Source of the DNA: an uncultured delta proteobacterium
GTDB lineage: Bacteria > Myxococcota_A > Polyangia > Polyangiales > B10-G4
Assembly: GCA_963727445.1 (NCBI GenBank)
Contig: CAVSGI010000009.1
Location: forward strand, 64,001 to 128,000
DNA: 64,000 bases
Reading direction: 5' to 3'
The notes beneath the pieces are model-generated. The model saw only the letters and a list, made by a program, of their open reading frames with translations, was not told where the DNA came from and did no database searches. Every line of letters begins with the position of its first letter. Within the stretch, counting starts at the first letter, position 1. Shown here piece after piece: positions 1 through 64,000 of the stretch. Both the position numbers and the translations under genes were made by a program.

Positions 1-436
1 CGTAGTCCTTCACGATCACCGGCCGATCTCCGAACCGACGAGCGGCCTCCACCACCTTCTCGATGTCGACTCCTTCGGGCCCACACGGCACCCAGACGGA
101 CGGGGGCGTTCTCGACGCGATCATGTGGAACGACTCCGGTAGGTGGTGGCAGTGCCGATATTCCTCGGGGGTATTGATCAGCGCGATGCCCCGTTCCTGG
201 AGCGCCCCATGCAACTCGGCGTATCGCTCGGAGGTCAGCATCCAGCCGCGGTACACCGCAGCCCCCTCGGCGGAGATGGCACGAACTGCGCGAGCGCAGC
301 CACCCTCGTCGAGACGGTCCTGGTTGATCAAGGCCGTCTCGAACCCCGCAGCGCGGGCGGCCTCCTCCTGTTCGGCGAAAGCGTCGTCGACCCTGCGCGG
401 CTCGAACATTTGGCTGGGAAACAGGATTGTCGTCAT
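1..436 (-). CDS. ATP-grasp domain protein (R2K/DUF4343-like), 5' part, runs off the window
   Basis: Manual translation from ATG at 436 (ATGA overlap with upstream stop): MTTILFPSQMFEPRRVDDAF...VYRGWMLTSERY...LINTPEEYRHCHHLPESF...PVIVKDY; not in the ORF track because it is open-ended. Confidence 0.75.
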   Translation of the reverse strand, partial: MTTILFPSQMFEPRRVDDAFAEQEEAARAAGFETALINQDRLDEGGCARAVRAISAEGAAVYRGWMLTSERYAELHGALQERGIALINTPEEYRHCHHLPESFHMIASRTPPSVWVPCGPEGVDIEKVVEAARRFGDRPVIVKDY

Positions 437-1512
437 GACGGTCGCCCCTCAGCCTGGGTGACATCGGCAAACGCAGGCTGCGCGCGTCGAACCATGTCGC
501 GTACGAACTCGCCGTACGCCTCCTTCATCGGCAGCTCGATGTCCACCTTCACGCGCCGACGAGTCGCGGTGACCTCTTCGCCCGTCTTCGGGTTGCGCCC
601 CGGCTTCTCGAACGTCTCCCAGTACAAGCCGATGCCGCGCTTCTGCCACGACGGCAGCTCGTTGAAGTTGATCCCGTTCTCGAACAGCAGCTCGTTTCTC
701 GCGGCCACCGACGTCCCGTCGAGCTGCCTGGTGGCCTCTCGATCGGACATTCCCTGACCGCGCAGCAGCCAGTAGCAGTGGCCGCTGAGCGCGTTGCGGT
801 GCGCGTCCTCCTGGCGCCATCGGAAGTAGTCGACGACGTCCTTCTCGGTCGGGAGCTGCGAGATTCGGCAGTCGAACGCGGCCGGAGCACCCAGCTCGTG
901 AGTGAACGTCGCGCTCGCCTCGCCAGCGAGGATCGAGTTGTACTTCCGGAGCTTGCGACCGAAGGTCAGCTCGTCTCGTCGGAAGAGCAGTGAAATCTCA
1001 TCGCTCTGTGTGTAGCCGTAGACCACCCCGAAGCCGCACTCCAACAGGCGCCGCACAGCGGCCACCATGCAGTCGCGGAAGCGCTCGTCGTAGGGCGCCT
1101 CGAAGTCTTGCAGCTCGCGCGTGAGACGGGTGAAGGACCGGCCGTCGATCCGCGGCACCTCGAGCTGGCCGTAGGTGCCCAGCACCCCCTTGTCCGGGAT
1201 GCGGTCGGCGTCGTCCCGCTCGCTGTTCCGTTGGAGCGCCGCCTTGATCTCCGACTGGAAGTAGTAGCCGACGACCCGGAAGCCGGAGTCCCTCGCCGAC
1301 TGGATGTACCGATCGCGGTCCTGTCGGCGGGGATTGGTGTTGTCGACCACGAACGGCTGCCCCGTCCGCAGGCAGGCACCCACGAGCGTCCGCTCGCGAT
1401 TCCGGGTCCGGACCTGGTCCAAGCTGATCCGGACGTGGGATCGGAAGAAGCGCTCCTTGTAGAAGCTCGACTTTCCGGTGGCTTGGATGCCTATGAACAA
1501 GATCGCTTCCAT
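433..1512 (-). CDS. thg1: Fusion of P-loop (AAA_33/polynucleotide kinase-like) domain and Thg1-like tRNA(His) guanylyltransferase / 3'-5' polymerase
   Basis: Walker A GIQATGKS and VVDNTN, then Thg1 motifs RIDGRSF, GYTQSDEISL, FDCR, YFRWRQEDAHRN, WQKRG; start placed at MEAILF (1512). Confidence 0.9.
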   Translation of the reverse strand: MEAILFIGIQATGKSSFYKERFFRSHVRISLDQVRTRNRERTLVGACLRTGQPFVVDNTNPRRQDRDRYIQSARDSGFRVVGYYFQSEIKAALQRNSERDDADRIPDKGVLGTYGQLEVPRIDGRSFTRLTRELQDFEAPYDERFRDCMVAAVRRLLECGFGVVYGYTQSDEISLLFRRDELTFGRKLRKYNSILAGEASATFTHELGAPAAFDCRISQLPTEKDVVDYFRWRQEDAHRNALSGHCYWLLRGQGMSDREATRQLDGTSVAARNELLFENGINFNELPSWQKRGIGLYWETFEKPGRNPKTGEEVTATRRRVKVDIELPMKEAYGEFVRDMVRRAQPAFADVTQAEGRPS

Positions 1513-1524
1513 CGATCGACCATG

Positions 1525-1556
1525 AAAAAAGCCGCCTTCGGATTTCCGAGGCGGCT
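1525..1556 (-). terminator. Intrinsic terminator in the leader of the kinase-Thg1 operon
   Basis: Minus strand AGCCGCCTCGGA-AA-TCCGAAGGCGGC followed by TTTTTT, ending 12 nt before the ATG. Confidence 0.8.
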
Positions 1557-1584
1557 CCCACACAACGCGCAAACGTCGCCGCCC

Positions 1585-1641
1585 CTACGAGACCCCCTCG
1601 TAGGCGTGGTTGCCGGCGACGATGCTGCGGACGTTGTTCAC
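1585..1641 (-). CDS. Putative attenuator leader peptide MNNVRSIVAGNHAYEGVS (18 aa)
   Basis: GTG...TAG, 19 codons, lying between a sigma70-like promoter and the terminator and overlapping alternative hairpins. Confidence 0.55.
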   Translation of the reverse strand: MNNVRSIVAGNHAYEGVS

Positions 1642-1650
1642 GAGATGATC

Positions 1651-1679
1651 AGGTTGGTCACTGAGGAGTGGTCGGTCAA
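1651..1679 (-). promoter_or_regulatory. Sigma70-like promoter TTGACC-N17-CAACCT
   Basis: -35 at 1679-1674, 17 nt spacer, -10 at 1656-1651, 9 nt before the leader GTG. Confidence 0.5.
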
Positions 1680-1733
1680 GTCGGGACGAGTGGCGAACCG
1701 CGTTACCGGGTGCGATCGAGAGAGACTGCTCAT

Positions 1734-1827
1734 GGGGACGCTAGATTGACAATTGACTTTCGCCCCTGCTCCCGAGCGTGACCGCCTCACCGGGCCGGCG
1801 AAAGTCAATTGTCAATCTAGCGTCCCC
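1734..1827. repeat. Perfect 31-bp inverted repeat with 32-nt spacer (REP-pair/REPIN or MITE-like)
   Basis: GGGGACGCTAGATTGACAATTGACTTTCGCC (1734-1764) and its exact reverse complement (1797-1827). Confidence 0.85.
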
Positions 1828-1874
1828 GCGTCCTCCGCTCTTGCGTGCGGCGCCTTCGCCCCACTACACCGTCT

Positions 1875-2132
1875 TCAGAGCTCCTCTCGGAGCATCATGT
1901 CGGCGATGCGGCTCGGGTCGATGGCGAACATGCCGTCCCGGATCGCTTTCTTCAGCGAGGCGACCTTCGCCTCATCGGGCGCCTCTGGAGCGCGAGCCTC
2001 CATCAGGCTGCGCGCCTCCGCCGATACCCGCACCTCTTCGGCGCGCGCGGGGCCGGGCGGCGTGGCGCGATCGCCGTCGGACCGGCGGGCGGCATCGATG
2101 GCGGTGGGGCTCTGAGCGTTGCGGATCTTCAT
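1875..2132 (-). CDS. flgM: Anti-sigma28 factor FlgM
   Basis: 85 aa; EEVRVSAEAR and KVASLKKAIRDGMFAIDPSRIADMM C-terminal pattern; GAGGAG RBS; directly downstream of fliA. Confidence 0.85.
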   Translation of the reverse strand: MKIRNAQSPTAIDAARRSDGDRATPPGPARAEEVRVSAEARSLMEARAPEAPDEAKVASLKKAIRDGMFAIDPSRIADMMLREEL

Positions 2133-2154
2133 GGAGGTCACTCCTCAACCTCTC

Positions 2155-2183
2155 CCATCGGTCGGTCATCCGTCTGCCTTGAG
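2155..2183 (-). promoter_or_regulatory. Putative sigma28 (FliA) promoter of flgM
   Basis: CTCAAG-N15-ACCGATGG; resembles TCAAG-N14-GCCGATA with one extra spacer base; same motif recurs at 15271. Confidence 0.6.
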
Positions 2184-2336
2184 CCGAATTCGTCGAAGAG
2201 CGACGTGCCGGTTCGCCGGGAGAGGGGCACCACCTCCCGGCCTCCTGCACGAGCTCAATGATTTCAACGTGTTCGAAGCCATAGCCGCGTTGCTGCGCGA
2301 TCGCGCTTGAGAGCGCACTGTAGATCCCGTCGGATA

Positions 2337-3071
2337 TCAGCTGGCCCTCCGGGCGATGGTCTGCGCCGTTGGAGCCTCACTCATCATGGCGCGGAGACGC
2401 GCGGCGGTCTCGCCCAGGATCTGGCAGACCCGGCTCTCGGTGACACCGAGGATCTCGCCGATCTCCGCCTGGGTGCACTCCTCCTGGTAGTAGAGCGCCA
2501 GGACCATGCGCTTGCGCTCGGGGAGCGCCTCGATGGCCTCGATGAGGCGGCGGCGAAGCTCCTTGGCCTCGTAGGTCGAGGAGGGGTTGTCCTGGCTCGG
2601 CAGGATGTCGTCCGGGTCGGACTCGGTGGCGGCGCCGAGCGCGGGCCCGCGCGCGAGTGACTCCGAGAGCTTCTGGTAATCCTCGAGCGTCATGCCCAGG
2701 GCCTCGGCCACCTCTTCCTCGCTGGGCTGGCGGCCGAGCTCCTGCGCCAGATTGCGGATGGTCCGCGTCACCTGAGTGAGCCGGCGACGCCCGTGGCGAG
2801 TCATGGCGTCGTAGCGCCGGAGCTCGTCGAGTATCGCGCCGCGCGCCCGCATCTCCACGTACGCCTCGAAGGCGGGGCAGCGGGCCGGATCGTAGGCCTC
2901 GACCGCCTTGAGGAGACCTTCGCTCCCTGCGCCGATGAGGTCGCCTACGTCGACGCTGGCCGGCAGGCGTCGCGCGAGCCGAAACGCCAGGCGTCGGACG
3001 ATCGGCAGCCCGACCTGGATGAGCTCCTCGCGCGAGCGCGGGGGAGTCGGGACTGTCTCTAGGGCTTCCAT
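2337..3071 (-). CDS. fliA: RNA polymerase sigma factor FliA/WhiG (sigma28)
   Basis: DLIGAG..GLLKAVEAYDP, RARGAILDELR, LALYYQEECTQAEIGEILGVTESRVCQI; ATG at 3071 coupled to flhG stop (TGATG). Confidence 0.9.
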   Translation of the reverse strand: MEALETVPTPPRSREELIQVGLPIVRRLAFRLARRLPASVDVGDLIGAGSEGLLKAVEAYDPARCPAFEAYVEMRARGAILDELRRYDAMTRHGRRRLTQVTRTIRNLAQELGRQPSEEEVAEALGMTLEDYQKLSESLARGPALGAATESDPDDILPSQDNPSSTYEAKELRRRLIEAIEALPERKRMVLALYYQEECTQAEIGEILGVTESRVCQILGETAARLRAMMSEAPTAQTIARRAS

Positions 3072-3925
3072 CAGCATACCTCCTCGGCATGGGGGCCGGA
3101 ATTGGCCTGGGTCTCGCGGGCGAGTCGGCCTGCGATTCGTTGGATGGCGAGGGACGCAGCCGTCGACGGATGTCCGACGACCACCGGCTCCCCCGTCCGG
3201 ACGGCGGCGGCGACGCGCGGATCGCGCGGCACTGCGCCGAGAATTTCGAGGTCGAGGTCGAGGAACCTCCGCGCGATGGAGTCGAGACGCTCGTGGAGCT
3301 CGACGCCCTCCTCGTCGGAAGCGACCTGGTTCGAGACGGTGTGGATGCGCTCGACGCCGCCCCGACGGTGCAGCACCTTCACCATCGCGTAGGCATCACG
3401 CAGGCTCGAGGGATCGGGCGTCGTGACGAGCAGCACGTGGGCCGCCCTCGACGCGAAGGCGACGGCGTTGCTACCGATCCCGGCCCCGGTGTCGACGACG
3501 ACGTCATCGAAGTCGTCCCGCACCGTGTCGATCGCCGCGAAGAGCGCCGCGCGCTGCCGAACGTCCAGGTTCGCCATTTCGTAGCGGCCGGGACAGGCCG
3601 CAAGGAGCGAGACACCGAGGCGCGTGTCGTAGAGCGCATGCGCGACCGCGCAGTCGCCGTCGAGCACGTGCATGAGGTTGTGCAGCGGGCGCACGCCGAG
3701 GGCGAGATCGAGGCTGGCGAGGCCGAGATCCGCGTCGATCACCAGGACGCGACGACCCAGGCTCGCTAGCGAAATCGAAAGGTTGGCAGAGATTTGCGTC
3801 TTGCCGACGCCGCCCTTTCCGCTGGTGACCGCGATCACGTTGTGCGCGTACGGCCCAGATGGCACGCGGGTGGAGATGCGGGGTGCAGCACGCAACCCAG
3901 CGGCTCGATCGATCGCTCTCATCAT
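3071..3925 (-). CDS. flhG: MinD/ParA-family ATPase FlhG/FleN
   Basis: TSGKGGVGKT, DADLGLA, DTGAGI, TTPDPSSLRDAYAMVK; located between flhF fragment and fliA. Confidence 0.85.
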   Translation of the reverse strand: MMRAIDRAAGLRAAPRISTRVPSGPYAHNVIAVTSGKGGVGKTQISANLSISLASLGRRVLVIDADLGLASLDLALGVRPLHNLMHVLDGDCAVAHALYDTRLGVSLLAACPGRYEMANLDVRQRAALFAAIDTVRDDFDDVVVDTGAGIGSNAVAFASRAAHVLLVTTPDPSSLRDAYAMVKVLHRRGGVERIHTVSNQVASDEEGVELHERLDSIARRFLDLDLEILGAVPRDPRVAAAVRTGEPVVVGHPSTAASLAIQRIAGRLARETQANSGPHAEEVC

Positions 3926-4212
3926 TCCTCCTCACTGTCGGAGAGGTGCGCTGCCAGCCGCGCGGGGCTCGCAGGCTCGAGGTCTTCAGGGACGCGCTGG
4001 CCAGTGGTGAGCCAGGCGAGTGGGAGGGCGCTCGTCGACTGCGCGGCGACGATCGGCCCAAGACAGAACGCCTCGTCTACCTGGGTGACGACGAGCTTCG
4101 ACGGGCCAAGCACCGACCAGCACTGCAGCGTCGCGTCGAGCTCGAGCTCACGTCGCGCGCGCTCGACGGCGTCGTCGAATCTCCCAGCTCCCAGACTCCA
4201 CTGCTCGCTCAT
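3922..4212 (-). pseudogene. flhF: Truncated FlhF-like ORF (C-terminal part of SRP-type GTPase only)
   Basis: VTQVDE (cf. TKLDE) and LPLAWLTTGQRVPEDL match the FlhF C-terminus; no G1-G3 motifs, and no room upstream for a full gene. Confidence 0.7.
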
Positions 4213-4226
4213 GACCGACGGGACAA

Positions 4227-4243
4227 AGCAACCGCCGTGCCCA
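4227..4243 (-). promoter_or_regulatory. Putative sigma54 -24/-12 promoter for flhF'-flhG-fliA
   Basis: TGGGCACGGCGGTTGCT (GG-N10-GC). Confidence 0.55.
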
Positions 4244-4328
4244 CGTGCCGCGAGCCGTTTTCATCGGGAAAAGCGGCCTATCACCCGCTCTTCTCCCCCG
4301 TGATGCCAAAACCCTGACGCTGTCGAAG

Positions 4329-5730
4329 TCAGTCGTCCGTCGCTTCGAGCTGCTTCTTCTTCAGCTTCTCGAGGAGCGTGGTCCGGTTCATCCGCAACAG
4401 CTCGGCCGCCTGCTTCTTGTTCCACCCGGTCCGCTCGAGAGCCTGGAGGATGAGGGCGTTTTCGAACTCCTCGATGGCGTCCTTGAGGTCGAGCCCGTCC
4501 TCCGGGAGCACCGGACGGGAAGAGCTCCGCTGCGAGCCCCGCTTCGACGCGCGCCTGATGGCCGGAGGAAGGTCCTCCCGGGTCAGGCGACCCTCCCCGC
4601 GCAGGATCACCATGCGTTCGACGATGTTCTCGAGCTGCCGGACGTTGCCCGGCCAGTTGTAGGCCGCGAGCGCGTCCATCACGTCGTCGTCGATCCCCTG
4701 GATCGCGCGGCGGCGGCGCTGGTTCGAGCGGTCTACGAAGGCGCGGACGAGCTCCGGAATGTCCCCTTTGCGCTCCCTCAAGGTCGGGAGCTCGATGGGG
4801 ATCACGTTGAGCCGGTAGATCAGAATCCTCGCGAAACGCGCCCGAGGTCACCATCTCGTCGAGGTCGCGGTTCGTCGCTGCGACCACCCGAACGTCGACC
4901 TTGATGGGGCGATGATCACCCACCGGGGTGACCTCCTTCTCCTGCAGAACGCGGAGCATCTTCGCCTGCAACGACAGCGGAAGCTCGCCGATCTCGTCGA
5001 GGAAGAGCGTGCCTCCGTCTGCGCCTCGGAAGCTCCCGACGCGCGACGATCCGGCCCCGGTGAAGGCCCCTTTGACGTGTCCGAAGAGCTCGCTCTCGAT
5101 GAGGTTCTCCGGGATCGCGGCGCAGTTCACCGTGATGAAGGGGCCCTGGGCGCGGGCGCTGGCGTCGTGAAGGGCGCGTGCCACGAGCTCCTTGCCCGTT
5201 CCGCTCTCGCCCGTGACCAGGATCGAGCAGTCGGTGTCACCCACGCGCTCGATGATCCCGAAGACCCGCATCAGGGCCGGGTCGTGGCCCAATATCCGGG
5301 GCGCATAGCGTCGCCGCCACTCGGCGACCCGACCGGGATCGTCGTCGGGCATCGAAGGCGAGCTGAGAGAGGCATCTTCGATGGCTCGATCGAGGGCCTC
5401 GAAGGAGAAGGGCTTCAGCAGGAAATCCGTGGCGTGGTGTTTGACCGCCCGGATCGCGTGATCGATGTTGTCGTCGCCGGTCATGATCACCACCGGCAGG
5501 TCCTGCGAGCGCTCTGCCGCGCGGGAGGCGACGTCGAAACCGTCACCGTCGGGCAGGTGGACGTCGGTCAGGACGAAGTCGATGGATGGGGAATCTCGAA
5601 GCTGCTCGGTGGCTTCCTCCAACGTGGCGGCCAATTGCACGTCGTACCCCGAACGAGTGAGGTAGCGGCCCACCGCTTTTCTCACCGAGGGGTCGTCGTC
5701 GACGATCAAGACGCACTGCGGCATGGCCAT
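4329..5730 (-). CDS. Sigma54-dependent response regulator (REC-AAA-HTH, NtrC/FleQ/FlrC-like), apparent +1 frameshift at 4823-4827
   Basis: REC domain, [30 protein letters not shown]; removing one base (GATTC->GATC) restores [14 protein letters not shown] and joins ORF 4329..4805 ([10 protein letters not shown], Fis HTH). Confidence 0.88.
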
Positions 5731-5844
5731 GGCACTCTAAACGAACTCGTTGAGCGTGCGGCTACTTTTCTCTGCGCGCTCACGGCGCGACGTCGCCCAT
5801 GACCGGGAACGAACGACCGCTGCTCTCTTGATCCGATCCCGTCC

Positions 5845-5871
5845 TAAAGTCTGGACGCCCACGGCCGTCTT
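5845..5871 (+). promoter_or_regulatory. Putative sigma28 promoter of the HDOD-GGDEF gene
   Basis: TAAAGTCT-N11-GCCGTCTT versus consensus TAAAGTTT-N11-GCCGATAA. Confidence 0.55.
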
Positions 5872-5878
5872 CTCTTGC

Positions 5879-7351
5879 ATGGGAGGAGCCCTCATCAAGC
5901 CCGGCATTGGGCCTCGCGCTCCGATGTCGGTCGCCGCCGCTCGGATCGTGCAGGAAGCGTCGAAGCCCGACGTCGAATTCGCCCGCCTCGCCAGGCTGGT
6001 GCAGTGCGAGCCGGGGATGGCGATGCGCGTCCTGTCCGTCGTCAACAGTCCGCCCTATCACCTGGCGGTCCGGGTGAGTGACGTACAGCAGGCGATCTCC
6101 ATGATCGGGCTGCGGGGCCTGCGCAACATCGCCCTCAGTTTGATGTTGGTGGATGTGATCCCGCCATCAAAGGGTGCGCAGGCACTGCTGAGCAACGCGC
6201 TCAGGCGCGCGGTGGCTTGTCAGCGGATCGGCGCCCGCACGGGTGCAGGGGACGATGGGAGCTACTTCACGACGGGTCTCTTCCTCGAAGCTGGGTACTT
6301 TCTCCACGCCGCCGGGGATCTGAAGTCGACCCTCGAGATCGTTCAGGAGCCGGCGGCCCGTCGAATCGTCCACGAGCGGCGTCTCGGCTGGGAACCTCAC
6401 CCGCGGCTCGGTGCGGAGTTCGCGCTCGAGCTCGCGCTACCGACCTCCATGGCCAACGCGATCGGGCGGCATCACGATGACGAGCCCTCGCCCGAGCCGC
6501 TCGCCCGAGCCGCGTGGCTGGCGGAGCGGATCGCGGCGCTCTTCGAGGGAGACAGGGCGGGGTTGGTGATGCGCGCGACGTGGTCCGCGCGGCGATTGGG
6601 CCTGACGAAGCGCGATGTCGACCAACTGCTCGAGGAGATCCCCGAGGCAGTCGCCGAGATCGCCGAGTCGCTCAGCTGCGAGGTCTCGTCCGCCGACGAG
6701 ATGGATCAGCTCCTCGTGGAGTCTCGTCATGCGTTGGTCGAGCTGAACCAGCAGTACGAGCAACTGGTCCGAACGCTCGAGCGCGTCGTCGCCGAAAAAG
6801 AAGACCTCGCCGAGCGCCTTCGCCACGCCAACCTGCACCTCGAGAGGCTCGCCGTCACGGACCCTCTCACGCTCCTGCCGAACAAACGTGGGCTCGTCGA
6901 CTTTCTGCGCCGGACGATGTCGCGCGCGGCACGCGAGAACACACCCGTCAGTCTGTTGATGGTCGACGTCGATCACTTCAAGTCCTTCAACGACCGCTGG
7001 GGGCATTCCATGGGGGACGAGGTCCTCCGCAAGGTCGCTTCCGTGCTCCAGAGCTCGCTGAGAAGCAGCGACATGGCCGCGCGCTATGGGGGGGAGGAGT
7101 TCACGATCGTCCTGCCGATGGCGGACGCGGCGGGAGCGTTCGAGGTTGCCGATCGGCTGCGGCGGTCGGTGGCGGATGCGCGAGTGGAAGGACCCGAGGG
7201 GCCGCTCTCGATCACCGTGAGCGTGGGTGCGGCGACGGCGCTCGGCCGAGGGCCTGCCGCAATGGAGACGCTCTTCAATCAGGCGGACGAAAAGCTCTAC
7301 CGCGCCAAGCACGCCGGCCGAAATCGCGTCTGCGGCGCCCAGGCGGCCTGA
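5879..7351 (+). CDS. HDOD-coiled coil-GGDEF diguanylate cyclase (start uncertain: 5879 or 5924)
   Basis: HDOD (EPGMAMRVLSVVNSP, QAISMIG, AIGRHH), TDPLTLLPNKR, DVDHFKSFND, I-site RSSD, GGEEF. Confidence 0.9.
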   Translation: MGGALIKPGIGPRAPMSVAAARIVQEASKPDVEFARLARLVQCEPGMAMRVLSVVNSPPYHLAVRVSDVQQAISMIGLRGLRNIALSLMLVDVIPPSKGAQALLSNALRRAVACQRIGARTGAGDDGSYFTTGLFLEAGYFLHAAGDLKSTLEIVQEPAARRIVHERRLGWEPHPRLGAEFALELALPTSMANAIGRHHDDEPSPEPLARAAWLAERIAALFEGDRAGLVMRATWSARRLGLTKRDVDQLLEEIPEAVAEIAESLSCEVSSADEMDQLLVESRHALVELNQQYEQLVRTLERVVAEKEDLAERLRHANLHLERLAVTDPLTLLPNKRGLVDFLRRTMSRAARENTPVSLLMVDVDHFKSFNDRWGHSMGDEVLRKVASVLQSSLRSSDMAARYGGEEFTIVLPMADAAGAFEVADRLRRSVADARVEGPEGPLSITVSVGAATALGRGPAAMETLFNQADEKLYRAKHAGRNRVCGAQAA

Positions 7352-7405
7352 GCCGCTGACCAGGCACTCGATGATCACTGCGCACGGACGATTGAGGGAA
7401 AGGAA

Positions 7406-7984
7406 ATGACGGCCCGCCTCCGCACGACGCTCTTTGCGCTGACGCTCCTCACCCCCGCTGCCGCGCTCGCCGAAGAGGGGGAAGAAGCGCAGCGGGATTT
7501 CTACCTCGACCTCGACGTGTCGATGCTTCAGCTGGATCTCGGTTTCCTCCAGACGAACGACTTCGTCAGCACCTGCGCGCCGGGTGCCTCGTGCGGCTTC
7601 CAGGGGCTGACGGATCTCGCCGTTCGTGGCGGCGCGGCGGTGGGCGTCGGTGGAACCGCCCTCGAGGCGACGATGACCACGCTGGTGGGCGATGGCAGTC
7701 CGCCGCTCGCGGTCTTCTCGGGCGGCGTTCGCTTCGACACCTCCCGCGAGGCCGTCGTGAGCGTTCAGATCCGCCTCGCGTACGTATACCGCTGGGGCCT
7801 GGCAGAGGGGATGGGAGGGCGCGCCGGCCTGGGCTTGGTGATCCACCCGGTTTGGTGGCTGGCCGGCTATGCCGAGGCGTCGGCGGAGATCACCACGGTG
7901 CCCACCGAGATGAACGCCCTCGGCGCGCTCTTCTCCTACACCACCTACCTGGGGGGAGGGCTGCGGCTCTCCTTCGGCACATGA
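7406..7984 (+). CDS. Secreted protein, probable small outer-membrane beta-barrel
   Basis: Signal peptide (AAALA|EE), alternating beta-strand pattern, C-terminal GGGLRLSF; AAGGA RBS. Confidence 0.6.
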   Translation: MTARLRTTLFALTLLTPAAALAEEGEEAQRDFYLDLDVSMLQLDLGFLQTNDFVSTCAPGASCGFQGLTDLAVRGGAAVGVGGTALEATMTTLVGDGSPPLAVFSGGVRFDTSREAVVSVQIRLAYVYRWGLAEGMGGRAGLGLVIHPVWWLAGYAEASAEITTVPTEMNALGALFSYTTYLGGGLRLSFGT

Positions 7985-8009
7985 AACGCGTCAACACGCC
8001 GATGAGTGG

Positions 8010-8025
8010 TGGCCCGCTGCTTGCT
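8010..8025 (+). promoter_or_regulatory. Putative sigma54 promoter (distal)
   Basis: TGGCCCGCTGCTTGCT (GG-N10-GC). Confidence 0.45.
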
Positions 8026-8208
8026 CGGACGTACGTACCATCCGCAAATGGGTGGGCCGCTGCATCCGATCGATGTCGTAGGTAGTCGAACGGTCCGTGC
8101 TCGGGGATGCATGGAAAACCTCGGTGCGGTGTTGGCTAGGCACTACAACGTCGGTTCAATACTACGCATGATGCTCGCGGGGAGGGAGCGTTTCGGTGTG
8201 CGGGGGAC

Positions 8209-8224
8209 CGGCACATCGTTTGCG
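8209..8224 (+). promoter_or_regulatory. Putative sigma54 promoter (proximal) of the hybrid kinase
   Basis: CGGCACATCGTTTGCG (GG-N10-GC). Confidence 0.5.
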
Positions 8225-8226
8225 AG

Positions 8227-10626
8227 ATGCAATCGGATCCAATGTCGACGACACAGGAAGTTGAGCGGAGACGGCCGGCGTTCATCCTCGATCACTTGTT
8301 GGAGGGATGTCAGGTCATCAGTCCCGACTACCGCTATCTGTACGTCAACGACGCCGTCGTTCGTCACGGGCGCACGAAGCGAGACGCATTGCTCGGGAAG
8401 AAGATGGAGGAGGTGTACCCCGGCATCGAACAGACCGAGATGTTCGCGACGCTCCAGCAATGCATGAAGACCCAGAAGGTCGCGTTGCTCGAGAACGAGT
8501 TTTCCTTTCCCGACGGTTCTTCGGGGTGGTTCGAGCTGCGATTCGAGCCGGTACCGGAGGGGATCGCCATCCTCTCGATCGACATCACGGCGCGCAAGCG
8601 CGCCGAGGACGCACTCCGCCGGACGATGCGCGCGTTGGCGACGCTCTCCCGCTGTAATCAAGCGCTCATCCGTGCCGTAGACGAAGTCGAGGTCGCGCGG
8701 GACGTCTGTCGACTCATCGTCGAGGTCGGGGAGCATCGAGCCGCGTGGATCGACCTCGTCGTTCGGGGGGGACCGGGTAGCGTGGAGACGATCGCATCTG
8801 CGGGTCCGAGCCCGAGCACGACAAGTGGTCTCGATTGGTGCCAGCGACTCGCGAGCCGAGCGCTCAGGGACGGCAAGTCGTTGTTCGCGCGCACGCAGTC
8901 GAGCGAACGCGAGTCTTCCCCCTCTGCCTCCTGCGCCGTCTTCGTACTCGAAGGCGACGGGTCAATCCTGGGCACCCTCACCATCGTCTCCTCTCGACGG
9001 CACGCCTTCGACACCGAGGAGATCGCGCTCCTCGACGAGGTCGCGACCAATCTCGCTCACGGGATCTGGACGATCCGAGCCCGAAGGGAGCACGAACAGA
9101 CGCACGCGCGACTCCAAGAAGCGGAGTTACGGGTCCGCGCGACATACGACCATCTTCCGCACGCGACCTATGTCTGGGGCGAGTACGAAGGTGTCCCCGT
9201 TCTCCTCGACTACAACGAAGCAGCTCGAAGGAGCACGGACGATGCCGTGGTCGCGCTTCTGGGGAGCTCGTGTGGAGAGGGTTGGGCGGGGGTGCCCGAA
9301 ATCGCCAACGACCTCGCCAGGTGTCTCGAGAGTGGGGAGGCGATCGAGCGTGAAGTCGACGCCGTCCTCCCGGGCAGGAAGGCGTCGAGACGCCTCGTGC
9401 TCTCCTACGGCTACATCGACAGTGGGATGGTGCTTCTTCACGCCGAGGACATCACGGAGCAACGTCGGACCGAAGCGCAGTTGGTCGGCGCGCAGAGGCT
9501 CGAGGCCGTGGGGCGCCTCGCCGGGGGAGTTGCGCACGACTTCAACAACATCTTGAGCGTCATCATGTCGTATTCGGAGTTCGCGGCTCAGCAGCTCCAC
9601 GCGGCGGATCCGATTCGCCAGGACCTGGAAGAGGTGCGCAGCGCGGGACATCGCGCGGCGCACCTCACGCGGCAGTTGCTGGCCTTCAGTCGGAAACAGC
9701 CACTGGAGCCGCGGGTGACCAACCTCAACAAGGTCATCGGAGACATCGATGGGATGATCCGTCGCCTCGTGAGAGAGAACATCGAGATCATGGTCCACGC
9801 CGAGGTGGGCCTCGGGAACATCCTGGCAGACCCGGGTCAGCTGGAGCAGGTGCTGATGAACCTGGTGGTCAACGCTCGGGATGCCATGCCCGAAGGCGGC
9901 ACGCTCACCATCGAGACAGCGAACGTGGAGCTCGATCAGCGTTTCGCGAGCGAGCGTATGCTCTCAGGCCCCGGCATGTACGTGCAGCTCGCCGTCTCGG
10001 ATACCGGGGAGGGGATGGACGCCGAGACGCGCACGAGGGTTTTCGAGCCGTTCTTCACCACGAAGGAGAAGGGCAAGGGGACGGGACTCGGGCTCTCGAC
10101 GGTGTATGGGATCGTGAAGCAGAGCGGCGGCAGCATTTCGGTGTACAGCGAGCTGGGCTCGGGAACCTCCTTCAAGATCCACTTCCCGCGAATCGACGCG
10201 CCCGTGATGGAACCCGAGCAGAGGCGAGAGTCGGGGGCTGCCATCACGGGAGACGAGACCATTCTCGTCGTGGAGGACGACTCCGCGGTACGGGGGGCCG
10301 CTGCGCGCATTCTCGAAGCAGCGGGCTATTCGGTATTGACCGCAGCGAACGGTATCGAAGCGCTTGCCCTCAGCGAGCAGGAGGAGCACGGCATCGACGT
10401 TCTTCTCACCGACGTGATCATGCCACGAATGAGTGGCACCGAGCTGTCGAGGCGTCTCAACGAGAAGTATCCGGGGATGCGGACGATCTTCACCTCGGGC
10501 TACGCAGATCACGCCGCGATCAATCACGGGCTGCTCACGTCCTCGGCCAACTTCGTGAGCAAGCCCTTCTCGAGCCGCGCTCTGACGAAGAAGATTCGCC
10601 ACGTGCTCGACGAAGAGCCAGAGTGA
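8227..10626 (+). CDS. Cytoplasmic hybrid histidine kinase PAS-GAF-PAS-HisKA-HATPase-REC (CckA-like); start may be 8242
   Basis: AGGVAHDFNN, QVLMNLVVNARDAM, EPFFTTKEKGKGTGLGL, C-terminal REC LLTDVIMP. Confidence 0.92.
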   Translation: MQSDPMSTTQEVERRRPAFILDHLLEGCQVISPDYRYLYVNDAVVRHGRTKRDALLGKKMEEVYPGIEQTEMFATLQQCMKTQKVALLENEFSFPDGSSGWFELRFEPVPEGIAILSIDITARKRAEDALRRTMRALATLSRCNQALIRAVDEVEVARDVCRLIVEVGEHRAAWIDLVVRGGPGSVETIASAGPSPSTTSGLDWCQRLASRALRDGKSLFARTQSSERESSPSASCAVFVLEGDGSILGTLTIVSSRRHAFDTEEIALLDEVATNLAHGIWTIRARREHEQTHARLQEAELRVRATYDHLPHATYVWGEYEGVPVLLDYNEAARRSTDDAVVALLGSSCGEGWAGVPEIANDLARCLESGEAIEREVDAVLPGRKASRRLVLSYGYIDSGMVLLHAEDITEQRRTEAQLVGAQRLEAVGRLAGGVAHDFNNILSVIMSYSEFAAQQLHAADPIRQDLEEVRSAGHRAAHLTRQLLAFSRKQPLEPRVTNLNKVIGDIDGMIRRLVRENIEIMVHAEVGLGNILADPGQLEQVLMNLVVNARDAMPEGGTLTIETANVELDQRFASERMLSGPGMYVQLAVSDTGEGMDAETRTRVFEPFFTTKEKGKGTGLGLSTVYGIVKQSGGSISVYSELGSGTSFKIHFPRIDAPVMEPEQRRESGAAITGDETILVVEDDSAVRGAAARILEAAGYSVLTAANGIEALALSEQEEHGIDVLLTDVIMPRMSGTELSRRLNEKYPGMRTIFTSGYADHAAINHGLLTSSANFVSKPFSSRALTKKIRHVLDEEPE

Positions 10627-11359
10627 ACACCACGCCGAGGAACAGAAGCAATACGGCGCCGTTTCGCCTTTCGCCGAATCGCCCGACGGCCGAGCACGAG
10701 GGGCTGGCCGAAAGCGCCGAGGCCTCATAGAGCGCGAACACTCCTTCCTCGTCATCCGGTTCCAGGGTTCGCTGCCGAGTGTCACCTCGTGAGGTCTTCG
10801 CCCACATGGTTGCCGATCGCACGTCGCTCTCGTCGAGGCCGAGGACGTGCCCGACCTCGTGCGTGAGCACGGAGGCGAGGTCGTAGCGCCGGTCGCCGGC
10901 GGCGTCGGCTTCGTCCAGCAGGGCGAGCTCGCGCTCTCCGTTGATCGCGATGTCGGCATCGAGCAGACGTCCAGAGCCGGTCTCGTGAGTGCTCACGGTC
11001 ACCGCGAGCGCGTCGCCGAAGGGCCAGTCGCAAAGGACGTATACCCCGTTTCCGTTCACCTCGCGCGGGTCGTAGCCCACGGCTTCGGGAGGGCGGCCGG
11101 GGACGACGACGACGTCGGGCACGCCTTCGAACCCTCGCCACGCGTCGGTCGCGATCTGCAGTGCCTGGCGCACCTCGGCAGGGGTCGGACCGCAAGGGCT
11201 GGTGGTGTCGACGTGGAGCTGGACATCGCTTTGAAACCAACGAACGTTGGCGCCAGACTCGGTGCGTTTGAGCACGAAGCCGCGAGCGACCCCGGGGAAC
11301 GACGCGAAGCTCAGGGCCGCGACGAACACGGCGAGGGCCCATCGATGCTCAGGACGCAC
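10535..11359 (-). CDS. Matrixin/metzincin-family secreted metalloprotease with MYXO-CTERM-like tail
   Basis: Signal peptide, DADIAING, HEVGHVLGLDES, Met-turn ATMW, C-terminal SCS..hydrophobic..RR; start inferred at GTG 11359. Confidence 0.75.
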   Translation of the reverse strand: MRPEHRWALAVFVAALSFASFPGVARGFVLKRTESGANVRWFQSDVQLHVDTTSPCGPTPAEVRQALQIATDAWRGFEGVPDVVVVPGRPPEAVGYDPREVNGNGVYVLCDWPFGDALAVTVSTHETGSGRLLDADIAINGERELALLDEADAAGDRRYDLASVLTHEVGHVLGLDESDVRSATMWAKTSRGDTRQRTLEPDDEEGVFALYEASALSASPSCSAVGRFGERRNGAVLLLFLGVVFTLALRRARGESSSSERGSRRACSRSWPRT

Positions 11360-12339
11360 AGACACAGCGGTCGCGTCCCGTTTGCTTTGCTTCGTAGAGG
11401 GCGCCGTCGGCCACGCCGATGATCTCGGTGACCGACGAGAATCGCTGCCCGGCGTGATGAGTGGCGACTCCGATGCTGACCGTGATTTCGATGGTCCCTC
11501 CGCGCCAGGGGACGCGCGTCTCCGCGCAGGCCCGTCGCAACCGCTCTGCGAGGATGAAAGCGTTGCGGGGGTCGAGGTCGCGGGCCACGACGACGAACTC
11601 CTCGCCGCCGTAGCGACCGACCACGTCCTCGGCACGGAGGATCTTTCGGAGCGTTGCCGACACCACCCGCAACGCGAGAATCGCCTGCCTGGTGCCCGTA
11701 GGTGTCGTTGACGTGCTTGAAGTGGTCGACGTCGAGCATGAGGACCGACAGCGTTCGATCGTGGCGCTGCGCGAAGCTGAGCTCCTCCCTGAGCCGCTGG
11801 TCGAGGTAGCCGCGGTTGAACGCGCGCGTCAGCGGGTCGCGGATGGCTGCGGTGTAGAGCTGGGCGGCGGCGCTCTGCTCCTCCTCGTCGTCGAGAGAGA
11901 CCCGGATCGACGCTTCGCGCCCGACGAAGATCCGTTCTCCGCCCTCGAGCATCCGGGGAGCGAGCAGGCGCTCGTCCCCCACCAGAGTCCCGTTCTGGCT
12001 GGCGAGGTCCTCGACGTGCCAGCGACCCGCCTTGATGAAGAAGCGAACGTGCGACCGCGACACGCCGGTGTCGTGCACGACCGCGTCTGTCGCGTCGCTG
12101 CGTCCGAGGATCCACGAATCGCCCCGAACTGGAACCAGCCGAAACGGCGACTGATCGTCGCGAATGACCAGCGTCAAGTGGTTGCGTACGGCGCGTCGAC
12201 TTCCGCTCTGCGCCGACAGCGCGATCTGAGCGGTCTCGTCATCGCGAAAGCGATGCCCTCGCGGGGGACGCGTCGTGGGTGCGCGGGAGGGCCTACCGGT
12301 CGGCCGGAGAGTATCGCTTGCCGCGTTGTCCGATATCAT
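11349..12339 (-). CDS. FHA-GGDEF diguanylate cyclase, apparent +1 frameshift at 11678-11682
   Basis: FHA (LGRS, VSRSH, DLASQNGT), RDPLT, DVDHFKHVNDTYGH; removing one base restores AGDLALRVV...RAED..RYGGEEF. Confidence 0.87.
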
Positions 12340-12352
12340 CGTCACCTCCACC

Positions 12353-13807
12353 TCAGAAGAGAGCCAGGGTCAGGGGCGAGGCCCCGGACGACAGGGTGAA
12401 AGCCGCGTTGACCAGCTCCCCGGTCCGCACGTTCGCCATCGAGCTGAGGGCCTTCCGTCGCGAACCGTCCTCGGTGGCCCCGCGCAGCCCGGCGATGTCG
12501 AAGCGCCACTCGTCCGATCGAGCGTCTCGCACCCGGGGAATGTCGGTGCGGCCCGCTCCACGGCGGCGGATGGTGTAGCCACCGAGTCGAACGTGAACCC
12601 ACAGGGCGTCGCTCGGGAGCTCGTCCCGGCTGCGCACCAGCTCGAGGGGTACGGTGCGGGGAACGCCGTTCGGGCCGCGCGCGAGAAGCGCCGGCGAAGA
12701 CATGCCCGCGCGCCGTAGCGAAAGAAACATTCGCGACAGGACGTGAGCGCTCACGTCGGGCTGAGACCCGAGCGCGACGACGGCGCCCTCGGGGAGATGC
12801 GCCGACAGCTCGGCGAGGATGGGAGCGGCAGACTCGATCGCCCGGGGAACGGGGTTCAGCTCGGACGGGAAACGAACCTCGCGCGTCTCGGGGAGGACGG
12901 GCTCACCGTACACAACCGCCCGCGGTCCCGCGTCCGTGATCCGCACACCGAGCGGGACCCACGAATAACGGAAACCCTCTGGCGTGACGATGAGGATCAG
13001 CGACGGGCGCGTCTCGGGACCCGACGCGTCGATCGAGACGAGCGGTAGGTCGTCGAGGCGCGCGTGCGGCCGGAGGATCACGTCGTCCAGCGCCGTTCGA
13101 TCCTGCGTGAGCTCTTCACCGACGAAATCCCAGAAGGGGCCTGCGAGCTCCGCCTGGTCGATTCGTCGGATCGCCGCGCGGGCTTCGACCACCGCGGCGA
13201 TCGACCGGCGGTCTACCTCGCCGAAGCTTCGGTAGATCCCCTGGCAGCGGCCGCGCTCGCAGGGGTCGTTGGCCAGCGTAGCGAGACGCGCCGCCGAGTC
13301 CTGCGCGCCGAGCGCATCGCGGACGCGGCGCGCGAAGACCAGGTCACGCCGAAGGCCGACGTGAGACGACCAGTCGACGGGCTCATGGTGTCGGCGCTCC
13401 TCCTGGAGGAGGCGAATGGCTCGCTCGAGGTCCTCGGCGGGGTCCTCTTCCGTGGTGACGGGAACGATCGTCAGGCCGTCGAGCACGACCTGCTCCAGGA
13501 TCGGCTCCGGTTCCACGAGCGCTTCCGCGAGACGCATACGAAGATGGGGGTCGCGGCGATATCCCGAGAGGATCAGGAGGTCTGCCGCGGTCAGCCAACG
13601 CGCGATCTCGACCTTCCGGACCTCGTCCGACCTCCGATCGACGGCCCTGCGCACGATGTCCGTCATCGACGTCAGCTCGCGGACCATCCCCGAGACGTCG
13701 CGGGCGTCGCCAGACGTCCGATGTTGCGCCGCCGCGTCAGGCGCATCGACGAGCCAAGTGGCCGTGAGCGCGAGGGTGGCCACGATGCGGAGCGCCGATT
13801 TGGCCAT
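12353..13807 (-). CDS. Secreted hypothetical protein, possible ExbD/TolR-like C-terminal segments
   Basis: Long ORF with signal peptide (PDAAA|Q) and GGAG RBS; VALGSQPDVSAHVLSRMFLSLRRAG resembles the ExbD periplasmic helix only weakly. Confidence 0.6.
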   Translation of the reverse strand: MAKSALRIVATLALTATWLVDAPDAAAQHRTSGDARDVSGMVRELTSMTDIVRRAVDRRSDEVRKVEIARWLTAADLLILSGYRRDPHLRMRLAEALVEPEPILEQVVLDGLTIVPVTTEEDPAEDLERAIRLLQEERRHHEPVDWSSHVGLRRDLVFARRVRDALGAQDSAARLATLANDPCERGRCQGIYRSFGEVDRRSIAAVVEARAAIRRIDQAELAGPFWDFVGEELTQDRTALDDVILRPHARLDDLPLVSIDASGPETRPSLILIVTPEGFRYSWVPLGVRITDAGPRAVVYGEPVLPETREVRFPSELNPVPRAIESAAPILAELSAHLPEGAVVALGSQPDVSAHVLSRMFLSLRRAGMSSPALLARGPNGVPRTVPLELVRSRDELPSDALWVHVRLGGYTIRRRGAGRTDIPRVRDARSDEWRFDIAGLRGATEDGSRRKALSSMANVRTGELVNAAFTLSSGASPLTLALF

Positions 13808-13839
13808 GGTCTCCGCTCCATTTCTCGACGTCGGTTCCA

Positions 13840-15199
13840 TCATCGCCACTCCTCCATCCAGGTGATCCGCCAGCCCACGGGAAACTGCTCCAGCCAGACC
13901 GCGAAGGTGCTGCGCCCGCCGTCTGCGTCGCTACGAACGACCACGGCTTTGGCCGTGGGGAAGTTGGAGCGCAGGGTCGGGTAGACGGCGACGACGGAGG
14001 TGTCGGCCTGGTCGAGGGTGTCGACCATGCGCTCCGCGATGGCAACGCGCCCATCCTCTCCGGCCCAATCGCAGTAGAACCCTTCCATCGTCGCGCGGTA
14101 GGCGGCGGCGTCGGAGTCCTCAATCGCTTGGTCGGCGCGCCGGAGGAGCCATTGGATCTCCGTCCGGTCTCGTCCCTCGACCTCTACGGTGCGGTAGGCG
14201 AGGATGTCCTCGACCGTCGTTCGCCAGTAGGCCTGGACTTCCTCCCAGGTCGAGTCACTGACCTCCGGGATGACTCCGGCAAAGAGCTCCTCGAGAGCAT
14301 CGGGCGAGTCGATGCACCCGTAGTCGGCGTGCAGATAGCACCCATGGTCCCGGCGGACGGCGGTTGCGCCGATGAGAGCGGGCAGGGCGTCGAGGCCGGC
14401 GACCTCGACGAACGCCTTCACGAAGGAGCTGGCCCGACCGTAGTTGTCGCCCCGGACGTCGTAGGAATCGAAGGAGGCGACGTGCGCCCTGGTCTCCTCA
14501 CCTGCGGTCAGCTGCTCGGCGTACGATTCGTGGTAATCGCGGCCCGACTGGTCGAGGTACTCCGCCACACCTTCGGACAAGAACGCGAGCATCTGCGCGC
14601 CTTCGGGGACGAGGTAGTAGGTCAACACGTGCGTGAGCTCGTGCCCGTACTGAACGGCTTCGAACGCGCGCGGGGCCCCGGTGTAGATGACGTCGTATCG
14701 GTCCCGTCCCGGCAGCGCGCGGCCGAGCCCCACGTGGTGGGCCCGAGCCGCCAGGCGGTTCGGTGACAGGTAGACGTCGACGACTGGGGATGCGTCGAAT
14801 CCCGAGCGTCGAACGAATGGATGCGTACGCCCGCTGGCGTCGCTCGGCGATGGCGTCGACGTCGCGCTCTGCTGCGGTGTCGGGGAAGTAGTGGAATCGG
14901 AACGAGCCGATCTCGGTTTCGACCCACTCCGCGTCGGCGTAGCTGGACTCGTCACATCGATCGACGACGAGAGGCGCTGGCGCTTGCTCGAGCGGGGGGC
15001 TCCCGATGCTCGGAACCTCGGGCGCCATCGAGTAGTCGTAGTGCCCGCGGTACACCGGACGTGCGACTCGGTCCTCGATGGAGACGGTGACGAGCTGGTC
15101 CGGGGCGGCGATGGGGGCGGCGACCTCACCGGTGCATCCGATGACGAACAGCGTGAGACAGGGGGCGAGACGCCGGACCGGGCGCTGGGCGTTGTCCAT
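13840..15199 (-). CDS. Lipoprotein with gluzincin/peptidase MA-like domain, apparent +1 frameshift at 14797-14801
   Basis: Lipobox VIGC; HELTH...LSEGVAEY; removing one base joins ORF 14498..15199 to 13840..15324 (TLGIDASPVVDVY). Confidence 0.78.
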
Positions 15200-15270
15200 G
15201 CCCAGTTCATCGGATGGGCCCGCCGGAACTTGATGCGAAAGAAGGAGCGTTCTCGGAACGCGTGCTCGCG

Positions 15271-15299
15271 CTCAAGTTCTCGAATGTCCCGACCGATGG
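15271..15299 (+). promoter_or_regulatory. Putative sigma28 promoter of the PilZ gene
   Basis: CTCAAG-N15-ACCGATGG, same boxes and spacing as the flgM promoter. Confidence 0.62.
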
Positions 15300-15374
15300 A
15301 TCGATGGCGACGAGCCGGCTGCACTCACCCGTGTGATCGGCGCGCCCGTTTCATCTGAGGCCCAAGGAGACACG

Positions 15375-15755
15375 ATGCAGGACACCGCCATCAACGAAGC
15401 GCACGCGCCGGAACCGGCCGCGGAAAGAAGGCGCAACATCCGGGTGCCGCTCGAGACCAACGTCGGTGTCGTGAGCGAGTCGAACTTCTACGCGGGCTTC
15501 TCTCAGGACGTCTCGGAGGGCGGTCTCTTCGTGGCGACCTATCAGCTGTTGCCCGTGGGCACTGAGGTGTGCGTCAGCTTTGCGGTGGGGGACGTGGAGA
15601 TCGAGGCGCACGGCACGGTTCGTTGGCTCCGAGAGCCTTTGAGCGGTGACGTCAGCCCCGGCATGGGGATCGAGTTCGAAGGGCTCCCCCGCGAGCAGGA
15701 GGATGCCATTCGGGCGTTCGTCCGGCTCCGCGAGCCGCTCTTCTTCGACCTCTGA
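15375..15755 (+). CDS. TIGR02266-type myxobacterial PilZ-domain protein
   Basis: ERRRNIRVPL (RxxxR), SNFYAGFSQDVSEGGLFVAT (DxSxxG), PGMGIEF; AAGGAG RBS. Confidence 0.88.
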   Translation: MQDTAINEAHAPEPAAERRRNIRVPLETNVGVVSESNFYAGFSQDVSEGGLFVATYQLLPVGTEVCVSFAVGDVEIEAHGTVRWLREPLSGDVSPGMGIEFEGLPREQEDAIRAFVRLREPLFFDL

Positions 15756-15758
15756 TCG

Positions 15759-18575
15759 TCACGAGACCGCGTGGTCCCCTTTGGCGAGGGGAAGGCGAAT
15801 CGTGAACGCCGCGCCCCCGAGGTCGCATCCACCGACGTCGAGCGTCCCCCCGTGCTGGCGCACGACGTCACGGGCGATCGCCAGGCCGAGGCCGGTCCCT
15901 TCCCCAGCGCCGCGCGTGGTGACGAAGGGCTCGAAGATCTTCGAGCGAAGCTCGGCGGACACGCCGGGGCCGGAGTCCATGACCTCCACCACGTACTCGT
16001 CGCCTTCGCTGCGGCCTTCGACGCGAATCGTTCCGCCCTCGTCTCCCACCGCGCGAGCGGCGTTGTCGACGAGGTTCAGAAACACGTGGTTCATGTCGCC
16101 GGGACGGCCGAAGACGACGACCGTCTCGTCGACCTCCGCAGTGATCTCCACGCTGGGAGGGACCTTCGCCGACACGAGGCGCACCGACGCGAGCAGCCCG
16201 TGTCCTGGTTGAAATTTCCCCTGCTTCTCCTTTTCGATCCGCGAAAGATCGAGCAGGTCCGTCGAGAGGCGAGCGATCCGGTCCGCGCTGTCTTGCATCA
16301 CGTCGAACATCTGCTCGCTTCCCTCGTCGAGGGACGCCGAGAGGCGAGAGCGCACCGAGGGAAGACCGGAGGTGAGCGGCAAGAGGGCGTTGCGCACGTT
16401 GTGTGCGACCGAGGCGGCGACGACGCCCAGGGCGGCGAGGCGCTCCTGGTGCGCGAGGTGTTGCATCACCTTGCGAATACGAAGGTGGACGTCCACGCGC
16501 GCGAGGAGCTCGCGTCCATGGAAGGGCTTGGTCAGATAGTCGTCCGCGCCGGCTTCGAAACCTTCGAGGACCTGGCGGGTGTCCGAGCGGGCGGTGACGA
16601 GGAGGATGGGGGTGGTTCGCGTACGCTCGAGCTGCCTGAGCGCTTTCGTCAGCTCGATGCCGTCGATGCCTGGCATCGCCACGTCGGATACGACCACGTC
16701 GGGGACCACGAGCTCGACCGCCTCGAGCGCCCGCCTTCCGTCTGCCACGGCATGAACGGCGAACCGCGGTGCGAGGACGTCGGCGATGAACGCCCGCAGG
16801 TCGGGATCGTCCTCCACGACCAGGGCGACGGGCGCGCCCGCACGCGGAGGCTCACGGGTGAGCTCCGCGGTCGCAGTCGGGGGAGGGAGGCTCGCGAGCT
16901 CCGCCGGTGATTGGCGTGCGTTGGGCGCCGGGGGGGTCGACGCCTGGGCCACGATGCGGGGCAGGACGAGCCTGAACACCGTCCGCACGTTCGGCTCGCT
17001 CACGACCGTCACCTCGCCACCATGCAGCCGCGCCGTCTCCCGAACCAGAGCGAGGCCGAGGCCCGTACCACCGGGCCGCCGGGCGCCCGCCCCTGGCTGC
17101 GAGAAGCGCTCGAAGAGATCCTTCTGCTGTTCGGTGGGAATGCCGACCCCATCGTCCTCCACCGAGAAGAGGATCTCGCCTCCCGTGTCCTCCGCCTGAA
17201 TGGAGATACGGCGGGCGGCGAAGCGCAGCGCGTTCGCCACCAGGTTGGTGAGCGCCGCCTCGATGCGATCCACGTCGAGGGCCATCGAGGTCTGACCCGT
17301 CGGGACGGAGGTGACGAGCGCGATGCCCCGCGAGGCCGCGGCGGGCTGGAAGGCGTCGGCGACACGACGGACGAGGTCCGCCGGGCGGATCGCGGTGCGC
17401 GTGAGGGTCGCCGCTCCGGCGTCGATCTTCGCGAGGTCGAGGAGCTGGTTGATCAGCGTGAGCAGGCGGGTGCCGTTCCGCTTCATCGCCGCCAGGGTCG
17501 CATCGCGACCGCCGGGGGGGGCCGTGCCTGCGGCCAGGTCGTCGAGGGGCGCCAACATCAGGGTCAGTGGGGTGCGCAGCTCGTGCGACACGTTGGAGAA
17601 GAAGTCGGTCTTCGCCTGATCGAGGTTGCGCACCTCTTCGAGGGTCTCGGCAAGCTGTCGGCTCGTCTCGGCCAGCTCAGCGGTGCGCTCCTCGACCTTG
17701 GCGTCGACCTCTCGTTTCGCTTCCAGCAGCTCCTCGAAGCGGAGCTCGTTGTCCCGAACGCTCCGCCCCAGCGCGTCGTGGTGGTCCTGAATGTCCGCGA
17801 TGCGGTCCGCGAGGTCGCGTCGCTGTCGATAGGCGAGCACCGTGGCCCAGGTGGCGACACCGCCGAGCACGGTGGTCGCGATCAAGGGGTAGAGGGCCGC
17901 TCCGAGCAGAGAGCCGAGGACGAATCCGCCGCCGCTTCCGGCGAGCAGCACCAGCCACGGAGAGACGCGTCCATCGGCTTCCTGCCACTCGATCTCGAAG
18001 ATGCACTCGTCCGCGCCCCGGTGGTAGCACTCGTCGTGCACCACCCGCGCAGGTGGCAGGTCGAAGAGCACCGGGACCGAGGCCATCTGGGCGCGCAGGA
18101 CCTCGCAGAGATGGCTGGTGCCCGTGCGCGGGACGTCGATCTGACGATGCCCCGTGAGCCGGATCCGCCGCGGCCCGAGCTTGTCCAGCTCCCAGCTCAC
18201 CACTTTGTTGAAACGGGGAGTCGCGCCCACGATGCGCTCGTAGGTGAACAGCGGCGTCCCGAAGCTTCGGACGAAGGGGTAGATGGCCCCCATGTGCTTC
18301 GGGGTCATGACGCCGCGCCCCACCCGGGTGACGAGCTCGCGCCCGCCTTCGGTTGCCAGCCGGTCCAGCACCTTTTCGCAAAAACCCCAGGAGACCCAGG
18401 ACTGCGTTTCGATCAGGTGCCGGACGTCCACCCCCCACTCGTCCACCCAACGCTGGACGGTCTGCTTTCCCAGCTCTTCCTCCGCGAGATCGAGGATGCT
18501 CCCGAGCCCATACGCATGCATGTGCGGCATCAGCACGTCGTCTTCGCGTTCGCGCTGCTTCGCGGGTGCGGTCAT
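15759..18575 (-). CDS. Hybrid sensor kinase: H-NOX/V4R-like domain, 2 TM, HisKA-HATPase-REC-HisKA-HATPase
   Basis: LCE..AQMASVP.....HDECYHRGADECIFEIEW (V4R-type Cys pattern); SHELRTPL; REC SDVAMPG; second AHNVRN and GEGTGLGL; TGATG-coupled to the desaturase. Confidence 0.88.
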   Translation of the reverse strand: MTAPAKQREREDDVLMPHMHAYGLGSILDLAEEELGKQTVQRWVDEWGVDVRHLIETQSWVSWGFCEKVLDRLATEGGRELVTRVGRGVMTPKHMGAIYPFVRSFGTPLFTYERIVGATPRFNKVVSWELDKLGPRRIRLTGHRQIDVPRTGTSHLCEVLRAQMASVPVLFDLPPARVVHDECYHRGADECIFEIEWQEADGRVSPWLVLLAGSGGGFVLGSLLGAALYPLIATTVLGGVATWATVLAYRQRRDLADRIADIQDHHDALGRSVRDNELRFEELLEAKREVDAKVEERTAELAETSRQLAETLEEVRNLDQAKTDFFSNVSHELRTPLTLMLAPLDDLAAGTAPPGGRDATLAAMKRNGTRLLTLINQLLDLAKIDAGAATLTRTAIRPADLVRRVADAFQPAAASRGIALVTSVPTGQTSMALDVDRIEAALTNLVANALRFAARRISIQAEDTGGEILFSVEDDGVGIPTEQQKDLFERFSQPGAGARRPGGTGLGLALVRETARLHGGEVTVVSEPNVRTVFRLVLPRIVAQASTPPAPNARQSPAELASLPPPTATAELTREPPRAGAPVALVVEDDPDLRAFIADVLAPRFAVHAVADGRRALEAVELVVPDVVVSDVAMPGIDGIELTKALRQLERTRTTPILLVTARSDTRQVLEGFEAGADDYLTKPFHGRELLARVDVHLRIRKVMQHLAHQERLAALGVVAASVAHNVRNALLPLTSGLPSVRSRLSASLDEGSEQMFDVMQDSADRIARLSTDLLDLSRIEKEKQGKFQPGHGLLASVRLVSAKVPPSVEITAEVDETVVVFGRPGDMNHVFLNLVDNAARAVGDEGGTIRVEGRSEGDEYVVEVMDSGPGVSAELRSKIFEPFVTTRGAGEGTGLGLAIARDVVRQHGGTLDVGGCDLGGAAFTIRLPLAKGDHAVS

Positions 18576-19570
18576 CAGTCGGCGGAAGTGCTCGGCTCGG
18601 TCGCGGCAGCCGCAGGGAGGCTGATCAACGGTACGCCCGTGGCGCTCGCGACCTCTCGAAACTGGCGGCGGCGTCGCACGATGTTCCAGCCCACGCCCTC
18701 GGCTTCGTTGTACCGGTCTCCGAGCACCTCCCGAACGAGCTCGCGGCACGCGCGCAATCGATACCAGGGCAGGGTGGGGAAGAGGTGATGCTCGGTGTGG
18801 AAGTTGAAGTTGAGCATCAGCAGCTCACTCACCCCGCGCGGGTAATAGCCCGAACGGCTCACTCGCCACTGCTCCCAGAGCCGCAGTGGGCGATCGAATC
18901 CCGGCAGCATGGTGTGGTGCGGAAGGTTCACCAACTCGTTCATCATGAGATAGAGGACGAGGGCAGGGAGGATGTCGAAGGACAGGCCAAAATGGAGCAC
19001 CGTCCACCCAATCCCCCCGTAGGCCACGAGCAGAAATAACACGGACGACACGCATTCGCGGAGCTTGTTGGATTCCCCCTTCCGCGCCAGCGACAGGGGG
19101 TAGGTCCAGAAGACGAGATGCTGGGCGAACGCCACCAGGGGCACCCACGACCGCCACCCGAAGCGCACCGCCCATGGGATCTCTCCGGTCTCGCGCCACC
19201 CCACGAAAGCGGCCGCCGTCGGATCCTTCTCGAGAAAGCCCACGTAGAAGTGGTGCTGGCGGTGCATGTGCTTCCACGAGGCGTAGGGCTGAAAGCAGAA
19301 GAGACTGGCCCAGTGGCCGATGGCGTCGTTCACCTTCCTCTTGCGCACGAAAGCTCCGTGACCGCATTCGTGCAAGATCGCGAAAGCCTGGAAGAAGCCC
19401 ACACAGAGAAGCAGCTGTGAGGCGAGGTAGCTCGGCCAGTCGGCCCGCTGCATGAGAGCGACTCCGGCGGCCAGCACCGCCGCGTTTCCGAGCAGCGTCG
19501 CCGCCGCCATGACGGCGCCGGGTTCGAAGACCAGATGCCCCCGGATCGTGGCGTACTGCGCCTTGGTCAT
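18575..19570 (-). CDS. Membrane fatty acid desaturase family protein
   Basis: His boxes HECGH, HMHRQHH, HTEHH plus TM segments; ATGA overlap with halogenase stop. Confidence 0.9.
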   Translation of the reverse strand: MTKAQYATIRGHLVFEPGAVMAAATLLGNAAVLAAGVALMQRADWPSYLASQLLLCVGFFQAFAILHECGHGAFVRKRKVNDAIGHWASLFCFQPYASWKHMHRQHHFYVGFLEKDPTAAAFVGWRETGEIPWAVRFGWRSWVPLVAFAQHLVFWTYPLSLARKGESNKLRECVSSVLFLLVAYGGIGWTVLHFGLSFDILPALVLYLMMNELVNLPHHTMLPGFDRPLRLWEQWRVSRSGYYPRGVSELLMLNFNFHTEHHLFPTLPWYRLRACRELVREVLGDRYNEAEGVGWNIVRRRRQFREVASATGVPLISLPAAAATEPSTSAD

Positions 19571-21333
19571 CCGTCCGCGATCCCCGTCTCGATGAACCCA
19601 GCGAGGCAGAGTCGATTGAGGAGTACGAGCTGGCGCTCGCTCAAGTTCGACCGAAGGGAGCCGAATGACTCGGAACGCCCCCGGAGTCGGCGGAACAGCT
19701 CCACCCCTCCCTCGATCTCGTCGCGAAACTTGATGGCCGGCACCGCTGGATCCTCCAGGCAGAAGCGGTGACAGGGGCGAGGGCTGGCGTAGAGCGGCGG
19801 CATGACGTCTGCGTGGGCGACGGGGTCCTTCCAATACCGCTCCATCGTCCGTCGGGCCTCGTCACTGAAGGCCTCTGATGCACTTTTCACACGGACCACT
19901 TCGATGGTCTTGCCCTCGCGCAGGGAGACGTCCTCTCGAAACCGCAAATGTTCGGAGTCGCCGAGATCCTCGCCCCGAAAGCGGCGACGCGTCTCGAAGA
20001 GCGGGCCTTCGACGGCCTGGGCGTCGCCCTTCCCGAGATCGACACCCAGCACGTGGATGAGATCCGGGCTGATGTCCGTATCCACCAACGCGTGGAAGGT
20101 CCGATCGCGCGCGTCCCTCGACGTCGCGTCGGCTCTGCGCTTCCAATAAACGCTCGACGGATGGCGCTCGGCGATGGCGTGGTACCACTGGTCGATCGCC
20201 AAGGCGAAGGAGCGCGCAACGGCGTGCCAGTCGGTGTCGAAGTCGCGCCACAGCTCCCGTTTTTCCGCGTCGCTGACCGAGTCGTCGAAGGTGGTTCGGA
20301 TCAAGAGCGCGGCCGTGGCCGCGTAGACGAGCGCGAAGGCGACACCCGAAGAGAAGAGGGGATCGACGAAATGCGCGGAGTCGCCGATGAGCAGCCAGCG
20401 TCGGTCGAAATCGCAGAATTGGTCACTGATCATCGAGTAGTTCGTAGCCGTGAGGAGCCGGTCGCGGGTCGGCTTTGCATCCTCGAGGAGGTCCCCCAGA
20501 AGCGGGACCTCTCGCGCGAGCTGCAGGAAGCGCCCTGGATCGTCCTGGGGCACGGCCAGGTCGGCGAGTGCGGCGGGGTCCGTGACGAGACCCAGCGAGT
20601 GTGTGAGCACGCGCTCGCCATCGACGATCTTCGGTACGGGGATGTACCAGAACCACCCGTGCTCGAAAGCGAAGCAGCCGATCGCCGACCGATCGTCTGC
20701 GCGGAAGATGTTCCAGTCCCCCTCGAGGCTCTGCGCCGACTTCCCTCCCACCACGTGCATCCAGAGCGCGACGTTCTTGTAGGCGGAGAGGAACTCCTTG
20801 GGCTTTCGCGTCACCACACTGGTCTGGCGGCCCGACGCTTCCACGAAGAGACGTGCGCCGAACCTCCGCCCGTCCGCGGTGATGACCGCGTGACCCTCCT
20901 CTGCGTCTTCGACACGCGCGACAGCGGTGCCCTGAAACACGTCGACCCCACAATCGGCCGCGTGATCGAGGAGGAGCGCATCGAACTCCGCGCGATCGCA
21001 GTGGATCGCCCACCGGAGCACTCCGTCTCTGAGGTAATGCTCGTGCTCGAAGAAGGTCGCGGCGGGGGCCTGGGGATCCCAGGCGTAGTAGCCACCGAAC
21101 TTCTTGACCCAGCAGTCGCTCGACAGGACGCGTTCGAGGGCGCCGCTCTCGGAAAGCACCGGAATCACTCGGTGCGAGAACGATTCCCCGATGTGCTCTC
21201 TCGGGAAGTGCTCCTTTTCGAGGATGGCGATACGAAGGTCGGTCTGGCGCGCGAGAAGCGCGCCGAGGGTCGCCCCTGCGGGGCCACCGCCCATGATGAC
21301 CACGTCATAATCGTGCTGGGCCGAGCTGCTCAC
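19567..21333 (-). CDS. Flavin-dependent halogenase (tryptophan halogenase superfamily)
   Basis: GGGPAG, FPREHIGES, candidate catalytic Lys in WVKKFGG, WFWYIP (WxWxIP), IGDSAHFVDPLFSSGV. Confidence 0.88.
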   Translation of the reverse strand: MSSSAQHDYDVVIMGGGPAGATLGALLARQTDLRIAILEKEHFPREHIGESFSHRVIPVLSESGALERVLSSDCWVKKFGGYYAWDPQAPAATFFEHEHYLRDGVLRWAIHCDRAEFDALLLDHAADCGVDVFQGTAVARVEDAEEGHAVITADGRRFGARLFVEASGRQTSVVTRKPKEFLSAYKNVALWMHVVGGKSAQSLEGDWNIFRADDRSAIGCFAFEHGWFWYIPVPKIVDGERVLTHSLGLVTDPAALADLAVPQDDPGRFLQLAREVPLLGDLLEDAKPTRDRLLTATNYSMISDQFCDFDRRWLLIGDSAHFVDPLFSSGVAFALVYAATAALLIRTTFDDSVSDAEKRELWRDFDTDWHAVARSFALAIDQWYHAIAERHPSSVYWKRRADATSRDARDRTFHALVDTDISPDLIHVLGVDLGKGDAQAVEGPLFETRRRFRGEDLGDSEHLRFREDVSLREGKTIEVVRVKSASEAFSDEARRTMERYWKDPVAHADVMPPLYASPRPCHRFCLEDPAVPAIKFRDEIEGGVELFRRLRGRSESFGSLRSNLSERQLVLLNRLCLAGFIETGIADG

Positions 21334-21391
21334 GTCGCGCCTCCTGCCTCCCCCCGCGAAGATGTAGGTCGGTGACGCCGAGCCTGCAACC

Positions 21392-23659
21392 TCAGGCGCC
21401 TTCCGCGAGCTTGCTCGCCAGGCGCTGGGCGCGGATCTCGCCGTAGCGCTCGCGGAGGAAGTAGTACCAGCGATGCAGGCCCGCGCGGTTGTAGCAGTTG
21501 ACCATCACGTCGGCCTCGTGCACGAAGCCGGCCTCGACGAACGGCCGGGAGTCGAAACCGGTCGGGAGCATCACGAATCGGTCTCCCGCGCCAACGGCCT
21601 CGGCCTGCGCGGCGACGTGTCGCGCCGCGGCGCGCAGCGCATCCTCGGGGCGGATCTCCGAATGGATCGGCAGCACCCAGGTCGTGTTGACGAGCCACGT
21701 GAGGTTGAACCCCGGGTCGGCCCGATCCTCGATGAGCGCGACGAGCGGGTGGCCGCGATCGGTGATGATGTGATTGCGCCGCCTCCGCGAGACACCGCCG
21801 CGAGCGAAGGACTTCCGAGACTCGTCGAGGCGTACGTCGTCGACGCGGAAGGAGAGCGCGGCCGCCCCGAGGCGCGTGAAGATGCGCTCCGCGGCTCGCT
21901 GCACCACTCTCTCATCGCGCCGGCGGAGCGCGCGCACGACAAGGTCCGAGGGGCGAGTGAGCGTCGGTGGTGGGCCGTCGCCGCGGAGAACCCAAAGGCC
22001 CACGCTGCGGGATGCGATGGCCTCGGGCGTGCCGGTGAGCGCAAAGAAGCCCTCGAGAAACGCGATGATCGGACGATTCGCCGTGTTGACGAAGACCACC
22101 ATGTAGCGGCCGTCGGGCCGCGGCAGGATGTAGTCGAGGTAGGCCATGTGGAGTAGACCGGGCTCGCGATGCTTCCGCGCCGGCGCCGCGGCCATGTGCT
22201 GGATGACCCACGAGTGCTCCCAGGCGCGCACTGCGGAAACGGCGGCCACCGGGCGCCCCTCCTCTCGCTGGACGAGCGTTCGGCAGAGATCGGTGGCGTG
22301 GAGCTTGCGCCAGACCACGCGGGCGCGGTCCTCCACCGGGGGCAGGTTCCGCGTCATGTGCGGGCCGAAGAGGCCGACCTCTCGATAGAGGCGAAGAAGG
22401 CCGTCGAAGTCGTGGCCCATCCCGACGTCCAGGTGCGGATACCGAAGACGGGCGATCAGGTCGACGAACGCCGGAGAGTCGACGCCGCGTTGATCGCACC
22501 ATTGCGCGCGGCAGCTCTCGCCATCCACGCCGGTGATCTGCATTTCGCCGACCGGGATCAGGCCCGTCTGCGCGCGGAGCTTGGCGTCCTCGAGGGTCAG
22601 CCCGCGCCACAGGACGTCTTCTTTCGGGTTGGCCTCGAAGCTAAGGCCACCGAAGGAGAGGTCGTGCACTGCGCGGGAAAGGCGTTCCCCCGTGGCGAGG
22701 TTCCGGCCGGAGATGCGCACCGCCACGCCGTCGGGGACGCGCGTGCGAAAGTGGTAGCGACGCTGCCGTCGGGACACCATCAGCGGGAACGAGAGGGAGA
22801 CGACCGATCCACTCCATCGCAGGACCCGAACCGTCATGGCATAGCTGACGGAGAAGAGCTCGAAGGCGAGGCGCCCTCGAGACGCGACCAAGGGCGATTC
22901 GAGGGCTTCGAGTGTGATCGTCGAGCCTTCGGCGGCGACGAGTCGGCCCCGGATGGTGGCGCCTCCCGGGAGCTCGAAGGTCGCTATCGTCTCCGACAGA
23001 GCCGCGACCTCCAGGATCCGCCGAACGCGCCTCGCGTCGCTCAGCTGATCCGACCGGCGGGGGAGCCCTTCTTCCTGTGGCGACAGGCGAAGACGCATCC
23101 GAAAGCGCCGTGCCCCATCCGGCGACCTCCAGGGAATCGACTCCAGTACCCGAGCCCGGGCGCGGCGGAGTAGACGCCGGTCTCCCCACAGCTCGACGAT
23201 CGGTATCACCGACGCTGGGGAGAGCGCGTGGGAGGACTCGACCGCGCACCCATCTCGGGAGACGTCGATGAGTGGCATGGCATAGAGATCGAGGTCGTCG
23301 CCGCCGTCCGGGACGATGAGAACGCTGGGATCGCGGGGCATTCGACGGGCCATCGAGCGCTCCAACCGGATTGGCGTGAGACGAGCTCCCGCGATTGGCA
23401 GCACGATTCGTCCCGGCTCGACTCGGGCCGGGCCTCCGAAGAGAACGCGCTCCGGCTCCGAGTGAATCACCAGCCGGACGCGGTCCAGCCGCCCCGGCAG
23501 AGCATCGGTGGCCACCGGGCTCAACACCAGCTCGCGACTTGCTCCTCGCCCTCGCACGCCCGAGAGAAACGTTTCGAGTCGAGCGCTCATCGCTCCCACA
23601 TCGAGCACGGCCGGAGCCAATTCCCGGGCGGCGCGCTCGATGTACGACCGACGGCTCAT
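21392..23659 (-). CDS. Multi-PilZ protein with C-terminal putative GNAT-like (acyltransferase) region
   Basis: PilZ motifs IDVSRDG and QRRYHFR...HDLSFGGL; C-terminal LYREVG...PVAAVSAVRAWEHSWVIQHMAA read as GNAT-like by pattern only. Confidence 0.7.
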   Translation of the reverse strand: MSRRSYIERAARELAPAVLDVGAMSARLETFLSGVRGRGASRELVLSPVATDALPGRLDRVRLVIHSEPERVLFGGPARVEPGRIVLPIAGARLTPIRLERSMARRMPRDPSVLIVPDGGDDLDLYAMPLIDVSRDGCAVESSHALSPASVIPIVELWGDRRLLRRARARVLESIPWRSPDGARRFRMRLRLSPQEEGLPRRSDQLSDARRVRRILEVAALSETIATFELPGGATIRGRLVAAEGSTITLEALESPLVASRGRLAFELFSVSYAMTVRVLRWSGSVVSLSFPLMVSRRQRRYHFRTRVPDGVAVRISGRNLATGERLSRAVHDLSFGGLSFEANPKEDVLWRGLTLEDAKLRAQTGLIPVGEMQITGVDGESCRAQWCDQRGVDSPAFVDLIARLRYPHLDVGMGHDFDGLLRLYREVGLFGPHMTRNLPPVEDRARVVWRKLHATDLCRTLVQREEGRPVAAVSAVRAWEHSWVIQHMAAAPARKHREPGLLHMAYLDYILPRPDGRYMVVFVNTANRPIIAFLEGFFALTGTPEAIASRSVGLWVLRGDGPPPTLTRPSDLVVRALRRRDERVVQRAAERIFTRLGAAALSFRVDDVRLDESRKSFARGGVSRRRRNHIITDRGHPLVALIEDRADPGFNLTWLVNTTWVLPIHSEIRPEDALRAAARHVAAQAEAVGAGDRFVMLPTGFDSRPFVEAGFVHEADVMVNCYNRAGLHRWYYFLRERYGEIRAQRLASKLAEGA

Positions 23660-23752
23660 TTAGCAAAGAGGCTAGCGCCCACCTCCTATCGCGCAAACCC
23701 CCCCCACCCACGTGGTACTCTGCAGCAGCGATTCGGCCGCGTGACGACTTTC

Positions 23753-24910
23753 ATGAACATCGACTTTCGCGCCTACCCGATCCTCTACGTAGACGACGAA
23801 GCGGCGAACCTCATCACGGTGCGCTACCTGCTGGAAGGCAGCTTCGAGCTCCTGACCGCGCAGACCGGAGAGGACGCCCTCGCGCAACTCGCCGCGCGCG
23901 ACGACATCGCCGTGCTTCTCTGCGACCAGCGCATGCCCGGAATGTCCGGCGTCGAGGTCTGTGAACGCGCACGCGCGATCCGACCGGACGCCGTGCGGAT
24001 CATGATCACTGCGTACACCGACCTTCACGCCGCGGTGGACGCCATCAACCGCGGTCAGGTCGCGCGATACGTTCAGAAGCCTTTCCGGAACGAAGAGCTC
24101 GTCGCGGTTCTCCAGACGGCGATCTCTCTCGTGCACGTGCAGCGCACGGTGCAGTCGTTGGAGGTCGGGCTCCTCTCCTCTGGACAGGTGATGGGGGCGC
24201 GCACCGTCGAGGCGCAGATCGGCCACGAGCTCGGGAACGTCCTGGTCGGGGTGGAGGCGAACGTGGCGTACGCTTCCGACCTGATCAAGACGGCGCTGGA
24301 GATCGTCGGCGAAGACGGGGGCCGGTTGCGAGATCTGCTGGAAGAAGCGGCGGCGGGGCACGTCGACGCTCACATCAGCGTCGAGCAGATGAAGAACATC
24401 CTGCGCCGGCTGAAGCAGGGGGAGCTGTCGAAGCGCCCACCTCGCTGCCACGTCGATCGCGTGGTGGACTCGACGGTTCGCATTCTTCGCAACGAAGTCG
24501 AGAAGGTCGCCCGCATACAACTCATCATCGCGGGAACACCCCGGGTCGAGATGGAGGCCTCGGTGCTCGCGCAAGTCGTGACCAACCTCCTGCTGAACGC
24601 GGCGCAGGCCGTGCAGGAGCACGGGGTGAAGGACGATGCGATCGTCGTCGAGGTCGTCGCCGAGGACGACAAGGCGATCCTACGTGTCCGCGATCGCGGG
24701 CCCGGTATCGCGGACGAGCACCTCGAACGCATCTTCGATCCGCACTTCACGACGAAGAGCGGCGGTAATGGGCTCGGGTTGGCAATCGTTCGCGAGATGG
24801 TCACCAGCGCGGGGGGGCGGGTAAGGGTTCAATCGACACCGGAAGGGTCGACCTTCACCGTCGAGCTCCCCCTGTTGCCGCCAGCATCATCGCATCCGCC
24901 CTCGCACTGA
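23753..24910 (+). CDS. REC-HisKA-HATPase hybrid kinase, divergent from the halogenase cluster
   Basis: ILYVDDE, LCDQRMPGMSG, GHELGN, NLLLNAAQA, HFTTKSGGNGLGL. Confidence 0.9.
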   Translation: MNIDFRAYPILYVDDEAANLITVRYLLEGSFELLTAQTGEDALAQLAARDDIAVLLCDQRMPGMSGVEVCERARAIRPDAVRIMITAYTDLHAAVDAINRGQVARYVQKPFRNEELVAVLQTAISLVHVQRTVQSLEVGLLSSGQVMGARTVEAQIGHELGNVLVGVEANVAYASDLIKTALEIVGEDGGRLRDLLEEAAAGHVDAHISVEQMKNILRRLKQGELSKRPPRCHVDRVVDSTVRILRNEVEKVARIQLIIAGTPRVEMEASVLAQVVTNLLLNAAQAVQEHGVKDDAIVVEVVAEDDKAILRVRDRGPGIADEHLERIFDPHFTTKSGGNGLGLAIVREMVTSAGGRVRVQSTPEGSTFTVELPLLPPASSHPPSH

Positions 24911-25015
24911 TACGACGTTCGATACGTCGCTACTTGGGATAAGCAATAGTGCGTATGGGCCAGTCCACACTCGGCTCGATACTCCGAAGGTCGTCGACTT
25001 CGTATCCTGACCGAC

Positions 25016-25648
25016 GTGCAGGGTCTACGACTCGATGGGCTCGGCGAATCGGAAGCACGAGCCATCCTTGCCGCTCTTGCGGCGGCGCAGGACATCATCG
25101 TCCTCACCGCCTCCGACGGGTCGATCGTCTTCGTCAATCGGGATCTGCCGTCGCTGTCCCGCGAGCGATTGGTCGGTACCAGGCTCCACGACCACGTCGA
25201 AGCAGCGGATCGTGCTCGGCTGCAGGAGGCGATCCACACCGCACTCGAAAGTGGTGAGCACGTTGGCACCAGCGTCTCCCTCGTCTCACCGGCTGGCCCG
25301 ACGCCCGTGTCCATCCGCATCCTGCCCATTCGAGAGCCCGGCATCGGTCCGCGCCTCGTGCTCTTCGTGCAGGCCGCGTCCGCCCATCGCCGAGCCGGCG
25401 AGGGCAAGGACACGAGCGTCACGATGCAGGACATCGGCCGCAAGGCCGTCCACGATTTCAACAACGTCCTGACGGCCGTTCGTTACCACGCAGCGTTCGC
25501 TATCGAAGACCTCCCGGCGGAATCACCGGTGCTCCGGGAGCTCAGAGACATCGACGAGGCAGCCCAGCGCGGAATGGAGATCGCGGCGCGAGTCCTCGAC
25601 GAGATCAGCTCTGCTTCGGACGCGTCGGCATCGCGAAACGGAACATGA
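25016..25648 (+). CDS. PAS-HisKA protein lacking an HATPase domain
   Basis: PAS (DGSIVFVNR), VHDFNNVL H-box; stop overlaps hypD ATG; start uncertain. Confidence 0.7.
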
Positions 25649-26757
25649 GGTATCTCGACGAGTATCGTGACTCGGCGGCGACGCGCGCCGTGGTGGAGGA
25701 GATTCGCCGCGTCGCCACGCGACGCTGGGTGGTCATGGAGGTCTGTGGCGGGCAGACCCACAGCATCATCAGGCACGGAATCGACGGCCTCCTCCCCGAC
25801 GAGGTCGAGCTCTTGCACGGGCCTGGATGTCCGGTGTGCGTCACCCCGCTCGGGGCCATCGACCGGGCCCACGCCATCGCCCGTCACGAGGACGTCGTCT
25901 TCTGCACCTTCGGTGACATGCTGCGCGTGCCCGGCTCGCAAGGAGATCTGCTCGCGCTCCGCGCGGAGGGGGCCGACGTCCGGATCGTCTACTCCCCGCT
26001 CGACGCGGTCGCGCTGGCGCGCGAGCTTCCGGATCGGCGCGTGGTCTTCTTCGCCGTCGGCTTCGAGACGACGGCCCCAGCGAACGCAATGGCTTTGGCA
26101 GTTGCGCGCCGCGAGGGGCTGACCAACTTCAGCGTCCTGGTGTCGCACGCGCTGGTCCCGCCGGCGATCGCCTCGATACTGCAGGCGCCCGACAACCGCG
26201 TTCAAGGCTTCTTGGGTCCAGGCCACGTGTGCACCGTGATGGGCACCGGCGAGTACGAAAGCCTCGCACGACGCTTCGAGGTCCCCATCGCCATCACCGG
26301 CTTCGAGCCGCTCGACCTCCTGCACGGCTTGCTCACCGTCGTTCGGAGACTCGAGCGCGGCGAAGTCGCGGTCGACAACGCCTATGCGCGGGCCGCTCGG
26401 ATCGGCGGCAACGAACGGTCGAAGCAGCTCATGGAGGAGGTGTTCGAGGTCTGCGACCGAAAGTGGCGCGGCATCGGGAGCCTGCCCAAGAGCGGCTATC
26501 GACTCTCCTGGGAGTACCGCGCACACGACGCCGAGCGGCTCTTCGACGTCGCCGACGTCGACGCGGAGGAGCCCGCCGTTTGCATCAGTGGACAGGTCCT
26601 GCGCGGTTTGAAGAAGCCGGATCAGTGTCCGGCGTTTGGACGCGAGTGCACCCCCGAATCCCCACTCGGCGCGACCATGGTTTCGAACGAAGGCGCGTGC
26701 GCCGCCTACTATCAATACGGGCGCATCGTGCAGCTGGAACGGAGGCCGGTGCCATGA
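25645..26757 (+). CDS. hypD: Hydrogenase maturation protein HypD
   Basis: [40 protein letters not shown]. Confidence 0.97.
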
Positions 26758-27350
26758 GCATCCAGAGTCTCAGCGGTGCGGCGGTGCGAAAGGCCGACGA
26801 GAGCGCCCGCACCATCCGAACCTTCGTCGAGGCCGAGGGCCGAGGTCTCGCCGAGTGCGCGACCGCCATCGCTGGTCGACTCCGTGAAGGGGCCGGCATC
26901 TTCACGATGGGCAATGGGGGAAGCGCCTGCGACGCCCAGCACCTCGCGGTCGAGTTCACGCACCCCATCCTGGAAAAGCGTCGCGCGTTTCGCGCCCAGG
27001 CCTTGTGTACCGACACGACGCTGCTCACCGCGGTCGGTAACGACGAGGACTTCTCCCTGGTCTACGCGGCGCAGCTCCGACTTTCTGCACGGCGAGGAGA
27101 CATCGTCTTCGCGAGCTCGACCAGTGGGTCGTCCGCGAGCATCAATCGCGGCCTGAAAGTGGCCGAGGAGATGGGACTCTTCCGCGTGGGCCTCAGCGGC
27201 AAGGACGGTGGTCGCATGGTCGACTCGTGCGATCACTGCTTCACGGTCCCCAGCTACAGCATTCACCGCATTCAGGAGTGTCACGTCGTCTTGCTGCACC
27301 TCCTGTGGGACCTGGTGCACGTCGCGCTCGGAGAGGAGGACGTGCTGTGA
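26754..27350 (+). CDS. SIS-domain (GmhA/phosphoheptose isomerase-like) protein of hydrogenase clusters
   Basis: [30 protein letters not shown]. Confidence 0.88.
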
Positions 27351-28396
27351 GTGGCGGTTCCGGATGGGTCTGCCCGACGCCTGTCGGTCGATACGAGAGC
27401 GTCGTGATGGGACACGGGAGCGGCGGACGCCTCAGCGCACGGCTCCTGTCCGAGGTCATCCTGCCCGCACTCTGTCCGAACGTGGGCGCGCTGGAGGATC
27501 AGGCGACCGTCTCCGTAGCGGAACTCTCGCGCATCGCGATCACCACGGACTCGTTCGTGGTCGATCCCATCTTCTTTCCCGGTGGTGACCTCGGATCGCT
27601 GGCTGTGAACGGAACGGTGAACGACCTCGCGGTCGGCGGCGCTCGCCCGCACGTCCTTTCCGCGGCGTTCATCCTCGAGGAGGGGCTCCCGCTCACCGAG
27701 CTCGAGCGCGTCGCCGAATCGATGAGGGAGGCGTGCGCGGCGGCTTCGGTGCGCGTCGTGACCGGAGACACCAAGGTCGTGCAGAAGGGGAAGGGTGACC
27801 GTCTCTTCATCACCACCACGGGGATCGGAATCGTCCCGGACGGGCGCCAGCTCTCCGTCGAGGACGCACGGCCTGGTGATCGGGTGATCGTCTCGGGGAC
27901 CCTGGGAGACCATGGCATCGCGATCATGTCGGTGCGTGAGGGGCTGAGCTTCGAGACGGCGCTCGAGAGTGACTGCCGGCCGCTCTGGGACCTGTGTCAT
28001 CTGATGCTCGAGACCTGTCCCGAGATTCGCTTCATGCGGGATCCGACGCGGGGAGGCCTCTCCAGCGTGCTGAACGAGCTCGCCGCGGGGTCGAAGGTCG
28101 GAGTCCGCCTCGACGAATCGGCCCTGCCGCTGCGTGACGGCGTTCGCGGCGCATGCGAGTTGCTCGGCCTCGATCCGCTCTACGTCGCCAACGAAGGCAA
28201 GGTGGTGGCCGTCGTTCCCGCCGCGGATGCCGAGGAGTTGGTGGCCGTGATGAGAATGCATCCGGATGGTCGGGATGCGACATGCATCGGCGAGATCGTC
28301 GATGCACACCCAGGAATGGTGACCATGACGACCACCATCGGTGGGGAGCGCGTCGTCGCCATGCTCTCGGGTGAACAGCTGCCGAGGATCTGCTGA
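27347..28396 (+). CDS. hypE: Hydrogenase maturation protein HypE
   Basis: HGSGG, TTDSFVVDP, VNGTVNDLA, RDPTRGG, C-terminal QLPRIC. Confidence 0.97.
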   Translation: MSGGSGWVCPTPVGRYESVVMGHGSGGRLSARLLSEVILPALCPNVGALEDQATVSVAELSRIAITTDSFVVDPIFFPGGDLGSLAVNGTVNDLAVGGARPHVLSAAFILEEGLPLTELERVAESMREACAAASVRVVTGDTKVVQKGKGDRLFITTTGIGIVPDGRQLSVEDARPGDRVIVSGTLGDHGIAIMSVREGLSFETALESDCRPLWDLCHLMLETCPEIRFMRDPTRGGLSSVLNELAAGSKVGVRLDESALPLRDGVRGACELLGLDPLYVANEGKVVAVVPAADAEELVAVMRMHPDGRDATCIGEIVDAHPGMVTMTTTIGGERVVAMLSGEQLPRIC

Positions 28397-29452
28397 ATGT
28401 CCGACGACAACTCTCTGCGTTCAGAACCCGACGTCACCGAGATCGACGTGATCTGGGTGACGGCTGGCCTGAGTTGCGATGGCGACACCATCGCGGTCAC
28501 TTCGGCCACCCAGCCCGCGATCGAAGACGTCATCGCAGGCTCGATCCCCGGCCTCCCGCGGGTGCGGCTTCACAATCCGGTCCTCGCATACGAGACCGGG
28601 GACGACTTTCTCCGTGTGATGCACGACGCCGCCGCCGGACGGCTCTCACCGTATGTGCTCGTCGTCGAGGGGTCGATCCCCAACGAGGCGGTGAGCGGCG
28701 ACGGCTATTGGGCTGCGGTCGGCAACGACCCCGAGACCGGTGAGGCGATCCGGACGACCGAGTGGATCGACCGGCTCGCCCCGAATGCCCTCGCCGTCGT
28801 CGCCATCGGCACCTGCGCAACCTACGGGGGGATTCCCGCCATGAGCGGCAACCCCACGGGCGCGATGGGCCTGCCGGATTATCTGGGTTGGGACTGGAAG
28901 AGCAGCGCTGGCATCCCGATCGTCTGCGTTCCCGGCTGTCCCGTGCAGCCGGACAACTTCATGGAGACGCTGACCTACCTGCTCTTTCAGGCCGCGGGAC
29001 GAGCGCCCATGATTCCGCTCGACGAAGCGCTGAGGCCGACCTGGCTCTTTTCACTCACGGCCCACGAGAGCTGTGACCGTGGCGGCTTCTACGAGTCGGC
29101 CGACTTCGCCACGGCCTACGGCCGATCCCAGTGCATCGTCAAGCTGGGCTGTTACGGCCCGGTGGTGAACTGCAACGTGCCGCGGCGCGGATGGATCAAC
29201 GGCGTGGGCGGTTGCCCCAACGTGGGCGGCATCTGCATCGGCTGCACGATGCCCGGCTTCCCCGACAAGTTCATGCCCTTCATGGAGGAGCCACCGGGCG
29301 CGAAGATGTCGTCGACCGCGGTCGTGATGTACGGCCGCACGGTGCGCGCGCTCCGAAAGTTCACGCAACAGCAGTTGAACAAAGAACCGAAGTGGCGCTC
29401 GCCTGGCGACACGCTCACGACCGGCTACGAGCCACCGAAAGAACAGTCATGA
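28397..29452 (+). CDS. hhyS: Group 1h [NiFe]-hydrogenase small subunit
   Basis: WVTAGLSCDGDT, ATQP, GTCATYGG, PGCPVQPD, GGCPNVGGICIGCTMPGFPD; no Tat signal. Confidence 0.92.
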   Translation: MSDDNSLRSEPDVTEIDVIWVTAGLSCDGDTIAVTSATQPAIEDVIAGSIPGLPRVRLHNPVLAYETGDDFLRVMHDAAAGRLSPYVLVVEGSIPNEAVSGDGYWAAVGNDPETGEAIRTTEWIDRLAPNALAVVAIGTCATYGGIPAMSGNPTGAMGLPDYLGWDWKSSAGIPIVCVPGCPVQPDNFMETLTYLLFQAAGRAPMIPLDEALRPTWLFSLTAHESCDRGGFYESADFATAYGRSQCIVKLGCYGPVVNCNVPRRGWINGVGGCPNVGGICIGCTMPGFPDKFMPFMEEPPGAKMSSTAVVMYGRTVRALRKFTQQQLNKEPKWRSPGDTLTTGYEPPKEQS

Positions 29453-31218
29453 GCAACATCGTGGACATGTCTTGGGATCCGATCACCCGCATCGTCGGCA
29501 GTCTCGGGATCCACACCAAGATCGATTTCGCGAACCGCGAGGTGAAAGAGTGCTGGAGCACCTCGAGCATCTTCCGCGGATTCAGCGTCTTCCTTCAGGG
29601 CAAAGATCCCCGCGACGCTCACTTCATCACCAGCCGCATCTGCGGCATCTGCGGCGACAACCACGCCACGTGCTCGATCTACGCCCAGAACATGGCCTAC
29701 GGCGTCGTCCCGCCTCCGCTCGCCGAGTGGATCATCAACCTCGGCGAGGCGGCCGAGTACATGTTCGACCACAACATCTATCAGGAGAATCTGGCGGGGG
29801 TCGACTACTGCGAACGCATGGTGTCCGAGACGAACCCCTCGGTGCTGGCCCTGGCGGAGAAGACCGAAGCGCCGCACGCCGACGTTCACGGCTACCGGAC
29901 GATCGCGGACATCATGCGCGGGTTCAATCCGTTCGAGGGTGAGATCTACCGTGAAGCGCTGCACGTCTCCCGCTACACGCGGGAGATGTTCTCGCTCATG
30001 GAGGGGCGCCACACGCATCCCTCATCGCTCTATCCGGGGGGCGTCGGGACGGTGCCGACGGTTCAGGTGTTCACGGACTATCTCGTGCGGCTCACCAAGT
30101 ACTGCGAGTTCCTGCATCGAATGGTCCCGCTGCACGACGACCTCTTCGACTTCTTCTACGAAGCGCTCCCCGGATACGAGGAGGTCGGTCGCCGGCGCGT
30201 GCTGCTCGGCTGTTGGGGCAGCTTTCAGGACCCGGACGTCTGCGATTACAGCTACGCGAAGATGGCCGACTGGGGTCGGGCGATGTACGTGACGCCGGGT
30301 GTGGTGGTCGATGACGAGCTGGTCACCACGGACCTCGTGAAGATCAACCTCGGCATGAGGATCCTCCTCGGCAGCAGCTATTACGACGACTGGCAACAGG
30401 GCGAGCGCTTCGTCGAGCAGGACCCGTTGGGGAACCCGATCGACATGCGACATCCGTGGAACCAGACCACCATACCTCGACCCCAGAAACGCAACCTCGA
30501 CGACAAGTACACCTGGGTCGTCTCGCCGCGGTGGTACGACGACCGTACGGACGAGCATCTCGCCCTCGACACGGGGGGCGGCGCGCTCGCCCGCTTGTGG
30601 GTGACCGCGCTCGCGAACGAGGTGGACATCGGTTACGTCCAGGCGACGGGAAAGAGCGTCAAGATCCGGCTCCCCAAGACCGCCGCCCAGCCGGAGCGCG
30701 AGCTCGAGTGGCACATCCCGAAGTGGAGCAACACCATCGAGCGCAACCGCGCCCGCACGTACTTTCAAGCGTTCTCGGCCGCCGCTGCGTTCTACTTCCT
30801 GGAGAAGGCGCTGGCCGAGGTTCACGCCGGGCGTACCGATACCTCCGCGCCCTTCAAAGTCCCGGAGGAAGCGATCGGCTGCGGCTTCCACGAAGCGGTT
30901 CGTGGGGTGCTGTCCCACCACATGGTGATTCGCGACGGCCGTATTGCGAACTATCACCCCTATCCGCCCACCCCCTGGAACGCCAGCCCCAGGGACAGCT
31001 TCGGGACGCCGGGCCCCTACGAGGACGCGGTCGCCGGGACCCCGATCTTCGAAGAGAACGGACCCGACGATTTCAAGGGGATCGACGTCATGCGAACCGT
31101 GCGCAGCTTCGACCCCTGTCTGCCCTGTGGCGTTCACATGTATCTCGGTGACGGCCGTGAGCTGGACGTCCCTCACTCGCCGACCTTCGGCGTGCGTTTC
31201 GCGAAGGAGATCGATTGA
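29449..31218 (+). CDS. hhyL: Group 1h [NiFe]-hydrogenase large subunit
   Basis: WDPITRIVG, L1 TSRICGICGDNHA, L2 RSFDPCLPCGVH. Confidence 0.95.
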   Translation: MSNIVDMSWDPITRIVGSLGIHTKIDFANREVKECWSTSSIFRGFSVFLQGKDPRDAHFITSRICGICGDNHATCSIYAQNMAYGVVPPPLAEWIINLGEAAEYMFDHNIYQENLAGVDYCERMVSETNPSVLALAEKTEAPHADVHGYRTIADIMRGFNPFEGEIYREALHVSRYTREMFSLMEGRHTHPSSLYPGGVGTVPTVQVFTDYLVRLTKYCEFLHRMVPLHDDLFDFFYEALPGYEEVGRRRVLLGCWGSFQDPDVCDYSYAKMADWGRAMYVTPGVVVDDELVTTDLVKINLGMRILLGSSYYDDWQQGERFVEQDPLGNPIDMRHPWNQTTIPRPQKRNLDDKYTWVVSPRWYDDRTDEHLALDTGGGALARLWVTALANEVDIGYVQATGKSVKIRLPKTAAQPERELEWHIPKWSNTIERNRARTYFQAFSAAAAFYFLEKALAEVHAGRTDTSAPFKVPEEAIGCGFHEAVRGVLSHHMVIRDGRIANYHPYPPTPWNASPRDSFGTPGPYEDAVAGTPIFEENGPDDFKGIDVMRTVRSFDPCLPCGVHMYLGDGRELDVPHSPTFGVRFAKEID

Positions 31219-32102
31219 ACACTCCGGGCGAGGACTTCGACCGCGCGATGCAACGCATCGAGTCGTCCCTCGAGCGCCTCGATGCGCTTCCAGAGTCTCT
31301 CGAGCAGCAGATCGCTCGAGAGCTGGTCTCTGCGCTGCTCGACGTACATCGAATCGGGCTCGCGCGGATGAAGGCGCTGGCCGAGAAAGCTGGAGAGCCG
31401 GGCCGGCGCATCGCGACCGCGTGGGCGGATGACCCGCGGGTTGCCGCGCTCTGGTCGATGCACGAGGCCGAGGAGGCGCCGGCGCCGGGAGAGGAGCTGG
31501 TTCAGCTTCGAGTTCCTCACGACGCATCGCCGCCGGCGGAGGTCCACCCGGAACATCGCTGCGACATCTGTGGTCAGGCGCTCCCCGATGAGCACGCCCA
31601 CATGCTCGACAGAGAGGCACGGTCGTTGTCGTGTGTGTGCCGGACGTGCGGACCCCTCTTCCTCGCCGACGGCGCGAAACGACGGTCGGTATCGCCCCTG
31701 GCGGTCGAGCTATCCGACTTCCGAATCGACGACACCCGCTGGCGCGCGTTCGACCTGCCCATCGACCTCGCGTTCTTCAACCGAGCTCCTTCAGGCGAAA
31801 TCGTCGCGCACTACCCGAGCCCGGTCGGCACCGTCGATGCCGTCGCACGCGCCGAGGCCTGGGGCGCGCTGGAGCGCGACAACCCCGTCTTGTCCGACGC
31901 CGACCTCGACGTCAACGCCCTGCTGGTCCACCGGCTCGGAGCGAACCGCGAGCACTTCCTCGTATCCATCGACAAGTGCTACGAGCTGGCCGGCCTCTTG
32001 CGGTCGCGATGGCAGGGGCTCACCGGCGGCGACTCTGCGCAGCGAGCCCTCGACGACTTCTTCGGTGGCCTCCGGACCAGTGCGAGCGCGGCCAGGCGAT
32101 GA
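31215..32102 (+). CDS. Group 1h accessory protein: NifU N-terminal-like helix region fused to DUF5947-like domain
   Basis: ARELVSALLDVH..GLAR...DDP.VA.L then CDICG...EHAH...CVCRTC, PIDLAFF, YPSP.G, IDKCYEL.G. Confidence 0.72.
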   Translation: MNTPGEDFDRAMQRIESSLERLDALPESLEQQIARELVSALLDVHRIGLARMKALAEKAGEPGRRIATAWADDPRVAALWSMHEAEEAPAPGEELVQLRVPHDASPPAEVHPEHRCDICGQALPDEHAHMLDREARSLSCVCRTCGPLFLADGAKRRSVSPLAVELSDFRIDDTRWRAFDLPIDLAFFNRAPSGEIVAHYPSPVGTVDAVARAEAWGALERDNPVLSDADLDVNALLVHRLGANREHFLVSIDKCYELAGLLRSRWQGLTGGDSAQRALDDFFGGLRTSASAARR

Positions 32103-33398
32103 CCGTGGAGGCCGTCGAGCGAATCGCGAGCGCGCTCTTGTACGAAGGCTACCTGCTGTTTCCATATGGTCCCTCTGCGAAGAACGAGCGTCGGTTCACG
32201 ATGGGCGGTCTGGTACCCCGCGCGGCCAGCGTCGTCCGCGGGGGCCACGAACGATGGCGACTTTCGTGTGACTGTCTCATCGAAGGCGATCACGACACGT
32301 CTTTGGGCGTCTCGCTGCGCTTCCTCGTGCCGCTCGCGCACCGATTGGAAGCGCTCGAGGGCGACGTGGCTTCACCGACCGACCGTCTCGAAGTGGGGGG
32401 GGCGTTGTGGCTCGCGCGCACAGCGGCGGAAGAGCACGCCATCCCGCTCGAGACCGTGACCGTGGGCAGGCTGTGCGACGAAGATGGATGGAGCGCCGAG
32501 ATCCGGATCCCGGCCCTGTTCCATCGCGAGGACATCGAGGTCGAGGGGAGGGCCATCGGTCGCGCGATCTCCGAGCGCAAGCCTGTGTCGGCGCGCGTGA
32601 CGCTGAAGAGCACGCCCGTCGGCGGCGCAGGGTTTCGGATCACCCTCACCGTCGAGAACCTGACTCGGAGATTGGACGGCGTGGACGCGGACGAGCTCGT
32701 CGCCGGCAGCACCATGGAGGCAGCACACGCGATCGTCACCGCCAGCGGTGGTGATTGGGTCAGCAACATCGACCCTCCCGACGAGCTCCGCTCAGCCGTC
32801 GCGACGAATGCGATGGATGGCGCGTTCCCGGTGCTCGTGGGCCGTCCGCCCGAGCGCTCGCAGATCCTGTGCTCCCCCATCATCCTCTACGACTACCCCG
32901 AGGTGGCTCCCGAGAGCCGCGGCGACCTCTTCGACTGCACCGAGAACGATGAGCTGCTCTCCCTGAGCGTTCTCTCTCTGTCCGATTCGGAGCGCCGCGA
33001 TGCACGCGCCTTCGATCCTCGCGGTGCCGAGATCGTCGACCGTATCGAAGCGATGCACGGGCGGGACTTCGACCGACTCCACGGTGCGGTTCGCGGATTC
33101 GGTCCCTCGACGGACTCGGCACAGGAGCGACGGCTTCGCATCGACCAACGGATGGTGGGGGCGGGGGACCGAGTGCGACTGCGGCCGAAAGGCCGCGCGG
33201 ACGCCTTCGATTCTCATCCTGGGTGGACGCATCGCCACGGTGCAGTCGGTAGAGTGGGATGTCGGCGGTCAGGCTTACCTCGCCGTCACCATCGACGACG
33301 ATCCCGGCAAGACGCTGGGCGAGGAGGGGCGCTCGGCCGGGCACCGCTTCTTCTTCCGCCCCGACGAGGTGGAGCTCTTGTCGCGGGAGGACCCATGA
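32099..33398 (+). CDS. Conserved group 1h hydrogenase-associated hypothetical protein, apparent +1 frameshift at 33209-33213
   Basis: ALLYEGYLLFPY, SPIILYDYPEVAPES.GDLFD.TE; removing one base restores ADAFDLILGGRIATV...HRFFFRPDEVE, with stop overlapping the protease ATG. Confidence 0.8.
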
Positions 33399-33883
33399 GC
33401 CGCGTTCTCGTGGCAGGGATTGGGAACATCTTCCTGGGCGACGACGGGTTCGGCGTCGAGGTCGCGCGGCGTCTGGCCGCCGACGGGCTGCCGAACGGCG
33501 CGGTGGTCTTCGACTTCGGGGTCCGCGGTATCGACCTCGCGTACGCGATCGAGAAGCACGACGCGGCAATCCTCGTGGACGCGACCCAACGCGGCGGTGA
33601 GCCGGGGACGGTCTACGTGCTGGAGCCGGAGCTCCCGCACGGACAGCATCACCCCGCGAGCCCCGATGGCCATCGCCTCACCCCGGACCGCATACTGTCG
33701 ATGCTCGAGCCCGCGTCGTGGCCGTCGTTTCTGCGCGTCGTGGGTTGCGAGCCCGAGAGCTTCGGTGCACCGGGGCTCGGCCGTGTGGGCTTGAGCCCGC
33801 CGGTATCGGGGGCGGTGGCCCCTGCGTGTCGCCGGGTTCGCGAGCTGGTCTCCACGCAGTTGGGGGAGGCAGACCATGCATGA
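33395..33883 (+). CDS. Hydrogenase maturation protease (HyaD/HybD family)
   Basis: VLVAGIGNIFLGDDGFG, DFGVRG.DL, LVDA; GGAGG RBS. Confidence 0.92.
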   Translation: MSRVLVAGIGNIFLGDDGFGVEVARRLAADGLPNGAVVFDFGVRGIDLAYAIEKHDAAILVDATQRGGEPGTVYVLEPELPHGQHHPASPDGHRLTPDRILSMLEPASWPSFLRVVGCEPESFGAPGLGRVGLSPPVSGAVAPACRRVRELVSTQLGEADHA

Positions 33884-34205
33884 GCTCGGACTGACGATGC
33901 AGGTGGTGTCCGTGGTCAGCCAGCGGGCTGGCGAGGCGCGCGTCAGTCGTGTCGTGCTGGAAGTGGGAAAGCTCGCCGCAGTGCTGCCGGATGCCATGGC
34001 GTTCTGCTTCGAGCTCTGCGCGGCCGGGACGCCCCTCGAAGGCGCGAGCCTCGAGATCGTCGAGGTGCCCGGCGTCGCGCGATGCCGCGCGTGTGACGGG
34101 CGCGTCGAGCTGGAGCGTCCGGTCGGGCAATGCAGGTGCGGTTCGCGCGAGCTCGAGTGGATCTCGGGGGACGAGCTCAGGATCCGCGAGATGGAGGTGG
34201 TCTGA
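33876..34205 (+). CDS. hypA: Nickel metallochaperone HypA
   Basis: MHELG, CRAC, C.CGS, SGDEL. Confidence 0.95.
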   Translation: MHELGLTMQVVSVVSQRAGEARVSRVVLEVGKLAAVLPDAMAFCFELCAAGTPLEGASLEIVEVPGVARCRACDGRVELERPVGQCRCGSRELEWISGDELRIREMEVV

Positions 34206-35026
34206 TGTGTGGGATTTGCGGATGCGGGGTGTCGAAGGATCACGACCACGGGCATGAAGCCGAGCATGGCCACGGGCATGAGCACGGGCATGGTGATGAC
34301 CACGACCACGACCACGGCCACGGCCACGGGGATGCCGCGCAGGCGAGGATCGTCGCCCTCGAGCACGATCTGCTCGCGCACAACGACGAGCTCGCGGGCG
34401 AGAATCGGAAGTGGCTCGACCGTCGTCGGGCCTTCGCCATCAACCTCGTGAGCTCCCCGGGAGCCGGCAAGACCTCGCTCCTCGAGCGAACGCTTCATGA
34501 CCAGGGCGCCCAGCTCCGAGCCTGCGTGGTCGAAGGGGATCAAGAGACCGAGTGTGATGCCGAGCGCATCCGCGCCACCGGCCGGCCCGTGCTCCAGGTG
34601 AACACCGGCGCCGTCTGCCACCTCGACGCCTCCATGGTCTCGCGTGCGCTGTCGACCCTCGATCCTCCGGTGGGGGCGACGGTCTTCATCGAGAACGTCG
34701 GCAACCTCGTCTGCCCGGCTCTCTTCGATCTGGGAGAGCACGAACGCGTGGTCGTCTTTTCCGTCACGGAGGGCGACGACAAGCCGCTCAAGTACCCTCA
34801 CATGTTTCGCTCAGCGACCGCCCTCGTGCTGAGCAAGATCGATCTCCTCCCCTACGTACCCTTCGACCTCGCCCGCTGCCTGGACAACGTGCGCGCCGTC
34901 AACGGCGAGCTCGAGATGATGTGTCTGTCCAACACCACGGGAGAGGGATTCGATGCCTGGCTCGACTGGCTCCGCGCGCGCGTCGCGAGAGCCGATGTCG
35001 CCCCCAGTCCCCGGAGTGCGCCATGA
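34205..35026 (+). CDS. hypB: Nickel incorporation GTPase HypB with His-rich region
   Basis: MCGICGC, 13-His tract, SSPGAGKT, CHLDA, ENVGNLVCPA, DKPLKYP. Confidence 0.96.
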   Translation: MCGICGCGVSKDHDHGHEAEHGHGHEHGHGDDHDHDHGHGHGDAAQARIVALEHDLLAHNDELAGENRKWLDRRRAFAINLVSSPGAGKTSLLERTLHDQGAQLRACVVEGDQETECDAERIRATGRPVLQVNTGAVCHLDASMVSRALSTLDPPVGATVFIENVGNLVCPALFDLGEHERVVVFSVTEGDDKPLKYPHMFRSATALVLSKIDLLPYVPFDLARCLDNVRAVNGELEMMCLSNTTGEGFDAWLDWLRARVARADVAPSPRSAP

Positions 35027-36282
35027 GCGTTCAGCAACCCCCCGCGGGCGAGGGCTTCGAGGAGCTGGTCGGTGTTCTACGCGATCTCACGGGAGCGCTG
35101 CACGGAACCGAGGCGGAGCACGGTCACGTCATCATCCCTGCGTCTCAGGTCGACGAGATGCGTGCGCAGGCTCGGTATCAGGCCCTCGTCGAACAGATCC
35201 CGGCGCTGACCTTCACCGTGAGCCTCGAGGAAGGCACACCCGAGATCTACGTCGGGCCGCAGATCGAGGAGATCCTCGGCTTCACCCAGGAAGAGTGGAT
35301 GGAAGATCCCATCCTCTGGTTCGCGCAATGCCATCCCGAGGATCGAGACATCTGGCATCAGGAGTTCGCTCGCGGCATCGCGACCGGGGGCCCCTTCGTC
35401 GCCGAGTGCCGCGTCTTCGCAAAGGACAAGAGCATCGTCTGGCTGCACGGAGAGGCACGCCTCGTGCGCGACGACGCGGGGCAGCCCCTCTTCCTTCAGG
35501 GGATCGCCTTCGACATCACCGAGAGCAAGAAGGCCGAGCAGAAGATGAAGGAGGCGCAGGAGATCCGCGTGCTGAACGAGCGCCTCAGCGCCGTCGGCCA
35601 GATGGCGGCGAGCATCGGTCACGACCTGCGCAACCCGCTCGGTGCCATTCGAAACTCCTGGCATTACATCAGCAAGCGTTTGCCGGACAGCGACGTGGTC
35701 GAAAACGACCCGCGCGTGGAGAAGCTGGGTGCCGTCATCGAACGCGAGCTCGCGCACTGCACGGCGATCATCAGCGAGCTCCTGGAGTTCGCACGGGATC
35801 GCGAGCCTTACAAGGTGGCCTGCCCTCTGGGGGAGCTCGTCGAGGAGGCGTTGAGCGTAGTGAACGTGCCGAACGAATCCATCCTCATCTCCAACTCCGT
35901 CGACGCGGATCTGCCAGTGCCTCACCTGGATCGCGATCAGATGCGTCAGGTGGTGGTGAATCTGCTGCAGAACGCAGTGGAAGCGGTCGGGAAGCACGGC
36001 CGGGTGGAGGCGCGCGGCCGATTCGAGGACCACACCCAGAGGGTGGTCCTCGACGTCATCGACGACGGCGCCGGGATCCTCCCCGAGCTTCACGAGCAGA
36101 TCTGGAAGCCGCTCTTCACCACCAAGGTCAAGGGTACGGGTCTGGGCCTCCCCATCGTCGCGAACATCGTGCAGCGTCACGATGGCGAGGTGTTCGTCGA
36201 GAGCGCTCCGGGAAGCGGCGCCACCTTTTCGCTCTACCTGCAGATCGGCGAGCCGAGCGAGGGCCCCGCGCCACAACGTTGA
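35023..36282 (+). CDS. PAS histidine kinase coupled to hypB
   Basis: PAS_3 (HPEDR, IVWLHG, DITE), GHDLRNPL, LFTTKVKGTGLGL. Confidence 0.92.
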   Translation: MSVQQPPAGEGFEELVGVLRDLTGALHGTEAEHGHVIIPASQVDEMRAQARYQALVEQIPALTFTVSLEEGTPEIYVGPQIEEILGFTQEEWMEDPILWFAQCHPEDRDIWHQEFARGIATGGPFVAECRVFAKDKSIVWLHGEARLVRDDAGQPLFLQGIAFDITESKKAEQKMKEAQEIRVLNERLSAVGQMAASIGHDLRNPLGAIRNSWHYISKRLPDSDVVENDPRVEKLGAVIERELAHCTAIISELLEFARDREPYKVACPLGELVEEALSVVNVPNESILISNSVDADLPVPHLDRDQMRQVVVNLLQNAVEAVGKHGRVEARGRFEDHTQRVVLDVIDDGAGILPELHEQIWKPLFTTKVKGTGLGLPIVANIVQRHDGEVFVESAPGSGATFSLYLQIGEPSEGPAPQR

Positions 36283-36292
36283 CGGCCGGGGC

Positions 36293-36817
36293 TCAGGCTT
36301 TCGACTTCCAGGCGGAGGACTTCGGTGCGTTCAGAGCACCGCCCCGCGCCGTCAGCACGACGGGAGCCGAGCCCTCGCCCTGGTCGAACTGGCCGCTCGA
36401 TAGCAGGTGCTCGAGGACCGACCCTGGCCGTCCGACCCTGCCCAGCAGGATGTGCGACGCCTTGAAGTCGACCGCCGTCTGAAAGAGCTCGGCTGCGGTG
36501 CGCTCCTGTACGCGGGTCAGATGGACGGGAGCGAAGCGGATGTGCAGGTGCATCTCGACGAGGGAGAGCTCGGGGAGCTCCACGGAAGCAGCCTCGACGA
36601 TCTCGTTCACGTGCTTCCACACCTCCGGATAGGCTCTTTCGAGGATCGCGCTCCGCTTCTCCTCGGCCGTGAGACGACCGGTCTGGTCCAGCTCGACCTG
36701 TGAGACGACGTAGACGATGTGTACCGCCCGGTCCTCGTCACTCGCCCTCTCGAGCGCCGCTCGAAGGGCAGCTTCTGCTTTCTCGGACCGATCGAATCCA
36801 ACGAGAATCGACATCAC
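36293..36817 (-). CDS. Universal stress protein-like
   Basis: ILVGFDRSEKAEAALRAA, VHIVYV, ILLGRVG.PGSV. Confidence 0.75.
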   Translation of the reverse strand: MMSILVGFDRSEKAEAALRAALERASDEDRAVHIVYVVSQVELDQTGRLTAEEKRSAILERAYPEVWKHVNEIVEAASVELPELSLVEMHLHIRFAPVHLTRVQERTAAELFQTAVDFKASHILLGRVGRPGSVLEHLLSSGQFDQGEGSAPVVLTARGGALNAPKSSAWKSKA

Positions 36818-38175
36818 CCATATCGCTTTTCGATGCCGTGCTTGTTGAGCTTGCTGTGAAGGGTGGCCCGGCTGACACCGAGGAGCTTCGCCGCCTCGCT
36901 CCGATTGTCGTCCGCTTCCCTCAGCGCGTTCAAGAGGATGCCTCGTTCATAGGCCGCGAGCTTCTCCCTCAGGGTCGCGCGGCGCCGAGGGGCGGCACCG
37001 TCCCAATCGGCGAGGACCGACATGTCGATCCGTCCATCGTTGGAGAGGGCCACCAGCCGATCGACGGCGTTTTCCAGCTCACGAACGTTGCCAGGCCATT
37101 TGCGTGCGACGAAAGAGTCGTAAAGCGCCGCGGGGGCCCTGAGGCGATTGAGCCCATATCGCCTGCCATAGAGATCGATGAAGTGGTCGATGAGGTGCGG
37201 AATCTCCTCGGGGCGATCCCTGAGCGGCGGCACTTCCAGCTCGACGACGCGAAGACGATAGAAGAGATCTTCGCGAAAGGCGCCGACGCTCACAGCTTCG
37301 GCGAGGTCTCGACTGGTGGTGGCGATGAAGCGGACGTCCACCTTCTCCGCCTCTTCGGAGCCGACGGGCCGAACCTCTCCTTCCTGTAAGACGCGGAGAA
37401 GCGACGCCTGGACCGCCACCGGCAGCTCGCTCACCTGATCGAGCAGGAGTGTTCCGCCATCCGCTTCGCGCAACAAGCCGGGCCGTGACTCCTCGGCGCC
37501 GGTGAAGGCGCCTCGCGTGTGACCGAAGAGGGTCGAGGCGGTCAGGTCGTCCCCGAGGGTGGCACAGTTCACCCGCAAGAACGGTCGGTCGGCCCGCGCA
37601 GAAGCGGCGACGATGCACTCGGCGAGCCGCTCCTTTCCCGTGCCCGTCTCCCCGCGGATGAGCACCGTCGTGGGCGAGCCCGCGACCCGCCGCGCCATCA
37701 CCGCGAGTCGCCTCATGGGCTCCGAATCGAAGAGCATGTAGCGCGAAAAGGTCAGCTCCCCAGCGAGTCGTTCGTTCTCGCTTTGGAGGGTTGCCGACTC
37801 GACGGCGCGCCGGACGACCGCCAACAGGTGATCGACATCACAGGGCTTGGTCAGGTAGTCGTAGGCGCCGACCTTCATCGCCTCCACGGCCCGGCTCTCG
37901 GAGCCGTGGCCGGTGACGACGATCACCCGCGGCGGGTTCTGCCAGTCGCGCATCGAGCTCAGCAGCTCGAGGCCGTCCATCCCGGGCATGCGCAGGTCGG
38001 TGATGACGATGTGCACGTCTGCGTGGGCGAGATGCTCGAGCGCCGCTCGGCCGTCCTCCGCCTCCAACACCGCGACGTGCTGATCCTCGAGGACCGCACG
38101 CAGCGTCACGCGGGTGGCGGGGTCGTCGTCGACGAGGAGGGCGCGCGGCCGACCCGACGAAAGCATTGGCCCCAT
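36814..38175 (-). CDS. Sigma54-dependent response regulator (REC-AAA-HTH) with variant Walker B
   Basis: ITDLRMPG, GETGTGKE, GAFTGA, LLLDQV, FREDLFYRL, WPGNVRELEN, Fis HTH. Confidence 0.92.
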   Translation of the reverse strand: MGPMLSSGRPRALLVDDDPATRVTLRAVLEDQHVAVLEAEDGRAALEHLAHADVHIVITDLRMPGMDGLELLSSMRDWQNPPRVIVVTGHGSESRAVEAMKVGAYDYLTKPCDVDHLLAVVRRAVESATLQSENERLAGELTFSRYMLFDSEPMRRLAVMARRVAGSPTTVLIRGETGTGKERLAECIVAASARADRPFLRVNCATLGDDLTASTLFGHTRGAFTGAEESRPGLLREADGGTLLLDQVSELPVAVQASLLRVLQEGEVRPVGSEEAEKVDVRFIATTSRDLAEAVSVGAFREDLFYRLRVVELEVPPLRDRPEEIPHLIDHFIDLYGRRYGLNRLRAPAALYDSFVARKWPGNVRELENAVDRLVALSNDGRIDMSVLADWDGAAPRRRATLREKLAAYERGILLNALREADDNRSEAAKLLGVSRATLHSKLNKHGIEKRYG

Positions 38176-38265
38176 GGGTGACAGGATAGCTCTGAACGCC
38201 CACCCGGATGAAGACGAGTGTAAGAGGTTCTCGACACCCAGTGTCGCTTTTTGCGGGTTTCGAGG

Positions 38266-38281
38266 TGGAACGGTAGTTGCG
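38266..38281 (+). promoter_or_regulatory. Putative sigma54 promoter divergent from the activator gene
   Basis: TGGAACGGTAGTTGCG (GG-N10-GC). Confidence 0.55.
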
Positions 38282-38307
38282 ACGTCAGAGAGGGGGCTTT
38301 GCGCAAT

Positions 38308-40170
38308 GTGGCCGCGTTAGATCACGACGAGGAGGGGGTACACGCATCCCGCACCACGAATGTGTCGGGCAGGGGTTACCTCCGACTCCTGGTGGTCGAG
38401 GACGATCCCACCTTCGCCGAGATCCTCTGCGGTGGCATCGTGGATCACGATGGCTCGGTACGGCTTCGTCGCGTGGGCAACCTTCCTGCCGCCATCCGTC
38501 ACCTGAGTGAAGAGACCTTCGATGCGGTCCTGTTGGATCTGGGTCTGCCCGATTCGGTCGGATTGGACACGCTGAAGCGGGTCCTCGATGCAGAGCCACG
38601 CATTCCGGTGGTGGTCCTGACGGGAGCGGACGAGAAGGTGATGGCGCGCCAGGCGATCGAGATGGGCGCCCAGGACTTTCTCGAGAAGGGTCGGGTGCCG
38701 CCGGGTTCCATCCTCAGGAGCGTTCGCTACGCGGTCACCCGAAGTCGGCTGCGCTGGCAGATCAGTGACCTCGTGCAAGCCAACCTGGACGCCATGATGG
38801 TGGTCGACTCTCGTGGCCAGGTGCGGTTAGCCAACGCGGCTGCCGAGGGCCTCTTCGGGCAGGGCCTCGTGGGCCGGCGTTCGCCCGTCACCCTGGCGGG
38901 ACGCGGGCGCTTCGAAGTGCGGATCGGGGCGGGCAGAGAACCGCGCCGTACCCTCGAGGTCCAGGCGACCACCGTTCGTTGGGAGGACGAGGATTCGGTC
39001 CTCGCATCCATCAGGGACGTCACCGAGATCCGTCGCGCGCAGGAGCTCGAGCGCAGGCTACAGCACGCCGACCGCCTCGCCGCCATCGGTCAGCTCGCAG
39101 CCGGAGTGGCCCACGAGGTCAACAACCCCGCGGCGTTCATCCACGCGAACCTGGAGGCGCTGGCGCGGGACGTGGAGGCGACGGGCGGCACCGACAACAC
39201 CCATGCGCGGGCGCTGATCGCCGACTGCCTTGCCGGCATCGAGCGCATCTCCGAGATCGTGCAGGAGCTCGCTGGCTTTGCTCGCCTCGACGACGACCGC
39301 GCGAGACCCGTCGACCTCTGCGAGGTCGCTCGTTCCGCTTGTACAATGGCGAGCAGTACCCTTCGCCACAGCGCGACATTGGAGCTCGACCTCCATCCTC
39401 TGCCAACCATCGTCGGCGACGCGACCAAGTTGGTCCAGGTCGTTCTCAACCTCGTCGTCAACGCCGCCGATGCCATCAAGGGGGCTGGGGGCACCGACAA
39501 CCGCGTCCTCGTCGAGACACGCCATGACGACGAGTGGGTGATGTTGGCGGTGGAGGATACGGGGCCCGGGATCCCCGATCACCTCCAAAACCGCATCTTC
39601 GAACCCTTCTACACGAGCAAGCCGCCTGGGAAGGGCACCGGTCTCGGTCTGGCGATCTCGGCCGACACGATTCACGCGCATGGCGGTACCCTCGAGGTGC
39701 AGAGCGCCGTCGGTGTCGGCACCCGCTTCGAGATCCGGTTGCCGCGTGACCATGGCCGCGAACCAGCCTCCGAGGACTCGGGCGCCCATCGCATCGTCCT
39801 CCCGCCGCCGCGGCGTTTGCGTGTGCTCGTGGTGGACGACGAGGCCATGCTTCGGCGGGCCTTTCAGCGGCTCATCGGAGCCATGCACGAGACGGTGACG
39901 ACCGATGGGCCGGGCGCGCTCGAGCTGCTGCGTCGAGACCCGCGCTTCGACGTCATCGTCTGCGATCTCATGATGCCAGACGTCGACGGCCCCGAGCTCT
40001 ACGAGCGGGTGACTGAGGAGCACCCCAAACTGGCGAGCCGCTTCGTGTTCCTCACGGGCGGCGTGTTCACCGATCGGGCTCGGACCTTTCTCGAGCGCCA
40101 TGACTTCAAGATGCTCAGGAAGCCCGTGCCCCAGAAGGAGCTGTTATCGGCGATTCACGAGATCGGCTGA
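38308..40170 (+). CDS. Hybrid kinase REC-PAS-HisKA-HATPase-REC (start uncertain)
   Basis: LLDLGLPDS, AHEVNNP, FYTSKPPGKGTGLGL, C-terminal CDLMMPD. Confidence 0.9.
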   Translation: MAALDHDEEGVHASRTTNVSGRGYLRLLVVEDDPTFAEILCGGIVDHDGSVRLRRVGNLPAAIRHLSEETFDAVLLDLGLPDSVGLDTLKRVLDAEPRIPVVVLTGADEKVMARQAIEMGAQDFLEKGRVPPGSILRSVRYAVTRSRLRWQISDLVQANLDAMMVVDSRGQVRLANAAAEGLFGQGLVGRRSPVTLAGRGRFEVRIGAGREPRRTLEVQATTVRWEDEDSVLASIRDVTEIRRAQELERRLQHADRLAAIGQLAAGVAHEVNNPAAFIHANLEALARDVEATGGTDNTHARALIADCLAGIERISEIVQELAGFARLDDDRARPVDLCEVARSACTMASSTLRHSATLELDLHPLPTIVGDATKLVQVVLNLVVNAADAIKGAGGTDNRVLVETRHDDEWVMLAVEDTGPGIPDHLQNRIFEPFYTSKPPGKGTGLGLAISADTIHAHGGTLEVQSAVGVGTRFEIRLPRDHGREPASEDSGAHRIVLPPPRRLRVLVVDDEAMLRRAFQRLIGAMHETVTTDGPGALELLRRDPRFDVIVCDLMMPDVDGPELYERVTEEHPKLASRFVFLTGGVFTDRARTFLERHDFKMLRKPVPQKELLSAIHEIG

Positions 40171-40238
40171 CTTGGCCCGTCGCGCACTCCGGTGTTGAGG
40201 AAGCTGGACAGTCTCGACGAAAGAACGCGTGTTTTCCG

Positions 40239-40254
40239 CGGCACGTCCATTGCA
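40239..40254 (+). promoter_or_regulatory. Putative sigma54 promoter
   Basis: CGGCACGTCCATTGCA, near-consensus -24/-12. Confidence 0.62.
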
Positions 40255-40266
40255 CCTTGATTGGAC

Positions 40267-41010
40267 ATGAGCTTCGAGTTGCTGCTCATCGACGACGAGG
40301 AGAGCGTGCGGACGACCCTGGCGGGCGCTCTGGAGATCAAGGGATTTCAGGTAACCGAAGCCGCCTCCGCATACGAAGCCATCGAACTGGTGAAGACTCA
40401 CGACTTCGATCTCGTGGTGTCGGACCTGTGCATGCCGGGCCTCGACGGGATCGAGGGCGCTCGCGCGATGCGGGCGCTGAAGCCCGAGCTCCCCCTCATC
40501 CTCATCACCGCCCACGAAGCGGAAGGCGTTCTGGAACGGGCGTTGTCGCAGGGTGTGTACACGGTCGTGCCCAAGCCGTTGAACATCGAGCATTTCCTGG
40601 TGCTCGCGCGGCGTGCAGCGGGACGTCCGACCGTTCTCGTCGTCGACGACCAGGAGGATTGCGCAACGACGATGGCCTCGGCACTCGAGAGCGCGGGAAT
40701 TCGGGCGCGCCCCGTTTACGACCCCGACTCGGCGCTCGCGGTGATGAAGAACGAGCCCATCGACCTCGCGATCATCGATCTGGTGTTCGATGACTCGAAC
40801 GGCGTCGAGCTTCTGGACAAGATGCGCGCGTTCGACGGTGAGTTGATCGCGATAGGCATGACCGGCAAGAACATGGATGGACTCATCCGCGGTATGATGG
40901 ACAGGGGCGCATACAAGTGTTTGCAGAAGCCTCTCGACGTACGCGGTTTGGTGCGCAGCGTGGCCCGCGCCAGATGCAGCGTTCGAACCGGGGACAAGCT
41001 TCAGCGCTGA
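40267..41010 (+). CDS. Tandem REC-REC response regulator without output domain
   Basis: LLIDDE...SDLCMPG...KP, then VLVVDD...IDL...KP. Confidence 0.88.
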   Translation: MSFELLLIDDEESVRTTLAGALEIKGFQVTEAASAYEAIELVKTHDFDLVVSDLCMPGLDGIEGARAMRALKPELPLILITAHEAEGVLERALSQGVYTVVPKPLNIEHFLVLARRAAGRPTVLVVDDQEDCATTMASALESAGIRARPVYDPDSALAVMKNEPIDLAIIDLVFDDSNGVELLDKMRAFDGELIAIGMTGKNMDGLIRGMMDRGAYKCLQKPLDVRGLVRSVARARCSVRTGDKLQR

Positions 41011-41019
41011 AGGGGGAGC

Positions 41020-41454
41020 ATGGCGAAGGAAAAGTACGGGGTGTTGGTTGTTGACGACGACCCGTCGGTGCTCATGACCATGGCAGCGATTCTGGAGAGT
41101 GAATTTCGGGTTCGGGCGACGGGATCCGCACGGCAAGGTCTGGACTGGCTTCGCGCGGGCGACTACCACGTCGTGGTCGCCGATTGGCAGATGCCCGAAA
41201 TGGATGGGGTCGCTTTTCTCTCGTCGGTTGGGGACGCCCAGCAAGTGGTTGCCTGTCTGCTCGTGACTGGGCACGTGGACGAGCTGGCTTTGGAGGTCCC
41301 ATGGGATGACCGCCGAACGCTCGCGCTGCTGAGGAAACCTTTCGATCCCCGCGTGTTGGTTGCTCGCGTTCAGCATCTGGCGAGACTGAGCGCGATGAAG
41401 CGTTCGAGCGTTCGACTTCGCGACGCGGCCTCGAACCTACGCTCGGGAGACTGA
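41020..41454 (+). CDS. Single-domain response regulator
   Basis: VLVVDDD, ADWQMPEMDG, TG, KPF. Confidence 0.88.
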   Translation: MAKEKYGVLVVDDDPSVLMTMAAILESEFRVRATGSARQGLDWLRAGDYHVVVADWQMPEMDGVAFLSSVGDAQQVVACLLVTGHVDELALEVPWDDRRTLALLRKPFDPRVLVARVQHLARLSAMKRSSVRLRDAASNLRSGD

Positions 41455-42157
41455 ATGGTACGTGAGGAATCAGTAGAGCGCGCCGAGCGCGCGTGCCTGG
41501 TGGAGCTGGCACTCTCGTCGCTCCGGCACGACCTCCGCAACAAGCTGGCGGCGGTGCGTCAAGCGTCGTTCTACATTCGGGCAAAGGTCCAGGACACGCC
41601 TGCTTGGACGGCCGACGCGCGCGTCCAGCGCTTCTTCGATTTGATCGAGGACGAGGTCGAGTCCGCGAACACGATCCTGGCAGACGAGTCGGCGCTGTCG
41701 CGGATTCACCCGCGGGTGTTCACGGAGGTCTCGGTCGCGGAGATCGTCGAGCGTGCCATTCGCTGCTCTCGCCACGCTCGCGCTCCGAGCGTCGAGCACG
41801 AGATCGCGCCGGGCGTCTGGTATGGCGATCCCGACGAGCTGACCCTCGCCGTTCGCTGTGTTATCGACAACGCGCTCGAGTTCGCGGGAGACGAAGACGT
41901 CCGGGTGGCCGGCGGGCCCAAAGGCGCGCTCTACGAGATTCGGATCTCCGACAACGGGCCCGGGATCCCGGCCGAGCACCGCGCACACATGCGACGCCCA
42001 TTCGAGTCATCGCGCTTCGATGACATGGGAGTCGGTCTGTCGATCGCACAACGCATCGCTCAGCGATACGAGGGGGCGTTGGACTTCGAAGACGGCGAAG
42101 AGAAATTCGCCGTCGTGATGACGCTGGGGCGGCCCATCGAGCGGAGGCAGATTCTGA
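41455..42157 (+). CDS. Sensor-less histidine kinase (HisKA-HATPase); appears fused to the next REC gene only through an extra base at 42150-42154
   Basis: RHDLRNKL, DNALEF, DNGPGI, MGVGL; GATTC->GATC gives CAG ATC TGA with a TGATG overlap. Confidence 0.75.
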
Positions 42158-42504
42158 TGGCGCGGATTCTTCTCATCGACGACGACGACGTGAACCGGTT
42201 GACTCTGGGGGCGCTTCTCGAGGACGACGGTCATCAGGTGGTGGAAGCCGAGGGGGTCGCCCAGGCGTGCGCCCGACTCGCGGACGGGTCGTTCGATGCC
42301 GTGCTCGTCGATCAACATCTCCCCGATGGGCCGGGGACGTCCATCATTCCGCGCATCAGAGAGAGCTCGCCGAAAGCACACGTCCTGATCGTGAGCGGCA
42401 ACGCACCTCGGAACACCGACGGAGTGGACGGTTACGTCCTGAAAGGGGACGGGCCAGAGCGTCTGCTGTCGTTGCTGTCAGGGCTCAAGGGGCAGGGGGA
42501 CTGA
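42157..42504 (+). CDS. Single-domain response regulator
   Basis: MARILLIDDD, VDQHLPDG; has its own GGAGG RBS upstream. Confidence 0.78.
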   Translation: MARILLIDDDDVNRLTLGALLEDDGHQVVEAEGVAQACARLADGSFDAVLVDQHLPDGPGTSIIPRIRESSPKAHVLIVSGNAPRNTDGVDGYVLKGDGPERLLSLLSGLKGQGD

Positions 42505-43246
42505 CGTGCCGGTCCGTGGAGAGCGGCATCGTCAGCGTGACCGTGGTTCCGGCGCCGACGGTGCTCTCGCAGTGTACCCGTCCCGCATGTCGTCGGACGA
42601 TGGCCGACACTGCCGCGAGGCCGAGGCCGGATTGGCGTGCCTTCGTGGTGAACGCTGGAGTAAAGACGTGAGCGAGATGCTCGAGCGGGATGCCGTCGCC
42701 ATCGTCGGCGATGGTGATGGCGATGTCACCGCCCGCCTCTCGTGCTCGAACGCGGATCGTCCCGGCATTGCCGATGGCCTCCGCCGAGTTTCGGAGCACG
42801 TTGGAGAGCGCGCGAACCACAGCCTCCCAATCCCACGCGGGGATCGGCAGGTCTTTCGACACTCCGAGCTCGACGACGACCTCCGCTCCGATGGCGGCGT
42901 CCGCGATTGCTGCCTCCACCAACCGGTCGACCGGGCACGCGCTTCGGACGAGCTCGCTGTTTCGCGCGAAGGCGAGAAGGTTACCGATCACGCGCGTGGC
43001 AGTGTTCACTTGCTCGCCGATGATCTTCAGATACTCGCCATCTCTCGGGTCCGCTCCCGCGGCCTCGTCACGACTCTGCTCCAGGCAGTAGCGCGCGGTC
43101 TGCACGGCCGACAGCGGGTTCAGCAGCTCGTGGCCGATGGTCGCAGCGAGATTGGCGATCACCTCTCGGTGCGCGCGCTCTTGCTCGGCGAGCTTCGCCC
43201 GAAGCGAAGCAACCTCGGCTTCCAATTCGGAGATTCGCTTCTCCAC
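42485..43246 (-). CDS. Coiled-coil histidine kinase without sensor domain
   Basis: GHELLNPL, NVLRNSAEA, DDGDGI, FTTK..SGLGL. Confidence 0.87.
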   Translation of the reverse strand: MEKRISELEAEVASLRAKLAEQERAHREVIANLAATIGHELLNPLSAVQTARYCLEQSRDEAAGADPRDGEYLKIIGEQVNTATRVIGNLLAFARNSELVRSACPVDRLVEAAIADAAIGAEVVVELGVSKDLPIPAWDWEAVVRALSNVLRNSAEAIGNAGTIRVRAREAGGDIAITIADDGDGIPLEHLAHVFTPAFTTKARQSGLGLAAVSAIVRRHAGRVHCESTVGAGTTVTLTMPLSTDRHVSPPAP

Positions 43247-43275
43247 TCATCGACGACATTACCAGGAGTACGCGG

Positions 43276-45579
43276 GTGGGCCAACGCCAACACACCGACC
43301 TGACACCGTGCCGGGAGGTGGTGGTCGAGGGGATCGTTCAGGGGGTCGGGTTTCGGCCCTTCGTGCACGCGCTGGCCATCAAGTTGGGACTCCGTGGCTG
43401 GGTCCGAAACGTCGGCGGAAAGGTAGACATCTCCGTCGAGGGGACGCCCGACGCGCTGGACGCGTTCATTCACGCGGTCAGACACGACGCGCCGCCACTC
43501 GCGCGAGTCGACACGGTGGAGGATCGGGAGGTTCCGTCGGCCGGCGCCGAGGGCTTTCGCATCGTCGAGAGCTCCACGGAGTCCACGCCGACGATACGCA
43601 TCGCCCCGGATGCGGCGACCTGTGCACGGTGCCTCGAAGAGCTCTTCGACCCGGACGACCGCCGGTTTCGCTACCCCTTCATCTGCTGTACGTCATGCGG
43701 GCCGCGCCTCACCCTCGCGATCGCCGCTCCTTGGGATCGCGCGCGCACCACGATGCGCTCGTTCGAGATGTGTCCCGACTGCCGGGCGGAGTACGAGGAC
43801 CCCGCCGATCGCCGCTTCCACGCGGAGCCCATCGCTTGTGCTGTGTGCGGTCCGTCGCTCCGCCTGCTCGATTCGGAAGGAGGCGTCATCAGCGACGTGG
43901 ACGTCGTCGGGGAAGCAGCACGGAGGCTGCGGCGGGGAGAGCTCCTCGCGATCAAGGGCCTCGGCGGATATCACCTGGCGTGCGACGCGACCTCCGACGA
44001 TGCGGTCGAACGGCTGCGGCGGCGAAAGCGTCGTGACGAGCGACCGCTGGCGGTGATGGTCCATAGTGTCGACGCGGCTCGGCGTATCGTCGACCTCGGC
44101 AGTGTCGAGGCAGGGCTGCTCGAAGGAGTCCCGAGGCCCATCGTGTTGGTGCGGGGCCGCGCGGAGGGGCTCTCACCTCGCGTGAGCGGTGCGGTCGCCG
44201 ATGTCGGCCTGATGCTGCCGTACACACCGCTGCATCATCTGCTGCTCGAAGCGTTGGCGGGGCTTCCAATCGTGCTCACCAGCGGCAACCGCAGCGAGGA
44301 GCCGATCGCATACGAAGACGATGATGCTCTGGCGCGCCTGGGCGACGTCGCCGACGCATTCCTCGTGCACGATCGGCCGATTCGCACGCGATGCGACGAC
44401 TCGGTGGCGCGCGTCGTCCGCGGGCGTCCGGTGCCGGTCCGCCGCTCCCGTGGATTCGCGCCTGCACCTCTGGTGCTCCGGCGTCCAGCGAAGAGGTCAG
44501 TGCTCGCCCTCGGCGGCCATCTCAAGGCGACGTTCGCCCTGGGGCACGGAAAGGGGGCGATCCTCAGCCACCACTTCGGCGACCTCGACGATCGGCGGGC
44601 GCTGCACGCCTACCGCGACGGGATCCGTCATTACGAAGCGCTCTTCGAACAGCGCCCCGACGTGCTCGTTCACGATCTGAACCCGGATTACGCGTCCTCT
44701 CTCTACGCTTTCGATCGAGCGCGTGACGAAGGCATCGAACGCATGGAGGTCCAGCATCATCGCGCCCACGTGGCCAGCTGCATGGCGGAGCACGGGCTCG
44801 AGGAGGAGGTCATCGGGGTGGCCTTCGACGGAGCTGGCTTGGGGGACGACGACACCATCTGGGGCGGGGAGTTCTTCGTAGGTACGCCGGGTGCCTTGGC
44901 GAGGCGCGCCCATCTGCGCCCGGTCTCTCTTCCCGGAGGAGAGGCCGCGATGCGTGAGCCGTGGCGCATGGCGGTGGCCCATGCCCACGCCGCCGGTCTG
45001 CCCGTCGAAGGGCTCGGCGCACCGCGTCCGGCAGAGCTCGATACGATCGTTCGGATGATCGAACGGTCGGTGGCTTCGCCCCAGACATCGAGCGTCGGGC
45101 GTCTCTTCGATGCCGTGGCTGCGCTGGCGGGTGTGAGGCACTTCAATACCTACGAGGGCCAGGCGGCGATCGAGTTGGAAGCCTTGGCAGTAGCGCACGG
45201 AAGAGACGAGGCCTCTTACCCCTTCGAAATTTCTCAGGAAGCGCCGGATACGCCTGTCGTGATCGACCCCAGGGAGCTGATCGCCGGCGTCATGACCGAT
45301 GTGAACGCGGGAATGGCGGCGTCGCGCGTGGCCCGGCGCTTCCACACCACCATCGCATCCATGATCGTCGAAGTTTGCAGAGTCCTCACCTCGCGACGGC
45401 GCCGACGTCTCCCCGTCTTGCTCACCGGTGGCGTCTTCATGAACGCGCTGTTGACCGATCGGACTGTCGGCGGTCTCGAAGCGGCGGGCTTCGACGTCTA
45501 CTGGCACCAGCGCATCCCACCCAATGACGGTGGTCTGTGCTTGGGACAAATCGCCATCGCCCTGACGAGGTGGCCTTGA
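43276..45579 (+). CDS. hypF: Carbamoyltransferase HypF
   Basis: GIVQGVGFRPF, zinc fingers CARC/CTSC/CPDC/CAVC, KGLGGYH, QHHRAH, PPNDGG. Confidence 0.97.
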   Translation: MGQRQHTDLTPCREVVVEGIVQGVGFRPFVHALAIKLGLRGWVRNVGGKVDISVEGTPDALDAFIHAVRHDAPPLARVDTVEDREVPSAGAEGFRIVESSTESTPTIRIAPDAATCARCLEELFDPDDRRFRYPFICCTSCGPRLTLAIAAPWDRARTTMRSFEMCPDCRAEYEDPADRRFHAEPIACAVCGPSLRLLDSEGGVISDVDVVGEAARRLRRGELLAIKGLGGYHLACDATSDDAVERLRRRKRRDERPLAVMVHSVDAARRIVDLGSVEAGLLEGVPRPIVLVRGRAEGLSPRVSGAVADVGLMLPYTPLHHLLLEALAGLPIVLTSGNRSEEPIAYEDDDALARLGDVADAFLVHDRPIRTRCDDSVARVVRGRPVPVRRSRGFAPAPLVLRRPAKRSVLALGGHLKATFALGHGKGAILSHHFGDLDDRRALHAYRDGIRHYEALFEQRPDVLVHDLNPDYASSLYAFDRARDEGIERMEVQHHRAHVASCMAEHGLEEEVIGVAFDGAGLGDDDTIWGGEFFVGTPGALARRAHLRPVSLPGGEAAMREPWRMAVAHAHAAGLPVEGLGAPRPAELDTIVRMIERSVASPQTSSVGRLFDAVAALAGVRHFNTYEGQAAIELEALAVAHGRDEASYPFEISQEAPDTPVVIDPRELIAGVMTDVNAGMAASRVARRFHTTIASMIVEVCRVLTSRRRRRLPVLLTGGVFMNALLTDRTVGGLEAAGFDVYWHQRIPPNDGGLCLGQIAIALTRWP

Positions 45580-45623
45580 CCTCCACGCAAGGCGCAGCAC
45601 ATGCTCAGAGAGGAGGTGGTCCA

Positions 45624-45881
45624 GTGTGTCTCGGCATTCCGGGTCGCATCATTCGCACCCACGCCGATGGGGATCTTCAGATGGCATCGGTCGAGTTCGG
45701 CGCGATCCGCCGCGATGTATGTATCGAGTACGTACCCGACGTCGAAGTGGGGGACTACGTCCTCGTTCACGTGGGCTTTGCGCTCTCTCGAATCGATGAG
45801 GCGGAGGCGAAACGTGTGTTCGCGCTTCTCGAGGAGCTGGGCGAGCTCGTCGAGCTCTCCGCGGGCGAGCCAACGCGATGA
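45624..45881 (+). CDS. hypC: Hydrogenase chaperone HypC
   Basis: (M)[25 protein letters not shown]. Confidence 0.95.
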
Positions 45882-46516
45882 ATGACCTCCTCGAGAAGCC
45901 GACGCTCATCCTCGTCGATGATCACCCCGTGGTCCGGAGTGGGATCCGCCGCTACCTCAGCCTGGAGTTCGAGGTCGTGGGCGAAACGGAGTCTGCGCAT
46001 GAAGCCTTGCTCCTTTACAAACAGGTGCGGCCGAACCTCGTGGTCCTCGACATCGCGCTGACCGACACGACGGCCTTCGATCTCCTGCCGCAGCTCGTCG
46101 CGCACGATGCACGCGTCATGATCTTCTCCGCGACGGACGGACCGAAAGAGGTCTCGACTTCGATGCGGCTGGGTGCGCTCGGGTTCGTTTCGAAAGTGGC
46201 TGACGCCGAGATCTTGAGCGCGGGCCTGCACGCTCTGATGGATGGTCAGACCTACCTCTGCTCCCGTGCCCTCGACGCGCTCCGGCGCGCGCAGCTCGAG
46301 CCGCCGGACGCGGTCGACCGACTCACCCGGCGTGAACGAGAGGTTCTCACTCTCGTGGCGGAGGGACTCGCCAACAAGGAGATCGCGGCCCGCCTTCACA
46401 TAGGTGTCCGCACGGTTCAGACCCATCGGCACCGGCTCATGAGCAAGCTCGAGGTCCACAACGCTGCGGCACTGACCCGGATCGCCTTCGCCGCTGGGTT
46501 GGTCGAGGCGAGGTGA
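45878..46516 (+). CDS. NarL/LuxR-family response regulator
   Basis: [33 protein letters not shown] overlap with hypC. Confidence 0.92.
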
Positions 46517-47514
46517 CCGGTTTCGGCGCGTGCGTCCTGTTCGCCGTCCTCGTGTGCGTGTTCGCATGTGCGTGCACGGGAACCGTCGGATCACTCGATG
46601 ACGCGGGATCGAGGCGCGAAGGCGGCGTGCGAGACGCGGGCGTGGGGGATGGAAACACCTCTACCGATGCGCGCGGTGAAGATGCCGACGCCGACGCGCG
46701 TGGCCCAGACGCCGACGCGAGTAGCGTAGACGCGGACGCTGGGGGGCCGCCCGATCCCTGCGGCGCTGCGCTCTTCTGCGAAACCTTCGACGACTACACT
46801 TTGACCACGCTCTCGGACGGACAGACCTTCGGTCCATGGCGGGCGGCCGTGCGGTCGCCGGGCGGCGCGATGGACCTCGACGGGACTCACACCGTCTCGG
46901 GCGACAGCGCGCTCCACATGCGGATCGAGACGGACGCGACCGCGGGCGGGCGGCTCTTCTCGAACGGGTCGTTGCCGCTCCTCGAGGGCAACCCGACGCA
47001 CCTCTACGGGCGGATGATGATGTACATCGATCCGAATGGGAGCAGCGTGCACTGGACGTTCTTCGGCGCGAGCGGTGATGCCGAGCCGAGCTCACCGGTC
47101 ACGGGACGCCGCGCCACGTACCTCATCAGCTCGCTACCCCGCTCCGACGTCAACACCTACAGCTTCGTCGACGGACTGGAGGCGAGCGGCGGCGATCCCT
47201 ATCACGACTGCTGGTTCCAGAGCATGGAGGCGATGCCCGCGAGCCGATGGACCTGCGTGGCATTCGACATGGACAGCGTCGCGCGGCGCCTGAGGCTCAC
47301 CATCGACGGCGCGACCGACCCGGCGGTCGCGGTCGACGATCACGGACAGGGCTGCGTCGGAGACGTGGTGCCCGACGATTCGCCTTGGTACGGCCCGGCG
47401 GTCGATCAGATCTACGTCGGCGCCTGGAGCTTCCACCCGATGACCGCGCCGCTCGAGGTGTGGATCGACGACCTCGTCGTCGACACCTCGCCCGTCACGT
47501 GTCCCCCGCCGTGA
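46513..47514 (+). CDS. Lipoprotein with Asp-Ala-Gly linker and beta-sandwich domain (Cip1/lectin-like, tentative)
   Basis: Lipobox-like ACAC, DAG-rich linker, FCETFD...VHWT...WTCVAF...VWIDDLVV. Confidence 0.65.
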
Positions 47515-48397
47515 TCGCCTTCGCGACCCTGACGCTCCCCCAGAGCAACGACTGATCGCGTGCAGCCATCTCGGCATCACCGGGGTTCTCGGGCTCGCCG
47601 AAGCTTCGCAGCACGACGACGCCCTCGTCGGTGGCCGCGTGCTTCGCGGCTTCGAAGAGCCGCGCGCGGTACTCGCGGCTCGCCCCGTCGAGGACGTTCG
47701 AGAGGCTGATGCCGGAGAAGCTGCCGGCGGGCTGATCCTCCAGATAGGAGGCGACGTCCGAGCAGACGAGCTCGATGCGGCCGGGGGCTGGCTCATCGGC
47801 GGGGAGGGGCGCGCCCAGAAAGAGCGCATGCGCGTAGGGGTTGTCGCGATTGGGGTGCGTGGCGAAGCCCCGGGACAGGCGGGACAGCAGCACGCGCCCG
47901 AAGCGTCGCGGCAGCACGTCGAGCAGATCGCGCGAATAGGCAGCGCGTAGACCCACCAGCGAGAAGAGGGCCCCGACGCCGAAACGAAAGCGGCGCGTCG
48001 CCAGCGCTTCCCATCGCGCCGCCTGCGCCTCGACGTCGTCCATGGCGAGGAACGCCTCGAGCTTGCTACGGGTGATGCCGGTGAGCGGGAGGAAGAAGCG
48101 AAGCGCCGCCATGACGCGCTCGGCCGTACCCAGCTGGCCCGCACCGCCGGCGAGACGGTGGCGTGCGTACGCGAGCTGCACGGGATTGATGTCGACGGCG
48201 ACGACCTCGTCGTGATGCGCGGCGAGCTGGCGCGCTGTGCAACCGGACGACGCGATGCACAGCACGCGCCCGGCCGAGCCGAACGCTTCGAGCTCGATGG
48301 TGGGGTCTTCGTAAGTGCGACCGAAGAGGATCCTCTTCGGGCCGGCGCGGCTGTCGAGTCGGCCGCGGTTCCATACCGTCGTTGCGCTGGTCGTCAT
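47495..48397 (-). CDS. DUF3419/BtaA-like SAM-dependent protein
   Basis: LFGRTYEDP.IE, CIASSGC, AVDINPVQL, NPY, LSNVLD. Confidence 0.72.
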   Translation of the reverse strand: MTTSATTVWNRGRLDSRAGPKRILFGRTYEDPTIELEAFGSAGRVLCIASSGCTARQLAAHHDEVVAVDINPVQLAYARHRLAGGAGQLGTAERVMAALRFFLPLTGITRSKLEAFLAMDDVEAQAARWEALATRRFRFGVGALFSLVGLRAAYSRDLLDVLPRRFGRVLLSRLSRGFATHPNRDNPYAHALFLGAPLPADEPAPGRIELVCSDVASYLEDQPAGSFSGISLSNVLDGASREYRARLFEAAKHAATDEGVVVLRSFGEPENPGDAEMAARDQSLLWGSVRVAKAITAGDT

Positions 48398-48759
48398 CAG
48401 TTCAGATACGCCGCCACCCAGGCGAGCACGAGGAAGGCGAAGTTCTTCACGACCATCCCTCCCGGATCCTGGATGTGCTCGCGGGAGAAGAGAAGCCCGT
48501 TGGCGTTCATGCCGACGAGCAGGATGGTCTGTGTGAGCGCGGCCATCCACGGCATGTAACCGGTGAGCACCCAGACACCGATCGCCGTCTCCACGACGCC
48601 GATCCCGAAGAGCGTCCAGCGCGCCCGCCGAGGACCGAAGAGGGGGTGCGCGGCGACCACCTCTTCCTGATGCGGCATCTTGCGCAGGACCTTGCACCAC
48701 ACGCCCTCGTACAGCCACACGAGGGCGACGGCGACACGGATCAGGAGCGGAGGCACCAT
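48397..48759 (-). CDS. DoxX-like small membrane protein
   Basis: RVAVALVWLYEGVWCK, IG..E..IG.W.L.G, QT, VVKN. Confidence 0.75.
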   Translation of the reverse strand: MVPPLLIRVAVALVWLYEGVWCKVLRKMPHQEEVVAAHPLFGPRRARWTLFGIGVVETAIGVWVLTGYMPWMAALTQTILLVGMNANGLLFSREHIQDPGGMVVKNFAFLVLAWVAAYLN

Positions 48760-48875
48760 GGGGCGAAACGTAGCCAACCTTTGGTGCGGGATCGAGCCCC
48801 GGACGGGTTTCCCTCGGGAGGCTGGACAAACCCTTCGATGGTGTTTAGCTACTCGTCCGATCGGAGAGGCGTCGG

Positions 48876-49400
48876 ATGACCATCGAGCAGGCTCACGCAA
48901 CCAAGGTCGCGACCGACGACTCGTCCGCTGGCGTCCGTTCCGTGGTCACGGAGATGCGGCTTGCGGCTGCGCCGGCGCAGACGTGGACCGGGCTCCTGTA
49001 CTACGAGGAGATCGACGAGCCGCCGCCTCTGCTCTTGCGATGGCTCCTCCCCGTTCCGGTGAAGACGGAGGGATCGCTCGCGGCGGTCGGAGACGAAACC
49101 CTCTGCGTCTACGTCGACGGCCATCTGCGCAAGCGCGTCACCGCGGTCGAAGAGGCGAAGTCGCTTCGCTTCGACGTCATCGAGCAGGCGCTCGACGTGG
49201 GAAAGACGCGACTGGTCGGCGGTAGCTACACGCTCACCCCGTCGGGCGACGGGCGGACGACGCTCTCTCTGGAGACCCGCTACGTGAGCGCGCGACGGCC
49301 CCGCTGGGTGTGGGCCTGGGTGGAAGCGTTCGTCTGCCACGCCTTCCATCGCCATCTCCTGTCGGCCATGCGACGCGCCATCGAGCGCGCGCCTCGATGA
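48876..49400 (+). CDS. SRPBCC/START-like protein
   Basis: AAPAQTW..L..Y, RVTAVE..KSLRF, TTLSLETRY, FHRHLL. Confidence 0.6.
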   Translation: MTIEQAHATKVATDDSSAGVRSVVTEMRLAAAPAQTWTGLLYYEEIDEPPPLLLRWLLPVPVKTEGSLAAVGDETLCVYVDGHLRKRVTAVEEAKSLRFDVIEQALDVGKTRLVGGSYTLTPSGDGRTTLSLETRYVSARRPRWVWAWVEAFVCHAFHRHLLSAMRRAIERAPR

Positions 49401-50764
49401 CGGAGCGCGACGACTCGAAAGACGATGAGGTCGACGCCGTCGTCGACGCGCTCCACGAGATGCTGCGGGACTCGGCCCAGGGCGAGCCCTCCACATCCGC
49501 GCTCGGTCGCACCCTGAAGCTGTCGGGCCTCGCTGCGCGCACGGCGTCAACGCTCGCGGGCGCGCGCCTGAGACGAGCGATGGCAAAGGAGCCAGGCGCC
49601 CTGATGCAGCGCGGGCATCTCCGCGCGGCCGAGCGCCTGGTCACCGGGCTGGGCGAGATGAAGGGGCTGGCCATGAAGGCGGGGCAGATGGCGAGCTACA
49701 TCGACCCGTCGCTTCCCCCGGAGATGCGCCGCGCGCTCGCCCTGCTCCAGACGCAGTCGCAGCGCACGCCGTTTTCACGTATCCGGGAGACCGTCGAGTC
49801 CGAGCTCGACGCGCCTCTCGAACGACACTTCGCGGAGCTCGAGCCGGAGCCGGTCGCCGCGGCGTCGATTGGTCAGGTCCACCGCGGGCGCTTGCACGAC
49901 GGGCGGGTGGTCGCGGTCAAGGTGCAGCACCCCGGGATCGAAGAGACGATCGACGCGGATCTGAAGAGCGCCGCCGTCATGGGGCGCTTGAAGGGGCTCG
50001 TTCTGCCGCGCGTTGGCGTCGAGGGCGTGGTCGAGGAGATGCGCGCCCGCTTCATGGAGGAGTGCGACTACGAGCGCGAGGCGGAAATGCAGCAGCGCTT
50101 CGGTGAGCTCTTCGCCGACCATCCCGACGTCACCGTGCCGCGCGTGTTCGAGGAGCTCTCCTCGCGTCGCGTCTTGACGACGGAGTTTCACGAGGGACGT
50201 ACGTTTCACGAGCTCGTCTCCTCGGAGGCGTCCCAACAGGAGCGCGATCGCATCGGTGAAGCGCTCTACGCCTTCTATCTGGGCACCCTCTACCGGCTCG
50301 GGCTCTTCAACGCCGATCCTCATCCGGGGAACTACCTCTTTCCGGAAGAGGGCGGGATCGTCATTCTCGACTACGGCTGCATCCGTGAGTTCGAGCCCGG
50401 CTTCGTGCAGAAGATCAAGCGACTCTTGCGCGCGGTGGTCGCCGACGAGCCGGAGGAGCTGCACGCGTCGGTGGTGGCGCTGGGAATCGTGAAACCCGGC
50501 GTGCGCTATCACCGGGAGGATGCACGCGAGCTCTTCCGCTACCTCTACGCTCCCCTGTTGCGGACCGGGCGCCACCGAATCACCCAGGAGTACGCCGCGG
50601 AGGCGACGACGCGCTTTCTTCGCAGCAAGAACCTCTTCAAGCTGACCATGCCGGGCGAGATGCTCTTCTTGAACCGCGTGAACTTCGGGCTCATGTCGAT
50701 CTTCGCGGAGCTGGGCGCAGAGATCGACTGGCGCTCGCTGGGGCTCGCTTCCGCGGCGGAATGA
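49397..50764 (+). CDS. ABC1/AarF/UbiB family kinase
   Basis: KGLAMKAGQ, AAASIGQVH, VAVKVQHPG, ADPHPGN, LDYG. Confidence 0.92.
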   Translation: MTERDDSKDDEVDAVVDALHEMLRDSAQGEPSTSALGRTLKLSGLAARTASTLAGARLRRAMAKEPGALMQRGHLRAAERLVTGLGEMKGLAMKAGQMASYIDPSLPPEMRRALALLQTQSQRTPFSRIRETVESELDAPLERHFAELEPEPVAAASIGQVHRGRLHDGRVVAVKVQHPGIEETIDADLKSAAVMGRLKGLVLPRVGVEGVVEEMRARFMEECDYEREAEMQQRFGELFADHPDVTVPRVFEELSSRRVLTTEFHEGRTFHELVSSEASQQERDRIGEALYAFYLGTLYRLGLFNADPHPGNYLFPEEGGIVILDYGCIREFEPGFVQKIKRLLRAVVADEPEELHASVVALGIVKPGVRYHREDARELFRYLYAPLLRTGRHRITQEYAAEATTRFLRSKNLFKLTMPGEMLFLNRVNFGLMSIFAELGAEIDWRSLGLASAAE

Positions 50765-50782
50765 TCGCGTCCGTTCCGCAGG

Positions 50783-53056
50783 CTATCCGTCGCGCCGTGC
50801 GGCGTCGACGAGCAATCGGCGCTCGGCGCGACCGATGCTCGCCCGGGCTGCGTCGACGGCGTCGGGATTGACGGAGATCGAAGTGATACCGAAGCGCACG
50901 AGGTGTTCGGCGAACTCCGGACGGTTCGAGGGCGCCTGGCCGCAGAGGCTCGAGGTGAGCCCGTGGGCGCGGGCCTGTCGGATGATCGCTTCGATGGCCC
51001 CGAGCACCGCCGCGTCCGCTTCGTCGAAGAGCTCGGAGCAGATCTCCGAGTCACGGTCGACACCGAGGACGAGCTGAGTCAGGTCGTTGCTGCCGATGCT
51101 GACCCCGTCGACCCCCAGCGCCGCGTAGTCGGCGATGCGGTAGACGATCGACGGCACCTCCGCCATGACCCACTTCAACAGGCCCCGCTGCTTTCCGAGC
51201 GGCGAGCGTTCGATCATCTCGAGGCATGCCTCGAGCTCCCACTTCGTGCGAACGAAGGGGAGCATCACGTGCAGGTTCGGTGTCTGCTCGCGCACCCGAG
51301 CGAGGGTCTCGAGCTCGAGCTCGAAGAGCGCAGGGTCTTTCACGTAGCGGTAGCAGCCCCGATAACCGATCATCGGGTTTTCCTCGATCGGCTCGTGGGC
51401 TTGGCCCCCCTCCAGCTTGCGGAACTCGTTCGTGCGGAAGTCGTACGTCCGATAGATCACTGGTCGCGGTGCGAAGGGGCCGGTGATCTTCAGGAGCGCC
51501 TCGCTCATGCGGTCGACGAAGCTCGCCCCCTCTCCTCGCGCGATGAGCTCCTTCGGGTGAACACCGTCGAGAGCCTCGGTGATCATGAACTCCGCGCGCA
51601 GCAGGCCGACTCCGTCGACGGGCTGGGCCGCGACCTCCTCGGCGTGCTCGGGGAAGGCGAGGTTCACGTAGAGCCGTGTGGCGAGCGGCTCGGTGCCACG
51701 CGCCGACCCCACCTCCGCCGCGACGTGCGTGGTGACTTCCCGCGTCTGTTCCTCCACCGCGCCCCGGAACACGTGACCCTCGTCGCCCACCACGGTGACC
51801 GTCTCTCCGTCGCGAAGCACGCGCGTCGCGTCGCGAGTCCCGACTACGCAGGGGATCCGAAGCTCGCGACTGACGATCGCCGCGTGGCACGTCATGCCGC
51901 CACCATCGGTCACGAGCGCCCCGGCGTGCCTCATCGCAGGGACCCAGTCCGGGCTCGTCATCTTCGCCACGAGGATCTCGCCCGGCGAGAGCATACCGAC
52001 CTGGTCCGGCGATTCGAGGATGCGCACGACGCCGACCGAGCGACCAGGCGACGCGCCGAGACCGGTGAGGAGCAGGTCTCCCGCGTGATGCTCCGCAGGT
52101 GGCTCGAGGGTCGTGATGGGGCGCGATTGGACGACGTAGAGACGTCCATCGGCATAGGCCCACTCGATGTCCTGAGGCTTGCCGTAGTGCGCCTCGATCC
52201 GACGCCCCAGGCGCGCGATCTCGAGGATGCGCGCGTCGTCGAGGACGCGGCGCTTGCCCTCGGCCTCCGAGAGCGTGCGGCGCCTTTCCGTGCCGCTCTC
52301 GTCCCGGTCGATGCACAGCGTCTTCACACCCACGCGCACGTCCCGAATCGTCGGGCCCTCGGCGTCGACCACGTAGGTGTCCGGTTCCACCGCTCCGCTC
52401 ACGACCACTTCGCCGAGCCCGAACGCCGCCTCGATCACGAGCCGGTCACGCGCTCCGGTGGCCGGGTCGGCGGTGAACATCACGCCCGACTCCTCGGAGT
52501 CCACCATCTTCTGGATGACGACGGCGATCGCGGGCTCCTCGTCGATGCCGCGGCCCGCGCGATAGGAGATCACCCGCTCGCCGAAGACGCTCTCCCAGCA
52601 TCCGAGCAGAGCCGTGAGGAGCGCGTCCTCACCCGAGACGTTGGTGAAGGTCACGTTCATGCCTGCGAAAGAGGCGCCCGCGGTGTCCTCGAGAGTTGCG
52701 GAGGAACGAACCGCCACGCGCGACTCATCGCCGAGTGCCCGGTAAGCGGCGAGGACGGGGTCCTTCACGTCGCTGGGGATGCCGCCCTCGTGGACGAGGC
52801 CACGAAGGGTGGAGGACGCCGTGGCGAGGGCCTTGGGATCGTTGGGGGAGGCGGCGGCGAGGAGCTCGCGGATCCGCGCGCGTGTCCCCGCCGCCTCGAG
52901 CGCCCGGAAATAGGCGGCCGCCGTGATGACGAACCCCGGAGGGACGGGAAGGCCGGCCTGGGTCAGCTCGCCGAGGTTGGCGCCCTTCCCCCCGACCTCC
53001 GTCTCGTCGCCGAGTCCGATCTCGTCGAAACTCCGCGTATATCCGGTTCCCTTCAT
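50783..53056 (-). CDS. ppsA: Phosphoenolpyruvate synthase
   Basis: [57 protein letters not shown]. Confidence 0.96.
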
Positions 53057-53204
53057 CGAGAGCTCTCCCTTCCCCACCCGGCCGGGTCTGGTTCTCTCGT
53101 CTGATGTGTTCCCGGTCCTCGGATCGGCAACCATCCCCACCACCGCGACGTGGACTGTGGTCGACCGCACGACCCAACGAGTCCGAAATGCCTATCATCT
53201 CGTG

Positions 53205-54575
53205 GTGAGCGAGGCCCGCAGCATCGAGTGTGGAAAGTGTGGCGGTGGCATTCCGCTGATGACCCTGAGCGTCGCCGTGCGCTGTCCCCACTGTGGGCAC
53301 CGTCAGGCCCTGGGCGCGCAGACTCAGCACGAGCTGAAGAGCTACGCCGCGGAGGTGGAGGCCAAGATGGCGGCCGCGAACCGCGAGCTGTCGCAAGCGG
53401 ACGCCTGGCGGCAGTGGTCGGAGTCTGGCCGGACGCCGCGGCGTTCGCTGCAGGTGGGCTACGGGCTGATGCTGGGGGTGCCGATCCTCATCACGCTCGC
53501 CGGTTTCTTCCTTCACCGAATCGGTCTCTTCGATATCCAAGGGCCGGGGCTCAGCTTCGTGATCCTGGGCGCGTCCTACGGCGGCGTCTTCGTCTACCTC
53601 GTCTGGTACTACGCCGGCCGCAAGCGTGGGGACGCGCGCAAAGCCGACGTCAGCGTGTCGAAGGTCGCGTGTCCGAACTGCGGCGCCCCAAACGCGATGC
53701 GTCCGGGGCAGGTGCTCGAGCGATGCACCCACTGCGGCGCCGCGCTCGCACCGACGCACACGATCATGGTGCAGGGGCTCTCGGCCGCCCACCAGGCCCG
53801 CCGCCGTGCGCTCCTCGAACGCTATCGGGCGGAGCGCAAGGGGATGGCGCGGGTGCTCAGCTACAGCGCCAACAACTACGTTCCCTTCCTCGTGATGGGG
53901 TCGCTCGTGCCGCCGGTCGGCTTCGGCGCACTCGCCTTCACCTGGCAGATGTTCGTGACGGGTGAAGCGCCCTTCAACCCGGCGATATTCATCTTGTGGG
54001 GGATGCTCGCGGCGATCATCGGGGTGCCCATCGCGTACTTCGCCTACCGGAAAACGCAGCGCCGAGCGATCCACGAAGCGATGAGTGACCTCGCGCGCCA
54101 GTTCCGAGGAGTCGTGAGCGCCAAGCGGGACGATCTGGTGCGTTGGCTCAACCGATACTGGGCCGCCGAGTACAAGACGATCTGGCTCTACGACGGCGTC
54201 TACTTTCACGCGGCAGCCCTCGAAGTGGTGGGCTTCGACACGCTCGTCGACTTCGAGCCCGACGGATACCGTTACCGCGGAAGCGGCTACCCCGCGCGGC
54301 TGCATCTCGCCCTCGCGGCCTTCGTCCCTGGCGTGACCGATGGAGGCGGTGGTCCCCGAAGCGACGCCCGCACTCAGCAGCTGAAGGAGTGGCTCCGAAC
54401 CTCCGGATTCGAGCTGAAGGTGTGCGAAGGAGGTCTCCTCGCCCAGGCGACCCCGCAGATCGTGAAGCGCGTGCGCAAGAACCCCTCCGCGCTCCACGAG
54501 CTCGCGCCGATCCTGCACGCCATGGCCGAGATCGCCGCGCGCATCGGGGCGACACCGGTCGAAGCGATGGAGTGA
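53205..54575 (+). CDS. Membrane protein with two zinc ribbons (start approximate)
   Basis: CGKC..CPHC and CPNC..CTHC, each followed by a helix and two hydrophobic segments. Confidence 0.7.
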   Translation: MSEARSIECGKCGGGIPLMTLSVAVRCPHCGHRQALGAQTQHELKSYAAEVEAKMAAANRELSQADAWRQWSESGRTPRRSLQVGYGLMLGVPILITLAGFFLHRIGLFDIQGPGLSFVILGASYGGVFVYLVWYYAGRKRGDARKADVSVSKVACPNCGAPNAMRPGQVLERCTHCGAALAPTHTIMVQGLSAAHQARRRALLERYRAERKGMARVLSYSANNYVPFLVMGSLVPPVGFGALAFTWQMFVTGEAPFNPAIFILWGMLAAIIGVPIAYFAYRKTQRRAIHEAMSDLARQFRGVVSAKRDDLVRWLNRYWAAEYKTIWLYDGVYFHAAALEVVGFDTLVDFEPDGYRYRGSGYPARLHLALAAFVPGVTDGGGGPRSDARTQQLKEWLRTSGFELKVCEGGLLAQATPQIVKRVRKNPSALHELAPILHAMAEIAARIGATPVEAME

Positions 54576-54644
54576 GGCTTCCAGGTCGTCGTCGTGAGGA
54601 GCGCTACTTCGCGCGCGTGCCTCTTGGCTTGCTAGACTCCTTTC

Positions 54645-55928
54645 GTGCCCTTCGTGCTCGCTGCGCTCCTACTGTCGGCGTGCTCCATCGACACCCACGC
54701 CATCGCTCCCGGCGTGGGTGCGGACGGGAGCGTCCCGGACGGGAACGTCACCGACGGTTGGATGGACACCATGGGACCCCTCGACGCCGAGGTGCGTGAC
54801 ACCGCGCCCCCGCGCGACGACACGGCGCCGCCCGACACGCGCGTGGTGGATTCCGGTCCACCGATGCCGACGCCCATCGTCACAGCGGCGAGCTCCGGAG
54901 GGTATGAAGGCCATCCCACGGTGATCTGGAGCGGGACGCGCTTCGACGTCGCTGTGATCTCCGTCGCTTCGGGTGGTGGGCACGTCGAGACCTACGGGAT
55001 GCTCCCCGGCGACGTGACCCCGATCGACCGACGCCGCGCGTCCTCGGGAGGTGCCAGAGACCGACGCGGCACGGTCCTCGCGTCGGCGCCCGACGGTCGC
55101 CTCGCGGTGGGCTGGCACGAGTACGACGGCGCCGAGTGGGACGTGGTGGTGGCGATCGACAGCGGCGGCTCGTTCACCGAGCGCCGCTTCGACGGCGCAG
55201 CCGCCGCGTCGGATCACAACAGCCTGGCCCTCTTCTGGGTGGGCAGTGAGCTCCGCGGGGTCGTGCGACAGGCGGGCGCCGGCGGCTCTCACAACGCCCG
55301 CGACGTCCGCTTCGATCCCGGGCCGGTGGCGATCGACATCGCTCCTTTCGCCGCCGCGCCGGACCTCGGCGGCATGGACGGCATCGGCGGACCGGACGGT
55401 CCCGTCGTCGTCTTCGGTGCGACCGGAGCGACCTTCCACCGCACCACGGCCTTCGTCACGATCGATTCCGTCGCTGCGCTCAGCCCGGTCGAGGCCGACG
55501 TGGCGATCCTCGACGACGAATCGATCTTCAGCGTGTGGTCTGCCGACGCATCCGGGGAGCGCGCGGTCTACGCGCGACGCCTCGATCGCTCGGGGAGCGC
55601 GTACGTTCCGGCGTTCGGCCCGCGGCTGCTCTCCTGGCGCGGCCCCGACCCGACGATCGCCGCCGCCTCCGCCGGCCCCGTCGGCGCGTACATCGACGAG
55701 TCCGGCGGTGAGCGCATCGTCACGGTGGTAGCCCTCGACGCCGACGGCGCGGAGATCGGCGGTCCGTGCCCCCTCGCGAACCTGCTGCCTTCGGCGAACG
55801 ACCCGGTCATCGCCTGTGGCGGAGGCTATTGCGCCGTCGTGTGGCTCGAAGGCTCGACTCGAAGCGACACGGATTTCGTCACACGGGTCGTCCAGTTGCC
55901 GATCTCGCCTGCCTTGATGTGTCCCTGA
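54645..55928 (+). CDS. Lipoprotein, possible beta-propeller
   Basis: Lipobox LSAC, Asp/Thr/Pro linker, repeated P.(V/I)A..G....V.W units. Confidence 0.68.
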   Translation: MPFVLAALLLSACSIDTHAIAPGVGADGSVPDGNVTDGWMDTMGPLDAEVRDTAPPRDDTAPPDTRVVDSGPPMPTPIVTAASSGGYEGHPTVIWSGTRFDVAVISVASGGGHVETYGMLPGDVTPIDRRRASSGGARDRRGTVLASAPDGRLAVGWHEYDGAEWDVVVAIDSGGSFTERRFDGAAAASDHNSLALFWVGSELRGVVRQAGAGGSHNARDVRFDPGPVAIDIAPFAAAPDLGGMDGIGGPDGPVVVFGATGATFHRTTAFVTIDSVAALSPVEADVAILDDESIFSVWSADASGERAVYARRLDRSGSAYVPAFGPRLLSWRGPDPTIAAASAGPVGAYIDESGGERIVTVVALDADGAEIGGPCPLANLLPSANDPVIACGGGYCAVVWLEGSTRSDTDFVTRVVQLPISPALMCP

Positions 55929-55929
55929 G

Positions 55930-56595
55930 ATGAGCACCTTCGCCTGGATGAAGTTCCTCGAGTCCTCGCCCGAGCGCTACGACCAGGGCATTCGCATGCT
56001 CTCCGGCGGTCGTATCGACGAGGTCTACGAGCGGATCGCGAAAAGAGTGGCCGCGCCCGAGCGGCGTGTGCTGGACATGGGGTGTGGCACCGGAGCGGTG
56101 GCGCTTTCGTGCGCGGCCCGCGGCGCGTACGTCACCGGCATCGACATCGATGCGGGCATGCTCGAGGTCGCTCGGGCCAAGCCGGTGCCCACCAAGGGGC
56201 GGGTCGAGTGGATGCAGGTGGGGATCGCCGAGATCGAGGACCACTTCGGGCCGGCGACCTTCGACGCCGTCGTCTCGTGTTTGATGTTCTCGGAGCTCTC
56301 GGCCGACGAGCGGGCGTACGCGCTCCGAGCGGCCCTCCGCGTTCTGGTCCCAGGGGGTGATGTGGTCATCGCCGACGAGACGGTGCCGCGCAGCACCCTA
56401 CGGCGCACCCTGCACCGTCTGCGCAGGGCGCCGCGCCACGCGCTCACCTACCTGCTCACGCAAACGAGCACGCGGCCCGTTCGAGAGCTCGGCGGGGCGC
56501 TGAGCGCGGCCGGCTTCGTGGACGTGGACGAGGCGCGCATCTGGTCCGATGCGTTCGTGATCGCGACCGGCCAAAAGCCGGGGGTGGCGGCGTGA
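55930..56595 (+). CDS. cpaM: Class I SAM methyltransferase, corrinoid-protein-associated (CpaM-like)
   Basis: MKFLESSPERYD.GIR.LS, VLDMGCGTG, FSELS.DE, IADE; GTGA overlap with HgcAB-like gene. Confidence 0.8.
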   Translation: MSTFAWMKFLESSPERYDQGIRMLSGGRIDEVYERIAKRVAAPERRVLDMGCGTGAVALSCAARGAYVTGIDIDAGMLEVARAKPVPTKGRVEWMQVGIAEIEDHFGPATFDAVVSCLMFSELSADERAYALRAALRVLVPGGDVVIADETVPRSTLRRTLHRLRRAPRHALTYLLTQTSTRPVRELGGALSAAGFVDVDEARIWSDAFVIATGQKPGVAA

Positions 56596-57704
56596 GGGTT
56601 CGCGACCTCTCGGGATGGTTGCGGGACACGCTGCTGCGGATGCTGCCGCACGCAGCGCCGACCGGGCTGATCCGCATCGGAAACCCGGACCGCGGCTCTC
56701 CCGTGCTACTCACCGGGAACTTCACCCTCACCGTCCGCCGCATGAGAGACGCGCTCGCCGGTCACGATGCGTGGCTCCTCTGCGCGAACAGCGAGGGAAT
56801 CAACGTCTGGTGTGCGGCAGGCGGCGGGCACCTCACGCATCACGACGTGATCTCGGTGATCCGCACCTCCGGCATCGAGGAGCTCGTCGACGACCACGAG
56901 ATCATCCTGCCTCAGCTCTGCGCCACCGGCGTCGAGCACCGGCGGATCACCGAGGTCACTGGATGGAAGACCCGCTGGGGCCCCGCGCGCCTCGAAGACC
57001 TACCCGACTATCTCGACGACGGTCGTCGAGTGAGTCACGACCAACGGTTCATGCGCTTCCCGGTGTGGGAACGTTCGGAGATGGCGATGATGTGGGGCGG
57101 CCCGTTGCTCCTCGTCGCCAGCCCGCTCGTCGGTTGGCTCTGGGGCTGGTCGACCCTGGCGGCGTGCGTGGCCACCGTCATCACCATCGTGGGCGGGATC
57201 TTCTGGCTGCTGCCGTGGCTTCGCGTCACCGGCGGGCTTCGGTGGTTGACCTTCGCCGCGTTCGCCGCGTTGGGCATGGGCGCCGGCGCGGGGGTGCTGA
57301 TGGCGCTCGGGGCCTCAGCCGGTCACCTCGCGGTCGTCGGCGTCATTGCCCTGATCGCCGCGGGCATCCTGGCGATCGATCTCGCCGGCACCACGCCCTG
57401 GTACGGGAGCTACATCAACACGTTCCACAACGAAGCGCACATCGAGCTCGTGGAAGAGCGGTGCAGCGGTGCAGCGGACTGCGTTCTGGTCTGCCCCCGC
57501 GACGTGTTGAAAATGAATGGCGCACGCCGGAAGGTGGAGATCACGAAGCCGGATCAATGCATCCAGTGCGGCGCCTGCATCGTCCAATGCCCCGACGACG
57601 CTCTGCGTTTTCGCTACGACGACGGGCGAGTCGTGGAAGCGGACACGATCCGGAGCACGCGCATGAACATGCTGGGACGGCGCAGCCTCCCGGTACGAGA
57701 CTGA
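56592..57704 (+). CDS. HgcAB-like fusion (corrinoid-binding domain, TM region, ferredoxin)
   Basis: GNP..SPVLLTGNF.LT, GINVWCAAGGG cap helix, ILPQLCATG, WGP; 4-5 TM; CSGAADCVLVCP and CIQCGACIVQCP. Confidence 0.88.
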   Translation: MRVRDLSGWLRDTLLRMLPHAAPTGLIRIGNPDRGSPVLLTGNFTLTVRRMRDALAGHDAWLLCANSEGINVWCAAGGGHLTHHDVISVIRTSGIEELVDDHEIILPQLCATGVEHRRITEVTGWKTRWGPARLEDLPDYLDDGRRVSHDQRFMRFPVWERSEMAMMWGGPLLLVASPLVGWLWGWSTLAACVATVITIVGGIFWLLPWLRVTGGLRWLTFAAFAALGMGAGAGVLMALGASAGHLAVVGVIALIAAGILAIDLAGTTPWYGSYINTFHNEAHIELVEERCSGAADCVLVCPRDVLKMNGARRKVEITKPDQCIQCGACIVQCPDDALRFRYDDGRVVEADTIRSTRMNMLGRRSLPVRD

Positions 57705-57767
57705 ACGCCGAGGCGATTGAGCGCGGAGCGCTGGATGAACCTGAGCAACATGGCGCACAATGGGTGG

Positions 57768-58409
57768 ATGCGCTTCGCACTGCTCTTCCTGGTCCCGCTC
57801 GCCTTCGCGGGGTGCTCCGATTCCCACAGCTCGACCGACGGGAGCGTGGGTGACGCGGATCCCTGCGCGGACGGCGCCTGCGTCGATACCGGTGTTCCGC
57901 CCGCGACCTACGATAGCTGCGACGTTCCGTCCGACTGCGTGCTGACGGCCAACACCTGTTGCGGCGTCTGCGGCGCGCCGACCCGCAGCGACGTCGCGGC
58001 CGTCAACGCCGACATGACGATGGACTACTACCTCGACGTGGCCTGCCCCGCCGCGCGCACCGCCCCGCCGCCGTGCCCCGATTGCGCCGGCATGCCGAAC
58101 CCGAACCTCATCGTCACCTGCATCGACTCCCGGTGCCGGGTCGTAGACCTCGCGTCCGACCCGCCCTACGCGGAATGCACCGCCGACTCGGATTGCATCG
58201 TCCGCGCGCGCGACTGCTGTGAGTGCGGCGCCGACCTCTCCCCCTTCAATCTCGTGGCGATCGCCGCGTCCGAGCTCTCGTCCTTCGAGGGCCTCGTCTG
58301 CGATCCGATGTCGGCCTGTCCCGAGTGTGCCCCCGTCTACCCGACCGACATCGGCGCCGCGTGCAACGACGGCTTCTGCGCCCTGGCGATGATGATGTCG
58401 ATGCCGTGA
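57768..58409 (+). CDS. Cys-rich lipoprotein with two tandem repeats
   Basis: Lipobox FAGC; Y..C...SDC......CC..CGA...ACP..CP.CA pattern occurs twice. Confidence 0.78.
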   Translation: MRFALLFLVPLAFAGCSDSHSSTDGSVGDADPCADGACVDTGVPPATYDSCDVPSDCVLTANTCCGVCGAPTRSDVAAVNADMTMDYYLDVACPAARTAPPPCPDCAGMPNPNLIVTCIDSRCRVVDLASDPPYAECTADSDCIVRARDCCECGADLSPFNLVAIAASELSSFEGLVCDPMSACPECAPVYPTDIGAACNDGFCALAMMMSMP

Positions 58410-58487
58410 GGCTGAGACCCTGTCGAGAGCCTGACCCAGAAGTCCTGGTGACCTCGGTCGGCGAAGTGCGATAAGCTGGACCGGGGT

Positions 58488-60002
58488 ATGGACGAGTCGC
58501 TCAGGGGGACCCGTGTGGCCGAGGTGGCGGCGAGTCATGGGCTCGAGCTGATCAATCGCATCGGCGCCGGCGGGATGGGGGAGGTCTACCTCGCGCGGCG
58601 GCGCGGCGCAGCGGGGTTCGAGCGCCAGCTTGTCGTCAAACGGCTCGCGCCCACCCTCACCAACGACCCGCAGTTCGCGCAGGCGCTGGTGAAAGAGGCG
58701 AACATCATGGTTCGCCTGAGTCACCCCAACGTCGTCCAGGCGCAGGATCTGATCTACGACGGCGACGAGTACCTGCTGGTGCTCGAATACGTCGACGGGC
58801 CGTCCCTCCGGCGAATCATCGCCGCGGTGAACCGCGCGGGCGAGAAGCTCCCGATCGACTTCGTCCTGGCGTGCGTGCGGCACATGGCACGCGCGCTCGA
58901 ATACGCCCACGACATCGTCGACGACAGCGGCCAGCGGCGGCCAGTGGTCCACTGCGACGTGACCCCCGAGAACGTCCTGGTCTCCAAGCACGGCGAGGTG
59001 AAGCTCACGGACTTCGGCATCGCCCGGGTGCTGCACACCACCGCGCTCACGGGTGAGGGGCAGATCCGCGGGAAGTTCCGCTACGTCGCGCCGGAGCAGG
59101 TGGAGGGCAAGGGCATCGCGCCCCCCGCCGATGTCTACTCGACGGGGCTCGTGCTCTACGAGCTGCTCACCCTCGAATCGGCGCGCCGCGGACAGAACAC
59201 GGTGGCGCTGATCTCGGAGGCGCTCAGGCGCGAGGCGGTCACGCTGCCGGCCGAGATCGAAGGCGTCGACGCCGAGCTGCGTGACGAGCTCGACAATCTG
59301 GTGCAGCGCAGCACGTCGCCGAGCCACGAGTCGCGGCCGACGGCGACCGAGATGGCCTCGAGCATCGAGCGGATGGCGTCGAAGCGCGAGATGGACCTCA
59401 CCGGCAACCGCGTCGTCGCGCACTACGTCCGCGATCTGGTGTCGCGCCTCGGCGTGGAGAACCGGGATCCGGTACAGCCGACGAATTCCGGGCCGACCCA
59501 GGCCTCGCGTCCCCTCTCTCAATCGCAGGGCGGCGCCTCCTACTCCAACCCGGGCCCGGCTGCGTACGGAAGCGGCTCGCACTCGAACACCTCGAGCCGC
59601 ACCCGGCCGGCCAGCAAGCCCAAGGTGCTGGTGGTCGACGACAGCGACATCGTGCGCGAGGTCGTGCGGCGCGCCATCACCCGCTTCGGTTTCGAGGTCG
59701 AGACCATCGGCTCGGGCGGGGAGGCGCTGGACTGGCTCGCGGTCAATCACTGCGATGCGGTCCTGGTCGACCTCAACATGCCCGACCTGAGCGGGCTCGA
59801 GCTCACCTCCTTCGTGCGCTCCAATCCCGACATCGCGCACCTGCCCATCATCCTGCTCACGAGCGAGACCGAGTCTCAGCGCGCGGTCACCGGCCTGGGG
59901 CTGGGCGCCGACGACTTCGTCCGTAAAGGCGTGAGCGAGGCGGAGATCGCCGCCCGGATCCATGCCGTCCTCCGCCGCTCGCGCATCCCCGGCGGCGGCT
60001 GA
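58488..60002 (+). CDS. Ser/Thr protein kinase with C-terminal REC domain
   Basis: GAGGMGEV, VVK, HCDVTPEN, DFGIA, APE; REC VLVVDDS...VDLNMPD. Confidence 0.9.
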   Translation: MDESLRGTRVAEVAASHGLELINRIGAGGMGEVYLARRRGAAGFERQLVVKRLAPTLTNDPQFAQALVKEANIMVRLSHPNVVQAQDLIYDGDEYLLVLEYVDGPSLRRIIAAVNRAGEKLPIDFVLACVRHMARALEYAHDIVDDSGQRRPVVHCDVTPENVLVSKHGEVKLTDFGIARVLHTTALTGEGQIRGKFRYVAPEQVEGKGIAPPADVYSTGLVLYELLTLESARRGQNTVALISEALRREAVTLPAEIEGVDAELRDELDNLVQRSTSPSHESRPTATEMASSIERMASKREMDLTGNRVVAHYVRDLVSRLGVENRDPVQPTNSGPTQASRPLSQSQGGASYSNPGPAAYGSGSHSNTSSRTRPASKPKVLVVDDSDIVREVVRRAITRFGFEVETIGSGGEALDWLAVNHCDAVLVDLNMPDLSGLELTSFVRSNPDIAHLPIILLTSETESQRAVTGLGLGADDFVRKGVSEAEIAARIHAVLRRSRIPGGG

Positions 60003-60040
60003 CGCTTGGCGCGCGGGCCGCGCTGACCTATGAACGAGGG

Positions 60041-60958
60041 GTGCCACGCTTCACCAACCTCGACGGGAGCGCCAACACCCGCCACTTCGGGCACGTGCTG
60101 AAGTGGAAGCTCGGGCTCGGTGGCGGACCGCGTCCGGCGAAGGGGCCTTTCGACGTGCCGACCATCACCTGTGATGAGGGCGCCCTGGCTTCGCCCGCGG
60201 AGCTCCAGCTCACCTGGGTGGGACACGCCACCTATCTCGTGCAGCTCGGCGGGCGCGCCATCCTCACCGATCCGGTCTTCGCCGAGAAGCTCTCGGGCGT
60301 GGTACCGCGGAACGTGGCGCCCGGGGTCGCCCTGCCGCAGCTCCCGAAGATCGACGTGGTCGTCGTGACCCACAACCACCGCGATCACATGGACGCGTGG
60401 TCGCTCAGGGCGCTCGGTCCCGAGCCGACCTACGTGGTCCCCCTGGGCCTCGCGCGCTGGTTCGAGCGCGCGGGCTTTCCCCGGGTGGTCGAGATGAAGT
60501 GGTGGGAGCAGCGCGAGGTCGAGGGCGTCGACATCACCTTCGTCCCCTCCCAGCACTGGAGCCGTCGTGGCGTCTTCGATCAGAACGAGACGCTCTGGGG
60601 TGGATACGTCCTCGAGCGCGGCGGCGCGCGGGTCTACCACTCGGGCGATACGGCCTGGTTCGACGGCTTCGCGGAGATCGGGCGCCGGGTGGGCTCCATC
60701 GACGCTGCCATGCTCCCCATCGGTGCCTACGCGCCGCGCTGGTTCATGGAGCCGCAGCACATGGACCCCGGGGACGCGGTGCGCGCCTTCACGGCCCTGG
60801 GCGCCGAGCGTTTCGTGGCGATGCACTGGGGCACCTTCCAGCTCACCGACGAGGCGCTCGACGAGCCGCCGAAGGTGCTGCGCGAGGTGTGGGAAGGCGC
60901 GAGCCTCCCCGACGACCGTCGCTTCGTCCCCGCCATCGGCGAGACGCTCCGCTTCTGA
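60041..60958 (+). CDS. MBL-fold metallo-hydrolase (NAPE-PLD/RomA-like)
   Basis: TWVGHAT, LTDPVF, THNHRDH, QHWSRR, LWGG, PIGAYAPRW, HWGTF. Confidence 0.9.
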   Translation: MPRFTNLDGSANTRHFGHVLKWKLGLGGGPRPAKGPFDVPTITCDEGALASPAELQLTWVGHATYLVQLGGRAILTDPVFAEKLSGVVPRNVAPGVALPQLPKIDVVVVTHNHRDHMDAWSLRALGPEPTYVVPLGLARWFERAGFPRVVEMKWWEQREVEGVDITFVPSQHWSRRGVFDQNETLWGGYVLERGGARVYHSGDTAWFDGFAEIGRRVGSIDAAMLPIGAYAPRWFMEPQHMDPGDAVRAFTALGAERFVAMHWGTFQLTDEALDEPPKVLREVWEGASLPDDRRFVPAIGETLRF

Positions 60959-62209
60959 TCAGATCAGAGTGGGCTCTTCGACGCAGTTGCCGATCTCCAG
61001 GATGAGATAGGCGAGCGCCTGCTCCTGCGCGGTGAGCATGGAGCCGCTGGCGCCCTCGACGGTGTGATAGCTGGTGAAGAGCGTGCGCCCGCATCCGCGA
61101 TCCGCGGTGACCGTGAGGGGGTGCGGCGATCCAGACATCGGCCCGCGCACCCAGGTCTTGGCCCGCTCGGCGGAGGCGGACTGCACCATCACCCAGCCCT
61201 CCTCGAGACCGCGGATCTCCATCATCCCCGAGGCGTCGAGCGCTCCGTTGTTCGCGAGCCACGCCGCGAGCTCCTCGTCGAGAACCTCGCCCTGCGTCGC
61301 GCCGTAGATGGGCGCTCCGTTCTCGGCCGCGTCGATGGGCTCGGGGGTGTCGCTGAGGCCGCTCGCGCCTCCGAAATCGAAGGCGGACGGCACCGCGGCT
61401 TCCGCCGTGTCGTAGGCGAGGTCGGTCACGTAGAGCCGGCCGCCCTCCTCGACGAAGGAGCGGATGTTGGCGACCACCGCCGGGTCTTCGAGCGCGCTCC
61501 TGTCGTACCAGCTATCGGCGAAGCCGGCGCCGCAGTCGACGAAGACGTAGTCGTAGCCATTCAGGCGCGCGCTGTCCCGAAAGAGGCTCGCGCCGCCATC
61601 GGTGCTCCCCGTCTCGTCGTCTCCGTTCACGATGTCGACCACACCAGAGGACAGGCCGATGTGCTGGAGCACGGTCTCCATGTGGTCCCAGGTGCCCGTC
61701 ACCACGGCGATGCGGGGCACGGTCCCTTCGCTCGAATCCCGAGGGAGCCGCGTCTGCTCACCGTCGAGGGGGTTGGCCGTGCAAGGCGTGAGCGACACAG
61801 GCACGTTGCGGACGAACGGCCCCTTCTGGACGACGATCATCGTCGTGCCGGAGGGAACCCCTGCGAGATTGAAGGTGCCGTCGACGCCGGTTTCGGTGAT
61901 CGCATAGACGCTGCTTCGATCGACGCACTCGCCGCACGTCCCGGAGCGCGTGATGGAGCCCGAGGGATCGACCGGGACGTAGACCTGCGCCTTCGACACG
62001 GGCAGAGCGCCGCTCGGAAAGGTCACCACGCCCGAGATGCTCGTGGACGCGCCGCCGCACTCGTCGGCCGGTGGGGGCGCCGTCGTCTCGGGGGGCGGCG
62101 GTGGTGTCGTCGTGCTGCCGCCGTCCGCGGTGCGACTGGACGAAGCGGGTGTGGGCGGGGCGCAGCCGATGGCGACGATGAGGGGAAGGAGCTCGAGGAC
62201 GTGCTTCAT
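60959..62209 (-). CDS. Lipoprotein with carboxypeptidase-regulatory-like domain (myxobacterial type)
   Basis: Lipobox AIGC, ISGVVTFP, DGTFNL.GVP, QKG.F.R, IAVVTG.WD, GGRLYVTD, GRTLFTSYH. Confidence 0.75.
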   Translation of the reverse strand: MKHVLELLPLIVAIGCAPPTPASSSRTADGGSTTTPPPPPETTAPPPADECGGASTSISGVVTFPSGALPVSKAQVYVPVDPSGSITRSGTCGECVDRSSVYAITETGVDGTFNLAGVPSGTTMIVVQKGPFVRNVPVSLTPCTANPLDGEQTRLPRDSSEGTVPRIAVVTGTWDHMETVLQHIGLSSGVVDIVNGDDETGSTDGGASLFRDSARLNGYDYVFVDCGAGFADSWYDRSALEDPAVVANIRSFVEEGGRLYVTDLAYDTAEAAVPSAFDFGGASGLSDTPEPIDAAENGAPIYGATQGEVLDEELAAWLANNGALDASGMMEIRGLEEGWVMVQSASAERAKTWVRGPMSGSPHPLTVTADRGCGRTLFTSYHTVEGASGSMLTAQEQALAYLILEIGNCVEEPTLI

Positions 62210-62393
62210 GGGGAAACCTCTTGTGCCTCCGAAGAACGCAAGGGCCATTCCAGGCGAAAACCGCCACTTCGCCCGCCGCTTTGGGGCTGAGTCTCCCCAG
62301 TACGCCCCGGAAACATGGAGCGTATTCGGTGCAGAGGTGCACCCCCCGACCGATCTTGGCTTCGCCAGGGCGATTGGGCCATGCTGCCTGGCG

Positions 62394-64000
62394 ATGGCCG
62401 AGCTCGCGCCGGGAGTGACGATCGCCGGGCGCTATCGCATCGAACGAGCGCTGGGTGCGGGGGGCATGGGCTCGGTGCACCTGGCCACGCGGCTGTCGGA
62501 TGGCGAGCGGGTGGTCCTCAAGACGCTCCTCGCATCGTGGGCGGCGAATCCCTCGTCCCGGAAGCGCTTCGCGGTGGAGGCCGAAGCCGCGTCGCGCCTG
62601 AGCCATCCAGGGATCGTGCGGATCCTCGAGTGGGATGCCGACGCGGAGACGCCGTTTCTGGTGATGGAGCACGTCTCTGGGCGCACCCTGACAGAGCACA
62701 TCCGCGAGCCGGACCTCATGGCCGTCGGACGCGCCGTCGATCTGTTGCGCCAGCTCCTGGATGCCCTCGACACCGCACACGCGCAGGGGATCGTCCACCG
62801 TGACCTGAAGCCCGCGAACCTCATGATCACCGAGTCCACGGGCGGCGAGCGACTGAAGGTCCTCGACTTCGGCCTGGCGCGCATCCTCGACGACGAACGC
62901 CAGACGCGCTTGACGCGCACGGGCCAGGTCCTGGGCACGCCGGGCTTTTTGGCGCCCGAGCAGGCCAAGGGTGATCCGGTCGATGCGCGCACCGATCTCT
63001 GGGCCGTCGGGGTGATCGCCTACGTGATGCTCACGAAGCACCTTCCCTTTCAGGGCGAGGACACGAGCGAGCGCATCCTGGCGATGCTCACCCAGGCGCC
63101 GGTCCGGCTCTCTCACCACCGTCCCGACGTGAACGACGCGGTCGCGGCGGTGATCCATCGCAGCCTCGAAAAGGAGCCCGACCATCGCTTCCCGTCGGCC
63201 GCGGCGCTCGCCGATGCCCTCACGCGTGCGCTCGCCGGCGAAACCGTGACCACCGCCACCGTGCCCGGGCGCGCGCTCGCGCCGCCACCCACCATGCCCG
63301 GCACCGTGGCACACACCCACGCGCTTCCTTCTGCTGTGGTTCCGCCGACGATGCAGGCGTCGGCCGCGGCGCCCCCCTCCGCCGCGCGCCCGCGCCGGCG
63401 GGGTGGCGTGATGCCCTGGCTCGTGGCGACGCTGCTCCTCGTCGGCCTCGTCGGGCTGGGGTTGGGCGCCTTCGCCCTGCTTCGTCCGCCCGCGGAGGAG
63501 CCCGTCGCTGTCGCGCAGGTACCGCCATCGTCCCTCCCGCCGCTCGCCACCCCGACCACCGCCCAGGCGGAGGCCATGCTTCCGAGCACCGCGATGACGT
63601 TTGGAGTCGGAAGCGGAGGCGGGAACGGAGACGGGAACGGAAGCGCGAACGCGAACGCCGACATGAACGCCAACGCGAACGCGAACGCGAACGCCGACGC
63701 CAACCGAAGCCAGCCTCGCGACATCCACGCTTCGGGCCGTTTCCGAGCCCGGGGCCGCGTCACCCTGATGTCGGATCGCGACCCGCCGCCGCCTCCCACG
63801 CGCGACCGGCGCCTCCGCGTCGGCTTGATCTCCAACCCTCACGGGATCCCCCGCGGGGATGCCAACCGCTGGGCACGGGCGAAGCAAGAGCTACTCGCCC
63901 CTTGCTTCGAGAGCTACACCGGCTCGACCCGCAACTTCGGCTTCGACGTCCTCTTCGACGACGAACGCGAGGAGGTCCACCGTGTGCGTGCGGGCGCGAT
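62394..64000 (+). CDS. Transmembrane Ser/Thr protein kinase, runs off the window
   Basis: Manual translation MAELAPGVTIAGRYRIERALGAGGMGSV, HRDLKPAN, DFGLA, GTPGFLAPE, TM MPWLVATLLLVGLVGLGLGAFALL; frame open to the end. Confidence 0.9.
   Translation, partial: MAELAPGVTIAGRYRIERALGAGGMGSVHLATRLSDGERVVLKTLLASWAANPSSRKRFAVEAEAASRLSHPGIVRILEWDADAETPFLVMEHVSGRTLTEHIREPDLMAVGRAVDLLRQLLDALDTAHAQGIVHRDLKPANLMITESTGGERLKVLDFGLARILDDERQTRLTRTGQVLGTPGFLAPEQAKGDPVDARTDLWAVGVIAYVMLTKHLPFQGEDTSERILAMLTQAPVRLSHHRPDVNDAVAAVIHRSLEKEPDHRFPSAAALADALTRALAGETVTTATVPGRALAPPPTMPGTVAHTHALPSAVVPPTMQASAAAPPSAARPRRRGGVMPWLVATLLLVGLVGLGLGAFALLRPPAEEPVAVAQVPPSSLPPLATPTTAQAEAMLPSTAMTFGVGSGGGNGDGNGSANANADMNANANANANADANRSQPRDIHASGRFRARGRVTLMSDRDPPPPPTRDRRLRVGLISNPHGIPRGDANRWARAKQELLAPCFESYTGSTRNFGFDVLFDDEREEVHRVRAGA
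63603..63703 (+). repeat. Degenerate hexamer tandem repeat encoding GNGDGNGS-(AN)n linker
   Basis: Units ggaagc/gggaac/gcgaac/gccgac in the extracellular linker of the kinase. Confidence 0.75.

Follow-up and report, generated by a model that had tools for sequence, protein, structure and literature searches.

A PilZ/tandem-GNAT enzyme, a linked kinase pair and interchangeable tailoring enzymes suggest make-and-sense signalling cassettes in uncultured myxobacteria-like bacteria

Organisation of the locus

The window, the whole 64,000-nucleotide stretch of contig CAVSGI010000009.1 that was analysed, carries five genes arranged around a short intergenic region (Table 1). Four of them are co-oriented, the gene of a PilZ/tandem-GNAT protein being followed after 58 nt by that of a flavoprotein, which overlaps a desaturase gene in the sequence ATGA, the latter in turn overlapping a hybrid sensor kinase gene in the sequence TGATG; a REC-kinase gene diverges from the PilZ gene across 93 nt. 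This layout had been described beforehand with coordinates that match exactly, and the accompanying claim that PKS/NRPS, carrier-protein and transporter genes are absent agrees with a Pfam scan of 53 window ORFs. Pfam assigned PilZ, Trp_halogenase/FAD_binding_3, FA_desaturase, HisKA with two HATPase domains and REC, and REC with HATPase to the five genes, among which it found no methyltransferase of the kind expected for a PhcB-type synthase, and the locus includes neither an exporter nor a feedback regulator. The 93-nt region is presumably a shared promoter region, in which a sigma-70 consensus is absent and Rfam gives no matches. GC3 values of all five genes (0.82–0.86) lie within the range of the neighbouring genes (0.76–0.87).

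Table 1. Positions of genes, domains and the intergenic region within the window
Feature	Position	Strand	Remarks
Hybrid sensor kinase gene	15759..18575	-	938 aa; core gene 2
Sensor domain, residues 19-204	17964..18521	-	H-NOX/V4R fold, zinc-site pattern
Desaturase/hydroxylase gene	18575..19570	-	331 aa; variable cargo 2
Flavin-dependent halogenase-type gene	19567..21333	-	588 aa; variable cargo 1
PilZ/tandem-GNAT gene	21392..23659	-	755 aa; core gene 1
Tandem GNAT, residues 407-737	21449..22441	-	fold search and conservation
Second PilZ domain, residues 298-409	22433..22768	-	R301xxxR305 and D333xSxxG338, Pfam, fold
First PilZ-like barrel, ~residues 101-195	23075..23359	-	R101xxxR105 and D132xSxxG137, predicted strands
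Divergent intergenic region	23660..23752	.	93 nt between PilZ and REC-kinase genes
REC-kinase gene	23753..24910	+	385 aa; core gene 3

The PilZ/tandem-GNAT protein and its tailoring partners

A genome search found one copy of the PilZ/tandem-GNAT gene, whose product was modelled by AlphaFold with a pLDDT of 86.8. Of its two PilZ units the second alone is recognised by Pfam (E 5e-7, residues 299–346); it carries the RxxxR and D/NxS/AxxG motifs of PilZ receptors, resembles the PilZ domain of Alg44 (Z 11.1, rmsd 2.8, 101 residues aligned), and keeps R301 and R305 at 95–100% conservation across close, middle and far homologue groups. The first unit, without a Pfam match in the window protein, is assigned from its intact copies of both motifs, its strand topology and a Pfam PilZ match that distant homologues show at the corresponding position; most close homologues have a degenerate version of its motif, which the distant clade retains. 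Residues 201–409 together match MrkH/YcgR (Z 14.8, rmsd 9.3, 203 aligned) in fold searches that hardly probed residues 1–200.

The original prediction of a PilZ-PilZ-GNAT-like enzyme was correct in its c-di-GMP motifs and acyltransferase fold but not in its single GNAT, the C-terminal 330 residues forming a tandem. The best match is 9emp, an amino-acid acyltransferase with bound N-myristoyl-histidine (Z 14.7, rmsd 5.4, 274 aligned), residues 407–730 match the tandem GNAT 9emd (Z 14.6, rmsd 4.0, 274 aligned), and many tandem GNATs align at Z 12–14.7 across 260–285 residues, thus indicating two GNAT folds. Since the same search places VipF, a protein acetyltransferase, at Z 14.3 and N-myristoyltransferases at Z 12–13, level with or close to the best match, the fold cannot discriminate between substrates. 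Neither Pfam, searched for FeeM (PF21926) at E 0.1, nor NCBIfam matched this region to GNAT or FeeM. The family shares the motifs WxxQH (484–488), GLxRxR (622–627) and ExxxPGxN (645–652), and the CoA-binding loop of GNATs, Q/R-x-x-G-x-G/A (PMC13060382), appears in degenerate form after the QH strand, with G501 conserved at 88% in the close group. Motifs and modelled fold point to a probable c-di-GMP-binding acyltransferase, and a small-molecule N-acyl synthase is its likely identity; if true, this synthase family goes unrecognised by Pfam and NCBIfam.

Parts of this architecture have published counterparts. Myxococcus xanthus PixB (MXAN_2604), shown to bind c-di-GMP and left with an unidentified substrate in the source, likewise combines, by its published description, two PilZ domains with a C-terminal GNAT, its motif arginines lying 210 residues apart (R121/R331) versus 200 in the window protein (R101/R301). 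However, it is described with one acetyltransferase domain rather than a tandem, its PilZ domains lack the second-motif serine that the window protein keeps, and the available part of that description mentions neither a linked kinase pair nor tailoring enzymes, both of which are present here (PMC8316039). The N-acyl tyrosine synthases Nas343 and Nas354 also fuse an acyltransferase to a second-messenger domain, but with a single FeeM-type GNAT N-terminal to one PilZ (~394 aa) and, as far as the accessible text goes, no biosynthetic operon; the same source cites the cAMP-activated synthase NasP (PMC4897644). The window protein differs in its two PilZ units, its tandem GNAT devoid of a FeeM match and its linked kinase relay.

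In the flavoprotein, GxGxxG, K78 and WFWYIP are all intact; we take GxGxxG, an active-site lysine and WxWxIP, with their respective roles, to be the motifs of flavin-dependent halogenases. Its closest solved structures are the halogenases 8zop, PltA and CmlS (E 1e-34 to 1e-27), and WxWxIP recurs in 120 of 120 and KxGG in 117 of 120 aligned members of a widespread family, found for example in Streptomyces at 44–55% identity. The enzyme thus appears to be of the flavin-dependent halogenase type, with halogenation and its substrate putative. The 331-aa desaturase (Pfam FA_desaturase, E 3e-35) has the His boxes HECGH, HMHRQHH and HTEHH and three hydropathy peaks, as expected of a membrane di-iron enzyme, although such boxes fit a desaturase or a hydroxylase alike; its best NCBIfam match, an arginine hydroxylase model, scores far under the cut-off.

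The kinase pair and its sensor

By Pfam and motifs the hybrid kinase reads sensor, hydrophobic stretch, HisKA(H331)-HATPase-REC(D631)-HisKA(H725)-HATPase, with one hydropathy peak at residues 219–237; since the sensor is N-terminal to this membrane anchor, it is probably cytoplasm-facing. The second protein, REC(D58)-HisKA(H158)-HATPase, is a receiver-controlled kinase of the LvrB/PhcR type, and neither kinase has a DNA-binding output domain. The pair resembles Leptospira LvrA/LvrB, which combine sensor-HK-REC-HK and REC-HK proteins of 832 and 382 aa (938 and 385 aa here; PMC5863495; PMC13269768), and as in that pair all phospho-acceptor residues are present. LvrA, however, is described as carrying a PAS sensor and lacking a membrane segment (PMC5863495), in contrast to the H-NOX-fold sensor and hydrophobic anchor of the window kinase, which scores 315 bits over residues 356–898 against the NCBIfam LvrA model, well below the cut-off of 1200 for an orthologue. 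No synthase is described with LvrA/LvrB in the accessible sections of these reports, and an LvrC-like anti-sigma gene was not noticed in the window locus.

The sensor (pLDDT 89.9) had been called V4R-type. It does have a ligand-binding-type fold, shared by VirS-N/V4R domains, but lies nearer to H-NOX (4u99: Z 15.5, rmsd 3.0, 175 aligned; Foldseek TM 0.66) than to PoxR/DmpR-type V4R (Z 7.6), with the small-ligand domain VirS-N at Z 13.1. Within the sensor family, Pfam V4R matches are weak (5 of 23 members, sub-cut-off) and Arabinose_bd matches 13 of 23. The V4R fold with a three-cysteine zinc site is nonetheless recognisable in Cys157/His180/Cys183/Cys191, compared with Cys/His/Cys/Cys at 139/161/164/172 in the zinc-site H-NOX proteins of Shewanella oneidensis and Vibrio cholerae (PMC7108781), and the three cysteines are the most conserved residues, one being present in all 35 sensors and the other two in 34 each. 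The proximal haem ligand His103 of S. oneidensis H-NOX is absolutely conserved (PMC7108781), whereas no conserved histidine occurs in the helix F region of the 35 sensors, the corresponding position, placed by spacing from the first zinc cysteine, being Arg121 (Arg in 30 of 35). A further difference from H-NOX gas sensors is the fusion to a membrane-anchored kinase, those proteins being free-standing.

In V. cholerae, a haem-free H-NOX detects oxidation by way of cysteine at the equivalent zinc site (PMC7108781). This precedent, with the prominence of the zinc-site cysteines here, lends weight to a rather unlikely alternative, namely that the tailored N-acyl amide made by the enzyme is a lipid, surfactant or antibiotic and the kinase pair senses another cue, such as redox via the zinc-Cys site or a different hydrophobic cue, in controlling the cassette or the same behaviour. 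The resemblance to VirS, the Arabinose_bd matches and the missing DNA-binding output weigh against it, and the comparative data below bear on both sides.

A conserved core with an exchangeable slot

Comparison with 49 non-redundant related loci shows that the conserved unit is not the five genes but three of them, those of the enzyme, the sensor kinase and the REC-kinase, with a tailoring slot whose content is exchangeable. The sensor domain is kept in 40 of the 49, eight of the nine misses being at contig ends; a REC-kinase homologue lies within 10 kb in 37, often in two copies, and co-occurrence of the three persists to 23–26% identity. Between enzyme and kinase the slot holds a methyltransferase (25 of 49), desaturase (6), JmjC protein (4), P450 (2), O-methyltransferase (2) or Trp halogenase (2), and in three loci a methyltransferase is fused to the enzyme. 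The original prediction of conserved co-occurrence therefore held for the core but failed for halogenase and desaturase as defining parts: the flavoprotein halogenase occurs in none of the 49 loci and in none of 400 other genomes of the class (E 1e-40), and the desaturase clade (37–45% identity) in six. Nor is a complete cassette present everywhere, since in at least six loci no cargo was detected beside the core, one of these having a kinase that lacks the sensor, and four of 18 distant loci have no kinase near the enzyme. Stand-alone GNAT-only homologues of 350–370 aa also exist, and two distant homologues of the PilZ/tandem-GNAT protein are labelled Myxococcaceae.

The absence of the halogenase from these loci and class genomes, together with nearest named relatives that are mostly actinobacterial, raises the somewhat unlikely prospect of a genuine module to which, in this genome, the halogenase was lately added as a passenger, or in which it acts as a hydroxylase or on another substrate, leaving the product non-halogenated. 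No NCBIfam model exceeds its cut-off, the monooxygenases QhpG and LodB being among the leading matches, and enzymes of the PltA/CmlS class prefer carrier-bound substrates, for which this locus has no carrier protein. On the other hand, the gene is translationally coupled to the desaturase and ameliorated (GC3 0.82), every halogenase motif is intact, the genome encodes one flavin reductase, and unrelated Trp-type halogenases were recruited into the same slot in two related loci.

The loci with an empty slot, the likeness to PixB, which acts upstream of Frz (PMC8316039), and a fold matched equally well by protein acyltransferases suit a different and quite improbable reading, in which the enzyme acylates a protein, possibly a kinase, under c-di-GMP, the core converts second messenger to phosphorelay, the slot enzymes being passengers or serving the synthesis of an unrelated metabolite. 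It accords poorly with the translational coupling or fusion of cargo to the core, with the many independent forms in which cargo recurs, and with the occupants of the slot in more distant loci. These are Rv1355c-family ThiF-nitroreductase proteins (555–751 bits against a curated cut-off of 476), encoded in two loci directly after the PilZ/GNAT gene, and members of the family cyclise N-acyl amino acids from an adjacent acyltransferase, as the available parts of the OxzAB/TrzAS (Rv1356c/Rv1355c) reports describe; OxzA/TrzA are stand-alone acyltransferases, unlike the PilZ-fused enzyme here (bioRxiv 10.1101/2020.06.11.147165; PMC12856293). Rv1355c, absent from the present genome, was found in 17 of 301 genomes of the phylum; in nine of these it shares a locus with the PilZ/tandem-GNAT gene, as it probably does in two more across a contig break. 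FeeM, the usual N-acyl amino acid supplier for Rv1355c/TrzS oxazolone synthetases, was detected in one of ten linked genomes tested versus six of six unlinked ones, although one family accounts for four of these six, and FeeM does not adjoin Rv1355c in four; none was found in the present genome (86% complete). Rv1355c-type cyclases, which need an N-acyl amino acid, thus support the proposed synthase through gene context.

With enzyme identity allowed for, cargo class is reflected in the sensor's identity (+5 points, 35 loci) more than in that of the adjacent kinase core (+2, p 0.07, 23 loci), in a test that ignores kinship and gene linkage; the fewest cargo changes on trees are seven for sensor, eight for enzyme and nine for kinase core, a small difference. 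This tracking counts against sensing of another cue. Favouring it are the kinase-less loci and the occurrence of the same enzyme family beside sensors of unrelated type, namely 7TM and 5TM membrane domains. The nearest relative (57% enzyme and 60% sensor identity) has wholly different cargo, which puts similar sensors next to what are presumably different chemistries. Oxazolones, moreover, gave no phenotype in five producer species (bioRxiv 2020.06.11.147165), and their discovering paper, in its available portion, leaves the biological role open and establishes no receptor (bioRxiv 2020.06.11.147165; PMC12856293).

Our preferred interpretation, held tentatively and a little short of an even chance, is that c-di-GMP gates an N-acyl-amide synthase and that the cassette's own kinase relay reads the tailored product, both product and ligand binding being putative; given an N-acyl synthase, sensing of its product by the relay is moderately likely. 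Through its PilZ motifs the enzyme would bind c-di-GMP and, with its tandem GNAT fold, acylate an amino acid or related amine to an N-acyl amide, a reaction suggested by its partner enzymes. The slot enzymes, here of the flavin halogenase and di-iron desaturase/hydroxylase classes, would modify this amide or its precursors, and the hydrophobic product would bind the haem-less H-NOX/V4R domain. The first kinase core may then transfer phosphate to the receiver in the same chain and, in the manner of LvrA and LvrB, to the separate REC-kinase, the signal passing to a regulator encoded elsewhere. The outcome would be a c-di-GMP-gated autoinducer circuit with a chemical dialect set by the cargo. The tandem GNAT fold, core linkage, small-molecule slot enzymes, Rv1355c/FeeM pattern, sensor–cargo tracking and the PhcBSR operon speak for such a make-and-sense circuit, and the ambiguous fold, degenerate P-loop, kinase-less loci, sensor swaps and missing exporter speak against it.

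Ralstonia PhcBSR(Q) offers the operon precedent, joining a signal synthase, sensor kinase and receiver-plus-kinase, with a lipid-derived signal of two types by strain group; its synthase is, however, a methyltransferase yielding a 3-hydroxy fatty acid methyl ester, and its output runs via PhcQ/PhcA (PMC8578825; PMC13269768), and it lacks the PilZ, GNAT, H-NOX-fold sensor and variable tailoring slot of the window locus. With PixB, Nas343/354 and LvrAB as further precedents, the parts are not new in themselves. What suggests undescribed make-and-sense signalling cassettes is the recurrence of the module, its tailoring enzymes exchanged, in many genomes of uncultured myxobacteria-like bacteria. 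A broader and doubtful extension envisages such circuits phylum-wide, their signal changed by swapped tailoring (methylation, desaturation, hydroxylation, halogenation, oxazolone cyclisation) as a haem-less H-NOX receptor co-evolves, with a halogenated N-acyl amide as the signal of the present genome and Rv1355c versions giving oxazolones a receptor.

If true, the preferred make-and-sense reading would give N-acyl amino acids and oxazolones a matched set of synthase, product and receptor, supply a concrete substrate hypothesis for PixB-type proteins, link c-di-GMP enzymatically and directly to signal production, and add a synthase family new to Pfam and NCBIfam along with an H-NOX fold that works without haem. 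The slot would guide the search for new small-molecule chemistry in uncultured myxobacteria-like organisms even should the kinase respond to another cue.

Layout of the locus and conservation of its core

All five genes lie on the strands and at the spacings first claimed (58 nt, ATGA and TGATG junctions, and 93 nt to the divergent gene), and Pfam recognizes in them PilZ, a halogenase-type flavoprotein, a desaturase, a HisKA-HATPase-REC-HisKA-HATPase kinase and a REC-kinase; searches at the locus found neither an Rfam family nor a sigma-70 promoter. Enzyme and sensor domain each occur once in the window's genome (9.47 Mb, 86% complete). The co-occurrence expected in the original prediction holds for one part of this arrangement: across 49 loci the enzyme, sensor kinase and REC-kinase are conserved together, whereas the five-gene cassette as a unit is rejected, the halogenase being found in none of the 49 and the desaturase clade in six. 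These loci were retained from 55 pooled from genome, metagenome and class-level searches, six near-duplicates (L027, L030, L031, L034, L082, L083) having been left out before counting; the class-level yield (28 of 401) is a lower bound, a stricter first look having been used. Ten of 18 related genome loci are labelled Myxococcota, Polyangia or Myxococcales, and four Deltaproteobacteria. In 40 of the 49 loci the enzyme has the sensor domain no more than 9 kb away, with eight misses at contig ends and the kinase of L010 present but devoid of the domain, and the REC-kinase lies within 10 kb in 37, being absent from L003 and L011 despite full flanks. Core linkage persists down to 23–26% enzyme identity. 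The window and 22 loci supplied the sensor profile and so match it by construction; the result was reproduced by a window-only tblastn search and in 15 loci outside the profile (L068–L081, L084). The module is real and conserved: it joins the PilZ/tandem-GNAT enzyme to the sensor kinase and the REC-kinase and includes a slot of exchangeable content.

The slot, between enzyme and kinase, is filled by a small methyltransferase in 25 of the 49 loci, elsewhere by P450, JmjC, O-methyltransferase, Trp-type halogenase, ThiF or PLP enzymes, and in at least six loci by no detectable gene. In L006, the window's nearest relative, the cargo is entirely different and of lower GC3 (0.72–0.78 vs 0.84–0.88 for the core genes), so that the slot behaves as an exchange site; the halogenase and desaturase are the window genome's own filling of it. 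A search of 400 other class genomes at E 1e-40 did not find this halogenase. Its relatives are widespread, often actinobacterial, and retain all motifs. A product left unhalogenated by the flavoprotein is rather unlikely. A plasmid sequence search matched neither enzyme nor halogenase, and returned one Anabaena desaturase for the desaturase.

GGDEF matches number 27 in the genome, some being split, and the split of the FHA-GGDEF gene near the locus is likely an assembly error, because two more GGDEF genes are split likewise. The HDOD-GGDEF gene and the consecutive regulator genes listed below are possibly a local c-di-GMP source and downstream targets.

Features surrounding the locus in the window, and in related loci (L numbers) from other genomes or metagenomes
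Position	Strand	Feature	Remarks
window 2337-5730	-	sigma-54 response regulator, MinD/ParA-type ATPase, sigma-70-family factor	consecutive
window 5750-7351	+	HDOD-GGDEF gene	
window 11349-12351	-	FHA-GGDEF diguanylate cyclase gene	interrupted near 11680 by a change of frame; GGDEF positions 1-57 in one frame, 58-161 in another
window 15333-15755	+	stand-alone PilZ gene	TIGR02266 above cut-off; convergent with sensor kinase gene, 3 nt between gene ends
window 25645-45579		NiFe-hydrogenase cluster	hypD, hypE-like, small and large subunits, DUF5947, protease, hypB, hypF; several two-component genes interleaved
window 55930-57704	+	methyltransferase, then HgcAB-like fusion	CdhD corrinoid domain, membrane part, ferredoxin; cap helix NVWCAAGG, without the Lys that ends the HgcA motif
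L001:13239-13997		slot gene, 252 aa	no Pfam or NCBIfam match
L004:15810-16268		slot gene, 152 aa	no Pfam or NCBIfam match; recurs in L029, immediately upstream of kinase
L123:521-3295; L124:120-2615		HMG-CoA reductase-polyprenyl synthase fusion	just 3' of Rv1355c module version; two genomes, one genus
L129:125-3370		kinase with sensor-like domain	REC and HD-GYP phosphodiesterase output; adjoins PilZ/tandem-GNAT gene
L166:4115-5053		FeeM-cNMP fusion (NasP-like)	directly 5' of Rv1355c gene
L166:2955-4094		Rv1355c gene	
L168:9930-13169; L169:637-3768		PilZ units with C-terminal methyltransferase, 1040-1080 aa	family-profile match limited to PilZ part

Folds of the enzyme and the sensor domain

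In a model based on 40 homologues (mean pLDDT 86.8), a fold search, which scarcely covered residues 1–200, related enzyme residues 201–409 to MrkH/YcgR (Z 14.8) and bore out the predicted acyltransferase fold, residues 407–737 matching tandem GNATs. The best match is a histidine acetyltransferase (9emp, Z 14.7; 9emd, Z 14.6–14.7), followed by VipF (14.3), clavulanate Orf14 (13.7) and N-myristoyltransferases (12–13), and since the top scores are so close the substrate is not nameable from the fold; that the enzyme acylates proteins appears distinctly improbable. The GNAT part matches no model in Pfam or NCBIfam. A FeeM/LuxI-type synthase was rejected as its identity on the lack of a profile match; FeeM and LuxI structures are absent among the fold matches listed, but such a fold may still apply. 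Alignments A1 and A2 produced no significant match when searched against the sequences of solved structures, and an ESM Atlas search with both domains gave unnamed clusters only. Both c-di-GMP motif pairs (predicted binding sites) are intact in the window's enzyme, and the second is almost invariant among 129 close, middle and far homologues. The family numbers 1078 representatives at E 0.001, falling to 120 at 1e-30; among its members are methyltransferase fusions and proteins of ~370 aa that consist of the GNAT part alone.

The sensor domain (kinase residues 19–204; predicted fold pLDDT 89.9) had been taken for V4R-type; it has a fold match to PoxR/DmpR (Z 7.6), but H-NOX matches best (15.5) and the VirS ligand domain next (13.1). 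Cys157, Cys183 and Cys191 are present in 34–35 of 35 sensors and position 180 is mostly His or Glu, a pattern repeating the zinc site of S. oneidensis H-NOX as described in the available text of PMC7108781. The haem histidine, absolutely conserved in the H-NOX set of that text, is replaced at the corresponding position (placed by spacing) by a conserved Arg121; as this histidine is missing, the reading as a haem NO/O2 sensor was discarded. Lys124 is conserved too, and the basic pair could be a holder for a carboxylate. Since the domain precedes a hydrophobic stretch (peak 219–237) and has no obvious signal peptide, it probably faces the cytoplasm. The kinase pair is arranged like LvrA/LvrB of Leptospira (available text of PMC5863495 and PMC13269768), but the window's kinase scores far under the LvrA model cut-off. 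Weak homologues of the sensor domain are carried by GAF-GGDEF(-EAL) proteins (P0200–P0202).

Cargo and the signal read by the kinase

Where loci share a cargo class, their sensors are more alike than enzyme identity predicts, by 5 identity points (label-permutation p about 0.0005 in 35 loci, kin not being independent). For the adjacent kinase core the figure is 2 points (p 0.07 in 23 loci, the other 12 of 35 having no scorable core), and it vanishes after correction for the sensor. L009 was entered in the cargo tests as 'no cargo' despite an FAD oxidase immediately upstream. The enzyme and sensor trees were quick ones. Counts of cargo change on trees are nearly equal (7, 8 and 9). Given these counts, the dependence among kin and the adjacency of cargo and sensor, the tracking of cargo by sensor is only a hint. 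We hold tentatively, with confidence a little short of even, to a synthase-and-receptor circuit; the L006 cargo, the exchange of sensor types and the loci that lack a kinase argue against product sensing by the kinase. That a product is made while the kinase senses another cue is unlikely, a redox function of the zinc site being a real alternative on its side.

Known systems, distant versions and the Rv1355c family

The locus works in parts like three known systems. PixB, compared by its description, has the domain types of the window's enzyme and binds c-di-GMP, the available text giving no known substrate for it (PMC8316039); Nas343/354 are FeeM-type synthases joined to PilZ (PMC4897644, available text), and PhcBSR of Ralstonia is described in the accessible part of PMC8578825 as a proven operon of synthase, sensor and REC-kinase. 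On the features tested, the locus falls outside FeeM, H-NOX, LvrA and Phc. A literature search with coverage outside subscription journals found no description of the module, which is apparently undescribed.

A far-clade profile matched 31 of 301 phylum genomes, in some over the PilZ part only. Among 18 loci from the stronger matches, ten have an LvrA-type kinase, four another or cut-off kinase and four none; their sensors are H-NOX-like, 7TM or 5TM, and they carry as cargo a methyltransferase, a B12 radical SAM enzyme or an Rv1355c-family ThiF-nitroreductase, the last scoring over its curated cut-off. The PilZ-methyltransferase protein of L168 adjoins an LvrA-type kinase and a GGDEF-EAL gene, neighbours that may indicate a different synthase in the same position, and the L129 arrangement is possibly a feedback loop onto c-di-GMP.

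Rv1355c (TrzS) and OxzB convert N-acyl amino acids to oxazolones, and their genes normally adjoin the supplying acyltransferase (available text of PMC12856293 and bioRxiv 2020.06.11.147165). In Stieleria, N-acyl tyrosine clusters carry methyltransferase, ThiF and nitroreductase (PMC12479983, in its accessible part). The window's own genome (86% complete) has no Rv1355c match, and the Rv1355c-linked enzymes are distant homologues of the window's enzyme. Rv1355c is present in 17 of 301 phylum genomes; in nine it shares a locus with a PilZ/tandem-GNAT gene (directly 3' of it in two), and in two more this link is probably broken by a contig end. FeeM occurs in one of the ten linked genomes tested (of 11), as a weak match on a separate contig, and in all six unlinked genomes, four of which are one family, the genomes being incomplete. 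It lies beside Rv1355c in two of these, once as a FeeM-cNMP fusion. By analogy, this pair, in L166, would be the cyclic-nucleotide-gated counterpart of the PilZ/tandem-GNAT arrangement, and the complementarity of FeeM and tandem GNAT is what would be expected if the tandem GNAT takes the role of the acyltransferase partners OxzA and TrzA.
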